This document shows positions 1 to 64,000 of a stretch of DNA of 64,000 nucleotides, one piece after another. Both the position numbers and the translations under genes were made by a program. Source of the DNA: Escherichia coli (GTDB lineage: Bacteria > Pseudomonadota > Gammaproteobacteria > Enterobacterales > Enterobacteriaceae). Where the stretch lies: NCBI RefSeq assembly GCF_050920415.1, contig NZ_CP169309.1; one strand, written 5' to 3'. The notes under the pieces were generated by a model, which was not told the origin of the DNA, made no database searches, and saw only the letters and a list, made by a program, of their open reading frames with translations. Each line of letters begins with the position of its first letter. Within the stretch, counting starts at the first letter, position 1.

Positions 1-1
1 C

Positions 2-820
2 CGTCTGAATATTTCGCAACCACCGCTAAGTCAGCAGATTCAGGCGCTGGAGCAACAAATTGGTGCCCGACTGCTGGCAAGGACCAATCGCAGTGTATTG
101 CTGACGGAAGCAGGAAAACAGTTTCTTGCAGATAGTCGGCAAATCCTGTCTATGGTGGATGACGCTGCCGCTCGCGCTGAAAGGCTGCATCAGGGCGAAG
201 CGGGGGAGTTGCGCATTGGTTTTACTTCGTCCGCTCCTTTTATTCGGGCGGTGTCCGATACGTTATCGCTGTTTCGTCGTGATTATCCCGATGTCCATTT
301 ACAAACCCGCGAAATGAACACTCGCGAGCAAATCGCTCCGCTCATTGAAGGAACGCTGGATATGGGATTGCTGCGTAACACAGCGTTACCGGAGACGCTT
401 GAACACGCAGTCATCGTCCATGAACCGCTTATGGCGATGATCCCGCACGATCATCCCCTGGCAAATAACCCGAGTGTAACGCTGGCTGAACTGGCGAAAG
501 AACCCTTTGTCTTTTTTGATCCGCACGTAGGGACAGGGCTGTATGACGATATTCTCGGGCTGATGAGACGTTACAATTTGACGCCCGTCATCACTCAGGA
601 GGTGGGTGAGGCAATGACCATCATCGGTCTGGTTTCCGCTGGTCTGGGTGTTTCAATTTTGCCTGCGTCATTTAAACGTGTTCAGCTCAACGAAATGCGC
701 TGGGTGCCGATTGCTGAAGAGGATGCGGTTTCTGAAATGTGGTTGGTCTGGCCGAAACACCATGAACAAAGTCCGGCTGCGCGTAACTTTCGTATTCATC
801 TGCTGAATGCTCTCAGGTGA
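2..820 (+). CDS. ynfL: LysR-family transcriptional regulator, 5'-partial (start lies upstream of window)
   Basis: ORF 98..820 continues in frame to the window edge; upstream in-frame translation gives a LysR HTH (LSQQIQALEQQIGARLLARTNRSVLLTEAG); synteny with mlc. Confidence 0.8.
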   Translation, partial: RLNISQPPLSQQIQALEQQIGARLLARTNRSVLLTEAGKQFLADSRQILSMVDDAAARAERLHQGEAGELRIGFTSSAPFIRAVSDTLSLFRRDYPDVHLQTREMNTREQIAPLIEGTLDMGLLRNTALPETLEHAVIVHEPLMAMIPHDHPLANNPSVTLAELAKEPFVFFDPHVGTGLYDDILGLMRRYNLTPVITQEVGEAMTIIGLVSAGLGVSILPASFKRVQLNEMRWVPIAEEDAVSEMWLVWPKHHEQSPAARNFRIHLLNALR

Positions 821-954
821 GGGAAATTTCAGCGAAAAAGCCCGAAAAATGTGCTGTTAATCACATGCCTAAGTAAAAATTTGACGACACGTATTGAAGT
901 GCTTCACCATAGCCTACAGATTATTTCGGAGCGCGAAAATATAGGGAGTATGCG

Positions 955-2175
955 GTGGTTGCTGAAAACCAGCCTGGGCACATTGATCAAATAAAGCAGA
1001 CCAACGCGGGCGCGGTTTATCGCCTGATTGATCAGCTTGGTCCAGTCTCGCGTATCGATCTTTCCCGTCTGGCGCAACTGGCTCCTGCCAGTATCACCAA
1101 AATTGTCCGTGAGATGCTCGAAGCACACCTGGTGCAAGAGCTGGAAATCAAAGAAGCGGGGAACCGTGGCCGTCCGGCGGTGGGGCTGGTGGTTGAAACT
1201 GAAGCCTGGCACTATCTTTCTCTGCGCATTAGTCGCGGGGAGATTTTCCTTGCTTTGCGCGATCTGAGCAGCAAACTAGTGGTGGAGGAGTCGCAGGAAC
1301 TGGCGTTAAAAGATGACTCGCCATTGTTGGATCGTATCATTTCCCATATCGATCAGTTTTTTATCCGCCATCAGAAAAAACTTGAGCGTCTGACTTCTAT
1401 TGCCATTACCTTGCCGGGAATTATTGATACGGAAAATGGTATTGTACATCGCATGCCGTTCTACGAGGATGTAAAAGAGATGCCGCTCGGCGAGGCGCTG
1501 GAGCAGCATACCGGCGTACCGGTTTATATTCAGCATGATATCAGCGCATGGACGATGGCTGAGGCTTTGTTTGGTGCCTCACGCGGGGCGCGCGATGTGA
1601 TTCAGGTGGTTATCGATCACAACGTGGGGGCGGGCGTCATTACCGATGGTCATCTGCTACACGCAGGCAGCAGTAGCCTCGTGGAAATAGGTCACACGCA
1701 GGTCGACCCGTATGGGAAACGCTGTTATTGCGGGAATCACGGCTGCCTCGAAACCATCGCCAGTGTGGACAGTATTCTTGAGCTGGCACAGCTGCGTCTC
1801 AATCAATCCATGAGCTCGATGTTACATGGACAGCCGTTAACCGTTGACTCATTGTGTCAGGCGGCATTGCGCGGCGATCTGCTGGCAAAAGACATCATTA
1901 CCGGGGTGGGCGCGCATGTCGGGCGCATTCTTGCCATCATGGTGAATTTATTTAACCCACAAAAAATACTGATTGGCTCACCGTTAAGTAAAGCGGCAGA
2001 TATCCTCTTCCCGGTCATCTCGGACAGCATCCGTCAGCAGGCCCTTCCTGCGTATAGTCAGCACATTAGCGTTGAGAGTACTCAGTTTTCTAACCAGGGT
2101 ACTATGGCAGGGGCTGCGCTGGTAAAAGACGCGATGTATAACGGTTCTTTGTTGATTCGTCTGTTGCAGGGTTAA
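955..2175 (+). CDS. mlc: Mlc (DgsA) ROK-family global repressor of PTS genes
   Basis: 406-aa ORF with GTG start; N-terminal HTH and ROK sugar-kinase-like fold with Cys-rich zinc motif (CYCGNHGC); recognised as E. coli Mlc. Confidence 0.95.
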   Translation: MVAENQPGHIDQIKQTNAGAVYRLIDQLGPVSRIDLSRLAQLAPASITKIVREMLEAHLVQELEIKEAGNRGRPAVGLVVETEAWHYLSLRISRGEIFLALRDLSSKLVVEESQELALKDDSPLLDRIISHIDQFFIRHQKKLERLTSIAITLPGIIDTENGIVHRMPFYEDVKEMPLGEALEQHTGVPVYIQHDISAWTMAEALFGASRGARDVIQVVIDHNVGAGVITDGHLLHAGSSSLVEIGHTQVDPYGKRCYCGNHGCLETIASVDSILELAQLRLNQSMSSMLHGQPLTVDSLCQAALRGDLLAKDIITGVGAHVGRILAIMVNLFNPQKILIGSPLSKAADILFPVISDSIRQQALPAYSQHISVESTQFSNQGTMAGAALVKDAMYNGSLLIRLLQG

Positions 2176-2299
2176 CATTTTTTAACTGTTCTACCAAAAT
2201 TTGCGCTATCTCAATTTGGGCCAGGAAAGCATAACTTAGACTTTCAAGGTTAATTATTTTCCTGGTTTATATTTGTGAAGCATAACGGTGGAGTTAGTG

Positions 2300-2995
2300 A
2301 TGCTGAAGCGTTTCTTTATTACCGGTACAGACACTTCTGTAGGGAAAACGGTGGTTTCCCGCGCATTGCTACAAGCGTTAGCCTCCCAGGGAAAAACGGT
2401 TGCGGGATATAAACCCGTAGCGAAGGGGAGCAAAGAGACACCCGAAGGGCTGCGTAATAAAGATGCCCTGGTGTTGCAGAGTGTTTCAACCATCGAACTG
2501 CCTTATGAAGCAGTTAATCCTATCGCGTTAAGCGAAGAAGAAAGTAGCGTGGCGCACAGTTGCCCAATCAATTACACCCTCATTTCAAACGGCCTGGCAA
2601 ACCTGACCGATAAAGTCGATCATGTCGTGGTAGAAGGGACTGGCGGCTGGCGCAGTCTGATGAATGATTTACGTCCGCTCTCTGAATGGGTGGTGCAGGA
2701 ACAACTGCCGGTGTTGATGGTTGTCGGTATTCAGGAAGGTTGCATTAACCATGCACTGCTGACAGCTCAGGCGATTGCCAACGACGGGCTGCCGCTCATT
2801 GGCTGGGTGGCTAACCGAATCAACCCAGGACTGGCGCATTATGCGGAAATCATTGATGTGCTGGGTAAAAAACTTCCAGCACCGCTCATTGGTGAACTGC
2901 CTTATTTACCGCGCGCCGAACAGCGTGAACTGGGGCAATACATCCGCTTAGCTATGCTGCGCAGTGTGCTGGCGGTAGATAGAGTCACGGTGTAA
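2300..2995 (+). CDS. ynfK: dethiobiotin synthetase paralog (BioD-like)
   Basis: 231 aa from ATG at residue 5 of ORF 2288..2995; P-loop GTDTSVGKT; GGAG 7 nt upstream. Confidence 0.9.
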
Positions 2996-4204
2996 CGTCC
3001 GCGAAATTACCGACGCAATTACGCAGGCAATCAATAAACCGGGGAGTAGCTGATACTCGCCGGTCATTTCACATATCATCAACGTCGACATAATCGGCGC
3101 GTGCGTGGTTGCCGCCAACAGTGTCGCCATCCCGGTTAATCCGAGTAAGAGTGTAATTTCTTCGCCGTCAGGAAACCATAACCCCAGGCTACGTCCATAC
3201 AACATGCCAATGGCAAGACCGATAAAGAGTGTCGGTGTAAACACACCACCAGGCGCGCCGGAACCGCTACTTGCCAGAACGGCAAACAGTTTGCAAAGGA
3301 AGATCCCGCCAATGATCATAAACAGTGGCGGGGCGGTTAAAAAGGATTGTACGGTGCTATAGCCGTTGCCCCACACGGCGGGGGTGAACAGGGAAAGCAG
3401 ACCCACGATCAACCCGCCGAGTGCCAGTTGCCAGGGGGGCGCAAGTTTGAGAATAACAAATCCTCGATGACTGGCGTTCATTAACGTTAACAACACTGGT
3501 CCGCATAGACCTGCCAGCACACCTGTACTGATAATCAGCGCATAGTCACGAGCCTGAACCGTCACTGAGAGTTGTACGCTGTAGAGTAACGCGTCGCTAT
3601 GATTAATCAGATTGCTAACCAGCAACGCCACGACGGCGGAAATAATCACCGGGCCGAGAGAGGCCAACATCATAGTGCCAAACAGCACTTCGGCTATAAA
3701 TAAACTGTCAGCAAGCGGGGCGCGGTAAGCCGCAGCCATTCCCGCCGCAGCTCCACAGGCAATCCATAATTTCCACTCCTGGCGTGGCGTAAAACGCTGA
3801 GCAAAACAGGAGGCGGCAAGGGCAGCTAAAAGAATCATCGCACCTTCGCGACCAATTGCGCTGCCGCTAGTTACTACCAGCAGAGAGGCAAGCGATTTAA
3901 CCAGGCTTGCTGCGTAATCGAATTTACCATCGGTTTGCAACGCTTCCATGTAATCGGTCGGCGCATGAGGGCGTTGCTGGGTAAATTTCTGCCAGCCCAT
4001 CAACAACAAACCCGCCGCCAGTCCGCCGAGCGCCGGAGTTAGCAGCCGTCGCCACGGAGAAAGATTCGTCGCTGCATTGACCAGACTGCCGGAGTCATTA
4101 TTGAGGAACAGCCATTCCAGTAGCAGCATCGCGTGACGAAACGCGGCAACGGCAAAGGCCGCAAGAATACCGACTATTGTTGCGATAAGCAGACGGCGAA
4201 ACAT
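2948..4204 (-). CDS. clcB: ClC-family voltage-gated chloride channel
   Basis: 418 aa from Met21 of ORF 2948..4264; multi-TM protein with ClC selectivity motifs (GSGIP-like, GREG); 3' end overlaps ynfK convergently. Confidence 0.9.
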
Positions 4205-4397
4205 AGTACGCAGATCCGGATAGCTGTGTAGATGGTGCATGAGCAGAAATGGACAATGAAACACGAGCGACTATTTTGCGGCAAAACAGGTTATCGGCAA
4301 AAGCAGTGCGTGCTTAAAGCGATAAAATACGTGACGTTGTAACGTATTATTGCCGAATGACGCGTGATTGTCGCCATTCGGCAATATTGCGGCAACT

Positions 4398-5012
4398 TTA
4401 TCGAAACAGTGGTTTAACCGCGACAGGAATCAACAGTTGTGATTGCCATTGCGCCAGCGTTAAGCGAGCCAGTTCACCCAGCGCACGGTAGAAAGGGTGT
4501 TCTGCTTTTTCGATAAAAACGTCGAGAAAACGTGTTGACCACGGAAAAAGATGCCATGCCAGCAATTCTTCACATTCTGTTTGGCGACCATTCTCCGCCA
4601 ACCACGCAGCCATCAACAGCAGTGAACCAAAATGATCTTCCGGTTCGTTTTGCTTCATTTCGAACTGAATGCCTTTCTCGCGCATCCATTGACGAAGTGC
4701 CAATGTTGAATCGCCAAACAGCACAGATTCGCGATCCAGCCAGACCGACCCCCACGGCGGAGACGGCAGTGCCCACGGGCCGACAAACAAACGCTGCCAG
4801 GCCTGGGCGCGAGTCTCTTCACTCTGTGCCTGAAAAGCCGTCACCAGCGGCGCTAATGACGCTTCTGGTAGAGGCCACTGAGTTTCCCAGCCGTCACTGG
4901 TGAGTACCGCAACCAGAGGTGCGGCTTCCGCACTCTCTGGAGCGTAATAAAACAGCGCGCCCAACACGCGCGCCGCGACAGAAAAATTATCTTGCTGTGA
5001 AAAATGGGTCAT
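4398..5012 (-). CDS. dmsD: Tat proofreading chaperone DmsD
   Basis: 204 aa from Met4 of ORF 4398..5021; recognised DmsD/TorD-family sequence; sits downstream of ynfEFGH. Confidence 0.9.
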   Translation of the reverse strand: MTHFSQQDNFSVAARVLGALFYYAPESAEAAPLVAVLTSDGWETQWPLPEASLAPLVTAFQAQSEETRAQAWQRLFVGPWALPSPPWGSVWLDRESVLFGDSTLALRQWMREKGIQFEMKQNEPEDHFGSLLLMAAWLAENGRQTECEELLAWHLFPWSTRFLDVFIEKAEHPFYRALGELARLTLAQWQSQLLIPVAVKPLFR

Positions 5013-5054
5013 TCCTAACATCCTGAAATGTGCGGGTTGCCCCGCACCAATTTG

Positions 5055-5909
5055 TTAACCTGCAATAGCCATTCCTACTGTCATGTGCAGGCCATAAAAG
5101 AGCACACGCCCGATCATCTCACCGCCAAGTATGAGGATTAGCCCCAGAATAAGTCCGGCAACGTGAGGTTCGCGGCGACGAATGAGCGGGCAAAGCCAGC
5201 ATCCAAGACCTGCGCATAACAATACCACACGCCAGACCTGTAAGGAGGCGTAATCTGGTACCAGTGCGCTGGCTTGTTGCACGGATGAGTGAATAGACGC
5301 CAGAGACAAACCTTGCAGCACAATCACCCCGGCACAAGCGATCAGCGCCAGAACGCTAATGATGGCAAATGGTGTGGTATTAAATGTAACGCGAGCTGCC
5401 CGCAGAATTGCGGCAGCAAGTATTGGACCGCTCAACAATACCGTCAGGAAGAAAGCTAGCGTAGTGTAACCGTTATGCCAGGTTGGCACGGTGTCGATTT
5501 GATACACGCAGGTCATCATCCAGACGAAAATGACGCCGAGCGCCATGCTGACAAGTAACCAGAGTTTCCCCAACGCTTGCGGCATTTTACCGATGACCGC
5601 CACCAGCCACCATAGTCCGCCAACGGCAAAAAATATGGAACCGGCAGCAATCTCGTTACTCAGACCAGAAGCTCCGATTCGATTCAGCGAGTTAAACGCT
5701 CGCAGTGGCGATCCCAGGTGCATGACAGAGGCAATAAACCCGATGCCCATCAACAGCCAGAGGAAAAACATGCCACGGACAATACGCTGACGGTCTGCGT
5801 CATTTTTGGCGGCGAACCAGCCAATTCCGCTAACAATCAGCGCGCCTACTACGCATTGACCCAATACGGTAAAGATAACCAGTGGCCATTCATGCCATCC
5901 ATTTCCCAT
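5055..5909 (-). CDS. ynfH: DMSO-reductase-type membrane anchor subunit (DmsC paralog)
   Basis: 284 aa starting at internal MGNGWHEWPL of ORF 5055..6524; hydrophobic multi-TM protein. Confidence 0.85.
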   Translation of the reverse strand: MGNGWHEWPLVIFTVLGQCVVGALIVSGIGWFAAKNDADRQRIVRGMFFLWLLMGIGFIASVMHLGSPLRAFNSLNRIGASGLSNEIAAGSIFFAVGGLWWLVAVIGKMPQALGKLWLLVSMALGVIFVWMMTCVYQIDTVPTWHNGYTTLAFFLTVLLSGPILAAAILRAARVTFNTTPFAIISVLALIACAGVIVLQGLSLASIHSSVQQASALVPDYASLQVWRVVLLCAGLGCWLCPLIRRREPHVAGLILGLILILGGEMIGRVLFYGLHMTVGMAIAG

Positions 5910-5910
5910 T

Positions 5911-6524
5911 TTACACTTCCTCCGGATTAGCCAGATAACCAGTGGTATCGCCGGTCGGCTGTTGGCGTTAGGTTTGATAACGATATTGGGTTTTGTGAAA
6001 TGCGCGCGCGGCAGTGGCGCGACGGCAGCCAGAGTGCCGTGCTTCTGGCGCAGCTCTTCAATTGGACCGAACTCAAGTGCACGCAGCGGGCAGGATTCGA
6101 CGCATATGGGTTGTTTCCCCTCGGCGACGCGCGAATAACAACCATCGCACTTCGTCATGTGCCCTTTTTCAGCATTGTACTGTGGTGCGCCGTACGGACA
6201 AGCCATGTGGCAGTAGCGGCAGCCGATACAAACATCTTCATCAACCACCACAAAGCCATCTTCACGCTTATGCATTGCGCCGCTGGGGCAGACTTTTGTA
6301 CATGCGGGGTCATCGCAATGGTTACAGGAGATGGAGAGATAATAAGCGAACACGTTCTGGTGCCAGACGCCATTATCTTCCTGCCAGTCGCCGCCAGCGT
6401 ATTCATAAATACGGCGGAAACTGACTTCCGGGCCAAGATCTTTAAAATCTTTGCACGCCAGTTCGCAGGTTTTACAGCCTGTACAGCGGCTGGAATCGAT
6501 AAAAAATCCATATTGTGTGGTCAT
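5911..6524 (-). CDS. ynfG: 4Fe-4S ferredoxin subunit (DmsB paralog) with apparent C-terminal frameshift that fuses the reading frame to ynfH
   Basis: Four CxxCxxCxxxCP clusters; ORF track reads through into ynfH (489-aa fusion ORF); the alternative frame from about 5950 encodes the expected tail ...DTTGYLANPEEV and stops at a TAA overlapping the ynfH ATG. Confidence 0.7.
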
Positions 6525-6534
6525 GGGCTACTCC

Positions 6535-8961
6535 TTAAACCTTTTCGATCTGGACGAGATTGCTGTGCGACGGGTTTCCCTTTGCCAGCGGTGAAGGGCG
6601 GTGAGAGGTCAGAATATTGATACTGCCGCCGTGATCGACCCGGTCACCAAACATATCCGCTTTAAGCCACGCACCTTGCCCGATGGCGGTAACGCCAGGC
6701 AGAATACGCGGAGTCACTTTTGCGGCAATCAGCATTTCTCCATTATTGTTAAATACCCGCACGGTATCGCCATGACGGATACCGCGTGCCTGAGCATCAA
6801 TGGGGTTGATCCACACCTCTTGTGGGCAGGCCTGCTGTAACACATCAATATTGCCGTAGCTGGAGTGGGTACGCGCTTTGTAGTGGAAGCCCGTTAACTG
6901 CAGTGGATAGGTTTTCCGCAGGGGATCGTCCCAGCCATCAAAACCTGGGGTATACGCAGGAAGGGGATGAATAATTTCATCTTTTTTCAATTCCCAGGTA
7001 TCTGCAATCTTCGCCAGTCGTTCAGAATAAATTTCGATTTTCCCCGAAGGTGTTTTCAATGGGTTTGCCTGTGGATCTTCACGGAATGCGCGGAAAGCGA
7101 CGTAATGTTCTTCCGGGCATTTTTTCTTAAAGATCCCGGTCGTTTTCATCTCCTCGTAGTCCGGCATCTCAGGGTTACGTTCCTTCGTTTTCGCATGGAG
7201 ATATTTGATCCATTCATGCTGACTGCGACCTTCAGTAAAGGTTTGATAAACGTCTGGTCCTAAGCGTTTCGCGACTTCACTCAGCATCCAGTAGATGGGT
7301 TTGCGTTCAAATTTTGCTGAGGTTGCGGGTTGGGCGAGGATCACATAGCCCATATTCCCTGCAGATTCATGAGAGATAAGGTCTTCTTGCTCTGTTGGCA
7401 TCAGGTCGGGCAACAGGATATCGCAATACTTAGCCGAGGCCGTCATGAAGTGGTCAATGCCAACAATCATCTCGCACTTGCTGTCATCCTGAAGCACCTC
7501 ATGGGTGTGATTGATGTCGCCATGTTGATTGATCAATGTGTTACTGGCGTAGCACCATAAAAACTTGATGGGGACATCCAGTTTTTCTTTTCCACGAATA
7601 CCATCACGGGTCGCGGTCATTTCCGTACCGTGGTCGATGGCATCTGTCCATGTAAAGACGGAAATCTGCGTTTTAACAGGATTATCAAGCATCGGGAACC
7701 ATTCGACCCCCAGATCCCAGCTACCTTCGCGTACACCTGAGTTGCCGCCGTTTATGCCGACGTTACCGGTGAGAACGGAAAGCATGGCAATAGCGCGGGA
7801 CGTTTGCTCGCCGTTGGAGTGTCGTTGTGGCCCCCAACCCTGACAAATATAAGCAGGTTTTGCTGAACCGATCTCTCGTGCCAACTGGATAATTTTTTCT
7901 GCCGGGATGCTGGTGATTTTTGCTGCCCATTCCGGCGTTTTAGCTATGCCGTCAGGCCCTTCGCCCAGAATATAGGCTTTATAATGCGCGTTACGTGGTG
8001 CGTTGGCGGGCAGCGTTTTTTCATCGTAACCAACACAATATTTGTCGAGAAATGGCTGATCGACCATGTTTTCCGTAATCAGTACCCAGGCAATCGCACA
8101 GGCCAGTGCGCCATCGGTGCCAGGGCGAATGGGCAGCCATTCATCTTCACGCCCGGCAGCTGTGTCGTTATAACGTGGATCAATGACGATCATGCGTGCG
8201 TTTGAACGTTCGCGGGCTTGCTCGACGTAGTAAGTGACACCACCGCCGCTCATCCGGGTTTCTGCCGGGTTATTTCCGAACATAACGACCAGCTTCGTAT
8301 TGGCGATATCATCCGGGCTGTTGCCATCATTGGCACCGAACATATAACTCATTGCGGCACTGATCTGTGCGGTACTGTAGCTGCCATAGCGACTGAGAAA
8401 ACCACCACAAGAGTTCATCAGACGGTACGGGACGTTTGAGTTGGTGATGTTTCCGCCATCTACGCCTGTTCCATAGAGAACATGTACAGCCTCATTGCCG
8501 TAATCTTTTAGGATCCGCCGAAGATTATCACTGATGGTCTCCAGGGCTTCGTCCCAACTTATCCGTTCAAATTTACCTTCACCGCGCTTGCCGACGCGCT
8601 TCATGGGATATTTCAACCTATCAGGATGATTCATCCGTCGGCGGATAGAGCGCCCGCGTAAACAGGCGCGAACCTGATGATTACCGTAGACGTCGTCACC
8701 TGTCGTATCAGACTCCACCCAGTACACAGTGTCATCTTTCACATGCAAACGTAACAGACAGCGGCTCCCGCAGTTAACGGTGCAGGAACTCCAGACCGCT
8801 TTCTCTTCTACCGGAGCCTCTGCCGCTCGGACCATTTGGGAAAATGGCAGAGTGAAAGCACTGCTTGCCAGCGCGAGACTGCCAAGTGCGGAGGTTTTCA
8901 TCAGACTTCTACGGCTGATTTCAGCCTTCATGAGCGCCTCTGTGGTATGGATTTTCATCAT
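6535..8961 (-). CDS. ynfF: Tat-exported molybdopterin oxidoreductase catalytic subunit (DmsA paralog)
   Basis: 808-aa ORF; twin-arginine signal (SRRSLMKTSALGSLALA); N-terminal Cys cluster; Mo-bisPGD domain. Confidence 0.95.
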   Translation of the reverse strand: MMKIHTTEALMKAEISRRSLMKTSALGSLALASSAFTLPFSQMVRAAEAPVEEKAVWSSCTVNCGSRCLLRLHVKDDTVYWVESDTTGDDVYGNHQVRACLRGRSIRRRMNHPDRLKYPMKRVGKRGEGKFERISWDEALETISDNLRRILKDYGNEAVHVLYGTGVDGGNITNSNVPYRLMNSCGGFLSRYGSYSTAQISAAMSYMFGANDGNSPDDIANTKLVVMFGNNPAETRMSGGGVTYYVEQARERSNARMIVIDPRYNDTAAGREDEWLPIRPGTDGALACAIAWVLITENMVDQPFLDKYCVGYDEKTLPANAPRNAHYKAYILGEGPDGIAKTPEWAAKITSIPAEKIIQLAREIGSAKPAYICQGWGPQRHSNGEQTSRAIAMLSVLTGNVGINGGNSGVREGSWDLGVEWFPMLDNPVKTQISVFTWTDAIDHGTEMTATRDGIRGKEKLDVPIKFLWCYASNTLINQHGDINHTHEVLQDDSKCEMIVGIDHFMTASAKYCDILLPDLMPTEQEDLISHESAGNMGYVILAQPATSAKFERKPIYWMLSEVAKRLGPDVYQTFTEGRSQHEWIKYLHAKTKERNPEMPDYEEMKTTGIFKKKCPEEHYVAFRAFREDPQANPLKTPSGKIEIYSERLAKIADTWELKKDEIIHPLPAYTPGFDGWDDPLRKTYPLQLTGFHYKARTHSSYGNIDVLQQACPQEVWINPIDAQARGIRHGDTVRVFNNNGEMLIAAKVTPRILPGVTAIGQGAWLKADMFGDRVDHGGSINILTSHRPSPLAKGNPSHSNLVQIEKV

Positions 8962-9018
8962 TACTCACTTATTGCTTTTCAAACAAAATGTCATGCCAGA
9001 ATTTATGGTTGTAGTGGG

Positions 9019-11206
9019 TTATATTTTTTCGATCTCGACCAGATTAGTGTGCTGCGGGTTTCCCTTCGCCAGTGGTGAAGGGCGCAGAGTGGTTAGCGTA
9101 TTCACACAGCCGCCGTGGTCGATTTTATCGCCAGACATATTGGCCTCGTGCCAGGCTCCCTGGCCCATAGCGCTAACTCCAGGGAGAATGCGTGGTGTCA
9201 CTTTGGCTGGTAGCCGAACTTCGCCACGATGGTTAAACACCCGCACCATATCGCCGTTGGCAATCCCACGTTTCTGTGCATCTATAGGGTTGATCCACAC
9301 TTCCTGACGGCAGGCTGCCTTCAGGACATCAATGTTGCCGTAGGTCGAGTGAGTACGAGATTTGTAATGGAAACCAAACAGTTGTAGCGGGAAGGTACTA
9401 CGTTCAGGGGCGTCCCAGCCTTCGAAGGTTGAGGCATAAACCGGCAGTGGGCTTATTACTTCATCTTTTTCGAGTTCCCAGGTACGGGCAATTTCCGCCA
9501 GTTTGCTGGAATAAATTTCGATCTTACCGGAAGGCGTTTTAAGTGGATTTGTCTCGGGGTCGTCACGAAATGCTTTGTAGGCGATAAAATGACCATTAGG
9601 ATCCTTACGCTTATAGATACCCATTTTTTTCAGTTCGTCGTAAGACGGTAATGCCGGATCTTTGGCAAGCATTTTGGCGTACAGATGTTGTAACCATTGT
9701 TCCTGAGTGCGGCCTTCAGTGAATTTTTGATAGACGTCAGGGCCAAGACGTTTCGCGACTTCACTTAGGATCCAGTAAATCGGTTTGCGTTCGAATTTTT
9801 CGCTGGTGACTGGCTGGAGGAAAATGAGATATCCCATGTTACCGGCGTAATCGTTAGGAATAATATCTTCCTGCTCAACGGTCATCAGGTCTGGCAGCAG
9901 AATGTCGGCATATTTTGCCGATGAGGTCATAAAGTTTTCGATGACCACAATCATTTCGCATTTCGATTCGTCCTGCAGAATTTCATGCGTTTTGTTAATG
10001 TCAGAATGCTGATTAACCAGGGTATTTCCCGCGTAGTTCCAGATGAACTTAATGGGCACATCCAGTTTATCTTTGCCGCGGACGCCGTCGCGGATTGCCG
10101 TCATTTGCGGGCCATGATCGATAGCATCCGTCCAGCTGAAGCAGGAGATTGATGTTTTGACCGGATTATCCAGCACCGGCAGGCGTTCTATGGTAATGGT
10201 ATAGGTGGATTCACGCGCGCCACTATTTCCGCCGCTGATGCCGACATTGCCCGTCAGAATAGGCAACATCGCAATAGCGCGTGCGGTCAGCTCACCGTTT
10301 GCCTGGCGTTGCGGTCCCCAACCCTGGCAGATATAAGCGGGTTTTGCTGTGCCGATTTCACGCGCCAGTTTGATGATACGGTCCACCGGGATACCGGTAA
10401 TTTGCGAAGCCCACTGCGGCGTTTTCGCTGTGTTATCATCACCTTCACCAAGAATATAGGCTTTATAGTGGCCATTTTTTGGTGCATCTGCGGGTAAGGT
10501 TTTTTCGTCATAACCGACGCAGTATTTATCGAGAAAAGGTTGATCAACGAGATTTTCGTTAATCAATGCCATCATTACTGCCGTAGGTGTAGGGCATGGC
10601 ACAGGAAATTTGCGCGGTGCTGTAGGAGCCATACTGGTTGAGTGAACCGCCGTAGCAGTTCATCAGGCGTTTGACCGCCGAGGCTGATGGCGAAGAGCGG
10701 GTCATATTGCCGCCAACGATCCCCGAAGAGTACTGAATATATACAGCCTCATTGCCATATTGTTCGACGGTTTTTTTCAGACTACTGGCGATAGTATCCA
10801 GGGCTTCATCCCAGCTAATCCGTTCGAATTTGCCTTCGCCGCGTTTGCCCACGCGTTTCATTGGGTAATTCAAGCGATCGGGATGATTAATACGCCGACG
10901 GATGGACCGACCGCGCAAACAGGCGCGTACTTGATGATTGCCATACTCGTCGCTGCCGGTGTTGTCAGTTTCCACCCAGGTGACTTCATTATCTTTAACA
11001 TGTAGACGAAGTGCACAGCGGCTACCACAGTTGACGGAACAGGCACCCCAGACCACTTTTTCGCTGGCCTGTTGTACCGCTGCCGCTGCACTGCGCAGGG
11101 TGAACGGTAAAGAAAAACCGCCTGCAGCCAGCGCCAGAGAACCTATCGCGGTAGATTTAACGAGTGTTCTGCGGCTGATGCCCACCATTTGTTCATTTTT
11201 GGACAT
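9019..11206 (-). pseudogene. ynfE: DmsA paralog ynfE disrupted by an internal deletion of about 240 bp with frameshift
   Basis: Two ORFs (10559..11206, 215 aa with Tat signal; 9019..10632, 537 aa) in different frames; alignment to adjacent paralog ynfF shows about 80 residues missing between ...YTYGSNDG and LINENLVDQPF; junction near 10560-10570. Confidence 0.8.
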
Positions 11207-11404
11207 AACTCACTCCCTGTTCTTTATCGTTATATAAAAGTTTATATATTGAATATTTAGCGCGCTAACAATAGAGGGAGTCTACCCATTTTGGGTTAAG
11301 AATTATTAATCCATATCAATAGAAGGGTATGAGTAATAAGGCGGGATTATGTTGTATGTTCATATCGCCGGACCTGTTGAATCCGGCGTTTAGTCAATAA
11401 TGTG

Positions 11405-11710
11405 TTACTGCGGTTCGGCAGGCGCGCCATCCTGAGTAGACTGCGCGGGGGCAGAGACGTTACCGCTGGTGGTGCGGGTGTAAAGAATTTTATGCGTATC
11501 ATTGGCGCAATGCCCGACGACCTGGGAATCAGGCTGATCAACCTGGTCATTGGGTACAATACTTAACGTGAAGCTGCTTTCGGGTACGCCATTATTGATA
11601 ATACGCTGTGATATATCGCTCTTTATGCGCTCACAGGATCCCGGCGCGGCGAGTACCGCGGGTGAGGTGAGTGCGAGCAGAAGCGCGGCACAGCAAGTTG
11701 AGAGTTTCAT
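11405..11710 (-). CDS. ynfD: small secreted protein (DUF1161 family)
   Basis: 101 aa from Met15 of ORF 11405..11752; signal peptide MKLSTCCAALLLALTSPAVLA. Confidence 0.85.
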   Translation of the reverse strand: MKLSTCCAALLLALTSPAVLAAPGSCERIKSDISQRIINNGVPESSFTLSIVPNDQVDQPDSQVVGHCANDTHKILYTRTTSGNVSAPAQSTQDGAPAEPQ

Positions 11711-11817
11711 CATAAGCTCCTTTCGCGAATATAACTTCTTTAAGCATAGCATTTAACGTGTAAAGTACTGTATTTGCTACTATGATTGAGAATCATCTCT
11801 ACTGTCTGGTGACTGTT

Positions 11818-12528
11818 GTGAAATACAAATTACTACCATGCTTACTCGCGATATTACTCACAGGATGTGACCGCACAGAGGTAACACTTTCATTTACCCC
11901 TGAGATGGCTAGTTTCTCTAATGAATTCGATTTTGATCCGCTGCGTGGTCCGGTAAAAGATTTCACTCAGACATTAATGGATGAGCAAGGGGAAGTAACG
12001 AAGCGTGTTTCGGGGACTTTGTCGGAAGAAGGCTGTTTTGATTCACTCGAATTATTGGATCTGGAAAATAATACCGTGGTTGCCCTGGTATTGGACGCCA
12101 ATTATTACCGTGATGCCCAGACGCTGGAGAAAAGAGTACGTTTACAGGGAAAATGCCAGCTAGCAGAATTACCTTCTGCCGGGGTGAGTTGGGAAACCGA
12201 TGATAATGGCTTCGTGATTAAAGCCAGCAGCCAACAAATGCAGATGGAATATCGCTATGATGATCAGGGTTATCCGCTGGGTAAAACCACGAAAAGTAAC
12301 GACAAAACATTATCTGTTAGCGCTACGCCATCAACGGATCCGATCAAAAAATTAGATTACACAGCGGTTACTTTACTGAATAATCAACGGGTTGGTAATG
12401 TAAAACAGAGCTGTGAATATGACAGTCACGCCAATCCGGTAGACTGTCAGCTAATCATTGTTGATGAAGGAGTAAAACCCGCCGTCGAACGGGTTTATAC
12501 CATCAAAAATACTATCGATTATTATTAA
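11818..12528 (+). CDS. ynfC: UPF0257 lipoprotein
   Basis: 236 aa from GTG within ORF 11782..12528; lipobox LLTGC. Confidence 0.85.
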   Translation: MKYKLLPCLLAILLTGCDRTEVTLSFTPEMASFSNEFDFDPLRGPVKDFTQTLMDEQGEVTKRVSGTLSEEGCFDSLELLDLENNTVVALVLDANYYRDAQTLEKRVRLQGKCQLAELPSAGVSWETDDNGFVIKASSQQMQMEYRYDDQGYPLGKTTKSNDKTLSVSATPSTDPIKKLDYTAVTLLNNQRVGNVKQSCEYDSHANPVDCQLIIVDEGVKPAVERVYTIKNTIDYY

Positions 12529-12530
12529 TG

Positions 12531-13091
12531 CTATTGTGCGGTCGGCTTCAGGAGAGTCTGACCCGGTGTTTTGTGCTCTGCCAGATACTGATGCTGGAAT
12601 ATGCACATGCGAATGGCATTCCGATATTGACCATTAATAAAGAACTCATGCATCAATTCACCTTCAACCGTAAAGCCAAGCTTGCGGTAAATGTGAATCG
12701 CTTTTTCATTCTCTTTATCGACGATCAGATACAGCTTATAGAGATTGAGAACGGTGAAGCCATAGTCCATTGCTAATTTTGCAGCACGCGTTGCCAGACC
12801 TTTCCCCTGATATTCCGGGGAGATAATTATCTGAAATTCTGCGCGGCGATGAACATGGTTAATTTCCACCAGCTCCACCAGACCGGCTTTTTCGCCGTCA
12901 CATTCCACCACAAAGCGCCGTTCGCTCTGATCGTGAATATGCTTATCGTACAGATCAGAGAGTTCAACAAAGGCTTCGTAGGGTTCCTCAAACCAGTAAC
13001 GCATCACACTGGCGTTATTGTCGAGTTGATGTACATAGCGTAAATCTTCACGCTCCAGCGGGCGTAGCTTAACACTGTGGGCGCTTGGCAT
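12531..13091 (-). CDS. speG: spermidine N1-acetyltransferase
   Basis: 186-aa GNAT acetyltransferase; recognised SpeG sequence. Confidence 0.95.
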
Positions 13092-13125
13092 AACGTGTCC
13101 TTACATTCCTTAAATCAATAACAGG

Positions 13126-13467
13126 TTAGGGGGTAATAACGCGGCCAGTTCGACGGTCCAGGCAGCGCAAAGTATTTGGCTCCCAGTAGGCATTGATATT
13201 GGCGCTTTGCTCACATTTATCGCGGTTATCAAAAGCGGCGTCGGCTTTATCCCACTCTTTTTCAGTGCGTTTATTCACTTTCTGGCGCAGATTGCGCGTG
13301 TCATTCCATTGCTCTTTTTCCATAGCGGCGTGCTGGCGGCTTTGTGCACTGTCGCCAGACTCAATCACCAGTTTGTTAGTTTCGGCATGAACAGTTGTGC
13401 TCAATGCCAGTGCGCAAGGCAGCAGAAAAGCGAGCAGGCCAATTCGTTTGCTGAGAGTAATTTTCAT
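13126..13467 (-). CDS. ynfB: UPF0482 secreted protein
   Basis: 113-aa ORF with signal peptide; synteny. Confidence 0.85.
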
Positions 13468-13601
13468 AATTCATTCCCTGTATGAATGATTAAAGGTGAT
13501 TCTACACCATCCACTGCGAACGCAAAACGTACCAGGAGGATGTTTATATTGATGATATTATGTCGTCCTATAACTATACATGATGTCAATAAGTGACAAA
13601 G

Positions 13602-13928
13602 ATGATTAAAACAACGTTACTATTTTTTGCTACTGCGCTGTGTGAAATTATTGGATGCTTTCTGCCCTGGTTGTGGTTGAAACGAAACGCCAGTATCTGG
13701 CTGTTGCTTCCGGCGGGGATTTCTCTGGCACTGTTTGTCTGGTTGTTAACGTTGCATCCTGCGGCGAGTGGGCGTGTTTACGCGGCTTATGGTGGCGTTT
13801 ATGTCTGCACGGCGTTGATTTGGCTGCGCGTTGTGGATGGCGTGAAACTGAGTCTTTATGACTGGACGGGGGCGTTGATTGCGCTTTGCGGCATGTTGAT
13901 CATTGTTGCGGGCTGGGGGCGCGCGTAA
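13602..13928 (+). CDS. ynfA: UPF0060 small membrane protein
   Basis: 108 aa from Met4 of ORF 13593..13928; four hydrophobic segments. Confidence 0.85.
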
Positions 13929-14133
13929 GGACATAAATCCATTTTATCAATAAGATACAAGGAAGTGTCAGCTGACAAAAGGTATTCTATTTCATCTTTT
14001 GTCAACCATTCACGGCGCAAATATACGCCTTTTTTTGTGATCACTCCGGCTTTTTTCGATCTTCATACTTGTATGGTAGTAGCTCAGTTGCGTAGATTTC
14101 ATGCATCACGACAAGCGATGCAAGGAATCGAAC

Positions 14134-15348
14134 ATGAAGATCGTAAAGGCTGAAGTTTTTGTTACCTGTCCGGGGCGTAATTTCGTCACATTAAAAATCA
14201 CCACTGAGGACGGTATTACGGGCCTTGGGGATGCCACCCTCAATGGACGTGAGCTTTCCGTGGCCTCTTATTTGCAGGATCACCTTTGTCCGCAGCTTAT
14301 TGGTCGCGATGCACAGCGTATCGAAGATATCTGGCAGTTTTTCTATAAAGGTGCTTACTGGCGTCGCGGTCCGGTGACGATGTCGGCCATTTCAGCGGTT
14401 GATATGGCGTTGTGGGATATTAAAGCCAAAGCTGCCAACATGCCGCTTTACCAGTTACTCGGCGGCGCGTCTCGTGAAGGGGTGATGGTTTATTGCCATA
14501 CCACCGGTCACAGTATTGATGAAGCTCTGGATGATTATGCCCGTCATCAGGAGCTGGGATTCAAAGCCATCCGCGTGCAGTGCGGAATCCCTGGTATGAA
14601 AACCACCTACGGCATGTCGAAAGGCAAAGGTCTGGCTTATGAACCCGCAACCAAAGGACAGTGGCCGGAAGAGCAGCTGTGGTCGACGGAGAAATACCTC
14701 GATTTCATGCCGAAATTGTTTGACGCGGTACGTAACAAGTTTGGTTTTAATGAACATTTGCTGCATGACATGCACCATCGCTTAACGCCTATTGAAGCGG
14801 CGCGCTTTGGTAAAAGCATTGAAGATTATCGCATGTTCTGGATGGAAGACCCGACGCCTGCGGAAAACCAGGAATGCTTCCGTCTCATTCGCCAACATAC
14901 CGTCACACCCATCGCGGTGGGTGAAGTCTTCAACAGCATCTGGGACTGCAAACAGCTGATTGAAGAACAACTTATCGACTATATCCGCACCACGCTGACT
15001 CACGCGGGGGGGATTACCGGTATGCGCCGGATTGCCGATTTTGCTTCGTTGTATCAGGTACGTACTGGCTCACACGGTCCTTCCGATTTGTCACCAGTCT
15101 GCATGGCTGCGGCGCTGCACTTTGATCTGTGGGTCCCCAATTTCGGTGTCCAGGAATACATGGGCTATTCCGAACAAATGCTCGAAGTCTTCCCGCACAA
15201 CTGGACTTTCGATAACGGCTATATGCATCCGGGAGACAAACCGGGTCTTGGCATCGAATTCGATGAAAAGCTGGCGGCGAAATATCCCTATGAACCTGCT
15301 TATCTGCCAGTCGCACGTCTGGAAGATGGCACGCTGTGGAACTGGTAA
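14134..15348 (+). CDS. rspA: starvation-sensing protein RspA (enolase-superfamily mannonate dehydratase-like)
   Basis: 404 aa from Met12 of ORF 14101..15348; recognised RspA sequence. Confidence 0.95.
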
Positions 15349-15359
15349 GGAGTAAGATA

Positions 15360-16379
15360 ATGAAAAGCATTTTAATTGAAAAACCGAATCAACTGGCAAT
15401 TATCGAACGCGAAATACCCACCCCGTCAGCGGGTGAAGTTCGAGTAAAAGTGAAACTTGCCGGAATTTGTGGTTCAGATAGCCATATTTATCGTGGGCAT
15501 AATCCTTTTGCGAAATATCCGCGCGTCATTGGACATGAATTCTTTGGCGTCATTGATGCAGTGGGTGAAGGCGTGGAAAGCGACAGAGTCGGTGAACGCG
15601 TTGCTGTCGATCCGGTGGTCAGCTGTGGGCATTGCTATCCGTGCTCTATAGGTAAGCCGAACGTTTGTACGACACTGGCTGTATTAGGTGTGCACGCTGA
15701 CGGTGGTTTCAGTGAATATGCCGTGGTGCCGGCAAAAAATGCGTGGAAAATTCCTGAAGCAGTGGCCGATCAATATGCGGTGATGATCGAACCTTTTACC
15801 ATTGCGGCTAACGTTACCGGTCATGGTCAACCGACTGAAAATGATACCGTTCTGGTTTACGGTGCAGGTCCAATCGGCCTGACGATCGTTCAGGTATTAA
15901 AAGGCGTCTATAACGTTAAGAATGTGATTGTTGCCGATCGCATTGATGAACGACTGGAAAAAGCGAAAGAGAGCGGGGCAGACTGGGCGATTAATAACAG
16001 CCAGACACCGCTTGGCGAGATTTTCGCTGAAAAAGGCATAAAGCCGACATTAATTATCGATGCGGCTTGTCATCCTTCAATCCTGAAAGAAGCCGTAACG
16101 CTGGCTTCTCCAGCGGCACGTATTGTATTGATGGGCTTCTCCAGTGAACCGTCTGCAGTGATTCAGCAAGGAATTACCGGAAAAGAACTCTCTATTTTCT
16201 CTTCACGCTTAAATGCAAATAAATTCCCGGTCGTTATCGACTGGTTAAGTAAAGGGTTAATTAAACCAGAAAAACTAATTACCCATACGTTTGATTTCCA
16301 GCATGTTGCTGATGCCATTAGTTTATTTGAACAGGATCAAAAGCATTGCTGCAAAGTCTTACTCACTTTTTCTGAATAA
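15360..16379 (+). CDS. rspB: starvation-sensing protein RspB (zinc-dependent alcohol dehydrogenase family)
   Basis: 339 aa from Met9 of ORF 15336..16379; GHE...CGxC zinc motifs and Rossmann GAGPIG. Confidence 0.95.
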   Translation: MKSILIEKPNQLAIIEREIPTPSAGEVRVKVKLAGICGSDSHIYRGHNPFAKYPRVIGHEFFGVIDAVGEGVESDRVGERVAVDPVVSCGHCYPCSIGKPNVCTTLAVLGVHADGGFSEYAVVPAKNAWKIPEAVADQYAVMIEPFTIAANVTGHGQPTENDTVLVYGAGPIGLTIVQVLKGVYNVKNVIVADRIDERLEKAKESGADWAINNSQTPLGEIFAEKGIKPTLIIDAACHPSILKEAVTLASPAARIVLMGFSSEPSAVIQQGITGKELSIFSSRLNANKFPVVIDWLSKGLIKPEKLITHTFDFQHVADAISLFEQDQKHCCKVLLTFSE

Positions 16380-16436
16380 TACCAATAACGGCGAGTAAGT
16401 AGTACGCATCTTACCTCTTTTTTAGAGATAACCATT

Positions 16437-16544
16437 ATGACAATAGAAAAACACGAAAGAAGCACTAAGGATTTGGTGAAAGCAGCAGTATCGGGATGGC
16501 TGGGCACTGCGCTTGAATTCATGGATTTCAAGAGTCATGAATAG
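16437..16544 (+). pseudogene. ydfJ: 5' fragment of an MHS/MFS-family transporter gene truncated by prophage insertion (attL junction)
   Basis: ATG then MTIEKHERSTKDLVKAAVSGWLGTALEFMDF (MHS signature G-x3-E-F/W-x-D-F), then reads into phage DNA and stops after 4 codons; integrase gene lies immediately beyond. Confidence 0.6.
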
Positions 16545-16566
16545 TAACCATTTGATAATTAATAAA

Positions 16567-17847
16567 TTAATTTTTCACCACCTCGTTTTGGGGCATGGTT
16601 GGGGCAAACTCGCTTAGCTGTGTATTTAACAGGGCTACCTGTGCATTATTGTTTTCAGACATCCATTTCCCGTATACCTGAAACACCATTTGCGCATCTG
16701 CATGTCCCATCTGGTTTGCTATGAATGCCGGGTTGGCACCGGCTGTCAACGACCAGCAGGCATAAGTATGTCTCGACTGATATGATTTGCGGTGGCGGAG
16801 GCCAGCGCGCTTTATCGCTGCGTCCCACATCTGCCTTATTGAGTCAACGGTAAAATGGTCACCATAATTTTTTACTCTCGCTGACACTTCAGGTTGAAAA
16901 ACAAAGGTGCATTTTTGTTTTTCTGTTCTGCCGAACTCTCTGAGGTGAACGTCAATAATATGTTCTTTGCTCAGCCTCGTTAGTGTCATCTGACTCCTGA
17001 GAGCGTCGATTGCAGGCTTGATAAGGTGAATTACCCGATTGGTACCAGCCTGTGTTTTCGGTACCGTAAAACGATCTTTTGCTAAATTTCTCCTGATCAT
17101 CATTGTTCCATTTTTCAGATCTATGTCCTCCCACCCAAGCGCACACAGTTCACCAGGGCGAATGCCTGTATAAACAGAAACACACCATAAATTTTTGGCC
17201 TGCTGATTTCTGCAGGCGTCGATAAGACGGATAAATTCCTCCCGTGAAAGAGGATCAGGAATGGTTCTTGATTCCTTTAATGGCGAGATCCCCTTAAACG
17301 GATTATCTGCCAGGTAACCGTTATCAACACCAAACTGGAACACGGCGTTAAGATTTGTCATGTAATTATTTACAGTTACAGCCGATCTCCCTGGTTGTGT
17401 AACAATATAGTTACTTTTGGGGATCTGGTATCCAGTCAGTAGCTCTTTACGAACCTCCAGTAATTTTTCTTTATTAATCGATGAGGCAAGATTTTTTTCA
17501 CCGATTATGCTCAGGATATTTTTGATGACGGCACGGTATGTGTTGAGTGATGCTTTGGCGACTTCAGTTTCTTTCAGTGCCAGAAATTTTTCAGCCAGTT
17601 CTTTTATGGTTAAATCTTGTCGGGCCTCACCAAATTTTTCCAGATTGCGTGAGGAGGGAAACTGTTTTGCATAGTCGAAAACACCAGTTTTTATTGCGTA
17701 ACAAACAGAGGAGCGTAGTTCACCTGCAACGCGCCTGTTTTTTGCTGTGTCAGGAACCCCCAGATTTTCCCTGACTCTTACGCCTTTATAAACAAACCAG
17801 ATACGTAATTTCCCTCCATGGTTTTCCACGCCTGTCGGATATTTCAT
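16567..17847 (-). CDS. int: phage integrase (tyrosine recombinase)
   Basis: ORF 16567..17862; start taken at second ATG (MKYPTG) preceded by purine-rich RBS; C-terminal catalytic domain with conserved R...H-x-x-R...Y; adjacent to att junction. Confidence 0.9.
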   Translation of the reverse strand: MKYPTGVENHGGKLRIWFVYKGVRVRENLGVPDTAKNRRVAGELRSSVCYAIKTGVFDYAKQFPSSRNLEKFGEARQDLTIKELAEKFLALKETEVAKASLNTYRAVIKNILSIIGEKNLASSINKEKLLEVRKELLTGYQIPKSNYIVTQPGRSAVTVNNYMTNLNAVFQFGVDNGYLADNPFKGISPLKESRTIPDPLSREEFIRLIDACRNQQAKNLWCVSVYTGIRPGELCALGWEDIDLKNGTMMIRRNLAKDRFTVPKTQAGTNRVIHLIKPAIDALRSQMTLTRLSKEHIIDVHLREFGRTEKQKCTFVFQPEVSARVKNYGDHFTVDSIRQMWDAAIKRAGLRHRKSYQSRHTYACWSLTAGANPAFIANQMGHADAQMVFQVYGKWMSENNNAQVALLNTQLSEFAPTMPQNEVVKN

Positions 17848-17881
17848 TTCAACTTCTCTCATTAGTTAGTGTGGCTTTTAG

Positions 17882-18133
17882 TCAAGTAAGATGACGTCTT
17901 GGTCTCGCTGATGCCTGGCGCTCAATCCAGCGATCAATTTCTTCCAGGTTGTAAAAGCATGGACTGTTATCCCATGGCATACCGTCATGAGCGACATGCT
18001 TATATTCCCTTCCTTCCATAAACGATTTTTCCCGGGCCTTTTTTAACGTACCTTTTTTTATTCCTTTCAGCGCAATTAACTGCTCTTCGGATACCCATTT
18101 GCCGGGAGAGACAATCATGATTACTTCGCTCAT
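17882..18133 (-). CDS. xis: excisionase-like small DNA-binding protein
   Basis: 83-aa ORF immediately upstream of int in the same orientation. Confidence 0.55.
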   Translation of the reverse strand: MSEVIMIVSPGKWVSEEQLIALKGIKKGTLKKAREKSFMEGREYKHVAHDGMPWDNSPCFYNLEEIDRWIERQASARPRRHLT

Positions 18134-18205
18134 CGATTTCTTTATCTCTTACATCAGACGAGCGCCGGTTGCAGAATACCAGTCACAACCGGCGACAGTT
18201 GAACA

Positions 18206-20677
18206 TTAAGAATCAGCCTGACTCGGGATCAGTTTTTGCCAGATAACTGAAACGTATTTTGCCTGGTAACGGGCGTCATCAAGTGCATTATGGCGCTCAC
18301 CTTCGAATGGAATAGCCGTTCTGGCATCGAAGTCTATGGCTTTCCCCAGCTCAACGATTGTGCGTACATCGCGATCGTTGTAGTAACGCCACGGGCAGGG
18401 GATCCCCTGCCGTTCGTATGAACGGCGCAAAATCGTGTTGTCGAAGTTGGCTCCATTTCCCCAGACCTGAACAAAAAATTCACCGGAGTTTTCGTCGATA
18501 AATTCCCGCAATTGTAACAGTGCATCATCTAACGGGATTTCATCGGTCATAATGGCAGATTGCGCTTCGCGTGATTGCTTAAGCCACCATTTAATGGTGT
18601 CCCGATCAATGACTCCGCCAGCAGTTTCCAGATCGATAGTCTTACTAAATTCCGGTCCCATATCTCCGGTTTGCGGATCGAAAAATATTGCACCTATTGA
18701 GATAATCGGGGCATCAGGATTTTTTCCCATGGTTTCAAGGTCGATCATTAGATGGTCACACGTCCTGCTGGTGGATGTGATAACGTGATGACCGTTCACC
18801 GCAATTAAGGGATCTGCCGTCTCGCCAGTTTCATTATTGCTGGCGTGGTCCTGAGCGCTGCCAGCATTCTCCTTGTGTGGATGTTCAGCGCCTTCCATTT
18901 CCTCCGGATCATTTTCCTGAACTTCAACCTGATTCTCTTCATCGAATGTTTCTTGGTATGTTGCGTCGCCCATCACCGCACCACAATCAGGGCAGTTGCC
19001 GCCGCCGGTCTGACCGCATGCGGTGCAGACTTTTTCCGCTTCCTGTTGCGCTACTGGCTCAGGTTGTTTCGTTTCTGGCTCGTTTTGTAACGCATTTGGG
19101 CTGTTTTGTTCTGCTTTCTGGTCGTTCTGTTCCGTTTCTTGCTGGTTCTGATTCACTGAATCGCGGGTTTCAATCCCCTTCACCCATTTCGGATCATTCG
19201 GGTCGCTAATCCCTGCAACAAATTCACCACGTGATACAGCAAGCAACTTATCGGCGTCAGGCTGGCTGATATTGGCTGCCTGCATAATTTTGTTTACTTC
19301 GTCAGCGGTAACTTTTACCGGCTCTGGTTGTGCGGTCGTGTCAGATGCACCAGTATTTTGTTGTGAACCTGAGTATGTACCGTTTTTACGGGCAAAATAT
19401 TCTTCTTTCGTGATTTCAGTAGCCCCTGCAGTCAGCGCCTTATTCAGACCAGAAAGTTTGTTTGCGCGACCATATTTTTCGCCATCCTTGTCGGTGAAGA
19501 GGAAGTAGAACGGCCCCTCACGCTCTACAGATGGTTCGACTTCCACTTTGCATTCGGTTTTTTCGTTGTCCGGAATTGCCGTTTCCACTGCATCAGTTTC
19601 TGGTACTGGCGACGAGAGAGTATCAGTTGCGCTCTGATTTCTTCCTTCATCTTCAAACACGCCCTTTGTAGTCAGGTATTCAGTAATGTATTTGTTCAGT
19701 GTCACAGGGTCTTTGTGAATGTCGATCGGACGTTCACGGACAAGGCCAAAAATAGTCTGGCGGTCGTAGCGAAGGGCATCAGGCTGTTTGCGCATTGATG
19801 CCGAGATACGCTTCCAGTCTTCGCGGTCGTTGTCGATAACTTCATTTTTTGCCCAGCGATGGATGCTGCCGTCAATGTTTCCGGCATCCACATCACCAGG
19901 CCAGAGAGCGTAGGCCAGTTCGTCATCCAGTGTTTTCCATGTCTGCTTGTATTCGCGATGAGTGGCAGCAATGACCGGGCTGATTTTTCCTGTTGAATTG
20001 TCAGTGTACTGTTGATTGGCTCTGGCGCGGGCGAGATCAACAACAGACGTGTATTTTCCGGTTTCCTTGCGTTCACCTTCGCGACGTTTTTTCCAGATGC
20101 GCATCTCTGCCTGAATTTCGGGCCATTTAGCACCAGGAATACATTTATGCTTAACCCACCCAATGGCGTGCAACTTAAGCTCCGGATACATGGCGTTAAC
20201 TTCTGGCATTTTCATCAACGCTTCAACGATATGTCCGTCGAATGTTGCCATGTCTTCCTGCAACAATTCCTGTGCGCTAATAACCATATCAACGGTGATG
20301 TTTTCACATGTGTCGAACTTAACCAGGACCGCGTTCTGTACTTCAGGGGACAGCTTGTCAAAATTGACGTTCATCGGATCGGATTCTGGTTCGACCGGGA
20401 CAAAGGAAGCGCCTTCCTCATCCCAGCGGTTTTCCAGCATATATTCGGTATCCCAGGAGTCGATGGCAGGGCGGGGCATGCCGGGTTTATCCTCGCAGAC
20501 AAGAAATTTATAAGCGCAGTCCTGAGCAGCCGGATATTGCTCCAGGAATTGCCAGGTAAATTTGGCTCGGGCGCGACGTTCGTCGCCGGCTTCAATGGCA
20601 GTGGCTACAGCGACTGCACCTTCTTCCTTTATTGCCTGTTCGTCCGGAATGGCGGCGCAAATAAAGACTTTACTCAT
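18206..20677 (-). CDS. large prophage early protein with C-terminal DnaQ-like DEDDh 3'-5' exonuclease domain and CxxC zinc-ribbon
   Basis: 823-aa ORF; C-terminal motifs DLETMG, WGNGANFD, HNALDDA; CTACGQTGGGNCPDCG zinc-ribbon-like segment; acidic linker. Confidence 0.75.
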   Translation of the reverse strand: MSKVFICAAIPDEQAIKEEGAVAVATAIEAGDERRARAKFTWQFLEQYPAAQDCAYKFLVCEDKPGMPRPAIDSWDTEYMLENRWDEEGASFVPVEPESDPMNVNFDKLSPEVQNAVLVKFDTCENITVDMVISAQELLQEDMATFDGHIVEALMKMPEVNAMYPELKLHAIGWVKHKCIPGAKWPEIQAEMRIWKKRREGERKETGKYTSVVDLARARANQQYTDNSTGKISPVIAATHREYKQTWKTLDDELAYALWPGDVDAGNIDGSIHRWAKNEVIDNDREDWKRISASMRKQPDALRYDRQTIFGLVRERPIDIHKDPVTLNKYITEYLTTKGVFEDEGRNQSATDTLSSPVPETDAVETAIPDNEKTECKVEVEPSVEREGPFYFLFTDKDGEKYGRANKLSGLNKALTAGATEITKEEYFARKNGTYSGSQQNTGASDTTAQPEPVKVTADEVNKIMQAANISQPDADKLLAVSRGEFVAGISDPNDPKWVKGIETRDSVNQNQQETEQNDQKAEQNSPNALQNEPETKQPEPVAQQEAEKVCTACGQTGGGNCPDCGAVMGDATYQETFDEENQVEVQENDPEEMEGAEHPHKENAGSAQDHASNNETGETADPLIAVNGHHVITSTSRTCDHLMIDLETMGKNPDAPIISIGAIFFDPQTGDMGPEFSKTIDLETAGGVIDRDTIKWWLKQSREAQSAIMTDEIPLDDALLQLREFIDENSGEFFVQVWGNGANFDNTILRRSYERQGIPCPWRYYNDRDVRTIVELGKAIDFDARTAIPFEGERHNALDDARYQAKYVSVIWQKLIPSQADS

Positions 20678-20757
20678 TTTGTTTTAACCTCATTACAGAT
20701 TTAAGGGTGAACAAATCCCTGCCATTGCTGGCATATAAAAATGAAACCGGATATTAA

Positions 20758-20961
20758 TTACGGTGCTGTTTTAAGTCCTGCCGGGATTTCGTTATTGTCC
20801 ATGCGAATAACTTTCTCAACCGGATAACAGTTGCCGGGAATTTTCTGTTCCGCTGCGGCAGCCATGCATTCTTTCATTGAGTCATGTATACCAATAACAA
20901 GATCAACTGGCTCGCCCGTATTAAGAAAAACCGTCAGAACGAGTGCAAATGCTGTATTCAT
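20758..20961 (-). CDS. ydfD: YdfD-like small protein (lysis-associated protein of Qin-type prophages)
   Basis: 67 aa from MNTAFALVLTVFL within ORF 20758..21015; hydrophobic N-terminus; directly downstream of dicB as in Qin. Confidence 0.55.
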   Translation of the reverse strand: MNTAFALVLTVFLNTGEPVDLVIGIHDSMKECMAAAAEQKIPGNCYPVEKVIRMDNNEIPAGLKTAP

Positions 20962-21146
20962 TGCCAGTATCCTTTTTGCATCAGACGTAAACGGGCCAGC
21001 ATTGATACAATGCATATTTGATTTAATAGCTCCCGTTCGTGTTTTCTCTTATTAATGGCATCTTCAGTAAATACAGGGTTACTGATTCTGACACCAATTT
21101 CAAAACAACCTTCAGACGTATTAACGTTTGGTAATAACGTTTCCAT
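20958..21146 (-). CDS. dicB: cell division inhibitor DicB
   Basis: C-terminal 62 aa of ORF 20958..21242 (METLLPNVNTSEGCFEIGVRISNPVFTEDAINKRKHERELLNQICIVSMLARLRLMQKGYWQ) closely match the recalled K-12 DicB sequence. Confidence 0.85.
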   Translation of the reverse strand: METLLPNVNTSEGCFEIGVRISNPVFTEDAINKRKHERELLNQICIVSMLARLRLMQKGYWQ

Positions 21147-21334
21147 TATCGCGTCCTCAACAATGAATTTTGTGATACGGTGCCTGGTGCCTCCAGGTGA
21201 CGTTAACCAGTTAACAATTAACGCCGGATACAGAGAACCCACCCATAAGAACCAATACGGAAGTCAACTGGCCTTTTTAACTGTTCCGCGTGCGCTTAGC
21301 CGCATTCACCGCATCACAAAATTCACTTTAAAAA

Positions 21335-21387
21335 GGGCGGCAGAGCAGTCACGGAGTAAAACTGATACCGCCAAACGTCACCAGAAA
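21335..21387 (-). ncRNA. dicF: DicF small regulatory RNA (ftsZ-targeting sRNA)
   Basis: Minus-strand sequence TTTCTGGTGACGTTTGGCGGTATCAGTTTTACTCCGTGACTGCTCTGCCGCCC matches the 53-nt DicF followed by a T-run; about 190 bp upstream of dicB as in Qin. Confidence 0.8.
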
Positions 21388-21898
21388 ATTGATAACAGAG
21401 GGCGTTGCAGCGGGGTTGCCACTTAAGCGTATGGTCAACCTGACAACCCGGTGTCCTCAACGGGGAAGGAATAACCCCGCCATACTTACCGCCGCGCCAT
21501 TTCGCGGATTGCCACAACCGGAAGCGCACAGACGAAGATGTCAGTGGTACACAACAAAGGGAGGAATGACTTCGCCGTGCGCTTTCGCGTTATGCCCTGA
21601 CTTTTCAGGGATATATCCTTTCAGTAAACTGTTTGTGCCGGATTCTTATCCGTGTCCGGCGCACGACCACGCGCTGTCACGTGTGGTCTCCATTCTCAAC
21701 CAGTAACCTCAATGGAGGATAAAATTAAAATGGTCAGCAAACTAAATTAGACTCGCTGGAAGATTCATTATTAAACAGCGCGTTTAAATTATATTCTTGA
21801 ATGTTTTGGGGATAACCTTGCTGCTGAGGAAGGCTATCCAAACCATGTCGATGGTTTCGAAGCGATATATCTTTATCTATCCCGTAAACATGGATGGA

Positions 21899-22300
21899 CT
21901 ATTTCACAGTGTCGTTTAATGCCACTGGATGATATTCGCCTTGCTCTTTCGTTAGAGCTATCAGGGTGGCGACTCCCTGATGATGCAAAGATTGACGACC
22001 ATCATTCTCACGATGATATAAGTTGTTAAGTTCCAGTAGTTTGGCTTTTGCAATGGCCTCTACAGATTTCCAGAATTTGTGGGGGTCTGTACTCTCTTCC
22101 TGTTCGTCAGGAATGTTATTGTCCTCAACAGAAACAGAATACAGTCCGGTAAACGCATCGCGCACATTACGAGCCATATTATCAATGTCTTTTTTCGTTT
22201 CAGCTTCTAATGCAACTTCGTTCAGACGTTGACGAAGTGTATGTGCTGCAATTTCTTGGATTTCTTTTGGTAACTCTTTAAATTCCATAGTCAACCTCAT
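21899..22300 (-). CDS. hypothetical prophage early protein (pL operon)
   Basis: 133-aa ORF between the immunity region and dicF; no recognised motif. Confidence 0.45.
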   Translation of the reverse strand: MRLTMEFKELPKEIQEIAAHTLRQRLNEVALEAETKKDIDNMARNVRDAFTGLYSVSVEDNNIPDEQEESTDPHKFWKSVEAIAKAKLLELNNLYHRENDGRQSLHHQGVATLIALTKEQGEYHPVALNDTVK

Positions 22301-22530
22301 CAGTCAGTGTTTCTGGCTAACCAGCGATGCGCGCCAGTTTCGGTTTTAAACGTTTTGCTTTTGGTATATGTCATCGCGGTGAACGTACCGTCCTGGTTGG
22401 GGAACACGCCACATACCAGAGATTCGCTGTTGCCAAGATCGATAGTATCCATGCTGACCTCATTTCCCCTTAACGCCGGGGTGGCGGAACAAAAACCTGC
22501 TGCATAGTTAAAGTTGAACCCTGCCGTCAT
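22300..22530 (-). CDS. hypothetical prophage early protein (first gene of leftward operon)
   Basis: 76-aa ORF directly downstream of the putative pL/OL region. Confidence 0.4.
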   Translation of the reverse strand: MTAGFNFNYAAGFCSATPALRGNEVSMDTIDLGNSESLVCGVFPNQDGTFTAMTYTKSKTFKTETGAHRWLARNTD

Positions 22531-22620
22531 GTTCTTACGCCTCGGGCTGGCTACTTAACCCCTGACCACTGCCTGGTAACTCGAAGTATTGCCCTGCGTT
22601 CTGTGGGGCGGGGTGGTATA

Positions 22621-22650
22621 CTATAAAACTAAATCTATTTAGTTTTATAG
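22621..22650. promoter_or_regulatory. 30-bp near-perfect palindrome, candidate OL operator for the CI-like repressor (approximate coordinates)
   Basis: CTATAAAACTAAAT-CT-ATTTAGTTTTATAG with 14-bp arms; shares the TTTTAG/CTAAAA half-site with inverted repeats in the cI-cro intergenic region; preceded by TATACT. Confidence 0.4.
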
Positions 22651-22673
22651 TCAAGCGCGATCTAGATATATTT

Positions 22674-22697
22674 AAAAAAAGGTCGACAAAGCCGACC
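22674..22697 (-). terminator. rho-independent terminator downstream of the repressor gene (approximate)
   Basis: Minus-strand hairpin GGTCGGCTTTGTCGACC followed by a 7-T run, about 25 nt after the cI stop. Confidence 0.5.
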
Positions 22698-22721
22698 TCT
22701 GATTGAAAAACAAAGTGGAAG

Positions 22722-23366
22722 CTATAGGCTGAACTGCACACCTTTTGCTACAGCAACAATTTTACATTCAGGTGTCAGTAAGGACGATTGATAGCGAGGA
22801 TTGAGGGGGCTTAAATACACGAGTTTTCCGTCGATGACTAATTTTTTTATAGTCATAGATGGTTCGTTTGTAAGCGGATCTGGGACTATTACAGCGACGA
22901 TACTACCATTTTTATATTTTTCTCTAGGCCTCATGATCACTGTGGCACCAACCGGAATGCTTGGCGACCCTGATGGGTTGTGCATAGTGTCATCAGGCAT
23001 TGAAACGGCAAAATCCCCCTCCTTGACGTCAAAGAATGTGGTGATTCTGTCGGCATTTCCCATAGTTTTCTCTCCTTCTAAAATTAGGAAAGAAATTGCT
23101 TCCCCCCATGAAAGATAGGGGATTTGGGTGCCTGAATTGTTCTGCACAAGGGTAGGTTCAGTAGACGATACTCCATATAGGAGATAGGACTCAGTAGTTC
23201 CTAGTGCTTGGGCTAATTTACTAAGAGCTTTGCTACCGGGTTCGTTTAGGTCTTTCTCCCAGTACCCTATAGTTACCCCTGTTACGCCAGAAAGCTTGCC
23301 CAGTTCGACTTGGGTCAGTCCCTTGTCTTTTCTGAGTCTCTTAAGCCTAATGCCAAGGCTTTCCAT
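22722..23366 (-). CDS. cI: CI-like prophage repressor (HTH_XRE plus S24 LexA-like autopeptidase)
   Basis: 214 aa from third ATG (RBS GGGAG); N-terminal HTH (LTQVELGKLSGVTGVTIGYWE); C-terminal S24 fold with Ser in GDFAVSM and Lys in TIKKL; divergent to cro-like gene. Confidence 0.9.
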   Translation of the reverse strand: MESLGIRLKRLRKDKGLTQVELGKLSGVTGVTIGYWEKDLNEPGSKALSKLAQALGTTESYLLYGVSSTEPTLVQNNSGTQIPYLSWGEAISFLILEGEKTMGNADRITTFFDVKEGDFAVSMPDDTMHNPSGSPSIPVGATVIMRPREKYKNGSIVAVIVPDPLTNEPSMTIKKLVIDGKLVYLSPLNPRYQSSLLTPECKIVAVAKGVQFSL

Positions 23367-23372
23367 CATCAT

Positions 23373-23464
23373 CTCCCGTGAATTGAATATAAATTATTTT
23401 AGATTGCATTGACCTAAAAAAAATTATCCTTTAATCTAAAAATACTTAGTTTTAGGAGGGTGAA
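23373..23464. promoter_or_regulatory. divergent pRM/pR promoter-operator region (OR)
   Basis: TTGACC-17 nt-TAATCT promoter reading into cro; inverted repeats TTTTAG...CTAAAA and CTAAAA-N8-TTTTAG; AGGAGGG RBS before cro ATG. Confidence 0.6.
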
Positions 23465-23692
23465 ATGCGAGTTGATGAACTTGTCCAGTTTTTTGGCTCT
23501 GTTCAGAGAGTTGCCGATTTTTATGGGATAACCCGTGAAGCTATATACATGTGGCGCAAACGTCCTGGTGAAATAGTTCCCAAGGGGAGGGCCGCGGAAG
23601 CTGCCGCATACTCCAAGGGAAAATTATCTTTGAACCCAGAACTTTACAAAAAGAAGGATAACACCTTGAACGAAGGAAAGAATGATTCATGA
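23465..23692 (+). CDS. cro: Cro/DicC-like small repressor
   Basis: 75-aa ORF with strong RBS, divergent from cI; HTH-like segment (VADFYGITREAIYMWRK). Confidence 0.8.
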   Translation: MRVDELVQFFGSVQRVADFYGITREAIYMWRKRPGEIVPKGRAAEAAAYSKGKLSLNPELYKKKDNTLNEGKNDS

Positions 23693-24114
23693 AAATCAAG
23701 CATGAACACATCCGCATGGCTATGAATGCCTGGGCGCGTCCGGATGGTGAAAAAGTTCCGGCGGCCAAGATAACCAGGGCTTATTTCGAACTGGGAATGA
23801 CGTCCCCGGAACTGTACGACGACAGCCATCCAGAAGCCCTGGTTCGTAATACTCAGAAAATTTTCCGCTGGGTGGAGAAAGACACCACTGATGCGGTTGA
23901 AAAAATTCAGGCGTTGTTACCAGCAATCGAAAAAGCAATGCCACCTCTGCTGGTGGCCCGGATGCGCAGCCACAGTTCAGCCTATTTTCGGGAGTTGGTG
24001 GAGACGCGGGAACGACTGGTGAGAGACGCTGATGATTTTGTCGCAGTGGCAATCGCCGGTTTCAATCAGATGAATCGTGGTGGCCCGGCAGGAAATGCTG
24101 TGGTGATGCACTAA
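23689..24114 (+). CDS. YdaT-like (CII-position) regulatory protein
   Basis: 141-aa ORF start-overlapping the cro stop; position and size match the Cro(YdaS)/YdaT pairs of Rac-type prophages. Confidence 0.55.
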   Translation: MKIKHEHIRMAMNAWARPDGEKVPAAKITRAYFELGMTSPELYDDSHPEALVRNTQKIFRWVEKDTTDAVEKIQALLPAIEKAMPPLLVARMRSHSSAYFRELVETRERLVRDADDFVAVAIAGFNQMNRGGPAGNAVVMH

Positions 24115-24964
24115 AAGCACGGTGTTCGGGGTTTTTTATGAGCAGCAAGCTTCATGGTCTTGTCTGGGAAGGGTGCGCCTTCACCGGCATGATCTTATCC
24201 AGGGTGGCAGTAATGGCTCGCCTTGCAGACTACAGCAATGACGAAGGTGTGTCATGGCCTGCAGTGGAGACCATTCGTCGTCAGATTGGGGCAAAGAGTG
24301 AATCAACGGTTAAAGCGGCGATAGCGGAACTGGAAAAGAACGGCTGGCTGACGAAGGAGGAGCGTAAGGTCGGTGGGCGTAATGAAAGCAATATCTACCG
24401 CCTTAATGTGGAAAAACTCGAAGCAGCAGCTGAGGCGGCGCGTGAGGCATATAAACCGAAAAGAAAAATTAGCCCGGCAAAAAATGACCCGTTAACAGTT
24501 GACCAGTCAAATATTGCCCCCTCAACGGTTGACCCGTCAAATTTTGATGGATCAACCGTTGGTAAAAAACAGCCGGTTAGGGGGGCGATGGTTGGCCCCG
24601 ATCCGTCAGTATTAAAACCTGATCCGTCAGATAAAAGATCTTTTCGTCCGGAAGCTTCGCAACCGGACCCGCAGACGGCTGAACAGGATTTTTTAACCCG
24701 ACATCCTGATGCGGTTGTGTTTAGTGCAAAAAAACGTCAGTGGGGAACTCAGGAGGATTTGGCATGCGCACAGTGGATCTGGGGGCGAATCGTGAGTCTT
24801 TACGAACAGGCCGCCAGCGATGATGGCGAGATCACCCGACCGAAAGAACCCAACTGGACAGCATGGGCCAATGACGTGCGCATAATGCGGATGCTGGATG
24901 GCAGAACTCACAGACAAATCTGTGAACCGCCCCGGGTTTCCTGGAGAGTGTTTTATCTGTGAAC

Positions 24965-25831
24965 TCAGGCTGCCAGATCATTGTTTCCGATGGAAGCATA
25001 ATAAGCTTTTTCTGCTTCTGCCGGAGGAGTATGGCCCAGCCTTCCCAGCAATCGTCGATTGTTATACCAGTCCACCCACGTGAGTGTGGCCAGTTCCACT
25101 TCTGCACGGTTTTTCCAGCTCTTACGGTGTATTACCTCCGCTTTGTAAAGACCATTGATGCTCTCAGCCATCGCGTTGTCATACGAGTCGCCTGTACTCC
25201 CTGTTGATGCCAGCAGTTTTGCTTCTTTTAGTCGCTCCGTATAGGCCAGTGACACATACTGAGAGCCTTTATCGCTGTGATGGATGGTGCCAGACGGACG
25301 ACGGGCCCACAACGCCTGCTCCAGCGCATCCAGCACGAATGTCGTTTCCATAGACGATGAGACCCGCCACCCCACGATGTATCCGGCAAACACATCAATG
25401 ATGAACGCCACATAGACGAAGCCCTGCCATGTGCTGACGTAAGTAAAATCAGCCACCCACAGCTGGTCAGGACGTTCTGCCACGAACTGACGGTTTACGC
25501 GGTCACCTGTGGCAACGGTTTTCCGGCTGACGGTAGTGCGGACCTTTTTACCCCGGAGAACACCGGCAAGTCCCATAACCGCCATGAGGCGCGCCACTGT
25601 ACATCTGGCCACCCTGATTCCTTCCCGTAACAACTGACGCCAGACTTTACGCACACCGTACACCTGATGATTTTCATCGTATACGCGCTGTATCTCTCTC
25701 TTCAGCCAGTCATCGCGCTGCGCACGGGCACTGCGTTTATCAGGATGATGCCGCTGCTGCTGACAATGGTAATACGTTGACGGGGCAATATGCAGTTCAC
25801 TGCATACCGGTCCGACCCCCGTACTGCTCAC
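24965..25831 (-). CDS. IS3-family transposase OrfB (DDE integrase domain)
   Basis: 288-aa ORF with DDE catalytic region; expressed as OrfAB by -1 frameshift. Confidence 0.85.
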   Translation of the reverse strand: MSSTGVGPVCSELHIAPSTYYHCQQQRHHPDKRSARAQRDDWLKREIQRVYDENHQVYGVRKVWRQLLREGIRVARCTVARLMAVMGLAGVLRGKKVRTTVSRKTVATGDRVNRQFVAERPDQLWVADFTYVSTWQGFVYVAFIIDVFAGYIVGWRVSSSMETTFVLDALEQALWARRPSGTIHHSDKGSQYVSLAYTERLKEAKLLASTGSTGDSYDNAMAESINGLYKAEVIHRKSWKNRAEVELATLTWVDWYNNRRLLGRLGHTPPAEAEKAYYASIGNNDLAA

Positions 25832-25852
25832 GCAGCTTATCCAGCAGTGGCA

Positions 25853-26179
25853 TTATTTTTTCCAGAGGCGGTCGAACTCCGCCTTCGCAAAATAAGCGGA
25901 AGCCTGGCGAAGGATATCGTTACTGCGGCGCAGTTCACGATTTTCACGTTCCAGCTCTTTCAGACGCTGACGTTCAGCGGTGGTGAGCCCACCATCACCG
26001 CTCCCGGTATCCCTCTCATGCTGGCGAACCCAGACACGCAGAGTCTCTGGCGTACAGCCAATCTTTGGAGCAATGGAACAAATTGCCGCCCATTGTGAGT
26101 CATATTCGCCCTGACTTTCCAGAACCATACGAACTGCGCGTTGACGGACTTCGGGGGAAAAACGAGTATTTTTAGTCAT
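25853..26179 (-). CDS. IS3-family transposase OrfA (HTH and leucine zipper)
   Basis: 108 aa, [19 protein letters not shown]...; recognised IS629-type OrfA. Confidence 0.85.
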
Positions 26180-26454
26180 CCTGTTTACCTCTTTCTCAGG
26201 AAGTTTAGTCTCCAGGATTTCCGGGGCGGTTCACTGCGAAATGTTTGGTCGGGTACAGCGGGATCCATTCTGGGTAAAAAACATCATGAGCCCGTCAAAA
26301 CTTCGCGATAAATGGGATGAGCTGGTTATCCGTCTGGGGCGTTCGCCTGTACAGCGTTGTGTGAATCATATTTCTGAACCTGACACCGAAATTCCACCAG
26401 GGTTCAGGGGGTAGGTATTGATTTCAGATCATGAGGTAATTTTCAGGAGGACTT

Positions 26455-26877
26455 GTGGCAAAAGTTTTTACACAAGAAGAGCGGGAAAAAATTAAGGGAC
26501 AGGTTGTTGCACTCGTACGCCAGAGTGGGCGCGAGACGTTACGACAGCTGGAAGCTAAAACAGGTGCGACAAGATATCTGATTAGCGTTCTTGCCTGGGA
26601 GCTGGTTGCCAGTGGCGATGTATACAACTCTGGCTATGGGTTATTCCCGTCAGAACAGGCTCGTAAGGACTGGCAAAACGCCCGCAAAAAACTATCGAGG
26701 GCAAAGGGGAAGAAACCGTCTATGGTTGATCCGGACCTTATCTGGTCATTACCTGACGGAGAAATTCGTCGCTACGATAGTCGCCATAACATGGTTTGTC
26801 GCGAGTGTCTGGAAAGTGAAGTAATGCAGCGAGTGTTGGCATTTTATCAGGGAAATGTTCGCTATTTATTGAAGTGA
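26455..26877 (+). CDS. hypothetical protein, possible DNA-binding regulator
   Basis: 140-aa ORF, GTG start with AGGAGG RBS; sits where a helicase loader would be in lambda. Confidence 0.45.
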   Translation: MAKVFTQEEREKIKGQVVALVRQSGRETLRQLEAKTGATRYLISVLAWELVASGDVYNSGYGLFPSEQARKDWQNARKKLSRAKGKKPSMVDPDLIWSLPDGEIRRYDSRHNMVCRECLESEVMQRVLAFYQGNVRYLLK

Positions 26878-27341
26878 CGAGATTAAAGAGCATTAATACA
26901 TATGTGAATTGACATTTCTGTGGCACAGGGCTAGAACTATTCTCATTGTCAGCGTTGTGCCAGAGTCTGATGTTTGTTGTACATTTGGACGAATAGACGG
27001 CGTTGTTAACTTTAAAAATAACACAGGAACACTTTGAGAAAGTGAACAGGCGTATTTATTTTTTGCTGATGAAGGAGAGTAACTTTAATTTGGGTAATTA
27101 GATTGATAATAGGCCAGACGAAAATAACATTCTGGCACACTTTTGGTCGCTACAGTCATTAGTTAATTTTAAGTGATAAATTTTTATCCATAAGTTAACA
27201 CTAGTGTGTCATCTAGCGAAACCGAATCGCTTTAATCCATAACTTAAAGTTGAATCAGTGGGGTAGCAGTAGGTATGCCGGAACTGATAAACTGTGCAGA
27301 AGGCTAAACATTCATTCACTCGTGAGATAGTAGCATAAATT

Positions 27342-27686
27342 ATGCAAAGAATTATTCCTGATAAAAATTGGTGGGAAAAAGAGCGTATTAATCGTAAAGC
27401 ATCATCAAAATGCCCATATGCTAGTTCATACAGATGTCCTCGGTACTATCAGAGTGTAGTTTTGCTCTCAAGCATCAATATGATAGCTGGTATGGCAACT
27501 AGGAAAGAAAAAGAGTTGGGCGAATTTGGGGAAAGAACTAGTTTCTCATATTTATGTGATGAAGAAGTCCCAACAGTTACTACAAAAGAATATGGCGGCC
27601 TTGCATCAGTTAGTAATTTTTGCCCAGAAATATCATTTAGATATTTACACTATTACGCCGATTATATGTGTAAATATGTTGATTAG
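27342..27686 (+). CDS. hypothetical Cys-containing protein (low-GC cassette A, gene 1)
   Basis: 114-aa ORF in markedly AT-rich DNA after a 460-bp AT-rich non-coding leader; Cys pairs CPY...CPRY. Confidence 0.4.
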   Translation: MQRIIPDKNWWEKERINRKASSKCPYASSYRCPRYYQSVVLLSSINMIAGMATRKEKELGEFGERTSFSYLCDEEVPTVTTKEYGGLASVSNFCPEISFRYLHYYADYMCKYVD

Positions 27687-27755
27687 ATAGATCAGGATAC
27701 TGGCAGGCGTAGTGCGGAAAAAGATAATTTAGAAAATGATTGGAAATATACATGG

Positions 27756-28208
27756 ATGTCAGTCAATCCTAAATTTTATTTAGATTGCGATGTTTTTGAA
27801 AGTGTCAAAAACTTCAATGAAGAATTGGCTAGTGATTACTTAAAGAGATTGCATCCAAATATCATTCAGCAAATAGATAGAATGAATAATTGCTTGGATA
27901 ATAATGACCCTGCGGGTGCACTGCACGCAGCCTCTAATATTCTAGAAACTATGGCGAAGGAAATCACTCAAAACCCGAATGTGGCAAATGAGTCATTGGG
28001 TGGTTTTTTTAAACAGTTCGAAAAAATGTCAAAATTACCTAAGAATCTTATTGATATTGTTAAAGATATTTATGATTTACGCAACAAACTACCTACTGCT
28101 GGACACGGAAGCTTGAACAGGCCTGAATTAACTATGGTAGAAGCTATAACTATTGCGGCAATGACAAAGGCGATTTTAGAAATTGAATATCGAAGCAAAG
28201 CCATCTAA
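27756..28208 (+). CDS. hypothetical protein (low-GC cassette A, gene 2); C-terminal R-N-x5-G-H-G segment possibly HEPN/Abi-like
   Basis: 150-aa ORF; predicted mostly helical; DLRNKLPTAGHGSLNRPE near C-terminus; no confident family assignment. Confidence 0.45.
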   Translation: MSVNPKFYLDCDVFESVKNFNEELASDYLKRLHPNIIQQIDRMNNCLDNNDPAGALHAASNILETMAKEITQNPNVANESLGGFFKQFEKMSKLPKNLIDIVKDIYDLRNKLPTAGHGSLNRPELTMVEAITIAAMTKAILEIEYRSKAI

Positions 28209-28705
28209 CAAACATAAATTATGTGGTTCAAATTCCCGCTATACTTCTGTGTTATTGCCGCCAGCGTCTACTTATCGCTGTGAGTTCAACGGGGCGATGA
28301 TGCGTTAGAGATCTCTGAATCGATTGAAGTCTAAGGTTGTCAGGGCTGTAACAGTAGCCCTGTGTCATGAAAGGATTGCATATTAATTAACGAAGAACAG
28401 ACCAATAGCATTGATAGTTGTTTTCAAAAATAGACCAATAACAAACACGACTGGCCATCTCATCGATTTTCGACAGTATGCAGAAATGGGCGGGATCCAC
28501 ACGCAGTACCAGCTTGCTAAGATAAACGAAAAGGAGACTTTAACCAGTCAGTGGCTGCATGCTGATGGTGATCCGCTATGGGCCGTAGATGTTGTTTGAT
28601 GTACGCAGAAAGAGACGACGAAGGGCACTATGCCGAAAACTAAATCGGTTTTAGAGATTAACCGCGCTGGTGAGCTGGAGTGATTGACTTTTAGAACGCC
28701 AGAAA

Positions 28706-28733
28706 GCAAAAACCTCACAATCGAGTGAGGTTT
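28706..28733. terminator. bidirectional rho-independent terminator between the two accessory cassettes (approximate)
   Basis: Hairpin AACCTCAC-aatcgag-GTGAGGTT flanked by an A-run upstream and T-run downstream; immediately 3' of the minus-strand cassette. Confidence 0.5.
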
Positions 28734-28746
28734 TGTTAAGGGCTTA

Positions 28747-29379
28747 CTATTTTTTGGCAATTAGTGCATGCATCGCCATTTCATGACCTTTTCTGCGAAG
28801 TTTTTTCACACGGGGCTTGAGCCTAGTGAAAGAACTTGGGCTAATTGTCGACTCAGCTTCAACTATATCATTGCGGGGAGCACCCGTTTTAGCATCTTCA
28901 TAGCGGATAAGTATTTTAAACGTGCCCTCATCAACTCCGACACCTTGCAAGTGATGAAGTTTAGATGAAACAGCACCGATTAAATAATCATGAATTCCTT
29001 GCAGGCCCGTTTTACCGATTGGTGAATAGGTATGCAACATATTTGCACCTACAGGAAGGAACTGGCGAAAGTCAGGAACATGCATCTTGTTAACTTCAAC
29101 AGAAGTGTATGCTTTCATGTCAAAAGAAACTCCAGGTTTCCGTGCATTGACTTCTAGCCATTGAGGCAAATCGAGAATATATTTGCTCTCAGCAGTTACT
29201 TCCAGTTTCTTCCTAGACGATAATGTCACGTCCATTACCTGAGCCATATCAGCCATAGAAAGCTCAGCGGCCTTCCGGTTGATGGCTTGTACCCGCTCGC
29301 TCACGTTAGGTCCGAATGCATCGAACAACGAAATTTCAGCAGCTGGTTTAATGGCTTCAGTTTTAACAGACATATACAC
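28747..29379 (-). CDS. hypothetical protein, partner of zeta-like kinase (cassette B, gene 2)
   Basis: 210-aa ORF about 19 nt downstream of the kinase gene on the same strand; no recognisable motif. Confidence 0.5.
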   Translation of the reverse strand: MYMSVKTEAIKPAAEISLFDAFGPNVSERVQAINRKAAELSMADMAQVMDVTLSSRKKLEVTAESKYILDLPQWLEVNARKPGVSFDMKAYTSVEVNKMHVPDFRQFLPVGANMLHTYSPIGKTGLQGIHDYLIGAVSSKLHHLQGVGVDEGTFKILIRYEDAKTGAPRNDIVEAESTISPSSFTRLKPRVKKLRRKGHEMAMHALIAKK

Positions 29380-29398
29380 TCCTTAGATAGGACACTTA

Positions 29399-30097
29399 TT
29401 ATACACCTAAATGCGCTAGATCGCTAACGTCTGAATATGGGCAGCTATGGGAGGTAGTCCAGTTTTCAAGGGTCACGTTAGGAGTATAGTCGACCACGAA
29501 CTGACCATCATTTTCAGGATCTTCCCGTCGATGATAAACATTGAGTGTAAATAGGCCTGCATATTTCGCGAGCATATGTTCAATGGTCTCTCTGCTCTTG
29601 AAAAAGTTCGCTTTAAGAACCTCTAACGGAACCTTACGAGAGCGGGCTTGGGCAAAAACCCACGCGTAAGCCGGATCAAAATAGACGTAATTCAGTGCTA
29701 CCTGATAACCAGCCTTCAGGGCCAGATCAAAGTTTCTCTCCGCAATACCTATACTGGAGAAAGTAGAGTCCATAACAATGGGATAGCCTTCAGATAGCGC
29801 TTTTTTGTAGATAAAATCGACCATTCTGGAGGCAGGTCTCTGATAGTCCACAGAGTTCTCTTCATTGTAGTAGGGGAACCACCAGCGAAAATCATCAGCA
29901 TCAATTCGAACAATGTTTGTGATGCCATGTTGTTCTAAAAGACGATTTAAGAGCTCGGTTTTACCTGCAGCAGGCGAACCAGCCATAAACAGGACGTGCT
30001 TGGCATTGGCATTTTTGTTTGCTGTTACGTAACTATAAACGTAAGGGCGAATTGCCTCACCAAACTCAGGCAGTATGGTTTCAAGTTCTTTTTTCAT
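29399..30097 (-). CDS. zeta-toxin-like P-loop kinase (cassette B, gene 1)
   Basis: 232-aa ORF; Walker A FMAGSPAAGKTEL followed about 20 residues later by RIDADDFR, the arrangement seen in zeta/PezT/AvrRxo1-type kinases; low-GC context. Confidence 0.6.
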   Translation of the reverse strand: MKKELETILPEFGEAIRPYVYSYVTANKNANAKHVLFMAGSPAAGKTELLNRLLEQHGITNIVRIDADDFRWWFPYYNEENSVDYQRPASRMVDFIYKKALSEGYPIVMDSTFSSIGIAERNFDLALKAGYQVALNYVYFDPAYAWVFAQARSRKVPLEVLKANFFKSRETIEHMLAKYAGLFTLNVYHRREDPENDGQFVVDYTPNVTLENWTTSHSCPYSDVSDLAHLGV

Positions 30098-30261
30098 CGG
30101 TAAATCATGCCGTGGTAGTTTTAGTTTTATTTAACAATATCATAAACGTTTAAAGATGGTTACAAATTAGCTAGATTTGTGAGCGCTTTAACCTCTAAAA
30201 CCCTCTGGAACCCAATACCGCTTTTCTGGCTGTCTTTTCAATACGGCATCCAGCGCATCAC

Positions 30262-30600
30262 TTACTCGGTCTGTATGCGGTTCATTGCTGAAGTCGCCAG
30301 TTGCGGGTAAATCTGCATCTCTGCGCCGTTTAAGATTCGCGTATTTACGCGCAAGCGCTCGATGGCTTCATTTTGCTGGTGGCTTTCCTTCCTCGCGGCT
30401 ATTCTAGCTATCTGATTGGCTGCTATGGCCTTTGCCGCTGTCATGGAATGCGCCAGAGTCTTATCCGTCATCATTACACGCTGCGTTTCCAGCATGCTGG
30501 AATGATCTCTTTTTGTTGTTCTTGAAGAAGAACTCTTATTCTTCGGTATATCATTTTGACAGGGGGCAGTGTAAGTATCCCTGCAAAACGAACCATTCAC
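30262..30600 (-). CDS. hypothetical protein (weak call)
   Basis: 112-aa ORF; the C-terminal 70 aa look protein-like, the N-terminal part may be spurious. Confidence 0.3.
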   Translation of the reverse strand: MNGSFCRDTYTAPCQNDIPKNKSSSSRTTKRDHSSMLETQRVMMTDKTLAHSMTAAKAIAANQIARIAARKESHQQNEAIERLRVNTRILNGAEMQIYPQLATSAMNRIQTE

Positions 30601-30610
30601 TTTAACAGAT

Positions 30611-30907
30611 ATGTCAATTTCCGCTCATCGTTCAAAGCGGACTAGAAGGTTAGCTTGCGTCGGACTTGGCGTTTTTAAAGAAGTGCTGGTGGTGACTGGT
30701 TGTTGTGTTCCATTTCTACAGAACAAAATCACAGAAACTATTCCCAATAGTTTTATTGAATCAATGATGAGACAGCCTCATATTTATCAGGACTGGTGTA
30801 CGTCCAATACAGGAGGTTGTCGTGCTGGTTCTCAAATGTGCGCTCGCTATTGCGGCTGTAATGGCAATTTATTGTCTTGCTGTTGTTCTTATGGATCGCC
30901 TTTCTGA
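30611..30907 (+). CDS. hypothetical Cys-rich small protein (weak call)
   Basis: 98-aa ORF; C-terminal 45 aa contain 9 Cys (CRAGSQMCARYCGCNGNLLSCCCSYGSPF); no RBS evaluated. Confidence 0.25.
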   Translation: MSISAHRSKRTRRLACVGLGVFKEVLVVTGCCVPFLQNKITETIPNSFIESMMRQPHIYQDWCTSNTGGCRAGSQMCARYCGCNGNLLSCCCSYGSPF

Positions 30908-31122
30908 TTGATTTTATATTGGCGAGGTGACGGGAGTTAAGTAGGATTGCTGCGGGTGCTTGAGGCTATCTGTCTCAGGCATGAATACCAACGGCAGATA
31001 GAGAAAAGCCCCAGTTAACATTACGCGTCCTGCAAGACGCCTAACATTAATCTGAGGCCATATCTATGACTTGCACACGTAGGTTAGCCTCTTACGTGCC
31101 GAAAGGCAAGGAGAAGCAGGCT

Positions 31123-31353
31123 ATGAAGCAGCATAAGGCGATGTTAATCGCCCTGATTGTCATCTGTTTAACTGTCATTGTGACGGCACTGGTAACGAGG
31201 AAAGATCTCTGTGAGGTACGAATCCGAACCAGCCAAACGGAGGTCGCTGTCTTCACAGCTTACGAACCTGAGGAGTTAGAGACCAGGCGAGGGAGAAATC
31301 CCTCGCCACCTCTGATGAGTCAGGCATCCTCAATGCACCCACACTTAACTTGA
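31123..31353 (+). CDS. hokD: Hok/Gef-family type I toxin (HokD/RelF-like) with C-terminal extension
   Basis: MKQHKAMLIALIVICLTVIVTALVTRKDLCEVRIRTSQTEVAVFTAYEPEE matches the Hok family; the expected stop after EPEE is TTA here and the ORF continues 25 codons; GC-rich hairpin GGCGAGGGAGAAATCCCTCGCC within the extension; in frame with an upstream mok-like ORF from 31066. Confidence 0.8.
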   Translation: MKQHKAMLIALIVICLTVIVTALVTRKDLCEVRIRTSQTEVAVFTAYEPEELETRRGRNPSPPLMSQASSMHPHLT

Positions 31354-31737
31354 TTCGGCGGGTTTATTTTATCTGTAAATATTTTTATAAAAATAATGCC
31401 CACACACAGCATAAAACAAAAAGTATCACAGATAAAAAAGGAGCGTAATGTGCAGATTTGTTGTTTTCCATATTTACTCGCTTTAACATAATCAATATTG
31501 ATATGGTTGTTATTTCGGTGGTTTCAAACGAGATATTATGGTGATCTGGCAAATTTGCATAACATTAAAATTTAATTTATCTAATCGCTTTTAATAATAA
31601 GCGTTGTGTTTTATCCCAGCAATCTGTTGTTTGATTTTTATTTCATTAATGTAGGGGCTTTACACTGGAACCAGTTTATTTATACTTTATACGCCAGCCT
31701 GAACAACTGGCACCTGCTGCGCCAGCAGAGACAACCG

Positions 31738-32016
31738 ATGGCGCACGATACCAAATTACACAATTCTGATGATTCTGCCGTCTTTGCCAGCAGGTGCGGA
31801 CGGCGTTTTCACGCATTCAAATCGGACTGGTTCCAGCATTCTCCATGCACTGAAGAACAGGCTGAATGGTTAATTCATTGCTACCGCAGACGCGGATACG
31901 AGATTAAGAAAGCCCTCAGCCCCGATTATCGTCACTGGATAATCTACGTCAGGCTTCCTTATTCCGAACGCCCACCGCGTCAGTCCCGCACATTCCAGCA
32001 ACGGATCTGGAGGTAA
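31738..32016 (+). CDS. hypothetical protein
   Basis: Internal Met of ORF 31606..32016; between hok and ydfU as in Qin (rem position). Confidence 0.35.
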   Translation: MAHDTKLHNSDDSAVFASRCGRRFHAFKSDWFQHSPCTEEQAEWLIHCYRRRGYEIKKALSPDYRHWIIYVRLPYSERPPRQSRTFQQRIWR

Positions 32017-32017
32017 C

Positions 32018-33067
32018 GTGCGGGTATTACTTCGACCTGTACCGGTACCGGAACTCGGGGTGGTTATCGTTAAGCCAGGCCGTGAATCAATGTCGGTATT
32101 CCATAACGACAGAGTACTGGTGGAGCCGGAACCAAAAAGCATGCGCGGTCTGCCGTCCGGAGTCGTCCCTACCGTTCGCCAGCCGCTGGCGGAGGATAAA
32201 TCATTACTGCCGTTTTTCAGTAACAAACGAGTGATTCGTGCTGCTGGCGGCGCTGGTGCACTGTCTGACTGGTTACTGCGCCATGTCAAATCCTGCCAGT
32301 GGCCTCATGGTGATTACCACCATAGTGAAACCGTTATTCACCGTTACGGTACCGGCGCGATGGTATTGTGCTGGCACTGCGACAACCAGCTGCGCGACCA
32401 GACATCGGAATCACTCGAGCAACTTGCTCAACAAAATCTGACAGCCTGGATGCTTGAGGTTATACGTCACGCAATGAATGGCACGCAGGAGCGGGAATTA
32501 TCGCTGGCTGAATTATCCTGGTGGGCGGTTTGCAATCAGGTGGTGGATGCTCTACCTGAGGCAGTATCACGTCGTTCGTTGGGATTACCGGTGGAAAAAA
32601 TCCTCTCTGTGTATCGCGAGAGCGACATCGTACCGGGAGAACAGACAGCCACCAGCATACTGAAGCAGCGCACAAAAAATATTGCGCTACCGCCTCACGT
32701 CCACCAGCAACAAAACTCACCACAGGAAAAGGCGGTGGTAAGCATCGCCGTTGATCCTGAGTCCCCGGAATCTTTCATGAAGCGACCTAAACGTCGCCGT
32801 TGGGTAAATGAGAAATACACACGCTGGGTAAAGACACAGTCGTGTGCGTGCTGTGGTAAGCCAGCTGACGATCCCCATCACCTGATAGGTCATGGTCAGG
32901 GCGGAATGGGAACAAAGGCCCACGATATTTTCACGTTACCGTTGTGTCGTAAACATCATAACGAGCTTCATGCAGAACCGTTGGCGTTCGAAGAAAAGCA
33001 TGGTTCTCAGGTTGATTTAATTTTTCGTTTTCTTGATCACGCCTTTGCAACCGGCGTGCTCGGATAA
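32018..33067 (+). CDS. ydfU: DUF968-family prophage protein YdfU-like
   Basis: 349-aa ORF; C-terminal Cys/His cluster (CACCGKPADDPHHLIGHGQGGMGTKAHD...CRKHHNELH); same length and position as K-12 Qin YdfU. Confidence 0.85.
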   Translation: MRVLLRPVPVPELGVVIVKPGRESMSVFHNDRVLVEPEPKSMRGLPSGVVPTVRQPLAEDKSLLPFFSNKRVIRAAGGAGALSDWLLRHVKSCQWPHGDYHHSETVIHRYGTGAMVLCWHCDNQLRDQTSESLEQLAQQNLTAWMLEVIRHAMNGTQERELSLAELSWWAVCNQVVDALPEAVSRRSLGLPVEKILSVYRESDIVPGEQTATSILKQRTKNIALPPHVHQQQNSPQEKAVVSIAVDPESPESFMKRPKRRRWVNEKYTRWVKTQSCACCGKPADDPHHLIGHGQGGMGTKAHDIFTLPLCRKHHNELHAEPLAFEEKHGSQVDLIFRFLDHAFATGVLG

Positions 33068-33076
33068 AAGAGGTTA

Positions 33077-33439
33077 TTGATGGGGATAGAATTTGTTTTG
33101 CCTTACCCGCCGACGGTAAATACCTACTGGCGTCGTCGTGGCAGCACATATTTTGTATCAAAAGCAGGGGAGCGTTATCGCCGGGATGTGGCGCTTATTG
33201 TTCGCCAGCAGCGGCTGAAATTAAATCTGTCCGGAAGGCTGGCAATAAAAATTATTGCAGAGCCACCGGATAAGCGCCGTCGTGACCTGGACAATATTCT
33301 GAAAGCACCACTGGATGCACTGACACATGCGGGACTGCTTATCGACGACGAGCAGTTTGATGAAGTTAATATTATGCGCGGTCAGGTTGTTCCCGGTGGT
33401 CGGCTGGGGATAAAAATCACAGAACTGGAGTGCGCATGA
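33077..33439 (+). CDS. rusA: RusA-family Holliday junction resolvase
   Basis: 120-aa ORF; RusA catalytic core with RRRDLDNILKAPLDAL. Confidence 0.9.
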   Translation: MMGIEFVLPYPPTVNTYWRRRGSTYFVSKAGERYRRDVALIVRQQRLKLNLSGRLAIKIIAEPPDKRRRDLDNILKAPLDALTHAGLLIDDEQFDEVNIMRGQVVPGGRLGIKITELECA

Positions 33440-34101
33440 ATAACCAGTATTTACAGTTTGTGCGTGAGCAGCTCACGATCGCCACCGCTGATTTGAGTGG
33501 AGCAACAAAAGGTCAGCTTGAAGCCTGGCAGGAGAATGCCATGTTCAATACAGGGCGTTACAGACGTAAAAAAATCCGGTACCGCGATAAGGTCACTGGA
33601 AAAATAGTAACGCTGGATAATCCACCGATCCCGGGAAAGCAATCGCTGGCGAAAGGTTCATCAATTGCCCTGGTCAGTCCGGTTGAGTTTTCGACATCAT
33701 CATGGCGACGCGCCGTTCTGTCTCTTGAAGAACATCATAAAGCCTGGCTGCTGTGGTGTTACAGCGGTAGCATTTGCTGGGAGCATCAGATCGCGATAAC
33801 GCAGTGGGCGTGGATTGAATTTAATGCTCAATCCGGTACCAGAAAAATTGCAGGAAAAACTCTGGTGCGCCTGAAGACGTTGAGCTGGTTGGCGGCGCAG
33901 GCGGTAAAAGCTGAGCTTTTTGGTGGGGAAGGTTACGAATACCAGGAACTGGCGTTACTGGTGGGAGTAACAACCAAAAACTGGTCCAAGACATTTACTG
34001 GTCACTGGGTTGCAATGAAACACATTTTTCATCGGCTGGATAGTGAAGCTTTATTGTTAGTGGAGAGAACACGTTCAAAACAAAAGGCGGCATTTTCATA
34101 G
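33436..34101 (+). CDS. putative late-gene antiterminator (Q-like, QuuQ-type)
   Basis: 222 aa immediately downstream of rusA and upstream of a promoter plus terminator pair typical of pR'/tR'; assignment by position, not motif. Confidence 0.6.
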   Translation: MNNQYLQFVREQLTIATADLSGATKGQLEAWQENAMFNTGRYRRKKIRYRDKVTGKIVTLDNPPIPGKQSLAKGSSIALVSPVEFSTSSWRRAVLSLEEHHKAWLLWCYSGSICWEHQIAITQWAWIEFNAQSGTRKIAGKTLVRLKTLSWLAAQAVKAELFGGEGYEYQELALLVGVTTKNWSKTFTGHWVAMKHIFHRLDSEALLLVERTRSKQKAAFS

Positions 34102-34108
34102 CAAAGTA

Positions 34109-34137
34109 TTGCAAAAGTAGATTAAAACGCATATATT
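34109..34137 (+). promoter_or_regulatory. candidate late promoter pR' (approximate)
   Basis: TTGCAA-17 nt-TATATT just after the Q-like gene and about 55 nt before the tR'-like terminator. Confidence 0.45.
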
Positions 34138-34190
34138 TCGTGTAAATCTGATATTTTGCCGTTTTTATACGTGATGGCAAAGCTAGTAAA

Positions 34191-34215
34191 ACCCGCGACC
34201 GAGCGGGTTTTTTAT
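34191..34215 (+). terminator. tR'-like rho-independent terminator (approximate)
   Basis: CCCGC-gaccga-GCGGG followed by TTTTTT. Confidence 0.6.
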
Positions 34216-34355
34216 CCCCCCAAAAAATGGCATAGACATTAAACGTGATGACGATTGTGCCAATACTTTCTCCATCAATGACGCCCCTTGACTGCATGGA
34301 ATCCAATTTGTTATGTAATATGTGTTGATATTTTTGAGTTGTTAATGGTGTTACT

Positions 34356-35069
34356 ATGAATGACAGTGCTCTGCTCAGAAACTCTTCACTTTTTGTTGCT
34401 TATATGGGCTGTCTAGGATGGGGAAGCGCTTATTTCTATGGATGGGGTACTTCATTTTACTATGGCTTTCCATGGTGGGTTGTCGGGGCTGGTGTCGATG
34501 ATGTTGCACGAAGTTTGTTTTATGCTGTGACAGTTATCGTTATATTCCTTATTGGATGGGGAGTTGGTATTGTTTTCTTTTTGGGCATAAAACAAAAGCG
34601 CAATATACAAAATTTGAGTTTTATCCGGCTTTTTCTCGCGATATTGCTGCTTTTTATTCCACCTGTTCTGGAGTTTTCGGTAATTCATCAGCATGTTGAG
34701 CCAGATGTACTGATTTTCTGCATTCTTGCTGCCTTTACAATCACGCTTTTTGTCAGGTCTGGAAGAAGACTTGTTTCAGTCAAATGTTTTTCGGAAATGT
34801 CTTTTATTCGCCATCACCGAATTGAGTTCATGATGGCTGGGTTTATGATTTATTTCTGGGCATTCTCTCTTATTGCCGGTTGGTACAAACCACAGTTTAA
34901 GAGGGAATATCAGGCGATCCACTATGAGAATGTATGGTATTACATTATTGCGCGTTATGATGATCGTCTGGTGTTATCGAAATCATACAGGAGTGGGGGT
35001 AAGAAATTCGTTATATTTAATAGCGGAAATATTAATGATTTTGAAATTAATACTATCAGAGTGCGTTAA
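34356..35069 (+). CDS. polytopic membrane protein (moron downstream of Q)
   Basis: 237-aa ORF in AT-rich DNA; about 6 hydrophobic helices; own promoter-like TTGACT-17-TTATGT upstream; T-rich terminator downstream. Confidence 0.55.
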   Translation: MNDSALLRNSSLFVAYMGCLGWGSAYFYGWGTSFYYGFPWWVVGAGVDDVARSLFYAVTVIVIFLIGWGVGIVFFLGIKQKRNIQNLSFIRLFLAILLLFIPPVLEFSVIHQHVEPDVLIFCILAAFTITLFVRSGRRLVSVKCFSEMSFIRHHRIEFMMAGFMIYFWAFSLIAGWYKPQFKREYQAIHYENVWYYIIARYDDRLVLSKSYRSGGKKFVIFNSGNINDFEINTIRVR

Positions 35070-35243
35070 AATTTCTTGAGTAATGAAGATTTTTACTGCC
35101 CGGCATTGAGCGGTTTTTTTATGCCAGAAAAATGGTGTGGTACATAAAATGTGCTGGTGGTTATTAATACCGGTCTTTCAGCTTGCTGGCTTTTTCGACA
35201 AGAGTTATTGGTATGTCACGTTAACCAATAAAGAGAAAAAGAC

Positions 35244-35441
35244 ATGCTAAAACAGCAGGATATGACCGAAACAGCCAGAGTGGTGTTTAATGAATTAAGC
35301 GTCACTGAACCGGCAACAGTTGGGGAAATTGCGCAGAATACTTACCTTTCACGCGAACGCTGCCAGTTAATACTGACCCAGCTTGTGATGGCGGGTCTGG
35401 CAGATTATCAGTTCGGTTGTTACAGACGCCTTCCGCAGTGA
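35244..35441 (+). CDS. small hypothetical protein, possible winged-helix
   Basis: 65-aa ORF upstream of the methyltransferase gene. Confidence 0.4.
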   Translation: MLKQQDMTETARVVFNELSVTEPATVGEIAQNTYLSRERCQLILTQLVMAGLADYQFGCYRRLPQ

Positions 35442-35591
35442 AGGCTTTTTACTTTGTGGTAATGGGCGGCTGGTGGGTGTTAGCGGCACCTGCCAGCCAT
35501 CTGCTCATGTGTTGAGGTCACAAGCAAACCTCAGGCCCATCTGCTTTGCGCAAAAGCGGTATGAGCCTATCAGAGAAGTGCTTATTGATCT

Positions 35592-36677
35592 ATGGCTAAT
35601 ACTGTAAAAATATCCAGTTGTGAGTTAATCAACACTGATTGCCTGGAATTTATCCAGACCTTATCGGAAAACTCTGTCGATCTTATAGTCACAGACCCGC
35701 CATATTTTAAAGTGAAGCCCGAGGGCTGGGATAACCAGTGGAAGGGCGACGATGATTACCTAAAATGGCTGGACCAGTGTCTGGCTCAGTTCTGGCGGGT
35801 ACTGAAGCCTGCCGGAAGTCTTTACCTGTTTTGTGGTCATCGCCTGGCATCTGATATCGAAATCATGATGCGTGAGCGCTTTAATGTGCTGAACCACATT
35901 ATCTGGGCGAAGCCGTCCGGACGCTGGAACGGGTGCAACAAAGAAAGCCTGCGGGCGTATTTCCCGGCAACAGAGCGCATTCTGTTTGCCGAACATTATC
36001 AGGGGCCATATCAGCCAAAAAATGCCGGCTATGCGGCAAAGGAGCGCGAGCTTAAACAACACGTCATGGCCCCGCTGATTTTTTACTTTCGTGATGCGCG
36101 TGAATCACTGGGAATAACGTCCAAACAGATAGCGGAAGCCACCGGAAAGAAAAACATGGTGTCGCACTGGTTTGGTACCAGTCAGTGGCAGTTACCGAAC
36201 GAAGCTGATTACAGAAAACTGCAGGCGCTGTTCGCGCGTGTTGCAGAAGAAAAACACCAGCGTGGGGAGCTGGCAACGCCACACCAACTGCTGGTCAGCA
36301 CATACAGTGAACTGAACCGGCAATATGCCAGTCTGCTTGAGGAATACAAATCTCTGCGGCGTTATTTTTCTGTATCGGCCGCCGTTCCTTATACGGATGT
36401 CTGGACGCATAAGCCCGTACAGTATTATCCGGGTAAGCATCCCTGCGAAAAACCGGCGGATATGTTGCGTCAGATAATTTCTGCCAGCAGTCGTCCGGGG
36501 GATGTGGTTGCGGATTTTTTTATGGGATCGGGGGCAACAATAAAAGCAGCAATGGGATTGGGGCGTCGCACGATTGGGGTTGAACTTGAGTCCGGGCGTT
36601 TTGAACAAACAGTTGGTGAAATATTGGTGCTGAACGATAAATTGCGAAATGCACAATTAGATAAGAACAGGAGCTAA
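35592..36677 (+). CDS. beta-class DNA methyltransferase (N6-adenine or N4-cytosine), orphan
   Basis: 361-aa ORF; motif IV DPPY near N-terminus (LIVTDPPYF) and motif I near C-terminus (DVVADFFMGSGAT); no adjacent restriction gene. Confidence 0.85.
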   Translation: MANTVKISSCELINTDCLEFIQTLSENSVDLIVTDPPYFKVKPEGWDNQWKGDDDYLKWLDQCLAQFWRVLKPAGSLYLFCGHRLASDIEIMMRERFNVLNHIIWAKPSGRWNGCNKESLRAYFPATERILFAEHYQGPYQPKNAGYAAKERELKQHVMAPLIFYFRDARESLGITSKQIAEATGKKNMVSHWFGTSQWQLPNEADYRKLQALFARVAEEKHQRGELATPHQLLVSTYSELNRQYASLLEEYKSLRRYFSVSAAVPYTDVWTHKPVQYYPGKHPCEKPADMLRQIISASSRPGDVVADFFMGSGATIKAAMGLGRRTIGVELESGRFEQTVGEILVLNDKLRNAQLDKNRS

Positions 36678-37197
36678 TCCTCGATTAATATCTAAGCCAA
36701 GCAGGATGCTTGGAAGTTCTGATATATTCTTATCGTTTTTCGGTATTTAAAACTGATTTTCGCTGGTTGCGAAAGCACGTGGTCGGGCACTGCGTTCACA
36801 CATGCAGGAGGGTGTGAAGTCAGCTTTTTTTCTGTGTATTCAGATGGCGTTCTGATTCTATAACGAGTTACGTGGACATCAGGGATGGAGAGAATAGGAA
36901 CGCCATCTTAATACATTTTCCCCGTTTATTTGATATATCTTCCGGATAAGGGATTAGGTCTGGTTTTTTATGTCATTCAATAACGCTCTTCTATACTGTA
37001 TACAATACTTTATCCTGGCAGTGTGTTTAAAACCTGAACTTATCCTTTGTTTCGTTTATAGACAGAAGGGTTAATATCGACTTATCATCAGCAGGATGGC
37101 AACAGATGTGTAAGCAGCTGGTCACCAGTTATACTTCAGTGGTACTTCTGAGTGCTTCTCTCCGTGAAATGATTATCATCCAGATGACAGGAGTAGA

Positions 37198-37476
37198 GTG
37201 AATATTGATGATATTTCCAGGTGCTCCAGCTTGTTGCAGCGTATTGAGGATGTTAATGCTGAACGAGCCAGGGCCTTTAGTCGTTTGACAGTTATATTTT
37301 CTACCCCTGATCGCCTTTCAGGAAAGAACATTGTTTTATTAAACAGTGATGCCATCCATAAGGTTTTTGAAGAGTTCATGGCTGCTAATTCAGAATTGCT
37401 GGCTCTTGTTGAGGAATACAACGAGATAGCCAGCCGTGTCGGTATGGATGAATTCAACGTCATACTTCGTGGATAA
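37198..37476 (+). CDS. hypothetical protein
   Basis: 92-aa ORF followed by a strong terminator. Confidence 0.4.
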   Translation: MNIDDISRCSSLLQRIEDVNAERARAFSRLTVIFSTPDRLSGKNIVLLNSDAIHKVFEEFMAANSELLALVEEYNEIASRVGMDEFNVILRG

Positions 37477-37499
37477 AAACATGCTTCATATTTTCTGTT

Positions 37500-37524
37500 A
37501 GCTCGCTACGGCGAGCTTTTTTTG
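37500..37524 (+). terminator. rho-independent terminator (approximate)
   Basis: AGCTCGC-tacg-GCGAGCT followed by a T-run. Confidence 0.55.
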
Positions 37525-37657
37525 TATCTGAGCCACACCTGGCGCACATCAAAAACACAGAGCCTTTCAGGAGGTGCTTACGGGATTGTCAGTGTGACTT
37601 TCACTGTGGGCTGGTAACCATCTGGCGCAGGCTCGTCTACGCAAAGGAAAAGTCACG

Positions 37658-38083
37658 ATGTTAGGTATTTTCAAAAAGAAAACCCGCAAGGCCATCACAG
37701 AAGTGAAGAAGATGGAGAACCGTGATGCGGTGGAGGCGACCGTCTGGGGCGCATATTCCATTGCATATGCCGACGGCACCTGCGATGCGAAAGAAATCGC
37801 AGTACTGGAGAAAACTATTGCTGCGCTTCCTGCTTTTGCACCGTTCTCTGGTGAGATTGCCCAGATGAGCGCCAATATCCGCGCCCGTTATGAAGCGTCA
37901 CCGCGTAGTGCGAATGCGCATGCATTGCGTGAGCTGGCTGATGTGGCGGGGACAACTGAGGCGGTTGACGTGCTTTGCCTCTGTCTGGATATCGCTGATC
38001 AGGATGGCATTGGTCCGGATGAAGAAGCGCAGCTCAAGAAAATTGCACAGGCGCTTCAGTTACCACTGGAGCAGTATCTGTGA
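37658..38083 (+). CDS. TerB-like (tellurite-resistance TerB family) protein
   Basis: 141-aa ORF; two D-G-x-x-D-x-x-E-like segments (YADGTCDAKEIAVLE, DQDGIGPDEEAQL). Confidence 0.5.
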   Translation: MLGIFKKKTRKAITEVKKMENRDAVEATVWGAYSIAYADGTCDAKEIAVLEKTIAALPAFAPFSGEIAQMSANIRARYEASPRSANAHALRELADVAGTTEAVDVLCLCLDIADQDGIGPDEEAQLKKIAQALQLPLEQYL

Positions 38084-38232
38084 AAAGTGCGGGCCTTGTG
38101 CTGGCTGCCATCCTGTTGTTTCTGGTAGTGGCAGTGGATTTCACTGGATGGCTGATGTCGGTACTGGCTGATGGTGTGCTGGTGGCGATGGTAACGGTCT
38201 TACTCTGGCCTTTACTTCGCAAATCTGAATAA
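38080..38232 (+). CDS. small hydrophobic protein (about 50 aa), possible lysis-associated membrane protein (weak call)
   Basis: GTG overlapping the stop of the TerB-like gene; VKSAGLVLAAILLFLVVAVDFTGWLMSVLADGVLVAMVTVLLWPLLRKSE; below ORF-track size cutoff. Confidence 0.3.
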   Translation: MKSAGLVLAAILLFLVVAVDFTGWLMSVLADGVLVAMVTVLLWPLLRKSE

Positions 38233-38317
38233 ACAGCCTACAAAAGGTATCTGCGGGTACCTTTGATAAAGTTTTTTAGGGCCGCTGATGGTCCTTTTTA
38301 TTTACAGGAGAATAAAT

Positions 38318-38710
38318 ATGTCTGAACCCTTATCCGGTTCCGGCACTGCTGTGGCGCTCGGCGGGGCGACGGTATTCGGGCTGTTTACCGGGACGGATTT
38401 CGGGATTGTATTTGGTGCGTTCGCTGGTGCGTTATTTGTGGCAACAATGCCGCAGACACTTTCAGCCTGGCGTGTGGCTGCACATTTTCTGGTGTCCTTT
38501 ATTGTTGGTGTGCTTGGGGCCCGTGGTGTGGCCGGTTACATGGCGGAACGTATTGGGTTTAACAGTGCTTCCGTTGATGCGTTGTGTGCGGTCCTGGTGT
38601 CGGTGCTCTCAGTAAAAGTCCTGTCATTCATCCACCAGCAGGAGATTACATCACTGGTATCCGGTCTGTTCTCCCGTCAGCGTGGAGGAGGTGGTGGTAA
38701 TGACAAATAA
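38318..38710 (+). CDS. putative holin (multi-TM lysis protein)
   Basis: 130 aa from Met11 of ORF 38288..38710 with GGAGA RBS; Gly/Ala-rich TM helices; directly upstream of endolysin. Confidence 0.6.
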   Translation: MSEPLSGSGTAVALGGATVFGLFTGTDFGIVFGAFAGALFVATMPQTLSAWRVAAHFLVSFIVGVLGARGVAGYMAERIGFNSASVDALCAVLVSVLSVKVLSFIHQQEITSLVSGLFSRQRGGGGGNDK

Positions 38711-38978
38711 TCTTCCAGGATTACTGAATGCGGCGTTATGTACGGTTATCGTACTGACGCTTTTTTTCTACCGCAGAAAAGAGTCCCGACACAAACCGCT
38801 GATATCGTGGTGCGCCTGGTGTCTGATGCTGTTGTATGCGATAACGCCGTTAAGTTATCTCTGTGGTCATCCGTTGCCGGCAGACTGGCTGGTAGTGATG
38901 CTGAACCTGGTGTTTGGTGTCATGGTAGTGCGTGCGCGCGGTAATGTTTCAAAAATTTTTGCTTTCCTGAGTGGCTGA
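38700..38978 (+). CDS. second lysis-cassette membrane protein (holin or antiholin-like)
   Basis: 92 aa from Met7 of ORF 38682..38978; GGAGGAGG RBS; three hydrophobic segments; overlaps the holin stop and endolysin start. Confidence 0.5.
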   Translation: MTNNLPGLLNAALCTVIVLTLFFYRRKESRHKPLISWCAWCLMLLYAITPLSYLCGHPLPADWLVVMLNLVFGVMVVRARGNVSKIFAFLSG

Positions 38979-38979
38979 T

Positions 38980-39525
38980 ATGAAATCGAGAGATGAAATT
39001 TTTGATGAAATCCTCGGAAAAGAGGGGGGGTATGTCAGTCATCCTGACGATACAGGCGGAGCGACGAAGTGGGGAATTACTGAAAAAGTGGCGCGCGCGC
39101 ATGGTTACCGTGGTGATATGCGTGATTTGAGCCGCGGGCAGGCTCTGGAAATCCTTGAGGCAGACTATTGGTATGGACCTCGTTTTGACCAGGTGGCAAA
39201 CCTGTCTCCTGATATTGCTGCAGAACTGTGTGATACCGGGGTAAACATGGGGCCGTCGGTAGCCACAAAAATGCTTCAGCGCTGGCTGAATGTGTTTAAT
39301 CAGAAGGGAATGCTGTATCCGGACATAGTTACAGACGGGGGGATCGGGCCGCGAACCATTAATGCGTTACGTTCTTATCTGAAAAATCGCGGCAGGGATG
39401 GCGAACTGGTACTGGTGAAAGCCCTGAACTGTACGCAGGGTGAGCGTTATCTGGCGCTGGCAGAGAAACGCGAGGCTAACGAGTCGTTTGTCTATGGCTG
39501 GATGAAAGAGCGCGTTGGTTTATAA
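38980..39525 (+). CDS. endolysin, glycoside hydrolase family 108 N-acetylmuramidase with C-terminal peptidoglycan-binding domain
   Basis: 181 aa; GH108 signature EGGYVSHPDDTGGATKWGIT near N-terminus. Confidence 0.8.
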   Translation: MKSRDEIFDEILGKEGGYVSHPDDTGGATKWGITEKVARAHGYRGDMRDLSRGQALEILEADYWYGPRFDQVANLSPDIAAELCDTGVNMGPSVATKMLQRWLNVFNQKGMLYPDIVTDGGIGPRTINALRSYLKNRGRDGELVLVKALNCTQGERYLALAEKREANESFVYGWMKERVGL

Positions 39526-39537
39526 ACTCATCGAAAA

Positions 39538-39562
39538 GGTCACTTCGGTGGCTTTTTTATTG
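39538..39562 (+). terminator. rho-independent terminator after endolysin (approximate)
   Basis: GGTCAC-TTCG-GTGGC with UUCG tetraloop followed by TTTTTT. Confidence 0.45.
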
Positions 39563-39726
39563 TTCAAAAAACGAAAGAACGGAGGTACGTATGTACGCAC
39601 TGAAAAAGATTACGGTAACTGAAGATGGTCGTCAGTAGACTGGCCCCCTGAATCTCCAGACAACCAGTATCACTTAAATAAGTGATAGTCTTAATACTAG
39701 TTTTTAGACTAGTCATTGGAGAACAG

Positions 39727-40092
39727 ATGATTGATGTCTTAGGGCCGGAGAAACGCAGACGGCGTACCACACAGGAAAAGATCGCAATTGTTCAGCAGAG
39801 CTTTGAACCGGGGATGACGGTCTCCCTCGTTGCCCGGCAACATGGTGTAGCAGCCAGCCAGTTATTTCTCTGGCGTAAGCAATACCAGGAAGGAAGTCTT
39901 ACTGCTGTCGCCGCCGGAGAACAGGTTGTTCCTGCCTCTGAACTTGCTGCCGCCATGAAGCAGATTAAAGAACTCCAGCGCCTGCTCGGCAAGAAAACGA
40001 TGGAAAATGAACTCCTCAAAGAAGCCGTTGAATATGGACGGGCAAAAAAGTGGATAGCGCACGCGCCCTTATTGCCCGGGGATGGGGAGTAA
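39727..40092 (+). CDS. insC: IS2 transposase InsC (OrfA)
   Basis: 121 aa from [18 protein letters not shown]...; recognised IS2 InsC. Confidence 0.9.
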
Positions 40093-40955
40093 GCTTAGTC
40101 AGCCGTTGTCTCCGGGTGTCGCGTGCGCAGTTGCACGTCATTCTCAGACGAACCGATGACTGGATGGATGGCCGCCGCAGTCGTCACACTGATGATACGG
40201 ATGTGCTTCTCCGTATACACCATGTTATCGGAGAGCTGCCCACGTATGGTTATCGTCGGGTATGGGCGCTGCTTCGCAGACAGGCAGAACTTGATGGTAT
40301 GCCTGCAATCAATGCCAAACGTGTTTACCGGATCATGCGCCAGAATGCGCTGTTGCTTGAGCGAAAACCTGCTGTACCGCCATCGAAACGGGCACATACA
40401 GGCAGAGTGGCCGTGAAAGAAAGCAATCAGCGATGGTGCTCTGACGGGTTCGAGTTCTGCTGTGATAACGGAGAGAGACTGCGTGTCACGTTCGCGCTGG
40501 ACTGCTGTGATCGTGAGGCACTGCACTGGGCGGTGACTACTGGCGGCTTCAACAGTGAAACAGTACAGGACGTCATGCTGGGAGCGGTGGAACGCCGCTT
40601 CGGCAACGATCTTCCGTCGTCTCCAGTGGAGTGGCTGACGGATAATGGTTCATGCTACCGGGCTAATGAAACACGCCAGTTCGCCCGGATGTTGGGACTT
40701 GAACCGAAGAACACGGCGGTGCGGAGTCCGGAGAGTAACGGAATAGCAGAGAGCTTCGTGAAAACGATAAAGCGTGACTACATCAGTATCATGCCCAAAC
40801 CAGACGGGTTAACGGCAGCAAAGAACCTTGCAGAGGCGTTCGAGCATTATAACGAATGGCATCCGCATAGTGCGCTGGGTTATCGCTCGCCACGGGAATA
40901 TCTGCGGCAGCGGGCTTGTAATGGGTTAAGTGATAACAGATGTCTGGAAATATAG
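40050..40955 (+). CDS. insD: IS2 transposase InsD (OrfB, DDE)
   Basis: 301-aa ORF; recognised IS2 InsD; overlaps insC for -1 frameshift fusion. Confidence 0.9.
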
Positions 40956-41236
40956 GGGCAAATCCAGTCAGGTTGAGGAAGTGCATGTCCTGGGGGGATA
41001 TGTATCGTATGGAGTTTTACCCGCGTAATACCCATCTGGCAGCAAAAATTGAGTATTGCCGGAACGGGAATATTTCATGTTTGCAGGTAGAGAAAACGGA
41101 TGAGGCTTATATCACTACGCTGAACGGCGATACGATGTCAGCGCCAATGATATAAGACAGTAATTCACCATTTGGATTGTCCGCTCCACCCAACATGTTG
41201 TTTCCTTAAGGTTCCTACACCACAAAGGGAACACTC

Positions 41237-43202
<1,966 letters not shown>

Positions 43203-43419
43203 TGACCAATAGCGGACATTAAAAATGGCGAAAAACGGCCAATAATCTTGGCGTTGACAACGATGCGTTGCATCTGTCGCGGCGACAGTAAAGCCCGGAA
43301 TGAAATGGCCAGATGTCGTACTCATACCAGTGAATAACAAGTAAAACCCCGGCGGCTGAAACAACCAAGGGGTTAACAGTGTAAATAAAACTGCCCATAT
43401 TGATGGGCAGCGCATGTAA

Positions 43420-43713
43420 TTATTGTGAGCAATAGACCCGAGCTTCAAGCGGAGTATAAATGCCTAAAGTAATAAAACCGAGCAATCCATTTACGAATGT
43501 TTGCTGGGTTTCAGTTTTAACAACTTTATCTGCGCCACCACAAATTTTGGCTGCATCGACAGTTTTCTTCTGACCAATTCCTGAAACGAAGAAATGATGA
43601 GTGATGGTTTCCTTCGGTGTTACTGTTGTAGGTTTGTTTTCAACTGTAAACGTCTGTTGAGCACATCCAGAGATAAGCAGCGCCAGTGTGAAAGTGAGTA
43701 GCGTTTTTTTCAT
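43420..43713 (-). CDS. bor: Bor lipoprotein (serum-resistance protein of lambdoid phages)
   Basis: 97 aa; lipobox LLISGC; near-identical over most of its length to recalled lambda Bor. Confidence 0.9.
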   Translation of the reverse strand: MKKTLLTFTLALLISGCAQQTFTVENKPTTVTPKETITHHFFVSGIGQKKTVDAAKICGGADKVVKTETQQTFVNGLLGFITLGIYTPLEARVYCSQ

Positions 43714-43937
43714 CGTGTGATTCCCGTTGTGTTTTTAAGTTTGGTGCATCGTATTTGTGGAAATTTAAACAAAACCTAAACAATGAGTTGAAATCTCATA
43801 TTGTTAATGTTTATTAAAGTATGCCAGATGTGCTGTATCTTTACTGTATACCCAGATTAACTATGGCCACAGCACCGACTGGTAACTCCTGTGTGGGAGT
43901 GCCGGCTACTGAGGCGGATCAAACCGGACGTTATGGT

Positions 43938-44348
43938 TTAGCGTGGAAAAATTTGAGTCGTGTTCTGGATGCTTTCGGTAAACAATAATGAGTTGTCAAA
44001 GGTATAGTAATATCTTTTGTGTTCGTGGATATTTGTAACCCATCGGAAAACTCCAGCTTTAGCCAGATTTACCCTGTATTCATGAAATGTGATTTCTCTT
44101 GATTTCAACTTATGAAGGTAAGTTTCTATAAGTCGCGTGTCTCTGCAAAAGCTAACATGAATAACATCATGGAAACCTTTTATTAACACCGTGTTATCGC
44201 TCTCAAATACAATGTGAATATTACCTGTGGCTAAATAGTAAATGTAATGTGAGACATTGTGGCGTTTTAGTTCAGAGTAAAACCGGTCACAGTTTAAATC
44301 TTTCCGCACTTGATCAAATATTTCTTTAAAAATGGCAACCTGAGCCAT
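43938..44348 (-). CDS. DUF1398-family protein (YbcV-like)
   Basis: 136-aa ORF adjacent to bor, same arrangement as borD-ybcV in DLP12. Confidence 0.65.
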
Positions 44349-44908
44349 CAGTATCCCCTTGTATATGATATGAGGGGCGTAGTCTGCATGAGTGCTTTTA
44401 ATACTGCAATCTGGTCAGATGTCTTTATCGTATATTGATGATTATTGTCGGATAGTATGAGGTTTTCTCAACTCATGGAAATACCGGAAGGTGCGAAAAT
44501 TACTAAGTAAGAAGAGTTACATAAGCCCTTCATACAGTGAAGGGCTTATGTAATCTTAGAAATAAAAAACCGGTCATAGGGAGCTACACAGAACCGGTCG
44601 GCGAAGACCGCCAATACCACCCATGCATCGATGCAACATACTAATGACAATAGCTGCTATTGATGTAAATGCAATGTTATGCATCGACGAAAATAAAAAA
44701 CCGGCAGGGGAAATCCATTGAAGACTTGCCGGTGGCAAAAGTTGCCAATGCTTTTATAACCGTAGTCACAGAGTTACGAAGTGCAACACCGACTGCTGCT
44801 GGTATATGGATGAATGGCGTTTCAATGATGTGCATCATTCAAATCACAAATAGTATTGATACTTATTCTCGGTTTTGCGGGTCCTTTCCGGTGATCCGGC
44901 AGGCTACG

Positions 44909-44920
44909 GGGCGGCGACCT
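44909..44920 (+). other. cos site: 12-nt cohesive-end sequence GGGCGGCGACCT (cosN), with cosB-like region extending toward nu1
   Basis: GGGGCGGCGACCTAGCGGGTTTTCGCTATTTA matches the lambda cos region; about 200 bp upstream of the small terminase gene. Confidence 0.75.
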
Positions 44921-45125
44921 AGCGGGTTTTCGCTATTTACGAGTTTTTTTGAGGTGATGGTTGTTGTTTTATCGTTTGATATATCTACTTGATAAGTAAT
45001 AAGAAAGAAAAATAAACACAACAACCTGATGATCTTTCTTATACGAAAAAGCATGTAAAATCAGAGGGTTTTACAAAAAACGTGGTTGTTGTATTGCTTT
45101 TTTGCCGGTGGTTTATGGAGGGGCT

Positions 45126-45603
45126 GTGGCCTTTTTATTGAATAAAAGCGACATGGCCTCCTCCATCGGTATCTCAGTACAGGCATTTGATAAATGGGGT
45201 GTTCCTCCTGTTGAGCGCCGGGGGAGAGAGGTTTTCTATGACGTTAAAACTGTACTGGAGATAGATCGCGAGCGACGTCAACAAAACCAGAAATCTTCAG
45301 GTGGTGAAAATGATCTTGAGGAAAGGCTACTTCAGGCCAGGGTTAACCTGACGGAAGAACAGGCTATTGCTCAGCGGTTAAAAAACCAGGTTGCAGAGCA
45401 TAAGGTGATTGATACAGCTTTCTCTATTTTTGCCCTGTCCCGGTTATCCGGAGAACTGGCATCTGTTTTGGACAGTATTCCGCTTTCGATGCAAAGAAAA
45501 TTCCCTGAATTGACAGGCAGACAATTGGCTTATCTAAAAGAGCTGGTTGCGAAGGGGGCTAATAAATGCGTTGAGTCCGCTGAAAAAATGAAGGAATTTG
45601 CGG

Positions 45604-45632
<29 letters not shown>
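45126..45632 (+). CDS. nu1: terminase small subunit (Nu1-like)
   Basis: ORF 45102..45632; central and C-terminal region aligns with lambda Nu1 (...TAFSIFALSRLSGELASVLDSIPLSMQRKFPEL); start uncertain (GTG 45126, TTG 45138 or ATG 45153). Confidence 0.8.
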
Positions 45633-49310
<3,678 letters not shown>

Positions 49311-49330
<20 letters not shown>

Positions 49331-50630
49331 TCTCCCGCATATTGCCAGCATGGCCTTTAATGAGCCGCTGATGCTTGAACCCGCCTATGCGCGGGTTTTC
49401 TTTTGTGCGCTAGCAGGCCAGCTTGGGATCAGCCGCCTGACAGATGCGGTGTCCGGTGACAGCCTGACTGCCCCGGAGACACCCGCGACGCTGGCGTTAT
49501 CTGGTGATGATGACGGACCACGACAGGCCCGCAGTTATCAGGTCATGAACGGCATCGCCGTGCTGCCGGTTTCCGGCACGCTGGTCAGCCGGACGCGGGC
49601 GCTGCAGCCGTATTCGGGGATGACCGGTTACAACGGCATTATCGCCCGTCTGCAACAGGCTGCCAGCGATCCGATGGTGGACGGCATTCTGCTCGATATG
49701 GACACGCCCGGCGGGATGGTGGCGGGGGCATTTGACTGCGCTGACATCATCGCCCGTGTGCGTGACATAAAACCGGTATGGGCGCTTGCCAACGACATGA
49801 ACTGCAGTGCAGGTCAGTTGCTTGCCAGTGCCGCTTCCCGGCGTCTGGTCACGCAGACCGCCCGGACAGGCTCCATCGGCGTCATGATGGCTCACAGCAA
49901 TTACGGTGCAGCGCTGGAGAAACAGGGCGTGGAAATCACGCTGATTTACAGCGGCAGCCATAAGGTGGATGGCAACCCCTACAGCCATCTTCCGGATGAC
50001 GTCCGGGAAACACTGCAGTCCCGGATGGATGCAACCCGCCAGATGTTTGCGCAGAAAGTGTCGGCATATACCGGCCTGTCCGTGCAGGCTGTGCTGGATA
50101 CCGAGGCTGCAGTGTACAGCGGTCAGGAGGCCATTGATGCCGGACTGGCTGATGAACTTGTTAACAGTACCGATGCGATCACCGTCATGCGTGATGCACT
50201 GGATACACGTAAATCCCGTCTCTCAGGAGGGCGAATGACCAAAGAGACTCAATCAACAACTGTTTCAGCCACTGCTTCGCAGGCTGACGTTACTGGCGTG
50301 GTGCAAGCGACGGAGGGCGAGAACGCCAGCGCTGCGCAGCCGGACGTGAACGCGCAGATCACCGCAGCGGTTGCGGCAGAAAACAGTCGCATTATGGGGA
50401 TCCTCAACTGTGAGGAGGCTCACGGACGCGAAGAACAGGCATGCGTGCTGGCCGAAACCCCCGGTATGACCGTGGAAACGGCCCGCCGTATTCTGGCCGC
50501 AGCACCACAGAGTGCACAGGCGCGCAGTGACACTGCGCTGGATCGTCTGATGCAGGGGGCACCGGCGCCGCTGGCTGCAGGTAACCCGGCATCTGATGCC
50601 GTTAACGATTTGCTGAACACACCAGTGTAA
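49311..50630 (+). CDS. C: head maturation protease / scaffold C
   Basis: 439 aa from GTG (VTAELRNLPHIASMAF...) with GAGGAGG RBS; S49 ClpP-like protease fold. Confidence 0.9.
50025..50630 (+). CDS. nu3: scaffolding protein Nu3 (in-frame C-terminal portion of C)
   Basis: In-frame internal ATG (MDATRQMF...) as in lambda, where nu3 shares the 3' end of C. Confidence 0.55.
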   Translation: MDATRQMFAQKVSAYTGLSVQAVLDTEAAVYSGQEAIDAGLADELVNSTDAITVMRDALDTRKSRLSGGRMTKETQSTTVSATASQADVTGVVQATEGENASAAQPDVNAQITAAVAAENSRIMGILNCEEAHGREEQACVLAETPGMTVETARRILAAAPQSAQARSDTALDRLMQGAPAPLAAGNPASDAVNDLLNTPV

Positions 50631-50639
50631 GGGATGTTT

Positions 50640-50972
50640 ATGACGAGCAAAGAAACCTTTACCCATTACCAGCCGCTGGGCAACAGTGACCCGGCTCATA
50701 CCGCAACCGCGCCCGGCGTATTGAGTGCGAAAGCGCCTGCAATGACCCCGCTGATGCTGGACACCTCCACCCGTAAGCTGGTTGCGTGGGATGGCACCAC
50801 CGACGGTGCTGCCGTTGGCATTCTTGCAGTTGCTGCTGACCAGACCAGCACCACACTGACGTTCTACAAGTCCGGCACGTTCCGTTATGAGGATGTGCTC
50901 TGGCCGGAGGCTGCCAGCGACGAGACGAAAAAACGGACCGCGTTTGCCGGAACGGCAATCAGCATCGTTTAA
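50640..50972 (+). CDS. D: head decoration protein D
   Basis: 110 aa, [26 protein letters not shown]... Confidence 0.9.
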
Positions 50973-51027
50973 CTTTACCCTTCATCACTAAAGGCCGCCT
51001 GTGCGGCTTTTTTTACGGGATTTTTTT

Positions 51028-52053
51028 ATGTCGATGTACACAACCGCCCAACTGCTCGCGGCAAATGAGCAGAAATTTAAGTTTGATCCGCTGTTTCTGC
51101 GTCTCTTTTTCCGTGAGAGCTATCCCTTCACCACGGAGAAAGTCTATCTCTCACAAATTCCGGGACTGGTAAACATGGCGCTGTACGTTTCGCCGATTGT
51201 TTCCGGTGAGGTTATCCGTTCCCGTGGCGGCTCCACCTCTGAATTTACGCCGGGATATGTCAAGCCGAAGCATGAAGTGAATCCGCAGATGACCCTGCGT
51301 CGCCTGCCGGATGAAGATCCGCAGAATCTGGCGGACCCGGCTTACCGCCGCCGTCGCATCATCATGCAGAACATGCGTGACGAAGAGCTGGCCATTGCTC
51401 AGGTCGAAGAGATGCAGGCAGTTTCTGCCGTGCTTAAGGGCAAATACACCATGACCGGTGAAGCCTTCGATCCGGTTGAGGTGGATATGGGCCGCAGTGA
51501 GGAGAATAACATCACGCAGTCCGGCGGCACGGAGTGGAGCAAGCGTGACAAGTCCACGTATGACCCGACCGACGATATCGAAGCCTACGCGCTGAACGCC
51601 AGCGGCGTGGTGAATATCATCGTGTTTGACCCGAAAGGCTGGGCGCTGTTCCGTTCCTTCAAAGCCGTCAAGGAGAAGCTGGATACCCGTCGCGGCTCTC
51701 ATTCCGAGCTGGAGACAGCGGTGAAAGACCTGGGTAAAGCGGTGTCCTATAAGGGGATGTATGGCGATGTGGCCATCGTCGTGTATTCCGGACAGTACGT
51801 GGAAAACGGCGTCAAAAAGAACTTCCTGCCGGACAACACGATGGTGCTGGGGAACACTCAGGCACGCGGTCTGCGCACCTATGGCTGCATTCAGGATGCG
51901 GACGCACAGCGCGAAGGCATTAACGCCTCTGCCCGTTACCCGAAAAACTGGGTGACCACCGGCGATCCGGCGCGTGAGTTCACCATGATTCAGTCAGCAC
52001 CGCTGATGCTGCTGGCTGACCCTGATGAGTTCGTGTCCGTACAACTGGCGTAA
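51028..52053 (+). CDS. E: major capsid protein E
   Basis: 341 aa from MSMYTTAQLLAANEQKFKFDP... Confidence 0.95.
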   Translation: MSMYTTAQLLAANEQKFKFDPLFLRLFFRESYPFTTEKVYLSQIPGLVNMALYVSPIVSGEVIRSRGGSTSEFTPGYVKPKHEVNPQMTLRRLPDEDPQNLADPAYRRRRIIMQNMRDEELAIAQVEEMQAVSAVLKGKYTMTGEAFDPVEVDMGRSEENNITQSGGTEWSKRDKSTYDPTDDIEAYALNASGVVNIIVFDPKGWALFRSFKAVKEKLDTRRGSHSELETAVKDLGKAVSYKGMYGDVAIVVYSGQYVENGVKKNFLPDNTMVLGNTQARGLRTYGCIQDADAQREGINASARYPKNWVTTGDPAREFTMIQSAPLMLLADPDEFVSVQLA

Positions 52054-52094
52054 TCATGGCCCTTCGGGGCCATTGTTTCTCTGTGGAGGAGTCC

Positions 52095-52493
52095 ATGACG
52101 AAAGATGAACTGATTGCCCGTCTCCGCTCGCTGGGTGAACAACTGAACCGTGATGTCAGCCTGACGGGGACGAAAGAAGAACTGGCGCTCCGTGTGGCAG
52201 AGCTGGAAGAGGAGCTTGATGACACGGATGAAACTTCCGGTCAGGACACCCCTCTCAGCCGGGAAAATGTGCTGACCGGACATGAAAATGAGGTGGGATC
52301 AGCGCAGCCGGATACCGTGATTCTGGATACGTCTGAACTGGTCACGGTCGTGGCACTGGTGACGCTGCATACTGATGCACTTCACGCCACGCGGGATGAG
52401 GCTGTGGCATTTGTGCTGCCGGGAACGGCGTTCCGTGTCTCTGCCGGTGTGGCAGCTGAAATGACAGAGCGCGGCCTGGCCAGAATGCAATAA
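52095..52493 (+). CDS. FI: DNA packaging protein FI
   Basis: 132 aa from MTKDELIARLRSLGEQ... Confidence 0.9.
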   Translation: MTKDELIARLRSLGEQLNRDVSLTGTKEELALRVAELEEELDDTDETSGQDTPLSRENVLTGHENEVGSAQPDTVILDTSELVTVVALVTLHTDALHATRDEAVAFVLPGTAFRVSAGVAAEMTERGLARMQ

Positions 52494-52504
52494 CGGGAGG
52501 CGCT

Positions 52505-52879
52505 GTGGCTGATTTCGATAACCTGTTCGATGCTGCCATTGCCTGCGCCGATGAAACGATACGCGGGTACATGGGAACGTCAGCCACCATGACATCCGGT
52601 GAGCAGTCCGGTGCTGTGATACGTGGTGTTTTTGATGACCCTGAAAATATCAGCTATGCCGGACAGGGCGTGCGCGTTGAAGGCTCCAGCCCGTCCCTGT
52701 TTGTCCGGACTGATGATGTGCGGCAGCTGCGGCGCGGCGACACGCTGACCATCGGTGAGGAAAACTTCTGGATAGACCGGATTTCGCCGGATGATGGCGG
52801 AAGCTGTCATCTCTGGCTTGGGCGGGGCGTACCGCCTGCCGTTAACCGTCGCCGCTGGAAGGGGGATGTATGGCCATAA
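52505..52879 (+). CDS. FII: head-tail connector FII
   Basis: GTG start, MADFDNLFDAAIA...; C-terminus slightly longer than lambda FII. Confidence 0.9.
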   Translation: MADFDNLFDAAIACADETIRGYMGTSATMTSGEQSGAVIRGVFDDPENISYAGQGVRVEGSSPSLFVRTDDVRQLRRGDTLTIGEENFWIDRISPDDGGSCHLWLGRGVPPAVNRRRWKGDVWP

Positions 52880-53448
52880 AAGGTCTTGAGCAGGCCGTTG
52901 AAAACCTCAGCCGTATCAGCAGAACGGCGGTGCCCGGTGCCGCCGCAATGGCCATTAACCGCGTTGCTTCATCCGCGATATCGCAGTCGGTGTCACAGGT
53001 TGCCCGTGAGACAAAGGTACGCCGGAAACTGGTAAAGGAAAGGGCCAGGCTGAAAAGGGCCACGGTCAAAAATCCGCAGGCCAGAATCAAGGTTAACCGG
53101 GGGGATTTGCCCGTAATCAGGCTGGGTAATGCGCGGGTTGTCCTTTCGCGCCGCAGGCGTCGTAAAAAGGGGCAGCGTTCAGCCCTGAAAGGTGGCGGCA
53201 GCGTGCTTGTGGTGGGTAACCGTCGTATTCCCGGCGCGTTTATTCAGCAACTGAAAAATGGCCGGTGGCATGTTATGCAGCGTGTGGCCGGGAAAAACCG
53301 TTACCCCATTGATGTGGTGAAAATCCCGATGGCGGTGCCGCTGACCACGGCGTTTAAACAAAATATTGAGCGGATACGGCGTGAACGTCTTCCGAAAGAG
53401 CTGGGCTATGCGCTGCAGCATCAACTGAGGATGGTAATAAAGCGATGA
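52870..53448 (+). CDS. Z: tail completion protein Z
   Basis: 192 aa. Confidence 0.9.
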   Translation: MAIKGLEQAVENLSRISRTAVPGAAAMAINRVASSAISQSVSQVARETKVRRKLVKERARLKRATVKNPQARIKVNRGDLPVIRLGNARVVLSRRRRRKKGQRSALKGGGSVLVVGNRRIPGAFIQQLKNGRWHVMQRVAGKNRYPIDVVKIPMAVPLTTAFKQNIERIRRERLPKELGYALQHQLRMVIKR

Positions 53449-53840
53449 AACATACTGAACTCCGTGCAGCCGTACTGGATGCACTGGAGAAGCATGACAC
53501 CGGGGCGACGTTTTTTGATGGTCGCCCCGCTGTTTTTGATGAGGCGGATTTTCCGGCAGTTGCCGTTTATCTCACCGGCGCTGAATACACGGGCGAAGAG
53601 CTGGACAGCGATACCTGGCAGGCGGAGCTGCATATCGAAGTTTTCCTGCCTGCTCAGGTGCCGGATTCAGAGCTGGATTCGTGGATGGAGTCCCGGATTT
53701 ATCCGGTGATGAGCGATATCCCGGCACTGTCAGATTTGCTCACCAGTATGGTGGCCAGTGGCTATGACTACCGGCGCGACGATGATGCGGGCCTGTGGAG
53801 TTCTGCCGATCTGACTTATGTCATTACCTATGAAATGTGA
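53445..53840 (+). CDS. U: tail terminator protein U
   Basis: 131 aa. Confidence 0.9.
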
Positions 53841-53847
53841 GGACGAT

Positions 53848-54588
53848 ATGCCTGTACCAAATCCAGCAATACCGGTGAAAGGTGCCGGGACCACCCTGTG
53901 GGTTTATAACGGGAGCGGCGACCCTTATGCGAACCCGCTTTCAGACGTTGACTGGTCGCGTCTGGCTAAAGTTAAAGACCTGACGCCCGGCGAACTGACC
54001 GCTGAGTCCTATGACGACAGTTATCTCGATGATGAAGATGCGGACTGGACCGCGACCGGGCAGGGGCAGAAATCCGCCGGAGATACCAGCTTCACGCTGG
54101 CGTGGATGCCCGGAGAGCAGGGGCAGCAGGCGCTGCTGGCGTGGTTTAATGAAGGTGATACCCGTGCCTATAAAATCCGCTTCCCGAACGGCACGGTCGA
54201 TGTGTTCCGTGGCTGGGTCAGCAGTATCGGTAAGGCGGTGACGGCGAAGGAAGTGATCACCCGTACGGTGAAGGTCACCAATGTGGGCCGTCCGTCAATG
54301 GCAGAAGATCGCAGCACGGTAACAGCGGCAACCGGTATGACCGTGACGCCTGCCAGCTCCTCGGTGGTGAAAGGGCAGAGCACCACGCTGACCGTGGCAT
54401 TCCAGCCGGAGGGCGCAACTGACAAGAGCTTCCGTGCGGTGTCAGCGGATAAAACAAAAGCCACCGTGTCGGTCAGTGGTATGACCATCACCGTGAAAGG
54501 CGTTGCTGCAGGTAAGGTCAACATTCCGGTTTTATCCGGTAATGGTGAACTTGCTGCGGTTGCAGAAATCACTGTCACCGACAGTTAA
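53848..54588 (+). CDS. V: major tail tube protein V
   Basis: 246 aa from [20 protein letters not shown]...; C-terminal Ig-like domain. Confidence 0.95.
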
Positions 54589-54603
54589 TCCGGAGAGTCA
54601 GCG

Positions 54604-55028
54604 ATGTTCCTGAAAACCGAATCATTTGAACATAACGGTGTGACCGTCACGCTTTCTGAACTGTCAGCCCTGCAGCGCATTGAGCATCTCGCCCTGATGA
54701 AACGGCAGGCAGAACAGGCGGAGTCAGACAGCAACCGGAAGTTTACTGTGGAAGACGCGCCATCAGAACCGGCGCGTTTCTGGTGGCGATGTCCCTGTGG
54801 CATAACCATCCGCAGAAGACAAAGCTGCCGTCCATGAATGAAGCCGTTAAACAGATTGAGCAGGAAGTGCTTACCACCTGGCCCACGGAGGCAATTTCTC
54901 ATGCTGAAAACGTGGTGTACCGGCTGTCTGGTATGTATGAGTTTGTGGTGAATAATGCCCCTGAACAGACAGAGGACGCCGGGCCCGCAGAGCCTGTTTC
55001 TGCGGGAAAGTGTTCGACGGTGAGCTGA
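54604..55028 (+). CDS. G: tail assembly chaperone G, disrupted by an apparent 2-bp insertion frameshift
   Basis: ORF 54604..54837 matches lambda G to ...FTVEDA then diverges; ORF 54783..55028 in the +2 frame matches the rest (AMSLWHNHPQ...KCSTVS); removing 2 bp near 54756-54760 restores EDAIRTGAFLVAMSLW. Confidence 0.8.
55004..55010 (+). promoter_or_regulatory. programmed -1 ribosomal frameshift slippery site GGGAAAG for the G-T fusion
   Basis: Heptamer GGGAAAG at the end of G, overlapping the start of the T frame, as in lambda. Confidence 0.6.
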
Positions 55029-55444
55029 GTTTTGCCCTGAAACTGGCGCGTGAGATGGGGCGACCTGACTGGCGTGCCATGCTTGCCGGGATGTCATCCA
55101 CGGAGTATGCCGACTGGCACCGCTTTTACAGTACCCATTATTTTCATGATGTTCTGCTGGATATGCACTTTTCCGGGCTGACGTACACCGTGCTCAGCCT
55201 GTTTTTCAGCGATCCGGATATGCATCCGCTGGATTTCAGTCTGCTGAACCGGCGCGAGGCTGACGAAGAGCCTGAAGATGATGTGCTGATGCAGAAAGCG
55301 GCAGGGCTTGCCGGAGGTGTCCGCTTTGGCCCGGACGGGAATGAAGTTATCCCCGCTTCCCCGGATGTGGCGGACATGACGGAGGATGACGTAATGCTGA
55401 TGACAGTATCAGAAGGGATCGCAGGAGGAGTCCGGTATGGCTGA
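55010..55444 (+). CDS. T: tail assembly protein T (made as G-T fusion by -1 frameshift)
   Basis: 144-codon ORF, lambda T-like. Confidence 0.8.
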   Translation: MFDGELSFALKLAREMGRPDWRAMLAGMSSTEYADWHRFYSTHYFHDVLLDMHFSGLTYTVLSLFFSDPDMHPLDFSLLNRREADEEPEDDVLMQKAAGLAGGVRFGPDGNEVIPASPDVADMTEDDVMLMTVSEGIAGGVRYG

Positions 55445-57998
55445 ACCGGTAGGCGATCTGGTCGTTGATTTAAGTCTGGATGCGGCCAGATTTGACGAGC
55501 AGATGGCCAGAGTCAGGCGTCATTTTTCCGGTACGGAAAGTGATGCGAAAAAAACAGCGGCAGTCGTTGAACAGTCGCTGAGCCGACAGGCGCTGGCTGC
55601 ACAGAAAGCGGGGATTTCCGTCGGGCAGTATAAAGCCGCCATGCGTATGCTGCCTGCACAGTTCACCGACGTGGCCACGCAGCTTGCAGGCGGGCAAAGT
55701 CCGTGGCTGATCCTGCTGCAACAGGGGGGGCAGGTGAAGGACTCCTTCGGCGGGATGATCCCCATGTTCAGGGGGCTTGCCGGTGCGATCACCCTGCCGA
55801 TGGTGGGGGCCACCTCGCTGGCGGTGGCGACCGGTGCGCTGGCGTATGCCTGGTATCAGGGCAACTCAACCCTGTCCGATTTCAACAAAACGCTGGTCCT
55901 TTCCGGCAATCAGTCGGGTCTGACGGCAGATCGCATGCTGGTCCTGTCCAGAGCCGGGCAGGCGGCAGGGCTGACGTTTAACCAGACCAGCGAGTCACTC
56001 AGCGCACTGGTTAAGGCGGGGGTAAGCGGTGAGGCTCAGATTGCGTCCATCAGCCAGAGTGTGGCGCGTTTCTCCTCTGCATCCGGCGTGGAGGTGGACA
56101 AGGTCGCTGAAGCCTTCGGGAAGCTGACCACAGACCCGACGTCGGGGCTGACGGCGATGGCACGCCAGTTCCATAACGTGACGGCGGAGCAGATTGCGTA
56201 TGTTGCTCAGTTGCAGCGTTCCGGCGATGAAGCCGGGGCATTGCAGGCGGCGAACGAGGCCGCAACGAAAGGGTTTGATGACCAGACCCGCCGCCTGAAA
56301 GAGAACATGGGCACGCTGGAGACCTGGGCAGACAGGACTGCGCGGGCCTTCAAATCCATGTGGGATGCGGTGCTGGATATTGGTCGTCCTGATACCGCGC
56401 AGGAGATGCTGATTAAGGCAGAGGCTGCGTTTAAGAAAGCAGACGACATCTGGAATCTGCGCAAGGATGATTATTTTGTTAACGATGAAGCGCGGGCGCG
56501 TTACTGGGATGATCGTGAAAAGGCCCGTCTTGCGCTTGAAGCCGCCCGAAAGAAGGCTGAGCAGCAGACTCAACAGGACAAAAATGCGCAGCAGCAGAGC
56601 GATACCGAAGCGTCACGGCTGAAATATACCGAAGAGGCGCAGAAGGCTTACGAACGGCTGCAGACGCCGCTGGAGAAATATACCGCCCGTCAGGAAGAAC
56701 TGAACAAGGCACTGAAAGACGGGAAAATCCTGCAGGCGGATTACAACACGCTGATGGCGGCGGCGAAAAAGGATTATGAAGCGACGCTGAAAAAGCCGAA
56801 ACAGTCCGGCGTGAAGGTGTCTGCGGGCGATCGTCAGGAAGACAGTGCTCATGCTGCCCTGCTGACGCTTCAGGCAGAACTCCGGACGCTGGAGAAGCAT
56901 GCCGGAGCGAATGAGAAAATCAGCCAGCAGCGCCGGGATTTGTGGAAGGCAGAAAGTCAGTTCGCGGTACTGGAGGAGGCGGCACAACGTCGCCAGCTGT
57001 CCGCACAGGAGAAATCCCTGCTGGCGCATAAAGATGAGACGCTGGAGTACAAACGCCAGCTGGCTGCACTTGGCGACAAGGTTACGTATCAGGAGCGCCT
57101 GAACGCGCTGGCGCAGCAGGCGGATAAATTCGCACAGCAGCAACGGGCAAAACGGGCCGCCATTGATGCGAAAAGCCGGGGGCTGACTGACCGGCAGGCA
57201 GAACGGGAAGCCACGGAACAGCGCCTGAAGGAACAGTATGGCGATAATCCGCTGGCGCTGAATAACGTCATGTCAGAGCAGAAAAAGACCTGGGCGGCTG
57301 AAGACCAGCTTCGCGGGAGCTGGATGGCAGGCCTGAAGTCCGGCTGGAGTGAGTGGGAAGAGAGCGCCATGGACAGTATGTCGCAGGTAAAAAGTGCAGC
57401 CACGCAGACCTTTGATGGTATTGCACAGAATATGGCGGCGATGCTGACCGGCAGTGAGCAGAACTGGCGCAGCTTCACCCGTTCCGTGCTGTCCATGATG
57501 ACAGAAATTCTGCTTAAGCAGGCAATGGTGGGGATTGTCGGGAGTATCGGCAGCGCCATTGGCGGGGCTGTTGGTGGCGGCGCATCCGCGTCAGGCGGTA
57601 CAGCCATTCAGGCCGCTGCGGCGAAATTCCATTTTGCAACCGGAGGATTTACGGGAACCGGCGGCAAATATGAGCCAGCGGGGATTGTTCACCGTGGTGA
57701 GTTTGTCTTCACGAAGGAGGCAACCAGCCGGATTGGCGTGGGGAATCTCTACCGGCTGATGCGCGGCTATGCCACCGGTGGTTATGTCGGTACACCGGGC
57801 AGTCTGGCTGACAGCCGGTCGCAGGCGTCCGGGACGTTTGAGCAGAATAACCATGTGGTGATTAACAACGAAGGCACGAACGGGCAGATAGGGCCACAGG
57901 CGCTGAAGGCGGTTTATGACGTAGCCCGTAAGGCGGCAATGGATGTTGTGACCGGGCAGATGCGCGATGGTGGTCTGTTCTCCGGAGGTGGACGATGA
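55437..57998 (+). CDS. H: tail tape measure protein H
   Basis: 853 aa, lambda H-like. Confidence 0.95.
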   Translation: MAEPVGDLVVDLSLDAARFDEQMARVRRHFSGTESDAKKTAAVVEQSLSRQALAAQKAGISVGQYKAAMRMLPAQFTDVATQLAGGQSPWLILLQQGGQVKDSFGGMIPMFRGLAGAITLPMVGATSLAVATGALAYAWYQGNSTLSDFNKTLVLSGNQSGLTADRMLVLSRAGQAAGLTFNQTSESLSALVKAGVSGEAQIASISQSVARFSSASGVEVDKVAEAFGKLTTDPTSGLTAMARQFHNVTAEQIAYVAQLQRSGDEAGALQAANEAATKGFDDQTRRLKENMGTLETWADRTARAFKSMWDAVLDIGRPDTAQEMLIKAEAAFKKADDIWNLRKDDYFVNDEARARYWDDREKARLALEAARKKAEQQTQQDKNAQQQSDTEASRLKYTEEAQKAYERLQTPLEKYTARQEELNKALKDGKILQADYNTLMAAAKKDYEATLKKPKQSGVKVSAGDRQEDSAHAALLTLQAELRTLEKHAGANEKISQQRRDLWKAESQFAVLEEAAQRRQLSAQEKSLLAHKDETLEYKRQLAALGDKVTYQERLNALAQQADKFAQQQRAKRAAIDAKSRGLTDRQAEREATEQRLKEQYGDNPLALNNVMSEQKKTWAAEDQLRGSWMAGLKSGWSEWEESAMDSMSQVKSAATQTFDGIAQNMAAMLTGSEQNWRSFTRSVLSMMTEILLKQAMVGIVGSIGSAIGGAVGGGASASGGTAIQAAAAKFHFATGGFTGTGGKYEPAGIVHRGEFVFTKEATSRIGVGNLYRLMRGYATGGYVGTPGSLADSRSQASGTFEQNNHVVINNEGTNGQIGPQALKAVYDVARKAAMDVVTGQMRDGGLFSGGGR

Positions 57999-58324
57999 AA
58001 ACCTTCCGCTGGAAAGTGAAACCCGGTATGGATGTGGCTTCGGCCCCTTCCGTCAGGAAGGTGCGCTTTGGTGATGGCTATTCCCAGCGTGCGCCTGCCG
58101 GGCTGAATGCCGACCTGAAAACGTACAGTGTGACGCTTTCCGTGACCCGGGAGGAGGCCCGGCATCTGGAGTCGTTTCTGGCAGAGCACGGGGGCTGGAA
58201 GGCCTTTCTGTGGACGCCGCCTTATGGTTACAGGCAGATAAAGGTGACCTGCGCAAAATGGTCGTCGCAGGTCAGTATGTTGCGTGTTGAGTTCAGCGCA
58301 GAGTTTAAACAGGTGGTGAACTGA
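57995..58324 (+). CDS. M: tail tip protein M
   Basis: 109 aa. Confidence 0.9.
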   Translation: MKTFRWKVKPGMDVASAPSVRKVRFGDGYSQRAPAGLNADLKTYSVTLSVTREEARHLESFLAEHGGWKAFLWTPPYGYRQIKVTCAKWSSQVSMLRVEFSAEFKQVVN

Positions 58325-59022
58325 TGCAGGATATCCGGCAGGAAACACTGAATGAATGCACCCGTGCGGAGCAGTCGGCCAGCGTGGTGCTCTGGGAAAT
58401 CGATCTGACAGAGGTCGGTGGAGAACGTTATTTTTTCTGTAATGAGCAGAACGAAAAAGGTGAGCCGGTCACCTGGCAGGGGCGACAGTATCAGCCGTAT
58501 CCCATTCAGGGGACGGGATTTGAACTGAACGGCAAGGGCAGTGCTGCCCGTCCGACACTGACGGTCTCTAACCTGTACGGCATGGTCACCGGGATGGCGG
58601 AAGATCTGCAGAGTCTGGTTGGCGGAACGGTGGTCCGGCGTAAGGTTTACGCCCGTTTTCTGGATGCGGTGAACTTCGTCAACGGAAACAGAGACGCCGA
58701 TCCGGAGCAGGAGGTGATCAGCCGCTGGCGCATCGAGCAGTGCAGCGAACTGAGCGCGGTGAGTGCCTCCTTTGTACTGTCCACGCCGACGGAAACGGAT
58801 GGCGCTGTTTTTCCGGGACGTATCATGCTGGCCAACACCTGCACCTGGACCTATCGCGGTGACGAGTGCGGTTATAGCGGTCCGGCTGTCGCGGATGAAT
58901 ATGACCAGCCAACGTCCGATATCACGAAGGATAAATGCAGCAAATGCCTGAGCGGTTGTAAGTTCCGCAATAACGTCGGCAACTTTGGCGGCTTCCTTTC
59001 CATTAACAAACTTTCGCAGTAA
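58324..59022 (+). CDS. L: tail tip protein L
   Basis: 232 aa; C-terminal Cys cluster. Confidence 0.95.
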   Translation: MQDIRQETLNECTRAEQSASVVLWEIDLTEVGGERYFFCNEQNEKGEPVTWQGRQYQPYPIQGTGFELNGKGSAARPTLTVSNLYGMVTGMAEDLQSLVGGTVVRRKVYARFLDAVNFVNGNRDADPEQEVISRWRIEQCSELSAVSASFVLSTPTETDGAVFPGRIMLANTCTWTYRGDECGYSGPAVADEYDQPTSDITKDKCSKCLSGCKFRNNVGNFGGFLSINKLSQ

Positions 59023-59027
59023 ATCCC

Positions 59028-59771
59028 ATGACACAGACAGAATCAGCGATTCTGGCGCACGCCCGGCGATGTGCGCCAGCGGAGTCGTGCGGCTTCGTGG
59101 TAAGCACGCCGGAGGGGGAAAGATATTTCCCCTGCGTGAATATCTCCGGTGAGCCGGAGGCGTATTTCCGGATGTCGCCGGAAGACTGGCTGCAGGCAGA
59201 AATGCAGGGTGAGATTGTGGCGCTGGTCCACAGCCACCCCGGTGGTCTGCCCTGGCTGAGTGAGGCCGACCGGCGGCTGCAGGTGCAGAGTGATTTGCCG
59301 TGGTGGCTGGTCTGCCTGGGCGTGATTCACAAGTTCCGCTGTGTGCCGTATCTCACCGGGCGGCGCTTTGAGCACGGAGTGACGGACTGTTACACGCTGT
59401 TCCGGGACGCTTACCATCTGGCGGGAATTGAGATGCCGGATTTTCACCGCGAGGATGACTGGTGGCGTCACGGTCAGAATCTCTATCTTGACAATATGGA
59501 GGCAACGGGTTTTTACCGTGTCGCACTGACAGAGGCGCAGCCGGGCGATGTGCTGCTGTGCAGCTTTGGTTCATCGGTGCCGAATCATGCTGCCATTTAC
59601 TGCGGCGACGGCGAGCTGCTGCACCATATTCCTGAACAACTGAGCAAACGAGAGAGGTATACCGACAAATGGCAGCGACGCACACACTCCCTCTGGCGTC
59701 ACCGGGCATGGCACGCATCTGCCTTTACGGGGATTTGCAACGATTTGGCCGCCGCATCGACCTTCGTGTGA
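59028..59771 (+). CDS. K: tail tip assembly protein K (MPN/JAMM plus NlpC/P60 domains)
   Basis: ORF 59028..59771; JAMM motif HSHPGGLPWLSEAD; lambda K is conventionally annotated from the internal ATG (here 59172, 199 aa). Confidence 0.85.
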   Translation: MTQTESAILAHARRCAPAESCGFVVSTPEGERYFPCVNISGEPEAYFRMSPEDWLQAEMQGEIVALVHSHPGGLPWLSEADRRLQVQSDLPWWLVCLGVIHKFRCVPYLTGRRFEHGVTDCYTLFRDAYHLAGIEMPDFHREDDWWRHGQNLYLDNMEATGFYRVALTEAQPGDVLLCSFGSSVPNHAAIYCGDGELLHHIPEQLSKRERYTDKWQRRTHSLWRHRAWHASAFTGICNDLAAASTFV

Positions 59772-60310
59772 AAACGGGGGCTGAAGCCATCCGGGCGCTG
59801 GCCACACAGCTCCCGGCGTTTCGTCAGAAACTGAATGAGGGCTGGTATCAGATACGGATTGCCGGGCGTGATGCAGGTGAAACCGAATTATCAGCCCGTC
59901 TGAATGAGCCGCTGGAAAATGGTGCCGTGATCCACATCGTGCCGCGTCTGGCGGGTGCTAAAAGTGGCGGTATTTTTCAGGCAGTGCTGGGGGCGGCTGT
60001 TATGGCAGTTGCTATATGGATGCCAGGAGTAGGAATTATGGCGAGTAATCTGCTGTTTTCTCTCGGTGCCAGTATGACGCTTGGCGGTGTTGCACAGATG
60101 CTGGCCCCTAAACCCAAAACCCCCCGCACACAGACAACGGATAACGGCAAACAGAACACCTATTTTTCTTCACTGGATAACATGGTTGCCCAGGGCAATG
60201 TCCTGCCCGTTCTGTACGGTGAAATGCGTGTGGGGTCGCGCGTGGTTTCTCAGGAGATCAGCACGGCAGACGAAGGGGACGGTGGTCAGGTTGTGGTGAT
60301 TGGTCGCTGA
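59669..60310 (+). CDS. I: tail tip assembly protein I
   Basis: 213 aa; N-terminus MAATHTLPLASPGMARICLYGDLQRFGRRIDLRV...; overlaps K 3' end. Confidence 0.9.
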   Translation: MAATHTLPLASPGMARICLYGDLQRFGRRIDLRVKTGAEAIRALATQLPAFRQKLNEGWYQIRIAGRDAGETELSARLNEPLENGAVIHIVPRLAGAKSGGIFQAVLGAAVMAVAIWMPGVGIMASNLLFSLGASMTLGGVAQMLAPKPKTPRTQTTDNGKQNTYFSSLDNMVAQGNVLPVLYGEMRVGSRVVSQEISTADEGDGGQVVVIGR

Positions 60311-60370
60311 TGCAAAATGTTTTATGTGAAACCGCCTGCGGGCGGTTTTATCGTTTATGGAGCGTGAGGA

Positions 60371-63300
60371 ATGGGTAAAGGCAGCAGTAAGGGGCATACC
60401 CCGCGCGAAGCGAAGGACAACCTGAAGTCCACGCAGCTGCTGAGTGTGATCGATGCCATCAGCGAAGGGCCGGTTGAAGGTCCGGTGGATGGATTAAAAA
60501 GCGTGCTGCTGAACAGTACACCTGTGCTGGACAGTGAGGGGAATACCAATATCTCCGGCGTCACGGTGGTGTTCCGGCCGGTGAGCAGGAGCAGACACCG
60601 CCGGAGGGGTTTGAATCCTCCGGCTCCGAGACGGTGCTGGGTACGGAAGTGAAATACGACACGCCGATCACCCGCACCATTACGTCTGCAAACATCGACC
60701 GTCTGCGCTTTACCTTCGGTGTACAGGCACTGGTGGAAACCACCTCAAAGGGTGACAGGAATCCGTCGGAAGTCCGCCTGCTGGTTCAGATACAACGTAA
60801 CGGTGGCTGGGTGACGGAAAAGGACATCACCATTAAGGGTAAAACCACTTCACAGTATCTGGCCTCGGTGGTGGTGGATAACCTGCCGCCGCGCCCGTTC
60901 AGTATCCGGATGCGCAGGATGACGCCGGACAGCACCACAGACCAGCTGCAGAACAAAACGCTCTGGTCGTCATACACTGAAATCATCGATGTGAAACAGT
61001 GCTACCCGAACACGGCACTGGTTGGCGTACAGGTGGACTCGGAACAGTTCGGCAGTCAGCAGGTGAGCCGTAATTATCATCTGCGCGGGCGCATTCTGCA
61101 GGTGCCGTCGAACTATAACCCGCAGACGCGGCAATACAGCGGTATCTGGGACGGAACGTTTAAACCGGCATACAGCAACAACATGGCCTGGTGTCTGTGG
61201 GATATGCTGACCCATCCGCGCTACGGCATGGGGAAACGTCTTGGTGCGGCGGATGTGGATAAATGGGCGCTGTATGTCATCGGCCAGTACTGCGACCAGT
61301 CAGTGCCGGACGGCTTTGGTGGCACGGAGCCGCGCATCACCTGTAATGCGTACCTGACCACACAGCGCAAGGCGTGGGATGTGCTCAGTGATTTCTGCTC
61401 GGCGATGCGCTGTATGCCGGTATGGAACGGGCAGACGCTGACGTTCGTGCAGGACCGACCGTCGGATAAGGTGTGGACCTATAACCGCAGTAATGTGGTG
61501 ATGCCGGATGATGGCGCGCCGTTCCGCTACAGCTTCAGCGCCCTGAAGGACCGCCATAATGCCGTTGAGGTGAACTGGATTGACCCGGACAACGGCTGGG
61601 AGACGGCGACAGAGCTTGTTGAAGATACGCAGGCCATTGCCCGTTACGGTCGTAATGTCACGAAGATGGATGCCTTTGGCTGTACCAGCCGGGGGCAGGC
61701 ACACCGCGCCGGGCTGTGGCTGATTAAAACGGAACTGCTGGAGACGCAGACCGTGGATTTCAGCGTGGGTGCTGAAGGGCTTCGCCATGTACCGGGCGAT
61801 GTCATTGAAATCTGCGATGATGACTATGCCGGTATCAGCACCGGTGGTCGCGTGCTGGCGGTGAACAGCCAGACCCGGACGCTGACGCTCGACCGTGAAA
61901 TCACGCTGCCATCCTCCGGTACCACGCTGATAAGCCTGGTTGACGGAAGTGGCAATCCGGTCAGCGTGGAGGTTCAGTCCGTCACCGACGGCGTGAAGGT
62001 AAAAGTGAGCCGTGTTCCTGACGGTGTTGCTGAATACAGCGTATGGGGGCTGAAGCTGCCGACGCTGCGCCAGCGACTGTTCCGCTGCGTGAGTATCCGT
62101 GAGAACGACGACGGCACGTATGCCATCACCGCCGTGCAGCATGTGCCGGAAAAAGAGGCCATCGTGGATAACGGGGCGCACTTTGACGGCGAACAGAGTG
62201 GCACGGTGAATGGTGTCACGCCGCCAGCGGTGCAGCACCTGACCGCAGAAGTCACTGCAGACAGCGGGGAATATCAGGTGCTGGCGCGCTGGGACACGCC
62301 GAAGGTGGTGAAGGGCGTGAGCTTCCTGCTTCGCCTGACCGTGGCAGCGGATGACGGCAGTGAGCGGCTGGTCAGCACGGCCCGGACGACGGAAACAACA
62401 TACCGCTTCAGGCAGCTGGCGCTGGGGCGGTACACGCTGACAGTCCGGGCGGTAAATGCGTGGGGGCAGCAGGGCGATCCGGCATCGGTATCGTTCCGGA
62501 TTGCCGCACCGGCAGCGCCGTCGCGGATTGAGCTGACGCCGGGCTATTTTCAGATAACCGCCACGCCGCATCTTGCGGTTTATGACCCGACGGTACAGTT
62601 TGAGTTCTGGTTCTCGGAAAAGCGGATTACCGATATCAGGCAGGTTGAAACCACAGCCCGCTATCTTGGTACGGCGCTGTACTGGATAGCCGCCAGTATC
62701 AATATCAAACCGGGCCATGATTATTACTTTTATATCCGCAGTGTGAACACCGTTGGCAAATCGGCATTCGTGGAGGCTGTTGGTCAGCCGAGTGATGATG
62801 CTTCCGGCTATCTGGATTTTTTCAAAGGAGTGATAGGGAAAACACACCTGGCTCAGGAGCTGTGGACGCAGATTGATAACGGTCAGCTTGCGCCTGACCT
62901 GGCTGAAATCAGGACGTCCATTACGGATGTCAGCAATGAAATCACACAGACCGTCAATAAGAAACTGGAAGACCAGAGTGCAGCGATCCAGCAGATACAG
63001 AAGGTTCAGGTTGATACAAATAATAACCTGAACAGCATGTGGGCTGTGAAGCTGCAGCAGATGCAGGACGGACGCCTTTATATCGCGGGTATCGGTGCCG
63101 GTATTGAGAACACCCCTGACGGCATGCAGAGTCAGGTGCTGCTGGCGGCGGACAGGATTGCGATGGTTAATCCTGCGAATGGCAACACAAAACCGATGTT
63201 TGTTGGTCAGGGCGATCAGATATTCATGAACGACGTGTTCCTGAAGCGCCTGACGGCCCCCACCATTACCAGCGGCGGCAATCCCCCGGCCTTTTCCCTG

Positions 63301-63849
63301 ACACCAGACGGAAAGCTGACCGCTAAAAATGCGGATATCAGTGGCAGTGTGAATGCGAACGCCGGGACGCTCAATAATGTCACGATTAATGAGAACTGTC
63401 AGATTCTGGGGAAACTGTCAGCTAATCAGATTGAAGGCGATATTGTTAAAACGGTGGGTAAGGCTTTCCCCCGTGACTCCCGGGCACCGGAGCGGTGGCC
63501 GTCAGGGACCATTACCGTCAGGGTTTATGACGATCAGCCTTTTGACCGGCAAATTGTCATTCCGGCGGTGGCATTCAGCGGTGCCAGACATGAGAGAGAG
63601 CATAATGACATTTATTCATCATGCCGTCTGATAGTGCGGAAAAACGGTGCTGAAATTTATAACCGTACCGCGCTGGATAATACGCTGATTTATACCGGTG
63701 TGATTGATATGCCAGCGGGTCGCGGTCACATGACGCTGGAGTTTTCGGTATCAGCGTGGCTGGTGAATGACTGGTATCCCACGGCAAGCATCAGCGATTT
63801 GCTGGTTGTGGTGATGAAGAAATCCACAGCCGGTATCAGTATCAGCTGA
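60371..63849 (+). CDS. J: tail tip/host-specificity protein J, with apparent 1-bp deletion frameshift near codon 70 and a divergent C-terminal receptor-binding region
   Basis: ORF 60371..60652 matches lambda J to ...VTVVFR then goes out of frame; ORF 60634..63849 matches the remainder; restoring one G in the GG run near 60574-60580 gives ...[28 protein letters not shown]; last 200-250 aa differ from lambda J. Confidence 0.85.
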
Positions 63850-63907
63850 ATGTTCAGAAACCAGACCGGGTGCCAGAAATGGCACCTTTTTTATTTGTGG
63901 AACGAAT

Positions 63908-64000
63908 ATGGCAGTAAAGATTTCAGGCGTGCTGAAAGACGGTGCAGGTAAACCGGTACAGAACTGCACCATTCAGCTGAAAGCAAAACGTAACAGTACC
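63908..64000 (+). CDS. stf: side tail fibre protein Stf, 5'-partial (continues beyond window)
   Basis: MAVKISGVLKDGAGKPVQNCTIQLKAKRNST matches the lambda Stf N-terminus; no lom gene between J and stf. Confidence 0.6.
   Translation, partial: MAVKISGVLKDGAGKPVQNCTIQLKAKRNST

Follow-up and report, generated by a model that had tools for sequence, protein, structure and literature searches.

The ynfG gene in this Escherichia coli DNA carries a 4-base deletion close to its 3' end that runs it into ynfH, and the two genes share one open reading frame (ORF) of 489 amino acids. Very probably this is an inherited deletion, fixed in a sublineage of Escherichia cryptic clade I, and one loss-of-function hit in a decaying ynf operon. 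The ynfG-ynfH fusion is ordinary gene decay. The event would have consisted of the loss of one CCGN unit from the run CCGC-CCGA-CCGG, most likely through slippage or a microhomology-mediated process, and the deleted allele would later have become fixed in one clade I sublineage. With the frame shifted after codon 191, the ribosome would enter the frame of the ynfH start, and translation would continue across 14 nonsense residues and on through the whole of YnfH to give the 489-residue fusion. The same sublineage also carries a 239-bp deletion in ynfE, and its ynf selenate-reductase operon appears to be decaying.

Throughout, the window is the whole stretch of 64,000 nucleotides that was analysed, and positions are numbered from its first letter. 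The features of the ynf operon in the window are listed below.

4398..5012, minus strand: dmsD, last gene of the operon, intact (ORF list, related-record annotation)
5055..5909, minus strand: ynfH, DmsC-family membrane anchor, intact, with eight hydrophobic segments (related-record annotation, hydropathy scan, Pfam DmsC)
5055..6524, minus strand: YnfG-YnfH fusion ORF, 489 aa (ORF list)
5910..5951, minus strand: 14 out-of-frame linker codons, AIPLVIWLIRRKCK, joining the ynfH ATG (translation)
5911..5955, minus strand: native YnfG tail, now out of frame, TGDTTGYLANPEEV followed by a stop (translation)
5911..6524, minus strand: ynfG, frameshifted, pseudogene by annotation, with its four-cluster ferredoxin core intact (PGAP, TIGR02951)
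5919..5923, minus strand: GGAGG, putative ribosome-binding site, 9 nt upstream of the ynfH ATG (read from the sequence)
5955..5958, no strand assigned: junction of the 4-base deletion, placement ambiguous (alignments with intact alleles)
6535..8958, minus strand: ynfF, molybdopterin subunit, intact (808-aa ORF, annotated intact)
9019..11206, minus strand: ynfE, with a 239-bp deletion, split into ORFs of 215 and 537 aa (alignment with strain 2017-02-2CC, ORFs, PGAP 'frameshifted')

The ORF list and the translation confirm the claim of the first-pass annotation that a single 489-aa ORF spans ynfG and ynfH. It comprises residues 1-191 of YnfG, 14 out-of-frame linker residues (AIPLVIWLIRRKCK) and residues 1-284 of YnfH, which is full-length YnfH. 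Translated in the ynfG frame, 5911..6524 on the minus strand ends in ...NSRPAIPLVIWLIRRKC without a stop. The tail TGDTTGYLANPEEV and its stop, read in the other frame, are identical to the C-terminus of the intact YnfG of strain WCHEC020031; the DmsB-type tail proposed for this frame was right. In a nucleotide alignment of the window with WCHEC020031, exactly 4 bases are absent, AACAG[CCGC]CCGACCGG. Either one or four missing bases had been proposed, and the alignment settles the number at four, not one. On the minus strand, CCGN occurs three times in the intact allele (CCGC-CCGA-CCGG) and twice in the window. Four placements of the deletion are equivalent, owing to a 3-base CCG microhomology that can be read at the site. 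Slippage at a short repeat, as initially suggested, is plausible, and the microhomology is the only feature that points to it. Tandem Repeats Finder called no array in the intact allele, where the 12-nt run of three CCGN units is too short to score.

The TAA of ynfG (5913-5911) and the ATG of ynfH (5909-5907) had been described as overlapping, but a single base, position 5910, lies between them. With this spacing, any net -1 shift late in ynfG reads into ynfH. A fusion ORF is the default outcome of such shifts and is thus a predictable by-product. A protein search returned about 20 other fusion ORFs of 444-493 aa in E. coli, Shigella, Klebsiella and Salmonella, with different shifts. These sporadic fusions resemble that of the window in forming one ORF of about 490 aa, a consequence of the ynfH start one base past the ynfG stop. 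They differ from it in that other mutations at other positions are involved, most are singletons and some retain the whole native tail, whereas the window allele is shared by a lineage. For example, the Shigella sonnei protein P0012 (...PEEVKMGNG..., 11 contigs) is a stop-loss allele that, unlike the window, keeps the entire YnfG tail, and the E. coli read-through fusions P0009-P0011 contain ...PEECKMGNG.... The proteins P0003-P0023 are independent YnfG-YnfH (or DmsB-DmsC) read-through ORFs that arose from different frameshifts. In some of the singletons the shift, by one base, falls within the CCGCCCGACCGG stretch; these may reflect sequencing errors.

The ferredoxin part of the protein is complete. 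The NCBIfam equivalog model for the B subunit of DMSO/selenate family reductase complexes, TIGR02951 (DMSO_dmsB), aligns to residues 4-163 along its whole length (positions 1-161 of 161) with 261.9 bits, against a curated cut-off of 214.1 bits. The window protein thus belongs to the DmsB/YnfG equivalog family, and a full-length match above the cut-off means that none of the four cluster-binding motifs is damaged. Up to residue 191 the protein is that of intact YnfG (WP_000213028.1), which is the DmsB-type subunit, a four-cluster ferredoxin, in the YnfEFGH selenate reductase. The two proteins differ beyond this point, as the last 14 residues, TGDTTGYLANPEEV, are replaced in the window and there is no stop before ynfH.

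The replaced tail is conserved. We aligned stand-alone DmsB-like representatives at no more than 50% identity and found V, L or I at YnfG position 199 in 52 of 55 representatives, N at position 201 in 39 of 53 and E at position 204 in 40 of 52. Most stand-alone and fused homologues have the resulting DmsB-type tail motif, [VLI]-x-N-x-E-E followed by V, I or L. The window protein has WLIRRKCK at that place and lacks the motif. No structure of DmsB or YnfG turned up in a search of solved structures, where EbdB, PcrB and PsrB came closest; their alignments stop short of the last ~11 tail residues, conserved motif included.

The linker that replaces the tail has a hydrophobic patch of nine residues and reaches a Kyte-Doolittle mean of at most 0.83 over 19 residues; it is not expected to add a membrane span. 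Four K/R residues in the linker stand directly before the first transmembrane segment (TM1) of YnfH, a place where native YnfH has no positive charge. Work by Weiner et al. in 1993 is said to have placed the N-terminus of DmsC in the periplasm. YnfG is exported folded, together with the catalytic subunit that bears the Tat signal (PMC5203670). Its attachment to a polytopic protein through a linker with positive charges should interfere with export as well as topology. We infer a loss of ynfG function on these sequence grounds, because the conserved tail motif is gone, because RRKCK puts positive charges before a helix whose N-terminus is normally periplasmic, because a Tat-exported Fe-S domain would be tethered to a polytopic membrane protein and because the ynfE deletion co-occurs.

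The deletion is rare among complete genomes. A 70-nt query across the junction was run against complete E. coli genomes, of which 5317 carry the stretch. It matched one of them at 100% (MFDS1022581, NZ_CP169399.1). The remaining 5316 matched at 94.6%, corresponding to 70 of 74 positions; they retain the four bases lost in the window and encode the regular tail TGDTTGYLANPEEV, which supports a frameshift in the last 14 ynfG codons and read-through into ynfH, as first described. No other length variant of the site was found among the 5317 genomes, so the site is not a general hotspot. Relative to intact orthologues of the same species the frame of the window ynfG is broken, which makes it a frameshifted pseudogene in the sense of PGAP. 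The ynfG of MFDS1022581 (ACE00D_RS12350), at matching coordinates, is labelled 'frameshifted' by PGAP, as is its ynfE. The comparison with other E. coli that had been proposed thus yielded only one genome with the sequence of the window, and its ynfG is not annotated as intact. The lesion is already known in the form of this pseudogene label in public annotation.

MFDS1022581 is closely similar to the window. Only three SNPs separate them in the first 24.9 kb, none of them in the ynf operon, and both have the identical 4-base deletion at an equal position relative to ynfH and the identical ynfE lesion. MFDS1022581 differs in lacking the IS3-family element and the IS2 that are present in the window, and the last 23 kb of the window (the prophage end) is 99.39% identical to it. 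In view of the two IS-sized insertions and the 99.39% end, the window is not the MFDS1022581 record, and the lesion is present in two separate genomes. A lambdoid prophage fills the window from ~16.5 to 64 kb. The IS3-family element, at 24927-26233, interrupts a prophage helix-turn-helix gene that starts at 24138, and the IS2 lies at 39636-40966. In the prophage part of the related MFDS1022581 record (L004:6277-8551 and 13078-14678), four more coding sequences (CDS) are labelled 'frameshifted': a hypothetical gene, IS21 istA and istB, and a portal protein gene.

The deletion is inherited. The exact 489-aa protein was found in at least 61 contigs (75 index blocks) of a public protein collection, and the GenBank accessions include E. 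coli M863, E. coli 1.2741 and two BDI-prefixed records. Three independent assemblies, GCA_000194575.2, GCA_002965625.1 and the Logan assembly of SRR31942419, differ from the window by 0-1 SNP over 12.5 kb; each has the fused ORF and a ynfE in two ORFs. The nearest genome with intact genes is that of strain 2017-02-2CC, which differs from the window at 289 SNPs over 17 kb. Apart from the 4 bp of ynfG and the 239 bp of ynfE, this comparison shows no internal indels; a 3-base gap at position 16998 lies at the alignment end and was not counted as internal. M863 belongs to Escherichia cryptic clade I (PMC4182557). In EC42405, a complete clade I genome (PMC10100065), ynfG (WP_000213028.1) and ynfE are both intact, so the lesions mark a sublineage and not all of clade I. 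In one sub-branch (P0002, 12-13 contigs), the 4-base-deleted allele has also lost its first 26 ynfG codons, which are replaced by a prophage end. The junction corresponds to 6446/6447 of the window; identity to the window begins at 6446, and an integrase gene lies immediately upstream. At one locus (L009:5800-7016), the prophage end replaces the 5' end of ynfG and everything upstream within the 7 kb fetched.

A second lesion affects the operon itself. The junction of the 239-bp ynfE deletion is at 10566/10567, with no obvious microhomology. A 70-nt query across this junction was of little use, as BLAST bridged the 239 bp in intact genomes, and the deletion was defined by alignment instead. It was present in every examined carrier of the 4-base ynfG deletion. 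The main catalytic subunit in Salmonella is YnfE, with a small contribution from YnfF (PMC5203670). The disruption of ynfE in the same sublineage therefore suggests that the ynf operon is decaying, and the two lesions, together with the third in the P0002 sub-branch, fit this picture. Against it stand the intact ynfF, ynfH and dmsD genes and the complete ferredoxin core of YnfG. The YnfH half has eight segments with a Kyte-Doolittle mean above 1.6 and belongs to the DmsC/YnfH family (PF04976); precomputed Pfam matches of the fusion product are Fer4_11 and DmsC (PF04976). Free YnfH may be made by independent initiation, as the GGAGG near its ATG would allow. The pN/pS values between the window and 2017-02-2CC are 0.03-0.15 for ynfF, ynfG and ynfH, in a comparison that mostly predates the lesion and has little power. 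No relaxed selection was visible in these three genes by this measure, given its low power and the recent lesion.

On a different reading, the gene is no pseudogene: its fusion product is synthesised and, alongside YnfF, functions or is at least tolerated as a single subunit for both electron transfer and anchoring. We consider this unlikely, although fusions with this layout exist in nature. Natural DmsB-DmsC fusions are common among distant DmsB-like proteins: of the long proteins examined from the 150 best DmsB-like cluster representatives, 34 or more have a YnfH-like C-terminal half. They are ~450-525 aa in length (P0146, P0149, P0155 and others). P0146 (489 aa) has Fer4_11 and DmsC domains, and the gene for P0149 (488 aa) follows that of a 778-aa molybdopterin subunit. 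Fused architecture alone is therefore not a sign of a non-functional protein. The window protein, for its part, has the complete Fe-S core and all eight hydrophobic segments of YnfH, and its ORF is unbroken in each of the contigs that carry it. However, these carriers are near-identical, and an ORF that persists among them is uninformative about selection.

The comparison with the natural fusions weighs further against a working subunit. These proteins, from uncultivated bacteria, resemble the window in placing a DmsB-like ferredoxin before a DmsC-like eight-helix anchor at similar length. They are old and diverged (no more than 50% identity), whereas the window allele occurs only in near-identical genomes. 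They also keep the tail motif, which is followed by a linker of 8-14 residues and then by a helix like YnfH TM1, whereas the window allele destroys the motif. The fusion in the window arose by recent accident and is like them in its domain order alone. At the one natural locus examined (L012:3127-7467), the fusion gene follows a molybdopterin subunit gene, and this A subunit has no twin-arginine signal peptide. This hints at a cytoplasm-facing enzyme without an export conflict, unlike the E. coli fusion. The deletion of ynfE in the same lineage and the loss of the ynfG 5' end to a prophage in a sub-branch also speak against a functional fusion. Literature searches on DmsB-DmsC fusions and on DmsC topology found nothing relevant. 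It is very unlikely, in our judgement, that the clade I sublineage expresses the fusion and that the product joins YnfF in a membrane complex, whether working or dominant-negative. If this were so, the allele would be a natural experiment indicating that the tethering of a Tat-hitchhiking Fe-S subunit to its polytopic anchor is possible, as in the natural DmsB-DmsC fusions. A functional fusion would also bear on how Tat-exported Fe-S subunits assemble with membrane anchors.

It is highly improbable that the deletion is a sequencing or assembly artefact. Such errors would not be out of place here, as the site is G+C-rich and repetitive, MFDS1022581 has six 'frameshifted' CDS over the stretch equivalent to the 64-kb window, and several singleton fusion ORFs in other assemblies have 1-base shifts in the CCGCCCGACCGG stretch. 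Nevertheless, the 4-base and 239-bp deletions occur together in independent assemblies with accessions of their own, namely GCA_000194575.2, GCA_002965625.1, the Logan assembly of SRR31942419, complete genomes and the window, which makes the resequencing first proposed as a check superfluous. Moreover, the 17 kb compared with the nearest intact genome show no scatter of homopolymer errors or small indels.

Correction of the shift by programmed ribosomal frameshifting, such that normal YnfG is still made, hardly merits belief: it was considered only because the native tail is open in the other frame and no support for it was found, the tail is in frame in 5316 of 5317 genomes so that the arrangement is not a conserved one, inspection of the site revealed no known +1 shift signal, and a residue would be lost even with a perfect shift.

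An inherited deletion in a decaying operon thus accounts best for the fusion. The ynfG deletion marks out one lineage within Escherichia cryptic clade I. Annotation pipelines differ at this locus, where some report a 489-aa 'DMSO reductase' protein and others a pseudogene. The carriers, some of which are food or animal isolates, are predicted to have lost Ynf-dependent selenate reduction.

Follow-up and report, generated by a model that had tools for sequence, protein, structure and literature searches.

The closest described counterparts of the locus studied here are those of Escherichia coli K-12 and Salmonella, in which ynfE encodes the catalytic Mo-bisPGD subunit of the YnfEFGH selenate/tellurate reductase. 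For Salmonella, one report assigns catalysis in the selenate reductase to YnfE and only a small contribution to YnfF (PMC5203670); the same report describes a growth test in which selenate reduction is scored as red selenium (PMC5203670). For E. coli, a second report treats YnfE and YnfF as isoenzymes and states that a ynfEF deletion mutant does not reduce selenate (PMC12724226), and ynfEF are also credited with tellurate reduction (Fujita et al., 2021, as cited in PMC12096835). Across 2377 E. coli genomes, both genes rank near the top of the metabolic genes by frequency of pseudogenization (PMC13322260). Pseudogenes of ynfE or ynfF in other E. coli and in Shigella share their outcome with the case described below, namely an inactivated catalytic subunit of the selenate reductase.

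The window (the whole stretch of DNA analyzed, 64,000 nt) carries a ynfE ortholog on the minus strand at 9019..11206. It has the gene order ynfD-ynfE-ynfF-ynfG-ynfH-dmsD in common with K-12 and Salmonella, lies between ynfD and ynfF, and is most similar to ynfE rather than to ynfF or dmsA. Outside a single gap, DNA identity to annotated ynfE is 97–99%, and on either side of that gap the window copy is 99% identical to ynfE as annotated in other E. coli. Unlike the K-12/Salmonella gene, the window copy lacks nt 641–879 and is frameshifted, and the full 808-aa protein cannot be encoded. The preliminary description of this DNA had proposed an internal ynfE deletion of about 240 bp with a frameshift, based on the paralog ynfF, and had named nucleotide alignment to intact ynfE as a means of checking it. 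That alignment, by BLAST and exact-match extension against intact alleles (L002 first, then L002, L009, L010, and L017; each 2427 nt), bears the proposal out: the window gene is 2188 nt long, a single gap of precisely 239 bp accounts for the difference, and there are no further indels. Correspondingly, a 2299-nt query of the ynfE region covers 2538 nt, in two pieces, in essentially all other genomes when searched by BLAST against complete RefSeq E. coli.

The deletion removes codons 214–293 and, because 239 = 79 × 3 + 2, shifts the reading frame, with a TAA stop codon two codons past the junction. The minus-strand region 9019–11206 consequently appears in the list of open reading frames (ORFs) as two abutting ORFs in different frames (10559–11206 and 9019–10632), as originally described. 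Alignment of these ORFs to YnfF also agrees with the earlier count of about 80 missing residues: the first piece ends in ...GSNDG, where YnfF has ...GANDG, the second restarts at LINENLVDQPF, and approximately 80 YnfF residues in between are without a match. Exact-match extension from both sides with four intact alleles places the junction at 10566..10568, base 10567 being a single ambiguous (microhomology) nucleotide. On the plus strand the sequence runs ...TTAATCAAT up to the junction and GCCATCATT... after it; on the gene strand it reads ...AATGATGGCA before and TTGATTAAC... after. The 50-nt junction sequence is ATCAACGAGATTTTCGTTAATCAATGCCATCATTACTGCCGTAGGTGTAG, and both the junction string previously given, AATGATGGCATTGATT, and its coordinates were correct.

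Among 5426 complete RefSeq E. coli genomes searched by BLAST, only that of strain MFDS1022581 (NZ_CP169399.1) has the 239-bp deletion; the match ranked after it is an intact ynfE with 99.0% identity. Of these genomes, 5318 contain at least some of ynfE and 5299 contain the segment deleted here, which leaves at most 19 that have the gene but not the segment. The number of carriers was bounded in this way, using the deleted segment and the full-length gene as queries, since a BLAST search with the 100-bp junction merges the half-matches of intact genomes. The gap could in principle be a sequencing or assembly artefact of a single genome, given one carrier in 5426 complete genomes and a NZ_CP169399.1 record in which several prophage genes are frameshifted besides. 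However, the identical 50-nt junction, with flanks 99.98–100% identical over 8.6–14.4 kb, is found in no fewer than eight independent assemblies of different accessions and sources: GCA_002531355.1, GCA_000194575.2, GCA_000190955.1, GCA_030295195.1 (AP025751.1), GCA_000194175.2, GCA_036681175.1, the Logan assembly of SRR31942419, and NZ_CP169399.1. The carriers thus include a separately assembled SRA run, and the window strain is itself distinct from the RefSeq record. With the same disabling junction reproduced in independent assemblies, an artefact is excluded for practical purposes, and we give it next to no credence.

Apart from two SNPs, the window is identical to the MFDS1022581 sequence over its first ~24.9 kb; past 24923, within a prophage, the two sequences part, and the window therefore comes from another strain of that clone. 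(The differences are at 16343, at 23843, and from 24923 onward; the window's base at 16343 is also found in other assemblies of the clone.) In NZ_CP169399.1, automated annotation (PGAP) of the identical sequence already designates both ynfE and ynfG as frameshifted pseudogenes. An exact-protein look-up of the 215-aa product encoded upstream of the junction returned 74 contigs, and truncated YnfE products of other E. coli and Shigella fall in the same 90% cluster as this product. One of the NCBI names attached to the 215-aa product derives from E. coli M863, which has been assigned to Escherichia clade I (PMC4182557); on the basis of that name and assignment, the whole clone with the deletion would belong to clade I. 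The carrier assembly accessions and the strain names that were searched had no match in a clade I paper and its supplements (PMC10100065). Look-ups of the exact YnfF, YnfD, and fusion proteins (see below) were used to seek a closer relative with intact ynfE: each contig encoding the YnfF or the fusion of the clone also has the deletion, and contigs sharing only YnfD, with ynfE intact, are already 1.0–1.7% divergent. The ancestral breakpoints can therefore be deduced only from those divergent alleles.

Other ynfE lesions exist among the complete genomes: 108 of the 5426 have no ynfE match and ~207 more have less than 80% of the gene. Unlike these, the 239-bp junction is specific to one clone, with no further carrier among complete RefSeq genomes at ≥99% identity. 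In H165 (NZ_CP058879.1), H166 (NZ_CP079772.1), and H167 (NZ_CP047571.1), independent and different lesions leave remnants covering only nt 1017–2427 or nt 1810–2427 of the gene; in the first two, the first 1016 nt are gone.

The window ynfE would yield at most two products, a 215-aa fragment with a Tat signal and a C-terminal fragment without a signal. The N-terminal ORF (minus strand, 10559..11206; ending ...GSNDGID*) retains the Tat signal SRRTLVK, the cysteine motif of the FS0 [4Fe-4S] cluster (C-x3-C-x3-C...C), and a serine aligned with the Mo ligand; its Pfam matches are Molybdop_Fe4S4 and the start of Molybdopterin. The C-terminal ORF (minus strand, 9019–10632; 537 aa in the ORF list, and 517, 518, or 537 aa depending on the gene caller) contains codons 294–808 and the stop codon at 9019..10566, lacks a signal peptide, and is read in another frame than the N-terminal ORF; comparison with the intact alleles revealed no second indel or stop codon in this remainder. 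Against the NCBIfam YnfE profile NF041885 (selenate_YnfE), which gives each fragment a higher score than the YnfF and DmsA models do, the N-terminal fragment matches positions 2–210 (424.7 bits) and the C-terminal fragment positions 291–805 of 805 (1157.7 bits), with positions 211–290 unmatched in both. Even taken together, the two fragments score below the curated cut-off of 1675 bits over ~805 positions, and neither constitutes a full-length YnfE.

The lost codons 214–293 map to the Pfam Molybdopterin domain, and a complete molybdopterin (PGD)-binding domain in one frame is thus lacking: the block itself is gone and the remainder lies in another frame. Conserved stretches within the lost block are VVMFGNNPAETR, IVIDPRYTDTA, and IPIRPGTDAAL. 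These belong to the Rossmann-like cofactor-binding core of Mo-bisPGD enzymes. To gauge the loss, and for that purpose only, we used DmsA and the periplasmic DMSO/TMAO reductases (DorA, 1EU1), which are paralogs and different enzymes from YnfE. The overall domain plan is alike, and the lost block aligns with chain residues ~167–247 of the Rhodobacter sphaeroides DMSO reductase 1EU1, with VVMFGNNPAETR opposite LMVFWAADPMKT, IVIDPRYTDTA opposite ICINPVRTETA, and RPGTDAAL opposite RPQTDVAL. The serine of GSYSTAQ, retained in the N-terminal fragment, aligns with the serine of DYSTA in 1EU1, counted along the chain as S147, which we take to be the Mo ligand of DorA. It therefore appears that an active Mo-bisPGD catalytic subunit is not obtainable from the fragments as one chain, or plausibly as two, and YnfE activity would be lost.

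Two ATG codons (ATG ATG GCA TTG...) in the frame of the C-terminal fragment lie at window 10566–10572, just before the junction and a few nucleotides upstream of the stop codon of the N-terminal fragment (10559–10561, minus strand). Their presence explains why the second ORF is called as 517 or 518 aa, and translational re-initiation at this pair is conceivable. Re-initiation at this position, together with the length and otherwise undamaged state of both ORFs, could be taken to favor a split enzyme operating as two polypeptides. Against this, 80 residues of the conserved cofactor-binding core are missing outright rather than merely divided between the chains, and the C-terminal fragment has neither a Tat signal nor the FS0 domain. 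We know of no comparable split enzyme in the YnfE family, and we regard a functional pair of fragments as exceedingly improbable.

We infer, with high confidence, that ynfE in the window is a genuine and recent pseudogene, and that the lesion arose once and became fixed in a tight Escherichia clone that includes M863 (cryptic clade I). Under this reading, a single illegitimate deletion of 239 bp would have taken out codons 214–293 and shifted the frame, probably through end-joining, or through a template switch during replication, in either case with 1 nt of homology. A hairpin at the 3′ breakpoint may have aided the event. An 11-bp inverted repeat (TTGATTAACGA-AAATC-TCGTTGATCAA; minus strand, 10540..10566), native to ynfE and detected in a scan for terminator-like structures, begins exactly at this breakpoint; its ssDNA fold has a predicted energy of -7.3 kcal/mol (z -2.8), equalled by 2 of 200 shuffled sequences, and is predicted in the intact allele as well. 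Replication stalled at the hairpin, or a template switch there, would be a reasonable origin for the deletion, the coincidence of hairpin and breakpoint having been noticed post hoc. Folding of the intact segment as ssDNA did not convincingly bring the two breakpoints together, and gave only the local 3′ hairpin.

The preliminary description had instead pointed to the tandem paralogy of ynfE and ynfF, as an invitation to recombination or slippage, and to a microhomology-mediated deletion. The two genes are indeed adjacent, with products 67–69% identical; an imperfect GGCA/GGTA match is found at both breakpoints if one mismatch is allowed; and a GGCATTG/GGTATTG repeat, 11 nt apart, lies just upstream of the 3′ breakpoint. 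However, the junction has just 1 nt of perfect microhomology, which is seen at roughly 4 in 10 random junctions and is no more than chance would give, and there is no direct repeat of several nucleotides at the breakpoints. Furthermore, both breakpoints are within ynfE, the sequence on either side of the junction matches ynfE alleles at 99% identity, and nothing is missing from ynfF; there is accordingly neither a ynfE/ynfF chimera nor a conversion tract, and no sign of exchange. Neither of these proposals was upheld, and an origin through unequal exchange between ynfE and ynfF, gene conversion, microhomology slippage, or repeats inside ynfE is quite improbable. A path in two steps, in which a 228-bp in-frame deletion at GGCA came first and an 11-bp slippage between GGCATTG and GGTATTG second, would be less parsimonious than the single illegitimate deletion.

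The lesion in ynfE is not the only one in the operon. The tandem paralog ynfF (minus strand, 6535..8958; ORF 6535–8961) encodes 807–808 aa, is annotated as intact, and scores 1771.7 bits against the NCBIfam YnfF model (cut-off 1650). Each half of the original contrast, an inactivated ynfE beside an intact ynfF, is thus correct, but its implication of a working operon was overstated, a 4-bp deletion in ynfG (minus strand, 5911..6524), the gene of the shared Fe-S subunit, having been missed. Alignment to intact ynfG shows the loss of CCGC from CAG-CCG-C-CCG-ACC at window ~5956–5959, 16 codons ahead of the stop codon (site sequence CAACAGCCGACC), and the frame after this deletion runs into ynfH without a stop. 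The resulting YnfG-YnfH fusion ORF (minus strand, 5055..6524; 489 aa by translation) comprises the four ferredoxin-type cysteine groups, a 14-aa frameshifted linker, and then the full YnfH. It matches positions 1–161 of 161 of the NCBIfam DmsB profile, with all four cysteine groups kept, and is called in other assemblies as a 489-aa gene with Pfam Fer4 and DmsC matches. Downstream, dmsD (minus strand, 4398..5012) is intact, as judged from the annotation of identical sequence. A promoter scan found no sigma-70-like site in 8800–11450.

All 24 contigs with the fusion that were read have the 215-aa YnfE fragment adjoining it. As the ynfG lesion always co-occurs with the ynfE lesion, the intact ynfF may not be a working backup; some YnfF-dependent activity may persist, since ynfF is intact and YnfG keeps all four of its Fe-S cysteine groups. 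We propose that a 4-bp slippage deletion would have fused ynfG to ynfH in the same clone, and that the ynfEFGH operon as a whole is decaying, rather than a single redundant paralog having been lost, while dmsD stays intact; we hold this jointly with the origin and fixation set out above, and with the same high confidence. The selenate/tellurate reductase phenotype of the clone would then be reduced or absent. The co-fixed lesions could alternatively amount to a remodelled enzyme, that is, a YnfF-only reductase with its Fe-S subunit fused to the eight-helix anchor as the 489-aa YnfG-YnfH protein, and with the YnfE fragment acting as a DmsD-binding decoy. This is very improbable; if true, a Tat-hitchhiking Fe-S subunit would be working while fused to a polytopic membrane anchor, a genuine puzzle for membrane-protein biogenesis.

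The age of the loss was approached through lineage-specific changes, defined as positions at which five intact alleles share one base and the window has another. What remains of ynfE has five synonymous and no nonsynonymous changes of this kind, and no second lesion. With a neutral expectation of ~77% nonsynonymous changes, the observation of none in five has P ~0.001, and the signs of long neutral decay (extra stops or indels, dN/dS near 1) are lacking in ynfE. The other four genes likewise have no nonsynonymous lineage-specific changes, with synonymous counts of one in ynfF, three in ynfG, three in ynfH, and one in dmsD. The 5:0 ratio of synonymous to nonsynonymous changes implies that most of the branch was travelled with ynfE still under selection. 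Judged by these counts, the deletion is recent, which fits the near-identity of all its carriers.

The loss might itself have been selected, if removing YnfE and remodelling YnfGH were advantageous in the niche of the clone, for example by lessening competition for DmsD, the Tat system, the molybdenum cofactor, or YnfGH. Two independent lesions in one operon, fixed together, are compatible with this, as are the unusually frequent pseudogenization of ynfE and ynfF across E. coli (PMC13322260) and the ~2% of complete genomes without ynfE, with ~4% more having less than 80% of it. Nevertheless, recurrent loss is equally predicted for a dispensable gene under weak selection, the deleted segment is kept in 5299 of 5426 genomes, and the sample of carriers is near-clonal, such that fixation may merely reflect common descent. 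We therefore consider selection for the loss unlikely, albeit the least so of the alternatives weighed here. The favored explanation remains the recent, singly arisen pseudogene, and the case is one of ordinary gene decay, a known kind of event that is already annotated publicly.

No new system or mechanism is revealed by the ynfE deletion, and its significance is mostly one of bookkeeping: it is one more case, and a dated one, of the loss of ynfE and ynfF to which E. coli is already reported to be prone. The ynfE junction and the ynfG 4-bp deletion together provide a clean PCR or k-mer marker for the M863-related Escherichia clone.

Beyond the operon, a lambdoid prophage is integrated directly after rspB (window ~16567–64000), and the window ends inside it. 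The prophage begins with its integrase (16567–17847), and excisionase, exonuclease, and dicB come next; similarity to NZ_CP169399.1 further indicates a zeta-toxin family gene, a TerB-family gene, and an IS21 element, after which head and tail genes follow up to gpJ. Relative to NZ_CP169399.1, the stretch at window positions ~24.9–26.2 kb is replaced, with 99.6% identity beyond, and the two prophages differ in length by ~1.3 kb.

What the first reader, a model, noticed from the sequence alone, without database searches (positions are those of the whole stretch)
16437..16544. Prophage attL lies inside an MHS-family transporter gene (ydfJ-like), the integration site of K-12 Qin
Only the first 31 codons of the transporter, up to the E-F-x-D-F signature, precede phage DNA, and the integrase gene abuts the junction. 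This suggests a complete or more complete relative of the defective Qin prophage at the same site.
Basis: partly seen in the sequence, partly recalled or inferred. Interest (0 to 1): 0.35.

Follow-up and report, generated by a model that had tools for sequence, protein, structure and literature searches.

The report
Prophage junction inside the ydfJ gene
This is the left end of a lambda-like prophage that has inserted into the E. coli transporter gene ydfJ, the same well-known site that holds the Qin remnant in K-12, so it is real but ordinary.

Summary
Window 16437-16529 is the first 31 codons of ydfJ, an MHS-family MFS transporter gene. Phage DNA starts at 16530. An intact tyrosine integrase gene ends 37 nt further on, followed by an excisionase gene.

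The window ends in the tail genes, so the other prophage end is not in it. In the closest complete genome (NZ_CP169399.1, 100% identical across the junction) a single prophage of about 48 kb ends at the missing 3' part of ydfJ. Both junctions share the 11-bp core TCATGGATTTC. Joining the two ydfJ halves at the core gives a 455-aa YdfJ identical to that of strains with an empty site.

The window is colinear with K-12 through rspB, ynfP and intQ at 97.1% identity. About 5.2 kb of Qin recurs here in the same order, including dicB and DicF. The prophage is therefore a far more complete relative of Qin. It is probably still defective, because of three IS elements and apparent frameshifts in G and J.

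The ydfJ site and its att sequence are already published, and about 42% of complete E. coli genomes carry this junction. The 35-aa ORF is the counterpart of the K-12 small protein YnfP. The finding is already known and of low interest.

The parts
14101..16379 (+). rspA and rspB, the chromosomal genes directly upstream of ydfJ (context)
   Evidence: ORFs. Annotated as rspA and rspB in the 100%-identical relative and in K-12.
16437..16529 (+). 5' fragment of ydfJ: the first 31 codons, ending in the E-F-M-D-F motif
   Evidence: Identical to intact ydfJ. Reconstituted YdfJ is 455/455 identical to WP_000151245.1 and scores 462.9 bits on TIGR00883, above the 443.45 cut-off.
16437..16544 (+). Chimeric 35-aa ORF: 31 ydfJ codons plus 4 phage codons and a stop. 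It is the counterpart of K-12 ynfP.
   Evidence: K-12 YnfP is MTIEKHERSTKDLVKAAVSGWLGTALEFMDFKSHAC, so the first 34 residues are identical.
16519..16529 (.). att core TCATGGATTTC, identical at attL and attR. The strand exchange is inferred to lie within it.
   Evidence: Longest common substring of the two junctions. Seven-sequence alignment of attB, attL, attR and attP. The K-12 and mEp460 variant is TTATGGATTTC.
16512..16532 (.). Imperfect palindrome CTTGAATTC-ATG-GATTTCAAG spanning the core; candidate core-type Int binding sites (inferred)
   Evidence: the repeat finder I4: 9-nt arms, 89% complementary, 3 nt apart.
16530..16610 (.). P' arm of the phage att site, including two direct copies of TTGGGGCA (16588-16595 and 16599-16606) as candidate arm-type Int sites
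   Evidence: Three copies occur in the 700-nt reconstructed attP against 0.42 expected, at the same positions in phage mEp460 attP.
16567..17862 (-). Tyrosine integrase (annotated start 17847, 426 aa), intact
   Evidence: PF12167 Arm DNA-binding 82.8 bits and PF00589 66.9 bits. 100% identical to WP_000876994.1. 96% nt identity to the integrases of phages mEp460, HannyBb and Tritos. Counterpart of the K-12 intQ pseudogene.
17882..18133 (-). Excisionase
   Evidence: PF06806 108.1 bits. Annotated as an excisionase family protein.
18206..20677 (-). Exonuclease, the full-length counterpart of the K-12 ydfE pseudogene
   Evidence: PF16473 226.5 bits. Window 19911-21665 matches K-12 ydfE, ydfD, dicB and dicF at 90.6%.
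20761..21386 (-). ydfD-like (DUF1482) gene, dicB and DicF sRNA: hallmark Qin genes
   Evidence: tblastn hits at 100%. DicF matches Rfam RF00039 at 76.7 bits, window 21335-21386.
16530..64000 (.). Lambda-like prophage body, which continues beyond the window. Regions: early 16.5-27 kb, Q and lysis 33-44 kb, head and tail 45-64 kb.
   Evidence: Annotation of the relative, colinearity, protein-by-protein check.
24927..26233 (-). IS3-family element that splits the HTH/O-like replication gene. Absent from the closest relative.
   Evidence: NF033516 305 bits. ALIL frameshift pseudoknot at 114 bits.
39636..40966 (+). IS2 inserted just downstream of the endolysin gene. Absent from the closest relative.
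   Evidence: NF006918 IS2 TnpB 727.6 bits.
41237..43201 (+). IS21-family element (istA and istB), shared with the relative
   Evidence: annotation mapped through the offsets; ORFs.

Best explanation
Window 16437-16544 is the attL junction (host arm, core, phage arm: B-O-P') of a lambda-like temperate phage. Its heterobivalent tyrosine integrase recombined the phage attP with an attB lying at codons 28-31 of the transporter gene ydfJ.

The exchange took place inside the shared 11-bp core TCATGGATTTC. It left the ydfJ promoter side and 31 codons next to rspB. That fragment now reads into 4 phage codons and a stop, giving a 35-aa YnfP-like ORF. The remaining 424 codons were pushed about 48-51 kb away to attR, cut off from their promoter and from the first part of transmembrane helix 1. 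ydfJ is therefore inactivated for as long as the prophage stays.

The prophage is a mosaic and far more complete relative of K-12 Qin. It keeps intact int and xis, so excision that restores ydfJ exactly is possible in principle. IS insertions and apparent frameshifts probably stop it from making viable phage.

Shown here: the junction, the core, the distal half in a near-identical genome, exact reconstitution of ydfJ, and the relationship to Qin. Inferred: the exact cleavage positions, the Int binding sites, loss of transporter function, and the ability to excise.
For: - The junction sequence and ORFs are as described.
- NZ_CP169399.1 is 100% identical over the junction. It has int, xis and exo, about 48 kb of lambda-like genes, then 'ydfJ ... 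missing N-terminus' followed by ydfI.
- The 11-bp core is shared by attL and attR.
- The reconstituted attB matches empty-site genomes at 100%, and the reconstituted YdfJ is 455/455 identical to an intact YdfJ.
- The reconstituted protein reaches the MHS family cut-off (TIGR00883).
- Free phages mEp460, HannyBb, Tritos and PhiR42_1 carry the same int-xis module. mEp460 and HannyBb have an attP that reads P-arm, core, P'-arm just as predicted.
- Int has an arm-binding domain and a catalytic domain.
- The window is colinear with K-12 through rspB, ynfP and intQ at 97.1%. The Qin genes ydfE, ydfD, dicB, dicF, ydfA, hokD/sok, ydfU and ydfO recur in order.
- Literature: ydfJ is a recognised lambdoid integration site with an experimentally derived attP and an 18-19-bp att sequence (PMC8112680). 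Qin truncates YdfJ by 28 codons and removes its promoter (PMC6379469). A lambda-like prophage lies between ydfJ and rspB in strain SE11 (PMC2608844).
Against: - The window stops in the J/side-tail-fibre region, so attR of this particular genome was not seen.
- The source genome is not in the RefSeq complete E. coli set. The best record lacks two of the window's IS elements. It is also absent from the GTDB representatives.
- Prophages at ydfJ are known to form tandem clusters and to mediate chromosome inversions. The far end here could therefore be another prophage or an inverted segment rather than ydfJ.
- The cleavage sites and arm-type sites are inferred from sequence only. The TTGGGGCA count (3 against 0.42 expected, with a maximum of 4 in shuffles) is suggestive, not proof.
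Confidence: 0.9

Rival explanations
1. The junction is attL, but in this genome the prophage is part of a tandem cluster or has recombined with another prophage (inversion). The 3' part of ydfJ would then not lie at the end of this prophage, but further away or elsewhere on the chromosome.
For: In strain MB07081 the identical prophage is directly preceded by the late region of another prophage, so tandem arrays occur at this site. The literature reports clusters of 2-4 prophages at ydfJ, and inversions between ydfJ prophages and those at ompW, ttcA or dusA. The window ends before attR.
Against: In the window the left flank is the native rspB-ydfJ' chromosome, not another prophage. The closest relative has a single prophage that ends at ydfJ.
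Confidence: 0.08
2. The truncation of ydfJ is a deletion or illegitimate-recombination scar next to unrelated phage DNA, not a site-specific integration junction.
For: Nothing specific. It is only possible in principle because attR is not in the window.
Against: The breakpoint falls exactly at the core shared with free-phage attP sequences and with K-12 Qin. The same junction occurs in 2308 of 5426 genomes. Joining the halves at the core restores ydfJ perfectly.
Confidence: 0.01
3. The 35-aa ORF is an independent, selected small-protein gene (YnfP) rather than a by-product of integration.
For: K-12 YnfP, which has the same first 34 residues, was detected by epitope tagging (PMC6001520 Table 1). 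The ORF keeps the native ydfJ translation start.
Against: 31 of its 35 codons are simply the start of ydfJ. The phage-encoded tail differs between lineages (KSHE* here, KSHAC* in K-12), as expected for an unselected read-through. No protein family matches it.
Confidence: 0.03

Closest known systems
Cryptic prophage Qin of E. coli K-12 MG1655 (1632277-1652745), with its ydfJ split, ynfP and intQ
   Same: Same attB in ydfJ and the same type of core (TTATGGATTTC in K-12, TCATGGATTTC here). The same chimeric ynfP ORF. The integrase is the counterpart of intQ, with 97.1% nt identity through the junction. ydfE, ydfD, dicB, DicF, ydfA, hok/sok, ydfU and ydfO homologues occur in the same order.
   Different: Qin is 20.5 kb with intQ truncated by IS2E, and has no xis and no head or tail genes. 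Here int, xis, exo and a full lambda-like morphogenesis set are present. The immunity region differs: a LexA-family repressor, Cro and YdaT here, against dicA and dicC in Qin. Only about 5.2 kb is alignable at the nucleotide level.
PPydfJ prophages of STEC/EPEC (Nakamura et al. 2021, PMC8112680, S7 Fig) and PP_SE11-3 of strain SE11 (PMC2608844)
   Same: Lambda-like prophages integrated in ydfJ next to rspB. Their att was defined from attP, attB, attL and attR alignments.
   Different: Those papers define an 18-19-bp att. I measure 11 bp of uninterrupted identity, extendable to about 19 bp if one mismatch and a 1-nt slip are allowed. I could not see their figure to compare base by base. No T3SS effector genes (nleC, nleG) appear in the relative's annotation of this prophage, and I ran no dedicated search for them.
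Free lambdoid phages mEp460, HannyBb, Tritos and PhiR42_1
   Same: Int and xis are about 96% identical at the nucleotide level. In mEp460 and HannyBb, whose attP I read, the P' arm is colinear with window 16530 onward and the P arm with the relative's attR side.
   Different: They are sequenced as phage genomes with attP. Their core has T where this prophage has C, and they carry a pin-type invertase near attP as Qin does.
Phage lambda Int/Xis/attP site-specific recombination
   Same: A heterobivalent tyrosine integrase with an N-terminal arm-binding domain and a C-terminal catalytic domain. int lies next to attP with xis upstream. A short core lies inside an imperfect inverted repeat, with repeated candidate arm sites in both arms.
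   Different: The arm-binding domain family differs: the hit here is PF12167, whereas to my knowledge lambda's is a different Pfam family. The attB is different, lying inside a coding sequence and disrupting the gene, whereas lambda's attB is intergenic between gal and bio (my knowledge). Binding sites and overlap region have not been tested.

Membership tests
Prophage integrated at the ydfJ (Qin) attachment site | The 5' end of ydfJ, next to rspB, is followed directly by phage DNA with int proximal | tested here: met
   Colinear with K-12 rspB-ynfP-intQ at 97.1%.
Prophage integrated at the ydfJ (Qin) attachment site | The remainder of ydfJ lies at the distal prophage end (attR) | tested here: inconclusive
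   Met in the closest genome NZ_CP169399.1, where the ydfJ 3' part is at 2546699-2547982 right after the tail-fibre assembly gene. It cannot be read for the window's own genome, because the window ends in the J/stf region and the source is not in the collections.
Prophage integrated at the ydfJ (Qin) attachment site | A short identical core at both junctions, and joining at the core restores an intact attB and gene | tested here: met
   The 11-bp core TCATGGATTTC. The 400-nt reconstituted attB is 100% identical to four empty-site genomes. YdfJ is 455/455 identical.
Prophage integrated at the ydfJ (Qin) attachment site | A matching attP exists in free phage genomes that carry the same integrase | tested here: met
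   The attP of mEp460 and HannyBb reads P-arm, TTATGGATTTC, P'-arm.
Lambda-type heterobivalent tyrosine integrase | C-terminal tyrosine-recombinase catalytic domain | tested here: met
   PF00589 at 66.9 bits against a cut-off of 27.1. PDB tyrosine recombinases match at E=2.6e-9. The catalytic residues R-K-H-R-H-Y were not checked individually.
Lambda-type heterobivalent tyrosine integrase | N-terminal arm-type DNA-binding domain | tested here: met
   PF12167 Arm-DNA-bind_2 at 82.8 bits, residues 9-72.
Lambda-type heterobivalent tyrosine integrase | Repeated arm-type sites in the P and P' arms of attP | tested here: inconclusive
   TTGGGGCA occurs at -148, +59 and +70 relative to the core end, conserved in mEp460. 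That is 3 observed against 0.42 expected, with a maximum of 4 in shuffles. There are no binding data.
Lambda-type heterobivalent tyrosine integrase | Catalyses integration and, with Xis, excision | not testable with these tools
   It needs an induction or PCR experiment.
MHS family (TC 2.A.1.6) MFS transporter YdfJ | The full-length protein reaches the family model's curated cut-off | tested here: met
   Reconstituted protein: TIGR00883 at 462.9 bits against a cut-off of 443.45. Annotated 'MHS family MFS transporter YdfJ' in empty-site genomes.
MHS family (TC 2.A.1.6) MFS transporter YdfJ | The 35-aa fragment in the window is recognisable as a family member on its own | tested here: not met
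   No Pfam or NCBIfam hit for the 35-aa ORF. Its identity rests on exact identity to the YdfJ N-terminus. It is a gene fragment, not a transporter.
K-12 small protein YnfP | Same position between rspB and int, and the same sequence | tested here: met
   The first 34 of 35 residues are identical to K-12 YnfP, and the tail is E* against AC*.
K-12 small protein YnfP | The protein is made | not testable with these tools
   It was detected in K-12 by epitope tagging (PMC6001520 Table 1). It is untested for this strain.

The most novel reading that the evidence does not exclude
Int and xis are intact while replication, lysis and tail genes are damaged. The element could therefore act as a reversible genetic switch ('active lysogeny'): it would excise without killing the cell and restore ydfJ, reconnecting the rspA-rspB-ydfJ-ydfI sugar-acid cluster under conditions where the transporter is needed. 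The YnfP-like peptide might have a role of its own in the lysogen. Nothing here tests excision dynamics. Excision would restore ydfJ exactly, and both recombination genes are full length.
Probability: 0.04. Interest if true: 0.55.

Novelty: already known. Interest (0 to 1): 0.08.

Why it matters
It matters little beyond correct annotation. The short ORF after rspB should be labelled as the ydfJ 5' fragment (ynfP counterpart) and attL, not as a new gene. It also marks where the prophage starts in this window.

In general terms, occupancy of this site inactivates a putative sugar-acid transporter. It also separates ydfJ and ydfI from the adjacent rspAB genes in most complete E. coli genomes: 2009 of 5426 have an uninterrupted junction, and 2308 carry this rspB-int junction. 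Prophages at this site are also known substrates for chromosome inversions and prophage stacking. All of this is already in the literature.

Tried and rejected
- **Looking for attR in the window.** It is not there. The window ends at the J/side-tail-fibre boundary.
- **Looking for the window's own genome.** A 24.9-kb query covering both strain-specific IS insertions found no RefSeq complete E. coli genome with more than 89% coverage. An exact 31-nt IS-junction pattern found nothing in the GTDB representative genomes.
- **Assuming the window equals NZ_CP169399.1.** My first check was wrong, with an off-by-one error and then large mismatch counts. BLAST showed the cause: two extra IS elements in the window.
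- **Searching for the exact core CATGGATTTC in K-12 and the phages.** There was no hit, because they carry T instead of C one base before the ATG. Relaxing the pattern to ATGGATTT found them in K-12, mEp460 and HannyBb. Phage Tritos (L006) gave no hit even to the relaxed pattern, and I did not inspect its attP further.
- **Promoter and terminator scan of 16200-18300.** It gave fewer sites than shuffled controls and nothing relevant near the junction.
- **Treating the 35-aa ORF as a protein family member.** It had no hits.
- **The deletion-scar explanation.** Rejected because of exact reconstitution at a core shared with free-phage attP.

Full report
**1. What is at the coordinates**

Window 16437-16544 (+) is a 35-codon ORF, MTIEKHERSTKDLVKAAVSGWLGTALEFMDFKSHE*. 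It lies 57 nt downstream of rspB (15336-16379), which follows rspA (14101-15348). An ORF of 431 aa lies at 16567-17862 on the minus strand, 37 nt beyond codon 31. It has an arm DNA-binding domain (PF12167, 82.8 bits) and a phage-integrase catalytic domain (PF00589, 66.9 bits). An excisionase follows (PF06806, 108 bits), then an 823-aa exonuclease. GC content drops from about 0.50 to about 0.43 at this point.

**2. The ORF is the start of ydfJ**

I joined window 16437-16529 to the sequence that follows the same 11-mer at the far end of the prophage in the closest genome. The result is a 1368-nt ORF. Its product is 455/455 identical to the intact 'MHS family MFS transporter YdfJ' (WP_000151245.1) of strain 2013C-4282. 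It scores 462.9 bits on TIGR00883, metabolite/H+ symporter, against a cut-off of 443.45.

A 400-nt probe spanning the reconstituted junction is 100% identical to four genomes with an empty site. It is contiguous in 2009 of 5426 complete E. coli genomes.

**3. The other end**

The window does not contain attR. It ends at the J/side-tail-fibre boundary.

The closest record, NZ_CP169399.1 (strain MFDS1022581), is 100% identical over window 15900-18200. It is 99.4-100% identical over the rest, apart from two IS elements that only the window has. In that record the prophage runs int, xis, exo, immunity, replication, Q, lysis, head, tail, J, stf and tfa. It is followed immediately by 'ydfJ ... incomplete; missing N-terminus' and then ydfI, ydfZ and rspR. 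That is a single prophage of about 48 kb.

I could not find the window's own genome, either in the RefSeq complete E. coli set or in the GTDB representatives. For this strain the distal end remains inferred.

**4. The att core**

- attL reads ...GCGCTTGAAT**TCATGGATTTC**AAGAGTCATGAATAG...
- attR reads ...ACACCTATGAA**TCATGGATTTC**CAGTTATATTCGC....
- The uninterrupted identity is 11 bp, at window 16519-16529.
- Allowing one mismatch on the right (C/A, then AG) and a 1-nt slip on the left (TGAAT) extends the similarity to about 19 bp. That fits the '18- or 19-bp att sequence' reported for ydfJ prophages (PMC8112680), although I could not see their figure.
- K-12 Qin and the free phages mEp460 and HannyBb have TTATGGATTTC. 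The one difference sits at the synonymous third position of Phe28.
- The phage attP sequences read P-arm, core, P'-arm, exactly as predicted from attR and attL.
- attL contains the near-palindrome CTTGAATTC-ATG-GATTTCAAG, which is a plausible pair of core-type sites.
- TTGGGGCA occurs twice in the P' arm (16588-16595 and 16599-16606, inside the 3' end of int) and once in the P arm, at the same positions in mEp460. That is 3 observed against 0.42 expected by shuffling. These are candidate arm-type sites and are inference only.

**5. Relationship to Qin**

The window aligns with MG1655 without a break from 11275 to 17726 at 97.1%. This covers ynfC, speG, ynfB, ynfA, rspA, rspB, ynfP and intQ, and it stops where IS2E truncates intQ.

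Further Qin segments recur in the same order:
- ydfE, ydfD, dicB and dicF at 90.6%
- ydfA at 89.6%
- hokD/sok at 93.0%
- ydfU at 83.7%
- ydfO at 79.8%

Together with the int segment these make about 5.2 kb. Rfam confirms DicF (76.7 bits) and sok (108 bits).

K-12 ynfP (1652728-1652838) encodes MTIEKHERSTKDLVKAAVSGWLGTALEFMDFKSHAC. This is the same chimeric ORF with a slightly different phage-encoded tail. It was detected as a protein in K-12 (PMC6001520 Table 1). The window element is therefore a mosaic and much more complete relative of Qin.

**6. How complete the prophage is**

Every protein of the relative's prophage is present in the window at 94.7-100% identity. There are several defects:
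- An IS3-family element (24927-26233) splits the HTH/O-like replication gene.
- IS2 (39636-40966) and an IS21-family element (41237-43201) lie just downstream of the endolysin gene.
- G and J each align in two different reading frames, which implies frameshifts that may be real or sequencing errors.

The prophage is probably defective for lytic growth. Int and xis are full length, so excision remains possible in principle.

**7. Mechanism**

This is standard lambda-type site-specific integration. Int recombines attP with attB within the shared core, with host factors presumably assisting. Because attB lies at codons 28-31 of ydfJ, integration splits the gene. The promoter-proximal 31 codons read into 4 phage codons and a stop. 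The distal 424 codons lose their promoter and the first 28 residues, including the start of transmembrane helix 1. Ramisetty and Sudhakari described the same for Qin (PMC6379469). Excision by Int and Xis would restore ydfJ exactly.

**8. Comparison with what is known, and novelty**

ydfJ is an established lambdoid attachment site. It has been reported in K-12 (Qin), in SE11 (PP_SE11-3, 'between ydfJ and rspB'), and in O157, O26, O121, O145 and O177 STEC. Those reports include prophage clusters and inversions. Its attP has been determined experimentally.

Here, 2308 of 5426 complete genomes carry this rspB-int-xis junction at 80% coverage or more. An earlier survey found Qin in 48% of 638 strains. 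Nothing about this instance departs from that picture. The verdict is: a real feature, correctly interpreted, and already known.

**9. Remaining uncertainty**

In this particular genome the far end may be a tandem prophage or an inversion partner rather than ydfJ. The precise cleavage positions and Int binding sites are also untested.

Noticed in passing
window 24927-26233: An IS3-family element (288-aa transposase ORF on the minus strand, ALIL frameshift pseudoknot at 114 bits) splits the prophage HTH/O-like replication gene. It is absent from the closest relative NZ_CP169399.1.
   Followed up: partly
window 39636-40966 and 41237-43201: IS2 (TnpB model at 727.6 bits, 5-bp overlap consistent with a target duplication) and an IS21-family element (istA and istB) sit back to back just after the endolysin gene. 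They probably destroy the spanin region. IS2 is specific to the window; IS21 is shared with the relative.
   Followed up: partly
window ~60577 (J) and ~54744-54759 (G): The tail-tip gene J aligns to the relative's protein in two frames (aa 1-69, then aa 70-1159). The tail chaperone G also aligns in two frames. These are apparent frameshifts, either real or sequencing errors.
   Followed up: no
window 21335-21386 (-) and 20961-21146 (-): DicF sRNA (Rfam 76.7 bits) and dicB are present, the cell-division-inhibitor pair known from Qin. The immunity region is not dicA/dicC. It is a LexA-family repressor, Cro and a YdaT-family protein (22725-24111).
   Followed up: partly
window 30954-31128 (+): A sok antitoxin RNA (108 bits) lies next to a hok gene that the relative's annotation marks as partial. 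A zeta-toxin family gene lies nearby at 29399-30097 (-).
   Followed up: no
window 31738-32013 and 37198-37473: The same 92-aa hypothetical protein is encoded twice in the prophage, each copy 100% identical to the relative's protein. One copy precedes the DUF968/RusA/Q genes and the other follows the DNA methyltransferase.
   Followed up: no
L008 (NZ_CM129880.1) 773-1910: In strain MB07081 the identical prophage is directly preceded by another prophage's late region, which carries 'enterotoxin A family protein' and 'enterotoxin' genes. This is a tandem prophage array at this site with a possible LT-like toxin cargo.
   Followed up: no
phage records LC727844-LC727872: Fifteen 'Stx2a-converting phage' records end with about 320-1165 nt that match the att-proximal 3' end of this int gene at 89-92% and start at window ~16517. 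This suggests Stx2a phages with a related, mosaic integrase and att end.
   Followed up: no
window 16519 versus K-12 1652xxx and phage attP: The core is polymorphic (TCATGGATTTC against TTATGGATTTC). In each lineage examined the prophage and its host junctions carry the same variant, which is consistent with core sequence passing between phage and host during integration and excision cycles.
   Followed up: partly

What the first reader, a model, noticed from the sequence alone, without database searches (positions are those of the whole stretch)
18206..20677. Large early protein combining a long acidic N-terminal region, a CxxC zinc-ribbon and a C-terminal DEDDh exonuclease
The 823-aa protein occupies the exo/bet/gam position, but its only recognisable catalytic domain is a DnaQ-like 3'-5' exonuclease (DLETMG, WGNGANFD, HNALDDA), not the lambda Exo or RecE nuclease fold. 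The function of the N-terminal 600 residues is unknown.
Basis: partly seen in the sequence, partly recalled or inferred. Interest (0 to 1): 0.35.

Follow-up and report, generated by a model that had tools for sequence, protein, structure and literature searches.

The report
RecE-like scaffold carrying a 3'-5' exonuclease
This very common E. coli prophage gene is the intact form of the K-12 pseudogene ydfE: it shares a scaffold with the recombination enzyme RecE but carries a DexA-type 3'-5' exonuclease instead of RecE's nuclease and has no annealing partner, so it is a real, untested variant and not a standard recombination system.

Summary
Window 18206-20677 (-) encodes an 823-aa protein identical to RefSeq WP_000048570.1 'exonuclease'. 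It has CxxC...CxxC at aa 551-565 and a Pfam Rv2179c-like DEDDh domain at aa 642-813 (E 2.4e-67). All five catalytic residues are present.

It is not an orphan. Aa 1-256 are 93% identical to the K-12 Qin pseudogene ydfE. Aa 475-624 share a DNA block (78% nt) with Rac recE. The break falls just before the nuclease.

Among 51 representatives (clusters at 50% identity), the same scaffold carries a Rad52-like annealase (17), RecE's PD-(D/E)XK nuclease (13), the DEDDh domain (7) or only a short tail (6).

PD-(D/E)XK versions are followed by a RecT-family gene in 4 of 5 loci. DEDDh versions are followed directly by xis/int in 8 of 8.

The closest solved relative is T4 DexA, a DNA 3'-5' exonuclease (profile E 3e-17). 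Folded modules are under purifying selection. The head (aa 1-350) models confidently (pLDDT 91) but matches no solved fold.

Best reading: the scaffold delivers 3'-end trimming of DNA, without an annealase, during early lytic growth. The biological role is inferred. Defence and RNA-directed roles are not excluded. The gene is catalogued and present in at least 65% of complete E. coli genomes, but I found no functional study. Interest is moderate.

The parts
18206..20677 (-). Whole CDS, 823 aa; the intact orthologue of the K-12 Qin pseudogene ydfE
   Evidence: ORF list. Identical to RefSeq WP_000048570.1. Full-length match to PHROG 2082. 93% identical to K-12 YdfE over aa 1-256.
20012..20677 (-). 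YdfE-type head, aa 1-222: an alpha/beta subdomain (about aa 1-100) plus a helical subdomain (about aa 105-222)
19643..19945 (-). N2 helical domain, aa 245-345; I take it to correspond to Pfam YdfE_C; also present in divergent form in Rac RecE (aa ~278-360)
   Evidence: pLDDT 93-98. BLASTP to RecE aa 278-360. Module mapping. dN/dS 0.18.
19373..19525 (-). M1 module, aa 385-435 (GPFYF..GRANK..EEYxARKNG)
   Evidence: Conserved among homologues. dN/dS 0.08. Fold not modelled.
19172..19270 (-). M2 motif, aa 470-502 (RGEFVxGISDPNDPKW), found in family members with every type of C-terminal domain
   Evidence: Alignment A2. Module counts.
18804..19253 (-). DNA block shared with Rac recE (78% nt), covering aa ~475-624 and RecE aa ~455-590; it ends at the mosaic junction just before the nuclease
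   Evidence: Local blastn of the window against K-12 Rac. BLASTP.
18980..19027 (-). CxxC-x7-CxxC zinc ribbon, aa 551-566
   Evidence: Motif positions. Weak Pfam DZR hit. Conserved with RecE. 0 nonsynonymous and 3 synonymous changes against HannyBb.
18758..18952 (-). Acidic, probably disordered linker, aa 576-640 (net charge -14)
   Evidence: Composition. dN/dS 0.95.
18239..18754 (-). DEDDh 3'-5' exonuclease domain of the Rv2179c/DexA family, aa 642-813; catalytic residues D646, E648, D746, H796, D801
   Evidence: Pfam PF16473 E 2.4e-67. T4 DexA (8KEL) phmmer E 1.5e-6 and profile E 3e-17. The five residues are invariant in alignment A4.
17882..18133 (-). Excisionase (DUF1233), immediately downstream; no annealase lies between it and the exonuclease gene
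   Evidence: Pfam. RefSeq annotation of the identical locus.
16567..17862 (-). Integrase; the prophage sits at the Qin attachment site next to rspB
   Evidence: Pfam. K-12 Qin/rspB layout.
20758..20961 (-). ydfD-like (DUF1482) gene directly upstream in the same operon
   Evidence: Pfam. RefSeq annotation. K-12 ydfD is annotated 'lysis protein'.
20958..21146 (-). dicB
   Evidence: Pfam DicB E 4.7e-38. RefSeq annotation.
22722..23372 (-). cI/LexA-family repressor; it bounds the leftward early operon that ends with the exonuclease, xis and int
   Evidence: Pfam HTH_3 and Peptidase_S24.

Best explanation
The gene encodes a mosaic member of the RecE/YdfE family of early proteins from Rac/Qin-type lambdoid prophages.

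Shown:
- A folded YdfE head (aa 1-222) and an N2 helical domain (aa 245-345).
- Two short conserved modules, M1 and M2, then a zinc ribbon and an acidic linker. These are shared with Rac RecE.
- At about aa 625-640 the scaffold joins a DexA/Rv2179c-type DEDDh exonuclease with an intact active site. This domain takes the place of RecE's PD-(D/E)XK 5'-3' nuclease.
- The adjacent recT is missing.

Inferred:
- The C-terminal domain removes nucleotides from free 3'-OH ends using two metal ions. DNA is the most likely substrate, because T4 DexA is the closest solved relative.
- The scaffold delivers this activity to the same target to which sibling proteins deliver RecE's nuclease or a Rad52-like annealase. 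That target would be linear DNA ends or recombination intermediates formed early in lytic growth.
- Without a cognate annealase, and with the opposite polarity, it is not a RecET-type two-component recombinase. It more likely trims 3' ends or 3' flaps, or degrades linear DNA, as DexA does.
For: Enzyme class:
- Pfam PF16473 E 2.4e-67.
- D646, E648, D746, H796 and D801 are invariant across fused and stand-alone homologues.
- T4 DexA is the top solved relative.

Mosaic origin:
- BLASTP and blastn show that only aa ~262-625 resemble RecE. The shared DNA block ends at the nuclease boundary.
- The NCBIfam exoVIII model matches only aa 238-626.
- K-12 YdfE corresponds to aa 1-256.

Interchangeable C-terminal domains on one scaffold:
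- 51 representatives (50%-identity clusters) split into Rad52-like 17, PD-(D/E)XK 13, DEDDh 7, short tail 6 and unassigned 8. Both head types combine with every C-terminal type.

Gene context:
- DEDDh versions are followed directly by xis/int in 8 of 8 loci.
- PD-(D/E)XK versions are followed by a RecT-family gene in 4 of 5 loci.
- The window has no RecT, Rad52-like, Gam or RecE-nuclease homologue. An annotated prophage at the same site, with the identical exonuclease gene, has none either.

Selection and use in phages:
- dN/dS is 0.19, 0.18, 0.08 and 0 in the folded modules and 0.8-0.95 in the linkers.
- The gene is intact in viable phages.
Against: - No biochemical or genetic data exist for this protein or for the scaffold. 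I found no paper on it.
- Substrate (DNA or RNA) and polarity are inferred from homology only.
- The Pfam family is named after an exoribonuclease.
- A 3'-5' exonuclease produces 5' overhangs, which are not known substrates for annealase or RecA pathways. A direct role in recombination is therefore not obvious.
- The scaffold has no informative structural relative. 'Delivery to DNA ends' is an argument from its partner domains, not an observation.
- The context tallies are small (8 and 5 loci).
Confidence: 0.5

Rival explanations
1. It is a prophage-encoded exclusion or defence nuclease. The DEDDh domain degrades the incoming nucleic acid of competing phages: modified DNA as proposed for EcD/HREX, or RNA-phage 3' ends as proposed for TONDOs. 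The N-terminal part acts as an auxiliary targeting domain.
For: - Kang et al. 2025 (PMC12153337) report that EcD, an E. coli DexA homologue, protects against T4 and degrades 5hmC DNA.
- A 2026 preprint (PMC13344964) reports prophage- and plasmid-borne DEDDh exonucleases with unrelated auxiliary domains that block MS2 and Qbeta.
- The gene is retained in most E. coli genomes, including cryptic prophages: 3532 of 5426 complete genomes hold a match covering at least 80% of the gene.
Against: - The gene lies at the end of the repressor-controlled leftward early operon, not in a lysogen-expressed moron position.
- EcD starts MIDTET and is a separate stand-alone protein.
- The TONDO screen covered only proteins under 500 aa.
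- The same scaffold carries recombination enzymes in sibling proteins.
- DexA's proposed 5hmC-reading W152 aligns with Tyr766 here. The tetramer residue D90, which is Ala in EcD, aligns with Asp718.
Confidence: 0.2
2. It is an exoribonuclease like M. tuberculosis Rv2179c. It would act on RNA 3' ends, for example phage or host transcripts or small RNAs of the dicF operon, and not on DNA.
For: The Pfam family is 'Rv2179c-like 3'-5' exoribonuclease'. NCBI names many copies '3'-5' exoribonuclease'. DEDDh enzymes often accept both nucleic acids.
Against: - A profile of the domain retrieves T4 DexA, a DNA exonuclease, at E 3e-17. It does not retrieve Rv2179c at E <= 1.
- The domain is fused to a scaffold otherwise linked to DNA nuclease and annealase domains.
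- Stand-alone homologues sit among phage DNA replication genes, for example 9NA gp71 between a helicase and a primase.
Confidence: 0.12
3. It is a functional RecE equivalent that drives homologous recombination together with a host or unlinked annealase.
For: It occupies the recE position and shares the RecE middle region. Several database records label it 'exodeoxyribonuclease VIII'.
Against: - The nuclease fold and the expected polarity are wrong for generating 3' tails.
- No SSAP is adjacent in 8 of 8 loci or anywhere in the window.
- The RecE equivalog model falls far below its cutoff.
Confidence: 0.1
4. It is a decaying prophage relic with no current function.
For: K-12 carries only a truncated pseudogene, ydfE, cut by IS2. 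Frameshifted copies exist (P0233).
Against: Folded modules are under purifying selection. The gene is intact and full-length in viable phages and in thousands of genomes. The catalytic residues are invariant.
Confidence: 0.03

Closest known systems
RecE (exonuclease VIII) of the E. coli K-12 Rac prophage
   Same: Same position in the leftward early operon. Shared N2 domain, M2 motif, zinc ribbon and acidic linker: aa ~262-625 match RecE 278-591, and aa 475-624 share a DNA block at 78% nt. RecE's N-terminal region is likewise of unknown function (PMC11611040).
   Different: RecE has an Exonuc_VIII head (PF06630) and a PD-(D/E)XK (DUF3799) 5'-3' nuclease, and it is followed by recT. This protein has a YdfE head, a DEDDh 3'-5' nuclease and no recT.
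YdfE (b1577), a pseudogene of the K-12 Qin prophage
   Same: Same attachment site next to rspB and the same dicF-dicB-ydfD-ydfE-int gene order. 93% identical over aa 1-256. The Pfam YdfE_N and YdfE_C families are named after it.
   Different: K-12 YdfE is a fragment cut by IS2E and lacks everything after aa 256, including the exonuclease.
T4 DexA (exonuclease A; PDB 8KEL and 8KEN)
   Same: It is the closest solved structure to the C-terminal domain (phmmer E 1.5e-6, profile E 3e-17). The DEDDh residues align: DexA D7 and D119 with D646 and D746. [quoted passage not shown]
   Different: DexA is a stand-alone 227-aa protein of a lytic phage, only about 28% identical, with extra loops. Its proposed 5hmC-reading W152 aligns with Tyr766 here.
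Stand-alone Rv2179c/DexA-like exonucleases of temperate and lytic phages (for example Escherichia phage PhiR55_1, 190 aa; Salmonella phage 9NA gp71)
   Same: Same domain, at 59% and about 37% identity. The PhiR55_1 copy also sits at the end of the leftward early operon. 1280 phage records hold a homologue.
   Different: They have no RecE/YdfE scaffold.
Rv2179c of Mycobacterium tuberculosis (founder of Pfam PF16473)
   Same: Same Pfam family and DEDDh chemistry.
   Different: It is a cellular exoribonuclease (my own knowledge of the family description). It was not retrieved by sequence from the PDB at E <= 1. It is a single-domain protein.
EcD/HREX (Kang et al. 2025) and TONDO exonucleases (2026 preprint)
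   Same: They are DEDDh exonucleases on mobile elements in enterobacteria. TONDOs also carry unrelated auxiliary domains.
   Different: EcD is a separate stand-alone protein that starts MIDTET. TONDOs are ISG20-like and under 500 aa. Neither study tested this protein.

Membership tests
DEDDh exonuclease, Rv2179c/DexA subfamily (Pfam PF16473) | Profile match above the curated gathering score | tested here: met
   226.5 bits against a cutoff of 27, E 2.4e-67, covering aa 642-813 and profile positions 2-177 of 177.
DEDDh exonuclease, Rv2179c/DexA subfamily (Pfam PF16473) | Exo I D-x-E, Exo II D and Exo III H-x4-D catalytic residues | tested here: met
   D646, E648, D746, H796 and D801 are invariant in the six-sequence alignment A4. 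D646 and D746 align with DexA D7 and D119.
DEDDh exonuclease, Rv2179c/DexA subfamily (Pfam PF16473) | Metal-dependent 3'-5' exonuclease activity, and the substrate (DNA or RNA) | not testable with these tools
   Only homology is available. The nearest solved relative, DexA, is a DNA exonuclease (PMC12153337).
RecE / exodeoxyribonuclease VIII (NCBIfam NF007259 equivalog) | Full-length match above the curated cutoff | tested here: not met
   285.7 bits against a cutoff of 1269. Only aa 238-626 align, to model positions 261-603.
RecE / exodeoxyribonuclease VIII (NCBIfam NF007259 equivalog) | C-terminal PD-(D/E)XK nuclease (Pfam DUF3799) | tested here: not met
   DUF3799 is found in K-12 RecE (E 4.1e-28) but not here. 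Local phmmer with RecE aa 600-866 gives no hit in this protein's near-identical (93%) cluster representative P0004.
RecE / exodeoxyribonuclease VIII (NCBIfam NF007259 equivalog) | Exonuc_VIII head (Pfam PF06630) | tested here: not met
   No PF06630 hit at E <= 1. RecE itself scores E 6.1e-98.
RecE / exodeoxyribonuclease VIII (NCBIfam NF007259 equivalog) | Shared middle region: N2 domain, M2 motif, zinc ribbon and acidic linker | tested here: met
   BLASTP E 1e-63 over aa 262-625. A blastn block at 78% nt.
Two-component phage recombinase (exonuclease plus annealase, RecET / Red type) | An adjacent single-strand annealing protein gene | tested here: not met
   xis follows directly. No RecT or Rad52-like homologue in the window. 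0 of 8 DEDDh-type loci have one.
Two-component phage recombinase (exonuclease plus annealase, RecET / Red type) | A 5'-3' dsDNA exonuclease of the PD-(D/E)XK fold | tested here: not met
   The only nuclease domain is DEDDh.
YdfE family (Pfam PF27430 YdfE_N and PF27432 YdfE_C) | Homology to K-12 YdfE and to the two Pfam domains | tested here: met
   93% identity to YdfE over 256 aa. Cluster representatives 91-95% identical to the query carry PF27430 and PF27432 in precomputed annotation. These two models are not in the local Pfam copy, so they were not scored directly.
HREX / EcD 5hmC-DNA defence exonuclease (Kang et al. 2025) | Residues proposed to read 5hmC (DexA W152 and D169) are kept, and the tetramer residue D90 is lost | tested here: inconclusive
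   W152 aligns with Y766 and D90 with D718. D169 lies outside the alignment.
HREX / EcD 5hmC-DNA defence exonuclease (Kang et al. 2025) | Protection against T4 and selective cleavage of 5hmC DNA | not testable with these tools
   This needs an experiment.
TONDO (ISG20-like defence exonucleases; preprint PMC13344964) | Membership of the ISG20-like clade and defence against RNA phages | not tested
   No TONDO sequences were at hand. Their screen was limited to proteins under 500 aa.

The most novel reading that the evidence does not exclude
The RecE/YdfE scaffold may be an autonomous adaptor that has not been recognised as such. It would bring interchangeable effectors (a 5'-3' nuclease, a 3'-5' nuclease, a Rad52-like annealase, or none) to one common host or phage target. 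On this reading the DEDDh version is not a recombinase at all. It would be a counter-defence or exclusion nuclease that removes 3'-ended DNA or RNA species during early lytic growth.
Probability: 0.2. Interest if true: 0.6.

Novelty: new variant of a known kind. Interest (0 to 1): 0.4.

Why it matters
RecE's N-terminal 600 residues have had no assigned function for decades, yet full-length RecE is the form that improves linear-linear recombineering (PMC11611040).

Nature attaches the same scaffold to four different C-terminal ends: RecE's nuclease, a DexA-like 3'-5' nuclease, a Rad52-like annealase and a short tail. This makes the scaffold's role testable by domain swaps and partner pull-downs.

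The DEDDh form is among the commonest prophage genes in E. coli, and no functional study turned up in the held library. Its frequent database label 'exodeoxyribonuclease VIII' is wrong for the nuclease it carries. The 'exonuclease' label on the Rad52-like fusions also looks wrong.

Tried and rejected
Fold searches
- Foldseek against BFVD gave nothing at E <= 0.001.
- The AlphaFold-database library (afdb50) was not available.

Literature
- Searches for Rv2179c with phage, PF16473, ydfE with Qin, and dicB/xis/exonuclease found no study of this protein.
- One search was wasted because 'RecE' matched 'receptor'.

Is this protein EcD?
- I tested whether the defence exonuclease EcD of Kang et al. 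is this protein. Its cloning primer shows that it starts MIDTET, so it is a separate stand-alone homologue.

Alignments and models
- The MAFFT alignment of aa 351-823 (A2) misplaced the M1 module. I did not use it for structure prediction, so M1, M2 and the zinc ribbon were not modelled.
- The first broad protein search returned only near-identical E. coli copies.

Unresolved neighbours
- The 271-aa gene after P0258 could not be assigned to RecT: it matches PHROG 3657 'unknown', and hhalign was negative.

Other
- The promoter and terminator scans showed nothing above chance.
Full report
**Observation.** Window 18206-20677 on the minus strand is an 823-aa ORF with an ATG start and a GAGG upstream.
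- It is 100% identical at the DNA level to a RefSeq CDS, WP_000048570.1 'exonuclease', in E. coli NZ_CP169399.
The cysteine pairs are at aa 551-554 and 562-565.
- The first 640 residues have a net charge of -47.
- Pfam places an Rv2179c-like DEDDh exonuclease domain at aa 642-813, with E 2.4e-67.

**Setting.** The window holds a lambdoid prophage at the Qin site.
- The order is rspA, rspB, int (16567-17862), xis (17882-18133), this gene, a ydfD-like DUF1482 gene, dicB, the DicF sRNA (21335-21386, Rfam 76.7 bits), two small ORFs and a cI/LexA-type repressor (22722-23372). The prophage genes from int to the repressor are on the minus strand; rspA and rspB are on the plus strand.
- K-12 has the same order at the same site. 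There, ydfE is a pseudogene cut by IS2E.
- K-12 YdfE is 93% identical to aa 1-256 of this protein. The window therefore carries the intact form of ydfE.
- The gene is very common. 4799 of 5426 complete E. coli genomes have a megablast match, and 3532 have one covering at least 80% of the gene, with a median of two places per genome.
- It is intact in viable phages, including mEp460, Tritos, HannyBb, Evi and PhiR42_1.

**Anatomy.** Comparison with K-12 Rac RecE shows homology only over aa ~262-625, which match RecE 278-591.
- At the DNA level a single block is shared: window 18804-19253, aa ~475-624, at 78% nt. It ends just before the two different nuclease domains.
- The NCBIfam exoVIII equivalog matches only aa 238-626 and stays far below its cutoff, at 285.7 against 1269 bits.
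- Pfam finds RecE's Exonuc_VIII head and DUF3799 PD-(D/E)XK nuclease in RecE, but not in this protein.
- An AlphaFold2 model of aa 1-350, built from a 41-sequence alignment, is confident (mean pLDDT 91.2). It shows an alpha/beta subdomain (about aa 1-100), a helical subdomain (105-222), a disordered stretch (222-235) and a second helical domain (245-345).
- Newer Pfam families, YdfE_N and YdfE_C, are recorded on close relatives.

**The exonuclease domain.** D646, E648, D746, H796 and D801 are invariant in an alignment of fused and stand-alone homologues.
- The only solved relative found by sequence is T4 DexA (8KEL, 8KEN), at E 1.5e-6 with the single sequence and 3e-17 with a profile. Rv2179c itself is not retrieved at E <= 1.
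- The domain is widespread in phages as a stand-alone protein of about 170-230 aa, in 1280 records. One is a 190-aa copy, 59% identical, at the end of the leftward operon of phage PhiR55_1.

**The family is combinatorial.** A search of 1.84 billion cluster representatives with aa 1-639 found only 254 relatives at E <= 0.001, so the scaffold family is narrow.
- Mapping modules onto the 51 representatives of at least 480 aa gave four C-terminal types: 17 of a third type, 13 PD-(D/E)XK, 7 DEDDh and 6 with only a short helical tail. Eight were unassigned.
- Both head types (YdfE-type and RecE-type) combine with each C-terminal type.
- PHROGs calls the third type 'exonuclease'. It carries the motif KKSLTDAxKKALSxLGFSADV.
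- The M2 motif (RGEFVxGISDPNDPKW) occurs in members with each type of C-terminal domain.

**Context test.** The type of C-terminal domain predicts the next gene.

| C-terminal type | Next gene | Tally |
|---|---|---|
| DEDDh | xis/int directly, no annealase | 8 of 8 loci |
| PD-(D/E)XK | RecT-family gene | 4 of 5 loci |
| PD-(D/E)XK (the fifth locus) | 271-aa protein of unknown family | 1 of 5 loci |
| Rad52-like | Sipho_Gp157 gene (PHROGs: 'Mu Gam-like end protection') | 2 of 2 loci |

- The window contains no RecT, Rad52-like, Gam or RecE-nuclease homologue.
- An annotated prophage at the same site that carries the identical exonuclease gene (its other genes were not compared with the window) has only RusA.

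**Selection.** Against the HannyBb orthologue, dN/dS is 0.28 overall.
- By module it is 0.19 for the head, 0.18 for N2 and 0.08 for M1.
- The zinc ribbon and the DEDDh domain each show 0 nonsynonymous and 3 synonymous changes.
- The linkers are at 0.8-0.95.
- This is a single pair, but it agrees with folded modules joined by drifting linkers.

**Interpretation.**
- *Shown:* the protein is a mosaic RecE/YdfE-family early protein. A catalytically intact DexA-type DEDDh domain replaces RecE's nuclease, and no annealase accompanies it.
- *Inferred:* it trims 3' ends, most likely of DNA. The scaffold directs it to the same target as its sibling proteins, which the partner domains suggest is linear DNA ends or recombination intermediates.
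- Its polarity and its lack of an annealase argue against a RecET-type recombinase.
- Rivals that remain open are a defence or exclusion nuclease, with precedents in EcD/HREX and TONDOs, and an RNA-directed role.
- EcD is a different, stand-alone protein.
- I found no functional study of this protein. The 2023 review still lists RecE's N-terminal domain as of unknown function.

**Verdict.** The sequence is already catalogued (RefSeq, PHROG 2082, Pfam YdfE_N/YdfE_C). I found no description of the architecture as a RecE variant with a swapped nuclease and no partner, nor of the wider set of interchangeable C-terminal domains, in the held library. I rate it a new variant of a known kind, of moderate interest.

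Noticed in passing
[not shown]
   Followed up: yes
loci L010 6334-6837 and L020 5223-5717: The Rad52-like fusions are each followed by a Sipho_Gp157 gene (PHROGs: 'Mu Gam-like end protection'). One is also preceded by a lambda Gam-like gene. This may be a conserved annealase plus end-protection module.
   Followed up: partly
protein P0205 (703 aa): This representative runs from the RecE scaffold, through the first CxxC of the zinc ribbon, straight into RecT sequence (…GYRGMIDLARRSGQ…). It appears to be an in-frame recE-recT fusion that has lost the nuclease.
   Followed up: no
proteins P0125 and P0134 (C-terminal ~45 aa): Some family members end in a short shared helical tail (…LTIAA[LI][HQ]GLCANPA…) with no nuclease or annealase domain. 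This suggests the scaffold can act on its own.
   Followed up: no
window 21335-21386 (-): A DicF antisense sRNA lies in the same leftward operon, upstream of dicB (Rfam RF00039, 76.7 bits against a gathering score of 48).
   Followed up: yes
window 24138-25898: The HTH_36 replication-initiator-like ORF (24138-24962, +) stops where a minus-strand transposase ORF (24965-25831) begins. An ALIL frameshift pseudoknot typical of IS3-family elements lies at 25781-25898 (114 bits). The prophage replication gene appears to be interrupted by an IS.
   Followed up: partly
window 18134-18205: Between the exonuclease stop and the xis start there is an inverted repeat (GCCGGTTG…CAACCGGC). It was not picked up by the terminator scan, and its function is unknown.
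   Followed up: no
window 46000-64000: GC content rises to 0.54-0.59, against 0.42-0.53 in the early region of the prophage. This probably reflects the mosaic late (head/tail) region.
   Followed up: no
locus L019 2342-4158 (protein P0233): A DEDDh-type family gene is split into two overlapping ORFs: an Exonuc_VIII head (250 aa) and an Rv2179c-like part (385 aa). It is a frameshifted copy in a complete genome (LR133996.1).
   Followed up: no
locus L017 5565-6380: A 271-aa gene in the recT position, after a PD-(D/E)XK-type RecE, belongs to PHROG 3657 'unknown function' and shows no detectable similarity to RecT. It may be an unrecognised annealase family.
   Followed up: partly

Follow-up and report, generated by a model that had tools for sequence, protein, structure and literature searches.

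The DNA analysed here, a 64,000-nt stretch of the Escherichia coli chromosome (the window), contains a DicF small RNA gene next to a dicB homologue. The question raised by this locus is whether the two belong to an operon that could still function, or to the silent remains of a prophage, and for which of its activities the operon might be kept. Scanning the whole window with Rfam at the gathering threshold gave three matches, one of which was DicF (RF00039). The match (21386..21335, minus strand) covered positions 1-52 of the 52-position model; its score was 76.7 bits (E = 3.6e-15), and the gathering score is 48. The K-12 Qin region (locus L001) was then used as the reference for alignment to the window. 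The 53-nt DicF gene (21387..21335, minus strand) was identical to the K-12 sequence (L001 3781-3833) at 53 of 53 bases, which together with the bit score rules out a chance match or a degenerate DicF. The gene thus matches the experimentally defined 53-nt RNA, including its 3′ ftsZ/pykA-pairing and 5′ xylR-pairing regions. A preliminary description of this DNA had reported the DicF sequence as essentially unchanged, and had proposed a search for disabling changes in the ftsZ-pairing region; the exact alignment agrees with the report and the search found none. The ftsZ-pairing region is therefore unchanged.

The same alignment bears on whether this RNA could be a DicF-like variant with different targets rather than true DicF. 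Many alternative hairpin-terminators are found elsewhere behind the same upstream leader, including hybrids that combine the DicF 5′ seed with another loop, and a sub-threshold DicF-like RNA (41 bits) is present in the Rac-SA53 prophage. As the copy in the window does not differ by a single base from the K-12 DicF on which experiments were done, exact alignment refutes the variant reading, and we give it next to no probability.

DicF of K-12 represses ftsZ by pairing with its ribosome-binding region. It represses xylR and pykA as well, and works through both of its ends: the 3′ region pairs with ftsZ and pykA, and the 5′ region with xylR (PMC5069750). In folding predictions, the 3′ hairpin of the window DicF formed at -15.9 kcal/mol and was followed by UUUUU, a 3′ end of the intrinsic-terminator or Hfq-binding type. 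The hairpin and U-run, which extend down to about 21330, are predicted to act as an intrinsic terminator. A duplex between the window DicF and E. coli ftsZ was predicted to span the Shine-Dalgarno/AUG region with an energy of -38.5 kcal/mol. This energy is not discriminating, since 33 of 500 shuffled DicF sequences paired at least as well. As the duplex-energy test is uninformative, the argument that this RNA targets ftsZ rests on its identity to the tested K-12 RNA.

The dicB gene (20958..21146, minus strand) encodes a protein of 62 amino acids starting at an ATG at 21146. A longer frame starting with GTG (20958..21242, 94 amino acids) was also listed; homology to DicB begins at the ATG at 21146. 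The product matched Pfam PF05358 at 130.8 bits (cut-off 27) and NCBIfam NF049927 at 133 bits (cut-off 100), over residues 1-62 of 62. It is identical to K-12 DicB at 55 of 62 residues, the changes being K2E, T20R, Q36H, K43Q, P57Q, C60Y and A61W, so that three of the seven fall within the last six residues. The 188 nt that separate 21335 from 21146 agree with the earlier statement that a DicB homologue lies about 190 bp from DicF. This spacer (21147..21334, minus strand) forms a structured 5′ leader of dicB and is 88% identical to its K-12 counterpart, with only two mismatches in the first 60 nt 3′ of DicF. A match of the spacer to Rfam STnc100 (35.5 bits, E = 8e-6) fell below the gathering score of 47.

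Directly after dicB, a ydfD-like gene (20758..20961, minus strand) encodes a 67-amino-acid DUF1482 protein that scored 81 bits with Pfam PF07358 (cut-off 25) and 126 bits with PHROG 1092. Its start codon overlaps the dicB stop codon as ATGA. The preliminary description had correctly placed a YdfD-like gene after dicB; the interval that it assigned to the module, 20958-21387, comprises exactly dicF, the spacer and dicB, and leaves the ydfD-like gene just outside. The YdfD-like protein is identical to K-12 YdfD at 45 of 63 residues (about 71%). Because of this divergence, and of the seven substitutions in DicB, the activities of the two proteins are deduced from those of their K-12 homologues.

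Conservation was strongest in DicF and the leader before it. The 142 nt immediately 5′ of DicF (21388..21529, minus strand), which correspond to the 5′ part of the ~190-nt pre-DicF, contained two mismatches relative to K-12. In this ungapped comparison identity collapsed further upstream. Leader and DicF together thus differ from K-12 at two positions in 195 nt, and leader, DicF and the following 60 nt at four in 255 nt. At the DNA level, dicB is about 94% and ydfD about 79% identical to K-12.

Earlier work on K-12 has been confirmed on three points: RNase III sets the 5′ end of the ~190-nt DicF, RNase E gives the 53-nt form, and DicF has no internal promoter (Ragunathan et al. 2023, PMC10448788). 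The K-12 RNase III cut lies at 813/814 nt from the transcription start (PMC10448788). With a K-12 start site that we estimated ourselves, we infer that this cut maps to about leader position 10/11, or about 21520/21519 in the window. At its 5′ end, the leader contributes ~17 nt to the 3′ arm of a long imperfect stem (21513..21594, minus strand), within which the RNase III site is predicted. Minimum free energy folding predicted the same stem of about 20 bp, with differing apical loops, for four divergent copies (window, K-12, phage Tritos and O157:H7). Since the conserved block starts inside this stem and the mapped cut falls about 10 nt into the block, the conserved leader is most simply the body of pre-DicF.

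Two other causes of leader conservation were considered. Plus-strand open reading frames at 21055-21426 and 21389-21706 overlap the leader, raising the possibility of a protein-coding cause. PGAP annotates neither in identical DNA, and conservation ends abruptly at the stem boundary rather than at an ORF boundary, which counts against a coding explanation. BLAST matches within phage tRNA clusters had suggested a tRNA or tRNA-like element 5′ of DicF. ARAGORN detected no tRNA anywhere in the window, and no Rfam family matched the leader at E <= 1, so this candidate was rejected. The matches are explained by P1-type elements, which carry the leader and the spacer flanking tRNA genes.

On the minus strand, the genes surrounding pre-DicF are arranged in the order cI, promoter/operator, ydfA-like gene, 129/133-aa ORF, pre-DicF, dicB, ydfD-like gene, 823-aa exonuclease gene, xis and int. 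This order bears out the earlier assignment of the module to a leftward early operon. Just past the cI stop codon lies a terminator-like hairpin (22678..22700, minus strand), with a 10-bp stem followed by TTTTTAAATAT, which is a pattern match from a consensus scan only. A pL/dicBp-type promoter is predicted at 22620..22654 (minus strand), with a -35 hexamer TTGACT (22654-22649), a 17-nt spacer and a -10 hexamer TAGTTT (22631-22626). When the dicA-ydfA region was aligned, these hexamers were in register with TTGACC/TAATCT of K-12 dicBp, and the sequence between them differed. The -10 hexamer is weak, and a generic promoter scan did not report a leftward promoter at 22620..22654. A perfect 15+15-nt palindrome (22620-22651), whose inverted repeat is 100% complementary, overlaps the predicted promoter, and the cI-cro intergenic region contains a related copy (23433-23454). 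Such a pair is the pattern expected of OL and OR operators for one repressor; from the sequence we infer promoter and operator function.

The ydfA-like gene (22300..22452, minus strand) encodes a 50-amino-acid DUF1391 protein (Pfam PF07151, 94.8 bits) that is identical to K-12 YdfA at 43 of 50 residues, and PGAP has the same CDS in identical DNA. The 129/133-aa ORF (21899..22300, minus strand) occupies the place of K-12 ydfB/ydfC and matches a PHROG of unknown function (PHROG 1363, 132.9 bits). In identical DNA it is the PGAP hypothetical protein WP_000394567.1, and a homologue is found at the same position in an O157:H7 copy. An untranslated stretch of about 510 nt follows this ORF and ends in DicF. 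Downstream of the ydfD-like gene, the exonuclease gene (18206..20677, minus strand) is full-length at 823 amino acids, with a Pfam Rv2179c-like 3′-5′ exoribonuclease domain (226.5 bits) and a PHROG 2082 match over residues 1-822 of 823. It is followed by xis (17882-18133, minus strand), as annotated by PGAP in identical DNA, and by int (16567-17862, minus strand), which carries Pfam Phage_integrase and Arm-DNA-bind_2 domains and has the same PGAP support. The int gene adjoins the host gene rspB (15336-16379, plus strand).

The repressor gene (22722..23372, minus strand) encodes a CI-type protein of 216 amino acids, with Pfam matches to HTH_3 (47.3 bits) and Peptidase_S24 (41.8 bits, cut-off 23.3). 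In matches to PDB sequences, the N-terminal HTH resembled P22 C2 and the C-terminal domain resembled that of lambda CI. Residues were compared by BLASTP against lambda CI and by a MAFFT alignment with homologues, lambda CI and P22 C2, the lambda CI and P22 C2 sequences being entered by hand. The S24 fold following an HTH is that of LexA/CI-type self-cleaving repressors, and the general-base lysine pair is conserved at Lys176/177. Thr129 (DDTM) aligned with the nucleophilic serine of the G-x-S-M motif, which reads GDSM or GNSM in lambda CI, P22 C2 and more distant homologues. Ala92-Ile93 aligned with Ala-Gly, where self-cleaving repressors have an Ala-Gly or Cys-Gly cleavage site, in a linker where the alignment is less certain than those of the domains. 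The threonine and a non-glycine residue at the cleavage site are common to the nearer homologues, from E. coli, Salmonella, Yersinia, Symbiopectobacterium and Arsenophonus. At the cleavage-site position near homologues have A-I, A-M, A-T or S-I; distant ones have QAG, together with a canonical GDSM.

The repressor may thus not be RecA-cleavable. Because of Thr129 and Ala92-Ile93, SOS-triggered self-cleavage, and hence simple 'induction' of the prophage, cannot be assumed. The full CI repressor with S24 domain of the preliminary description was found at the level of domains only, the canonical serine and Ala-Gly being absent. The Thr-for-Ser, Ala-Ile variant bears on how the operon is induced.

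Taken with what is known of K-12, the region is very probably a dicBF operon that looks functional and forms the 'kil-region' module of a lambdoid prophage of the Qin type. The identity or near-identity of the sequences allows most steps of the mechanism set out below to be transferred from K-12. In the lysogen, the CI-type repressor would bind the palindromic operator over the leftward early promoter and keep the operon off. Derepression would give a polycistronic RNA running through the ydfA-like gene, the 129-aa ORF and the ~510-nt untranslated stretch. RNase III, as shown in K-12, would then cut in the long stem, which is conserved here, to yield the ~190-nt pre-DicF. RNase E would cut at the AU-rich junction ..AUCAAU/UUUCUGG.. 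to release the 53-nt DicF, with its own hairpin-terminator as the 3′ end, again a step shown in K-12. By analogy, DicF with Hfq would pair with the ribosome-binding region of ftsZ and block FtsZ synthesis, and would probably repress xylR, pykA and manX as it does in K-12.

Transcripts reading through the DicF terminator would encode DicB. In K-12, DicB binds MinC and recruits it to septal ZipA, which leads to filamentation, and also blocks ManYZ-dependent phage DNA entry (PMC6832061). The homologue in the window would likewise be expected to bring MinC to ZipA at midcell, where Z rings would dissolve, and might additionally block ManYZ-dependent entry of phage DNA. The same read-through transcripts would give the YdfD-like protein, whose K-12 homologue has been reported as a lysis protein that inhibits IspG (PMC8835842); a similar lytic activity may be expected here. 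Beyond the ydfD-like gene, exonuclease, xis and int are read in the same direction. The predicted net effect is that derepression of the prophage stops the host cell from dividing, as Kil does in lambda from the corresponding map position.

The operon was next compared with that of K-12 Qin (ydfABC-dicF-dicB-ydfDE). The two prophages occupy the same site by rspB, their int genes are 96% identical, and both have the order repressor, promoter, ydfA, pre-DicF, dicB, ydfD, exonuclease, int. The int-rspB junction is 96% identical to K-12 intQ-rspB over 2008 nt, and the window therefore contains a fuller prophage at the Qin site. K-12 DicA is an HTH-only protein of 135 amino acids, whereas the repressor here has 216 amino acids and an S24-like C-terminal domain. 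As the operator sequences differ, the immunity type differs from that of K-12 Qin. In addition, the 129-aa ORF replaces ydfB and ydfC. The exonuclease, xis and int genes are intact and late genes are present, in contrast to K-12, where ydfE is a partial exonuclease pseudogene truncated by IS2.

The lambda-type late genes claimed for this prophage were found at the domain level, namely Q antiterminator, gpA-type terminase, gpE-type capsid and gpJ-type tail tip. In near-identical DNA, PGAP also annotates holins and a GH108 endolysin. The prophage has int, xis, repressor, cro, Q, holins, endolysin, terminase, capsid and J, and its far end lies beyond the window. With its complete dicBF operon, full-length repressor, intact exonuclease, xis and int, and late genes, this prophage gives a picture of the K-12 relic before its decay.

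The prophage is nevertheless not intact, as three IS elements interrupt it. Insertions were defined by comparison with two genomes carrying the same prophage (L006 and L002). An IS629-like element of the IS3 family (24927-26233, 1.3 kb), flanked by a 3-bp CTG duplication, splits an O-like replication gene, leaving 274 of 320 amino acids. After the endolysin gene come IS2 (39636-40966) and, reaching to about 43.26 kb, an IS21-family element that L006 also has.

These insertions, one of them in the replication gene, together with a hok-like gene that PGAP marks as a pseudogene in identical DNA, would be expected of a silent relic. On this explanation the prophage is defective, and its operon is never meaningfully expressed, has no present role and persists because repression makes it harmless. 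The K-12 operon is indeed described as tightly repressed under laboratory conditions (PMC10448788). The same study also describes accumulation of DicF in stationary phase and firing of the promoter in a subpopulation of cells, which speaks against complete silence. Moreover, every part of the operon is undamaged, from the promoter and operator through the processing stem and the terminator to each ORF as far as int. DicF and its leader, with their two mismatches in 195 nt, are far more conserved than neighbouring coding DNA (about 80% identity in ydfD), which argues for selection. Sister genomes carry the same prophage without an IS in the replication gene, so its decay is recent. We therefore regard a silent relic as improbable, and retain the functional-looking operon as the preferred reading.

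The module is not confined to this strain. The 1.2-kb module matched 4741 of 5426 complete E. coli genomes, of which 3115 carried at least 80% of it, and the places per genome numbered two at the median and ten at most. It also occurs in isolated temperate phages, such as Tritos, in which DicF, dicB and ydfD are annotated between the CI repressor and exonuclease, xis and int. Occurrence of dicBF in several prophage contexts, with multiple copies in O157:H7, has been reported (Balasubramanian et al. 2016, PMC5069750). The prophages of EHEC O157:H7 and the coliphages Tritos, mEp460_ev081, vB_Eco-640R1 and PPompW carry the same module in complete or inducible lambdoid genomes, although their copies have 84-89% nucleotide identity to the one in the window. 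In O157 the 129-aa ORF is also present, but DicF differs at 2 of 52 BLAST-aligned positions and dicB is only about 73% identical at the DNA level. The module in the window is real and complete, and its presence in most E. coli genomes makes it ordinary. It reveals nothing new on DicF or DicB, and its arrangement has already been described.

Retention in so many genomes, often in several copies, also fits a role in anti-phage defence, in which DicB blocks ManYZ and DicF represses manX, and filamentation is a side effect. K-12 DicB confers about 100-fold resistance to lambda and other ManYZ-dependent phages, and requires MinC to do so (PMC6832061). Against defence as the main selected function, the module lies at the kil position of an early lytic operon. 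Lambda and Rac have small inhibitors of division of their own, Kil and KilR, whose genes take the same map position in the leftward early operon and are switched on by derepression. Kil of lambda prevents FtsZ from assembling by way of ZipA (PMC3961180). The Kil and KilR proteins are unrelated to DicB, lambda has no sRNA partner, and Rac-SA53 has only its sub-threshold DicF-like hairpin. A homologue of the dicF-dicB spacer nevertheless lies 5′ of both kilR of Rac-SA53 and kil of phage pPE4. That other phages alternate kilR or kil at this position behind a homologous 5′ leader suggests that the ancestral role was arrest of host division in lytic growth. The two roles can coexist. Defence as the main selected function is thus possible, but we consider it the less probable account.

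The pre-DicF leader was also found apart from DicF. Stretches of about 95-125 nt of leader, at 78-93% identity and with no DicF behind them, were present in two lambdoid phages (cdtI and 2H10), phage pPE4, P1, P7 and P1-like plasmids. Scanning viral contigs for a 27-nt core pattern gave 126 full-length leader copies, 97 of them distinct. The leader was followed by canonical DicF in 61 copies, by a cdtI-type hairpin in 24, by a P1-type hairpin in 19 and by others in 22; each hairpin ended in a U-run. Among the last group were hairpins of the Rac and pPE4 types, as well as hybrids in which the DicF seed is joined to a different loop.

A consensus fold of the leader contained 22 pairs, in which 98.7% of cells were paired, compared with 36-61% in slid controls. 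Double changes were found in only two of the 22 pairs, both only in P1/P7-type sequences, and strong covariation proof of the structure was therefore not obtained. The modelled consensus structure is plausible, not proven. Homology to the put antiterminator RNAs of HK022 was examined with an nhmmer profile of 27 leaders at maximum sensitivity. In the HK022 interval from int to the replication genes (21.0-32.5 kb), which includes the early promoters, only matches of 13-25 nt with E > 1 were obtained, which gives no support for homology.

We tentatively suggest, as a reading with a modest chance of being correct, that the ~140-nt leader is a self-standing structured RNA module of lambdoid early-left operons and the P1/P7 ban operons. 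On this reading it would be more than a precursor. Behind it would come an exchangeable cassette, made up of 'seed plus hairpin-terminator' and having DicF as one allele; the leader could set the balance between stopping and read-through at the terminator, or serve as a scaffold for sRNA processing or stability. In such an arrangement the leader may always lie just 3′ of a repressor-controlled early promoter and just 5′ of the exchangeable cassette. If so, it would balance sRNA output against expression of dicB or kil, exo, xis and int, or of the P1 tRNAs and ban. A modular leader held in common with P1 would make it a point of interest for these systems.

The P1/P7 ban operon contains about 95 nt of the pre-DicF leader at 79-83% identity, immediately 3′ of an early promoter under repressor control and ahead of a hairpin-terminator. 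The ban leader differs from the one in the window in having no DicF seed or loop behind it, and in being followed by tRNA genes, tci and ban rather than by dicB. The dicF-dicB spacer is a second module, with a homologue 5′ of kilR (Rac-SA53) and kil (pPE4) and 3′ of the tRNAs in P1 and P7. In P1, the C1-controlled Pban promoters immediately precede the leader, for which the GenBank record already has the label 'dicF-like region'.

The 142-nt leader 5′ of the 53-nt DicF (window 21388-21529, minus strand) is a conserved module, and is covered by no Rfam family. The module was also found without DicF: further lambdoid phages and the leader of the P1/P7 ban operon have it 5′ of hairpin-terminators that differ from DicF. 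DicF was present in 61 of the 126 leader copies on viral contigs, and other cargos in the remaining 65. Copies were located at 2501-2595 in the P1 locus (L007), at 2501-2623 in the cdtI locus (L008) and at 2501-2597 in locus L004.

The dicF-dicB spacer (21147-21334, minus strand) matches the Rfam family STnc100 with 35.5 bits, below the gathering score of 47. Homologues of the spacer are found at 1508-1658 in the Rac-SA53 locus (L014) and at 1765-1923 in locus L009. The homologous element sits 5′ of kilR/kil in Rac-type phages, and 3′ of tRNA genes in P1/P7. The spacer element looks like a 5′ leader common to unrelated division-inhibitor genes.

DicF was also observed in the T4-like Aeromonas phage AP1 (Straboviridae; MT713136, 249906-250152, equivalent to L003 2501-2747), where it is identical at 52 of 52 positions and scores 72.5 bits with Rfam. 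The dicF-dicB spacer is present alongside it at 89% identity; leader and dicB are both absent, and tRNA-Met and tRNA-Glu genes lie 1.3-2.2 kb away on either side. The sRNA cassette may have been transferred horizontally on its own, or this copy may be an artefact of assembly or host DNA.

Between ydfA and the pre-DicF leader, the window carries an ORF of 129/133 amino acids (21899-22300, minus strand; PHROG 1363) in the place taken by ydfB/ydfC in K-12; one O157:H7 copy is arranged as in the window. In the CI-type repressor (22722-23372, minus strand), the position of the S24 nucleophile serine is occupied by Thr129 (DDTM versus GDSM) and that of the Ala-Gly cleavage site by Ala92-Ile93, while the lysine pair is retained. 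Both changes are conserved across a subclade from E. coli, Salmonella, Yersinia, Symbiopectobacterium and Arsenophonus, and homologues further off have the canonical residues.

The O-like replication initiator gene (24138-24962) is interrupted by an IS629-like element of the IS3 family (24927-26233), which is flanked on both sides by a 3-bp CTG duplication and contains an ALIL frameshift pseudoknot (25781-25898; Rfam, 114 bits). The otherwise near-identical prophages L002 and L006 both lack this element. Just 3′ of the endolysin gene, an IS21-family element (about 40967-43259; istA-like 41237-42283, istB 42405-43202) adjoins IS2 (39636-40966), which has a 5-bp overlap at its junction and, over the 706 nt at its right-hand end, shares 99.6% identity with the partial IS2 of the K-12 Qin locus. 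L006 contains the IS21-family element without IS2, and L002 contains neither.

A sok antitoxin RNA (30954-31128, plus strand; RF01794, 108.1 bits) lies beside a hok-like gene that PGAP annotates, in identical DNA (L006 26810-26962), as a pseudogene incomplete at its C-terminus; the pair, a type I toxin-antitoxin locus, occupies the place of hokD in K-12 Qin. On the opposite strand, between the replication genes and Q, are a zeta-toxin family gene (29399-30097, minus) and an adjacent 210-aa ORF (28747-29379, minus), both named by PGAP from identical DNA, which may represent toxin-antitoxin or defence cargo.
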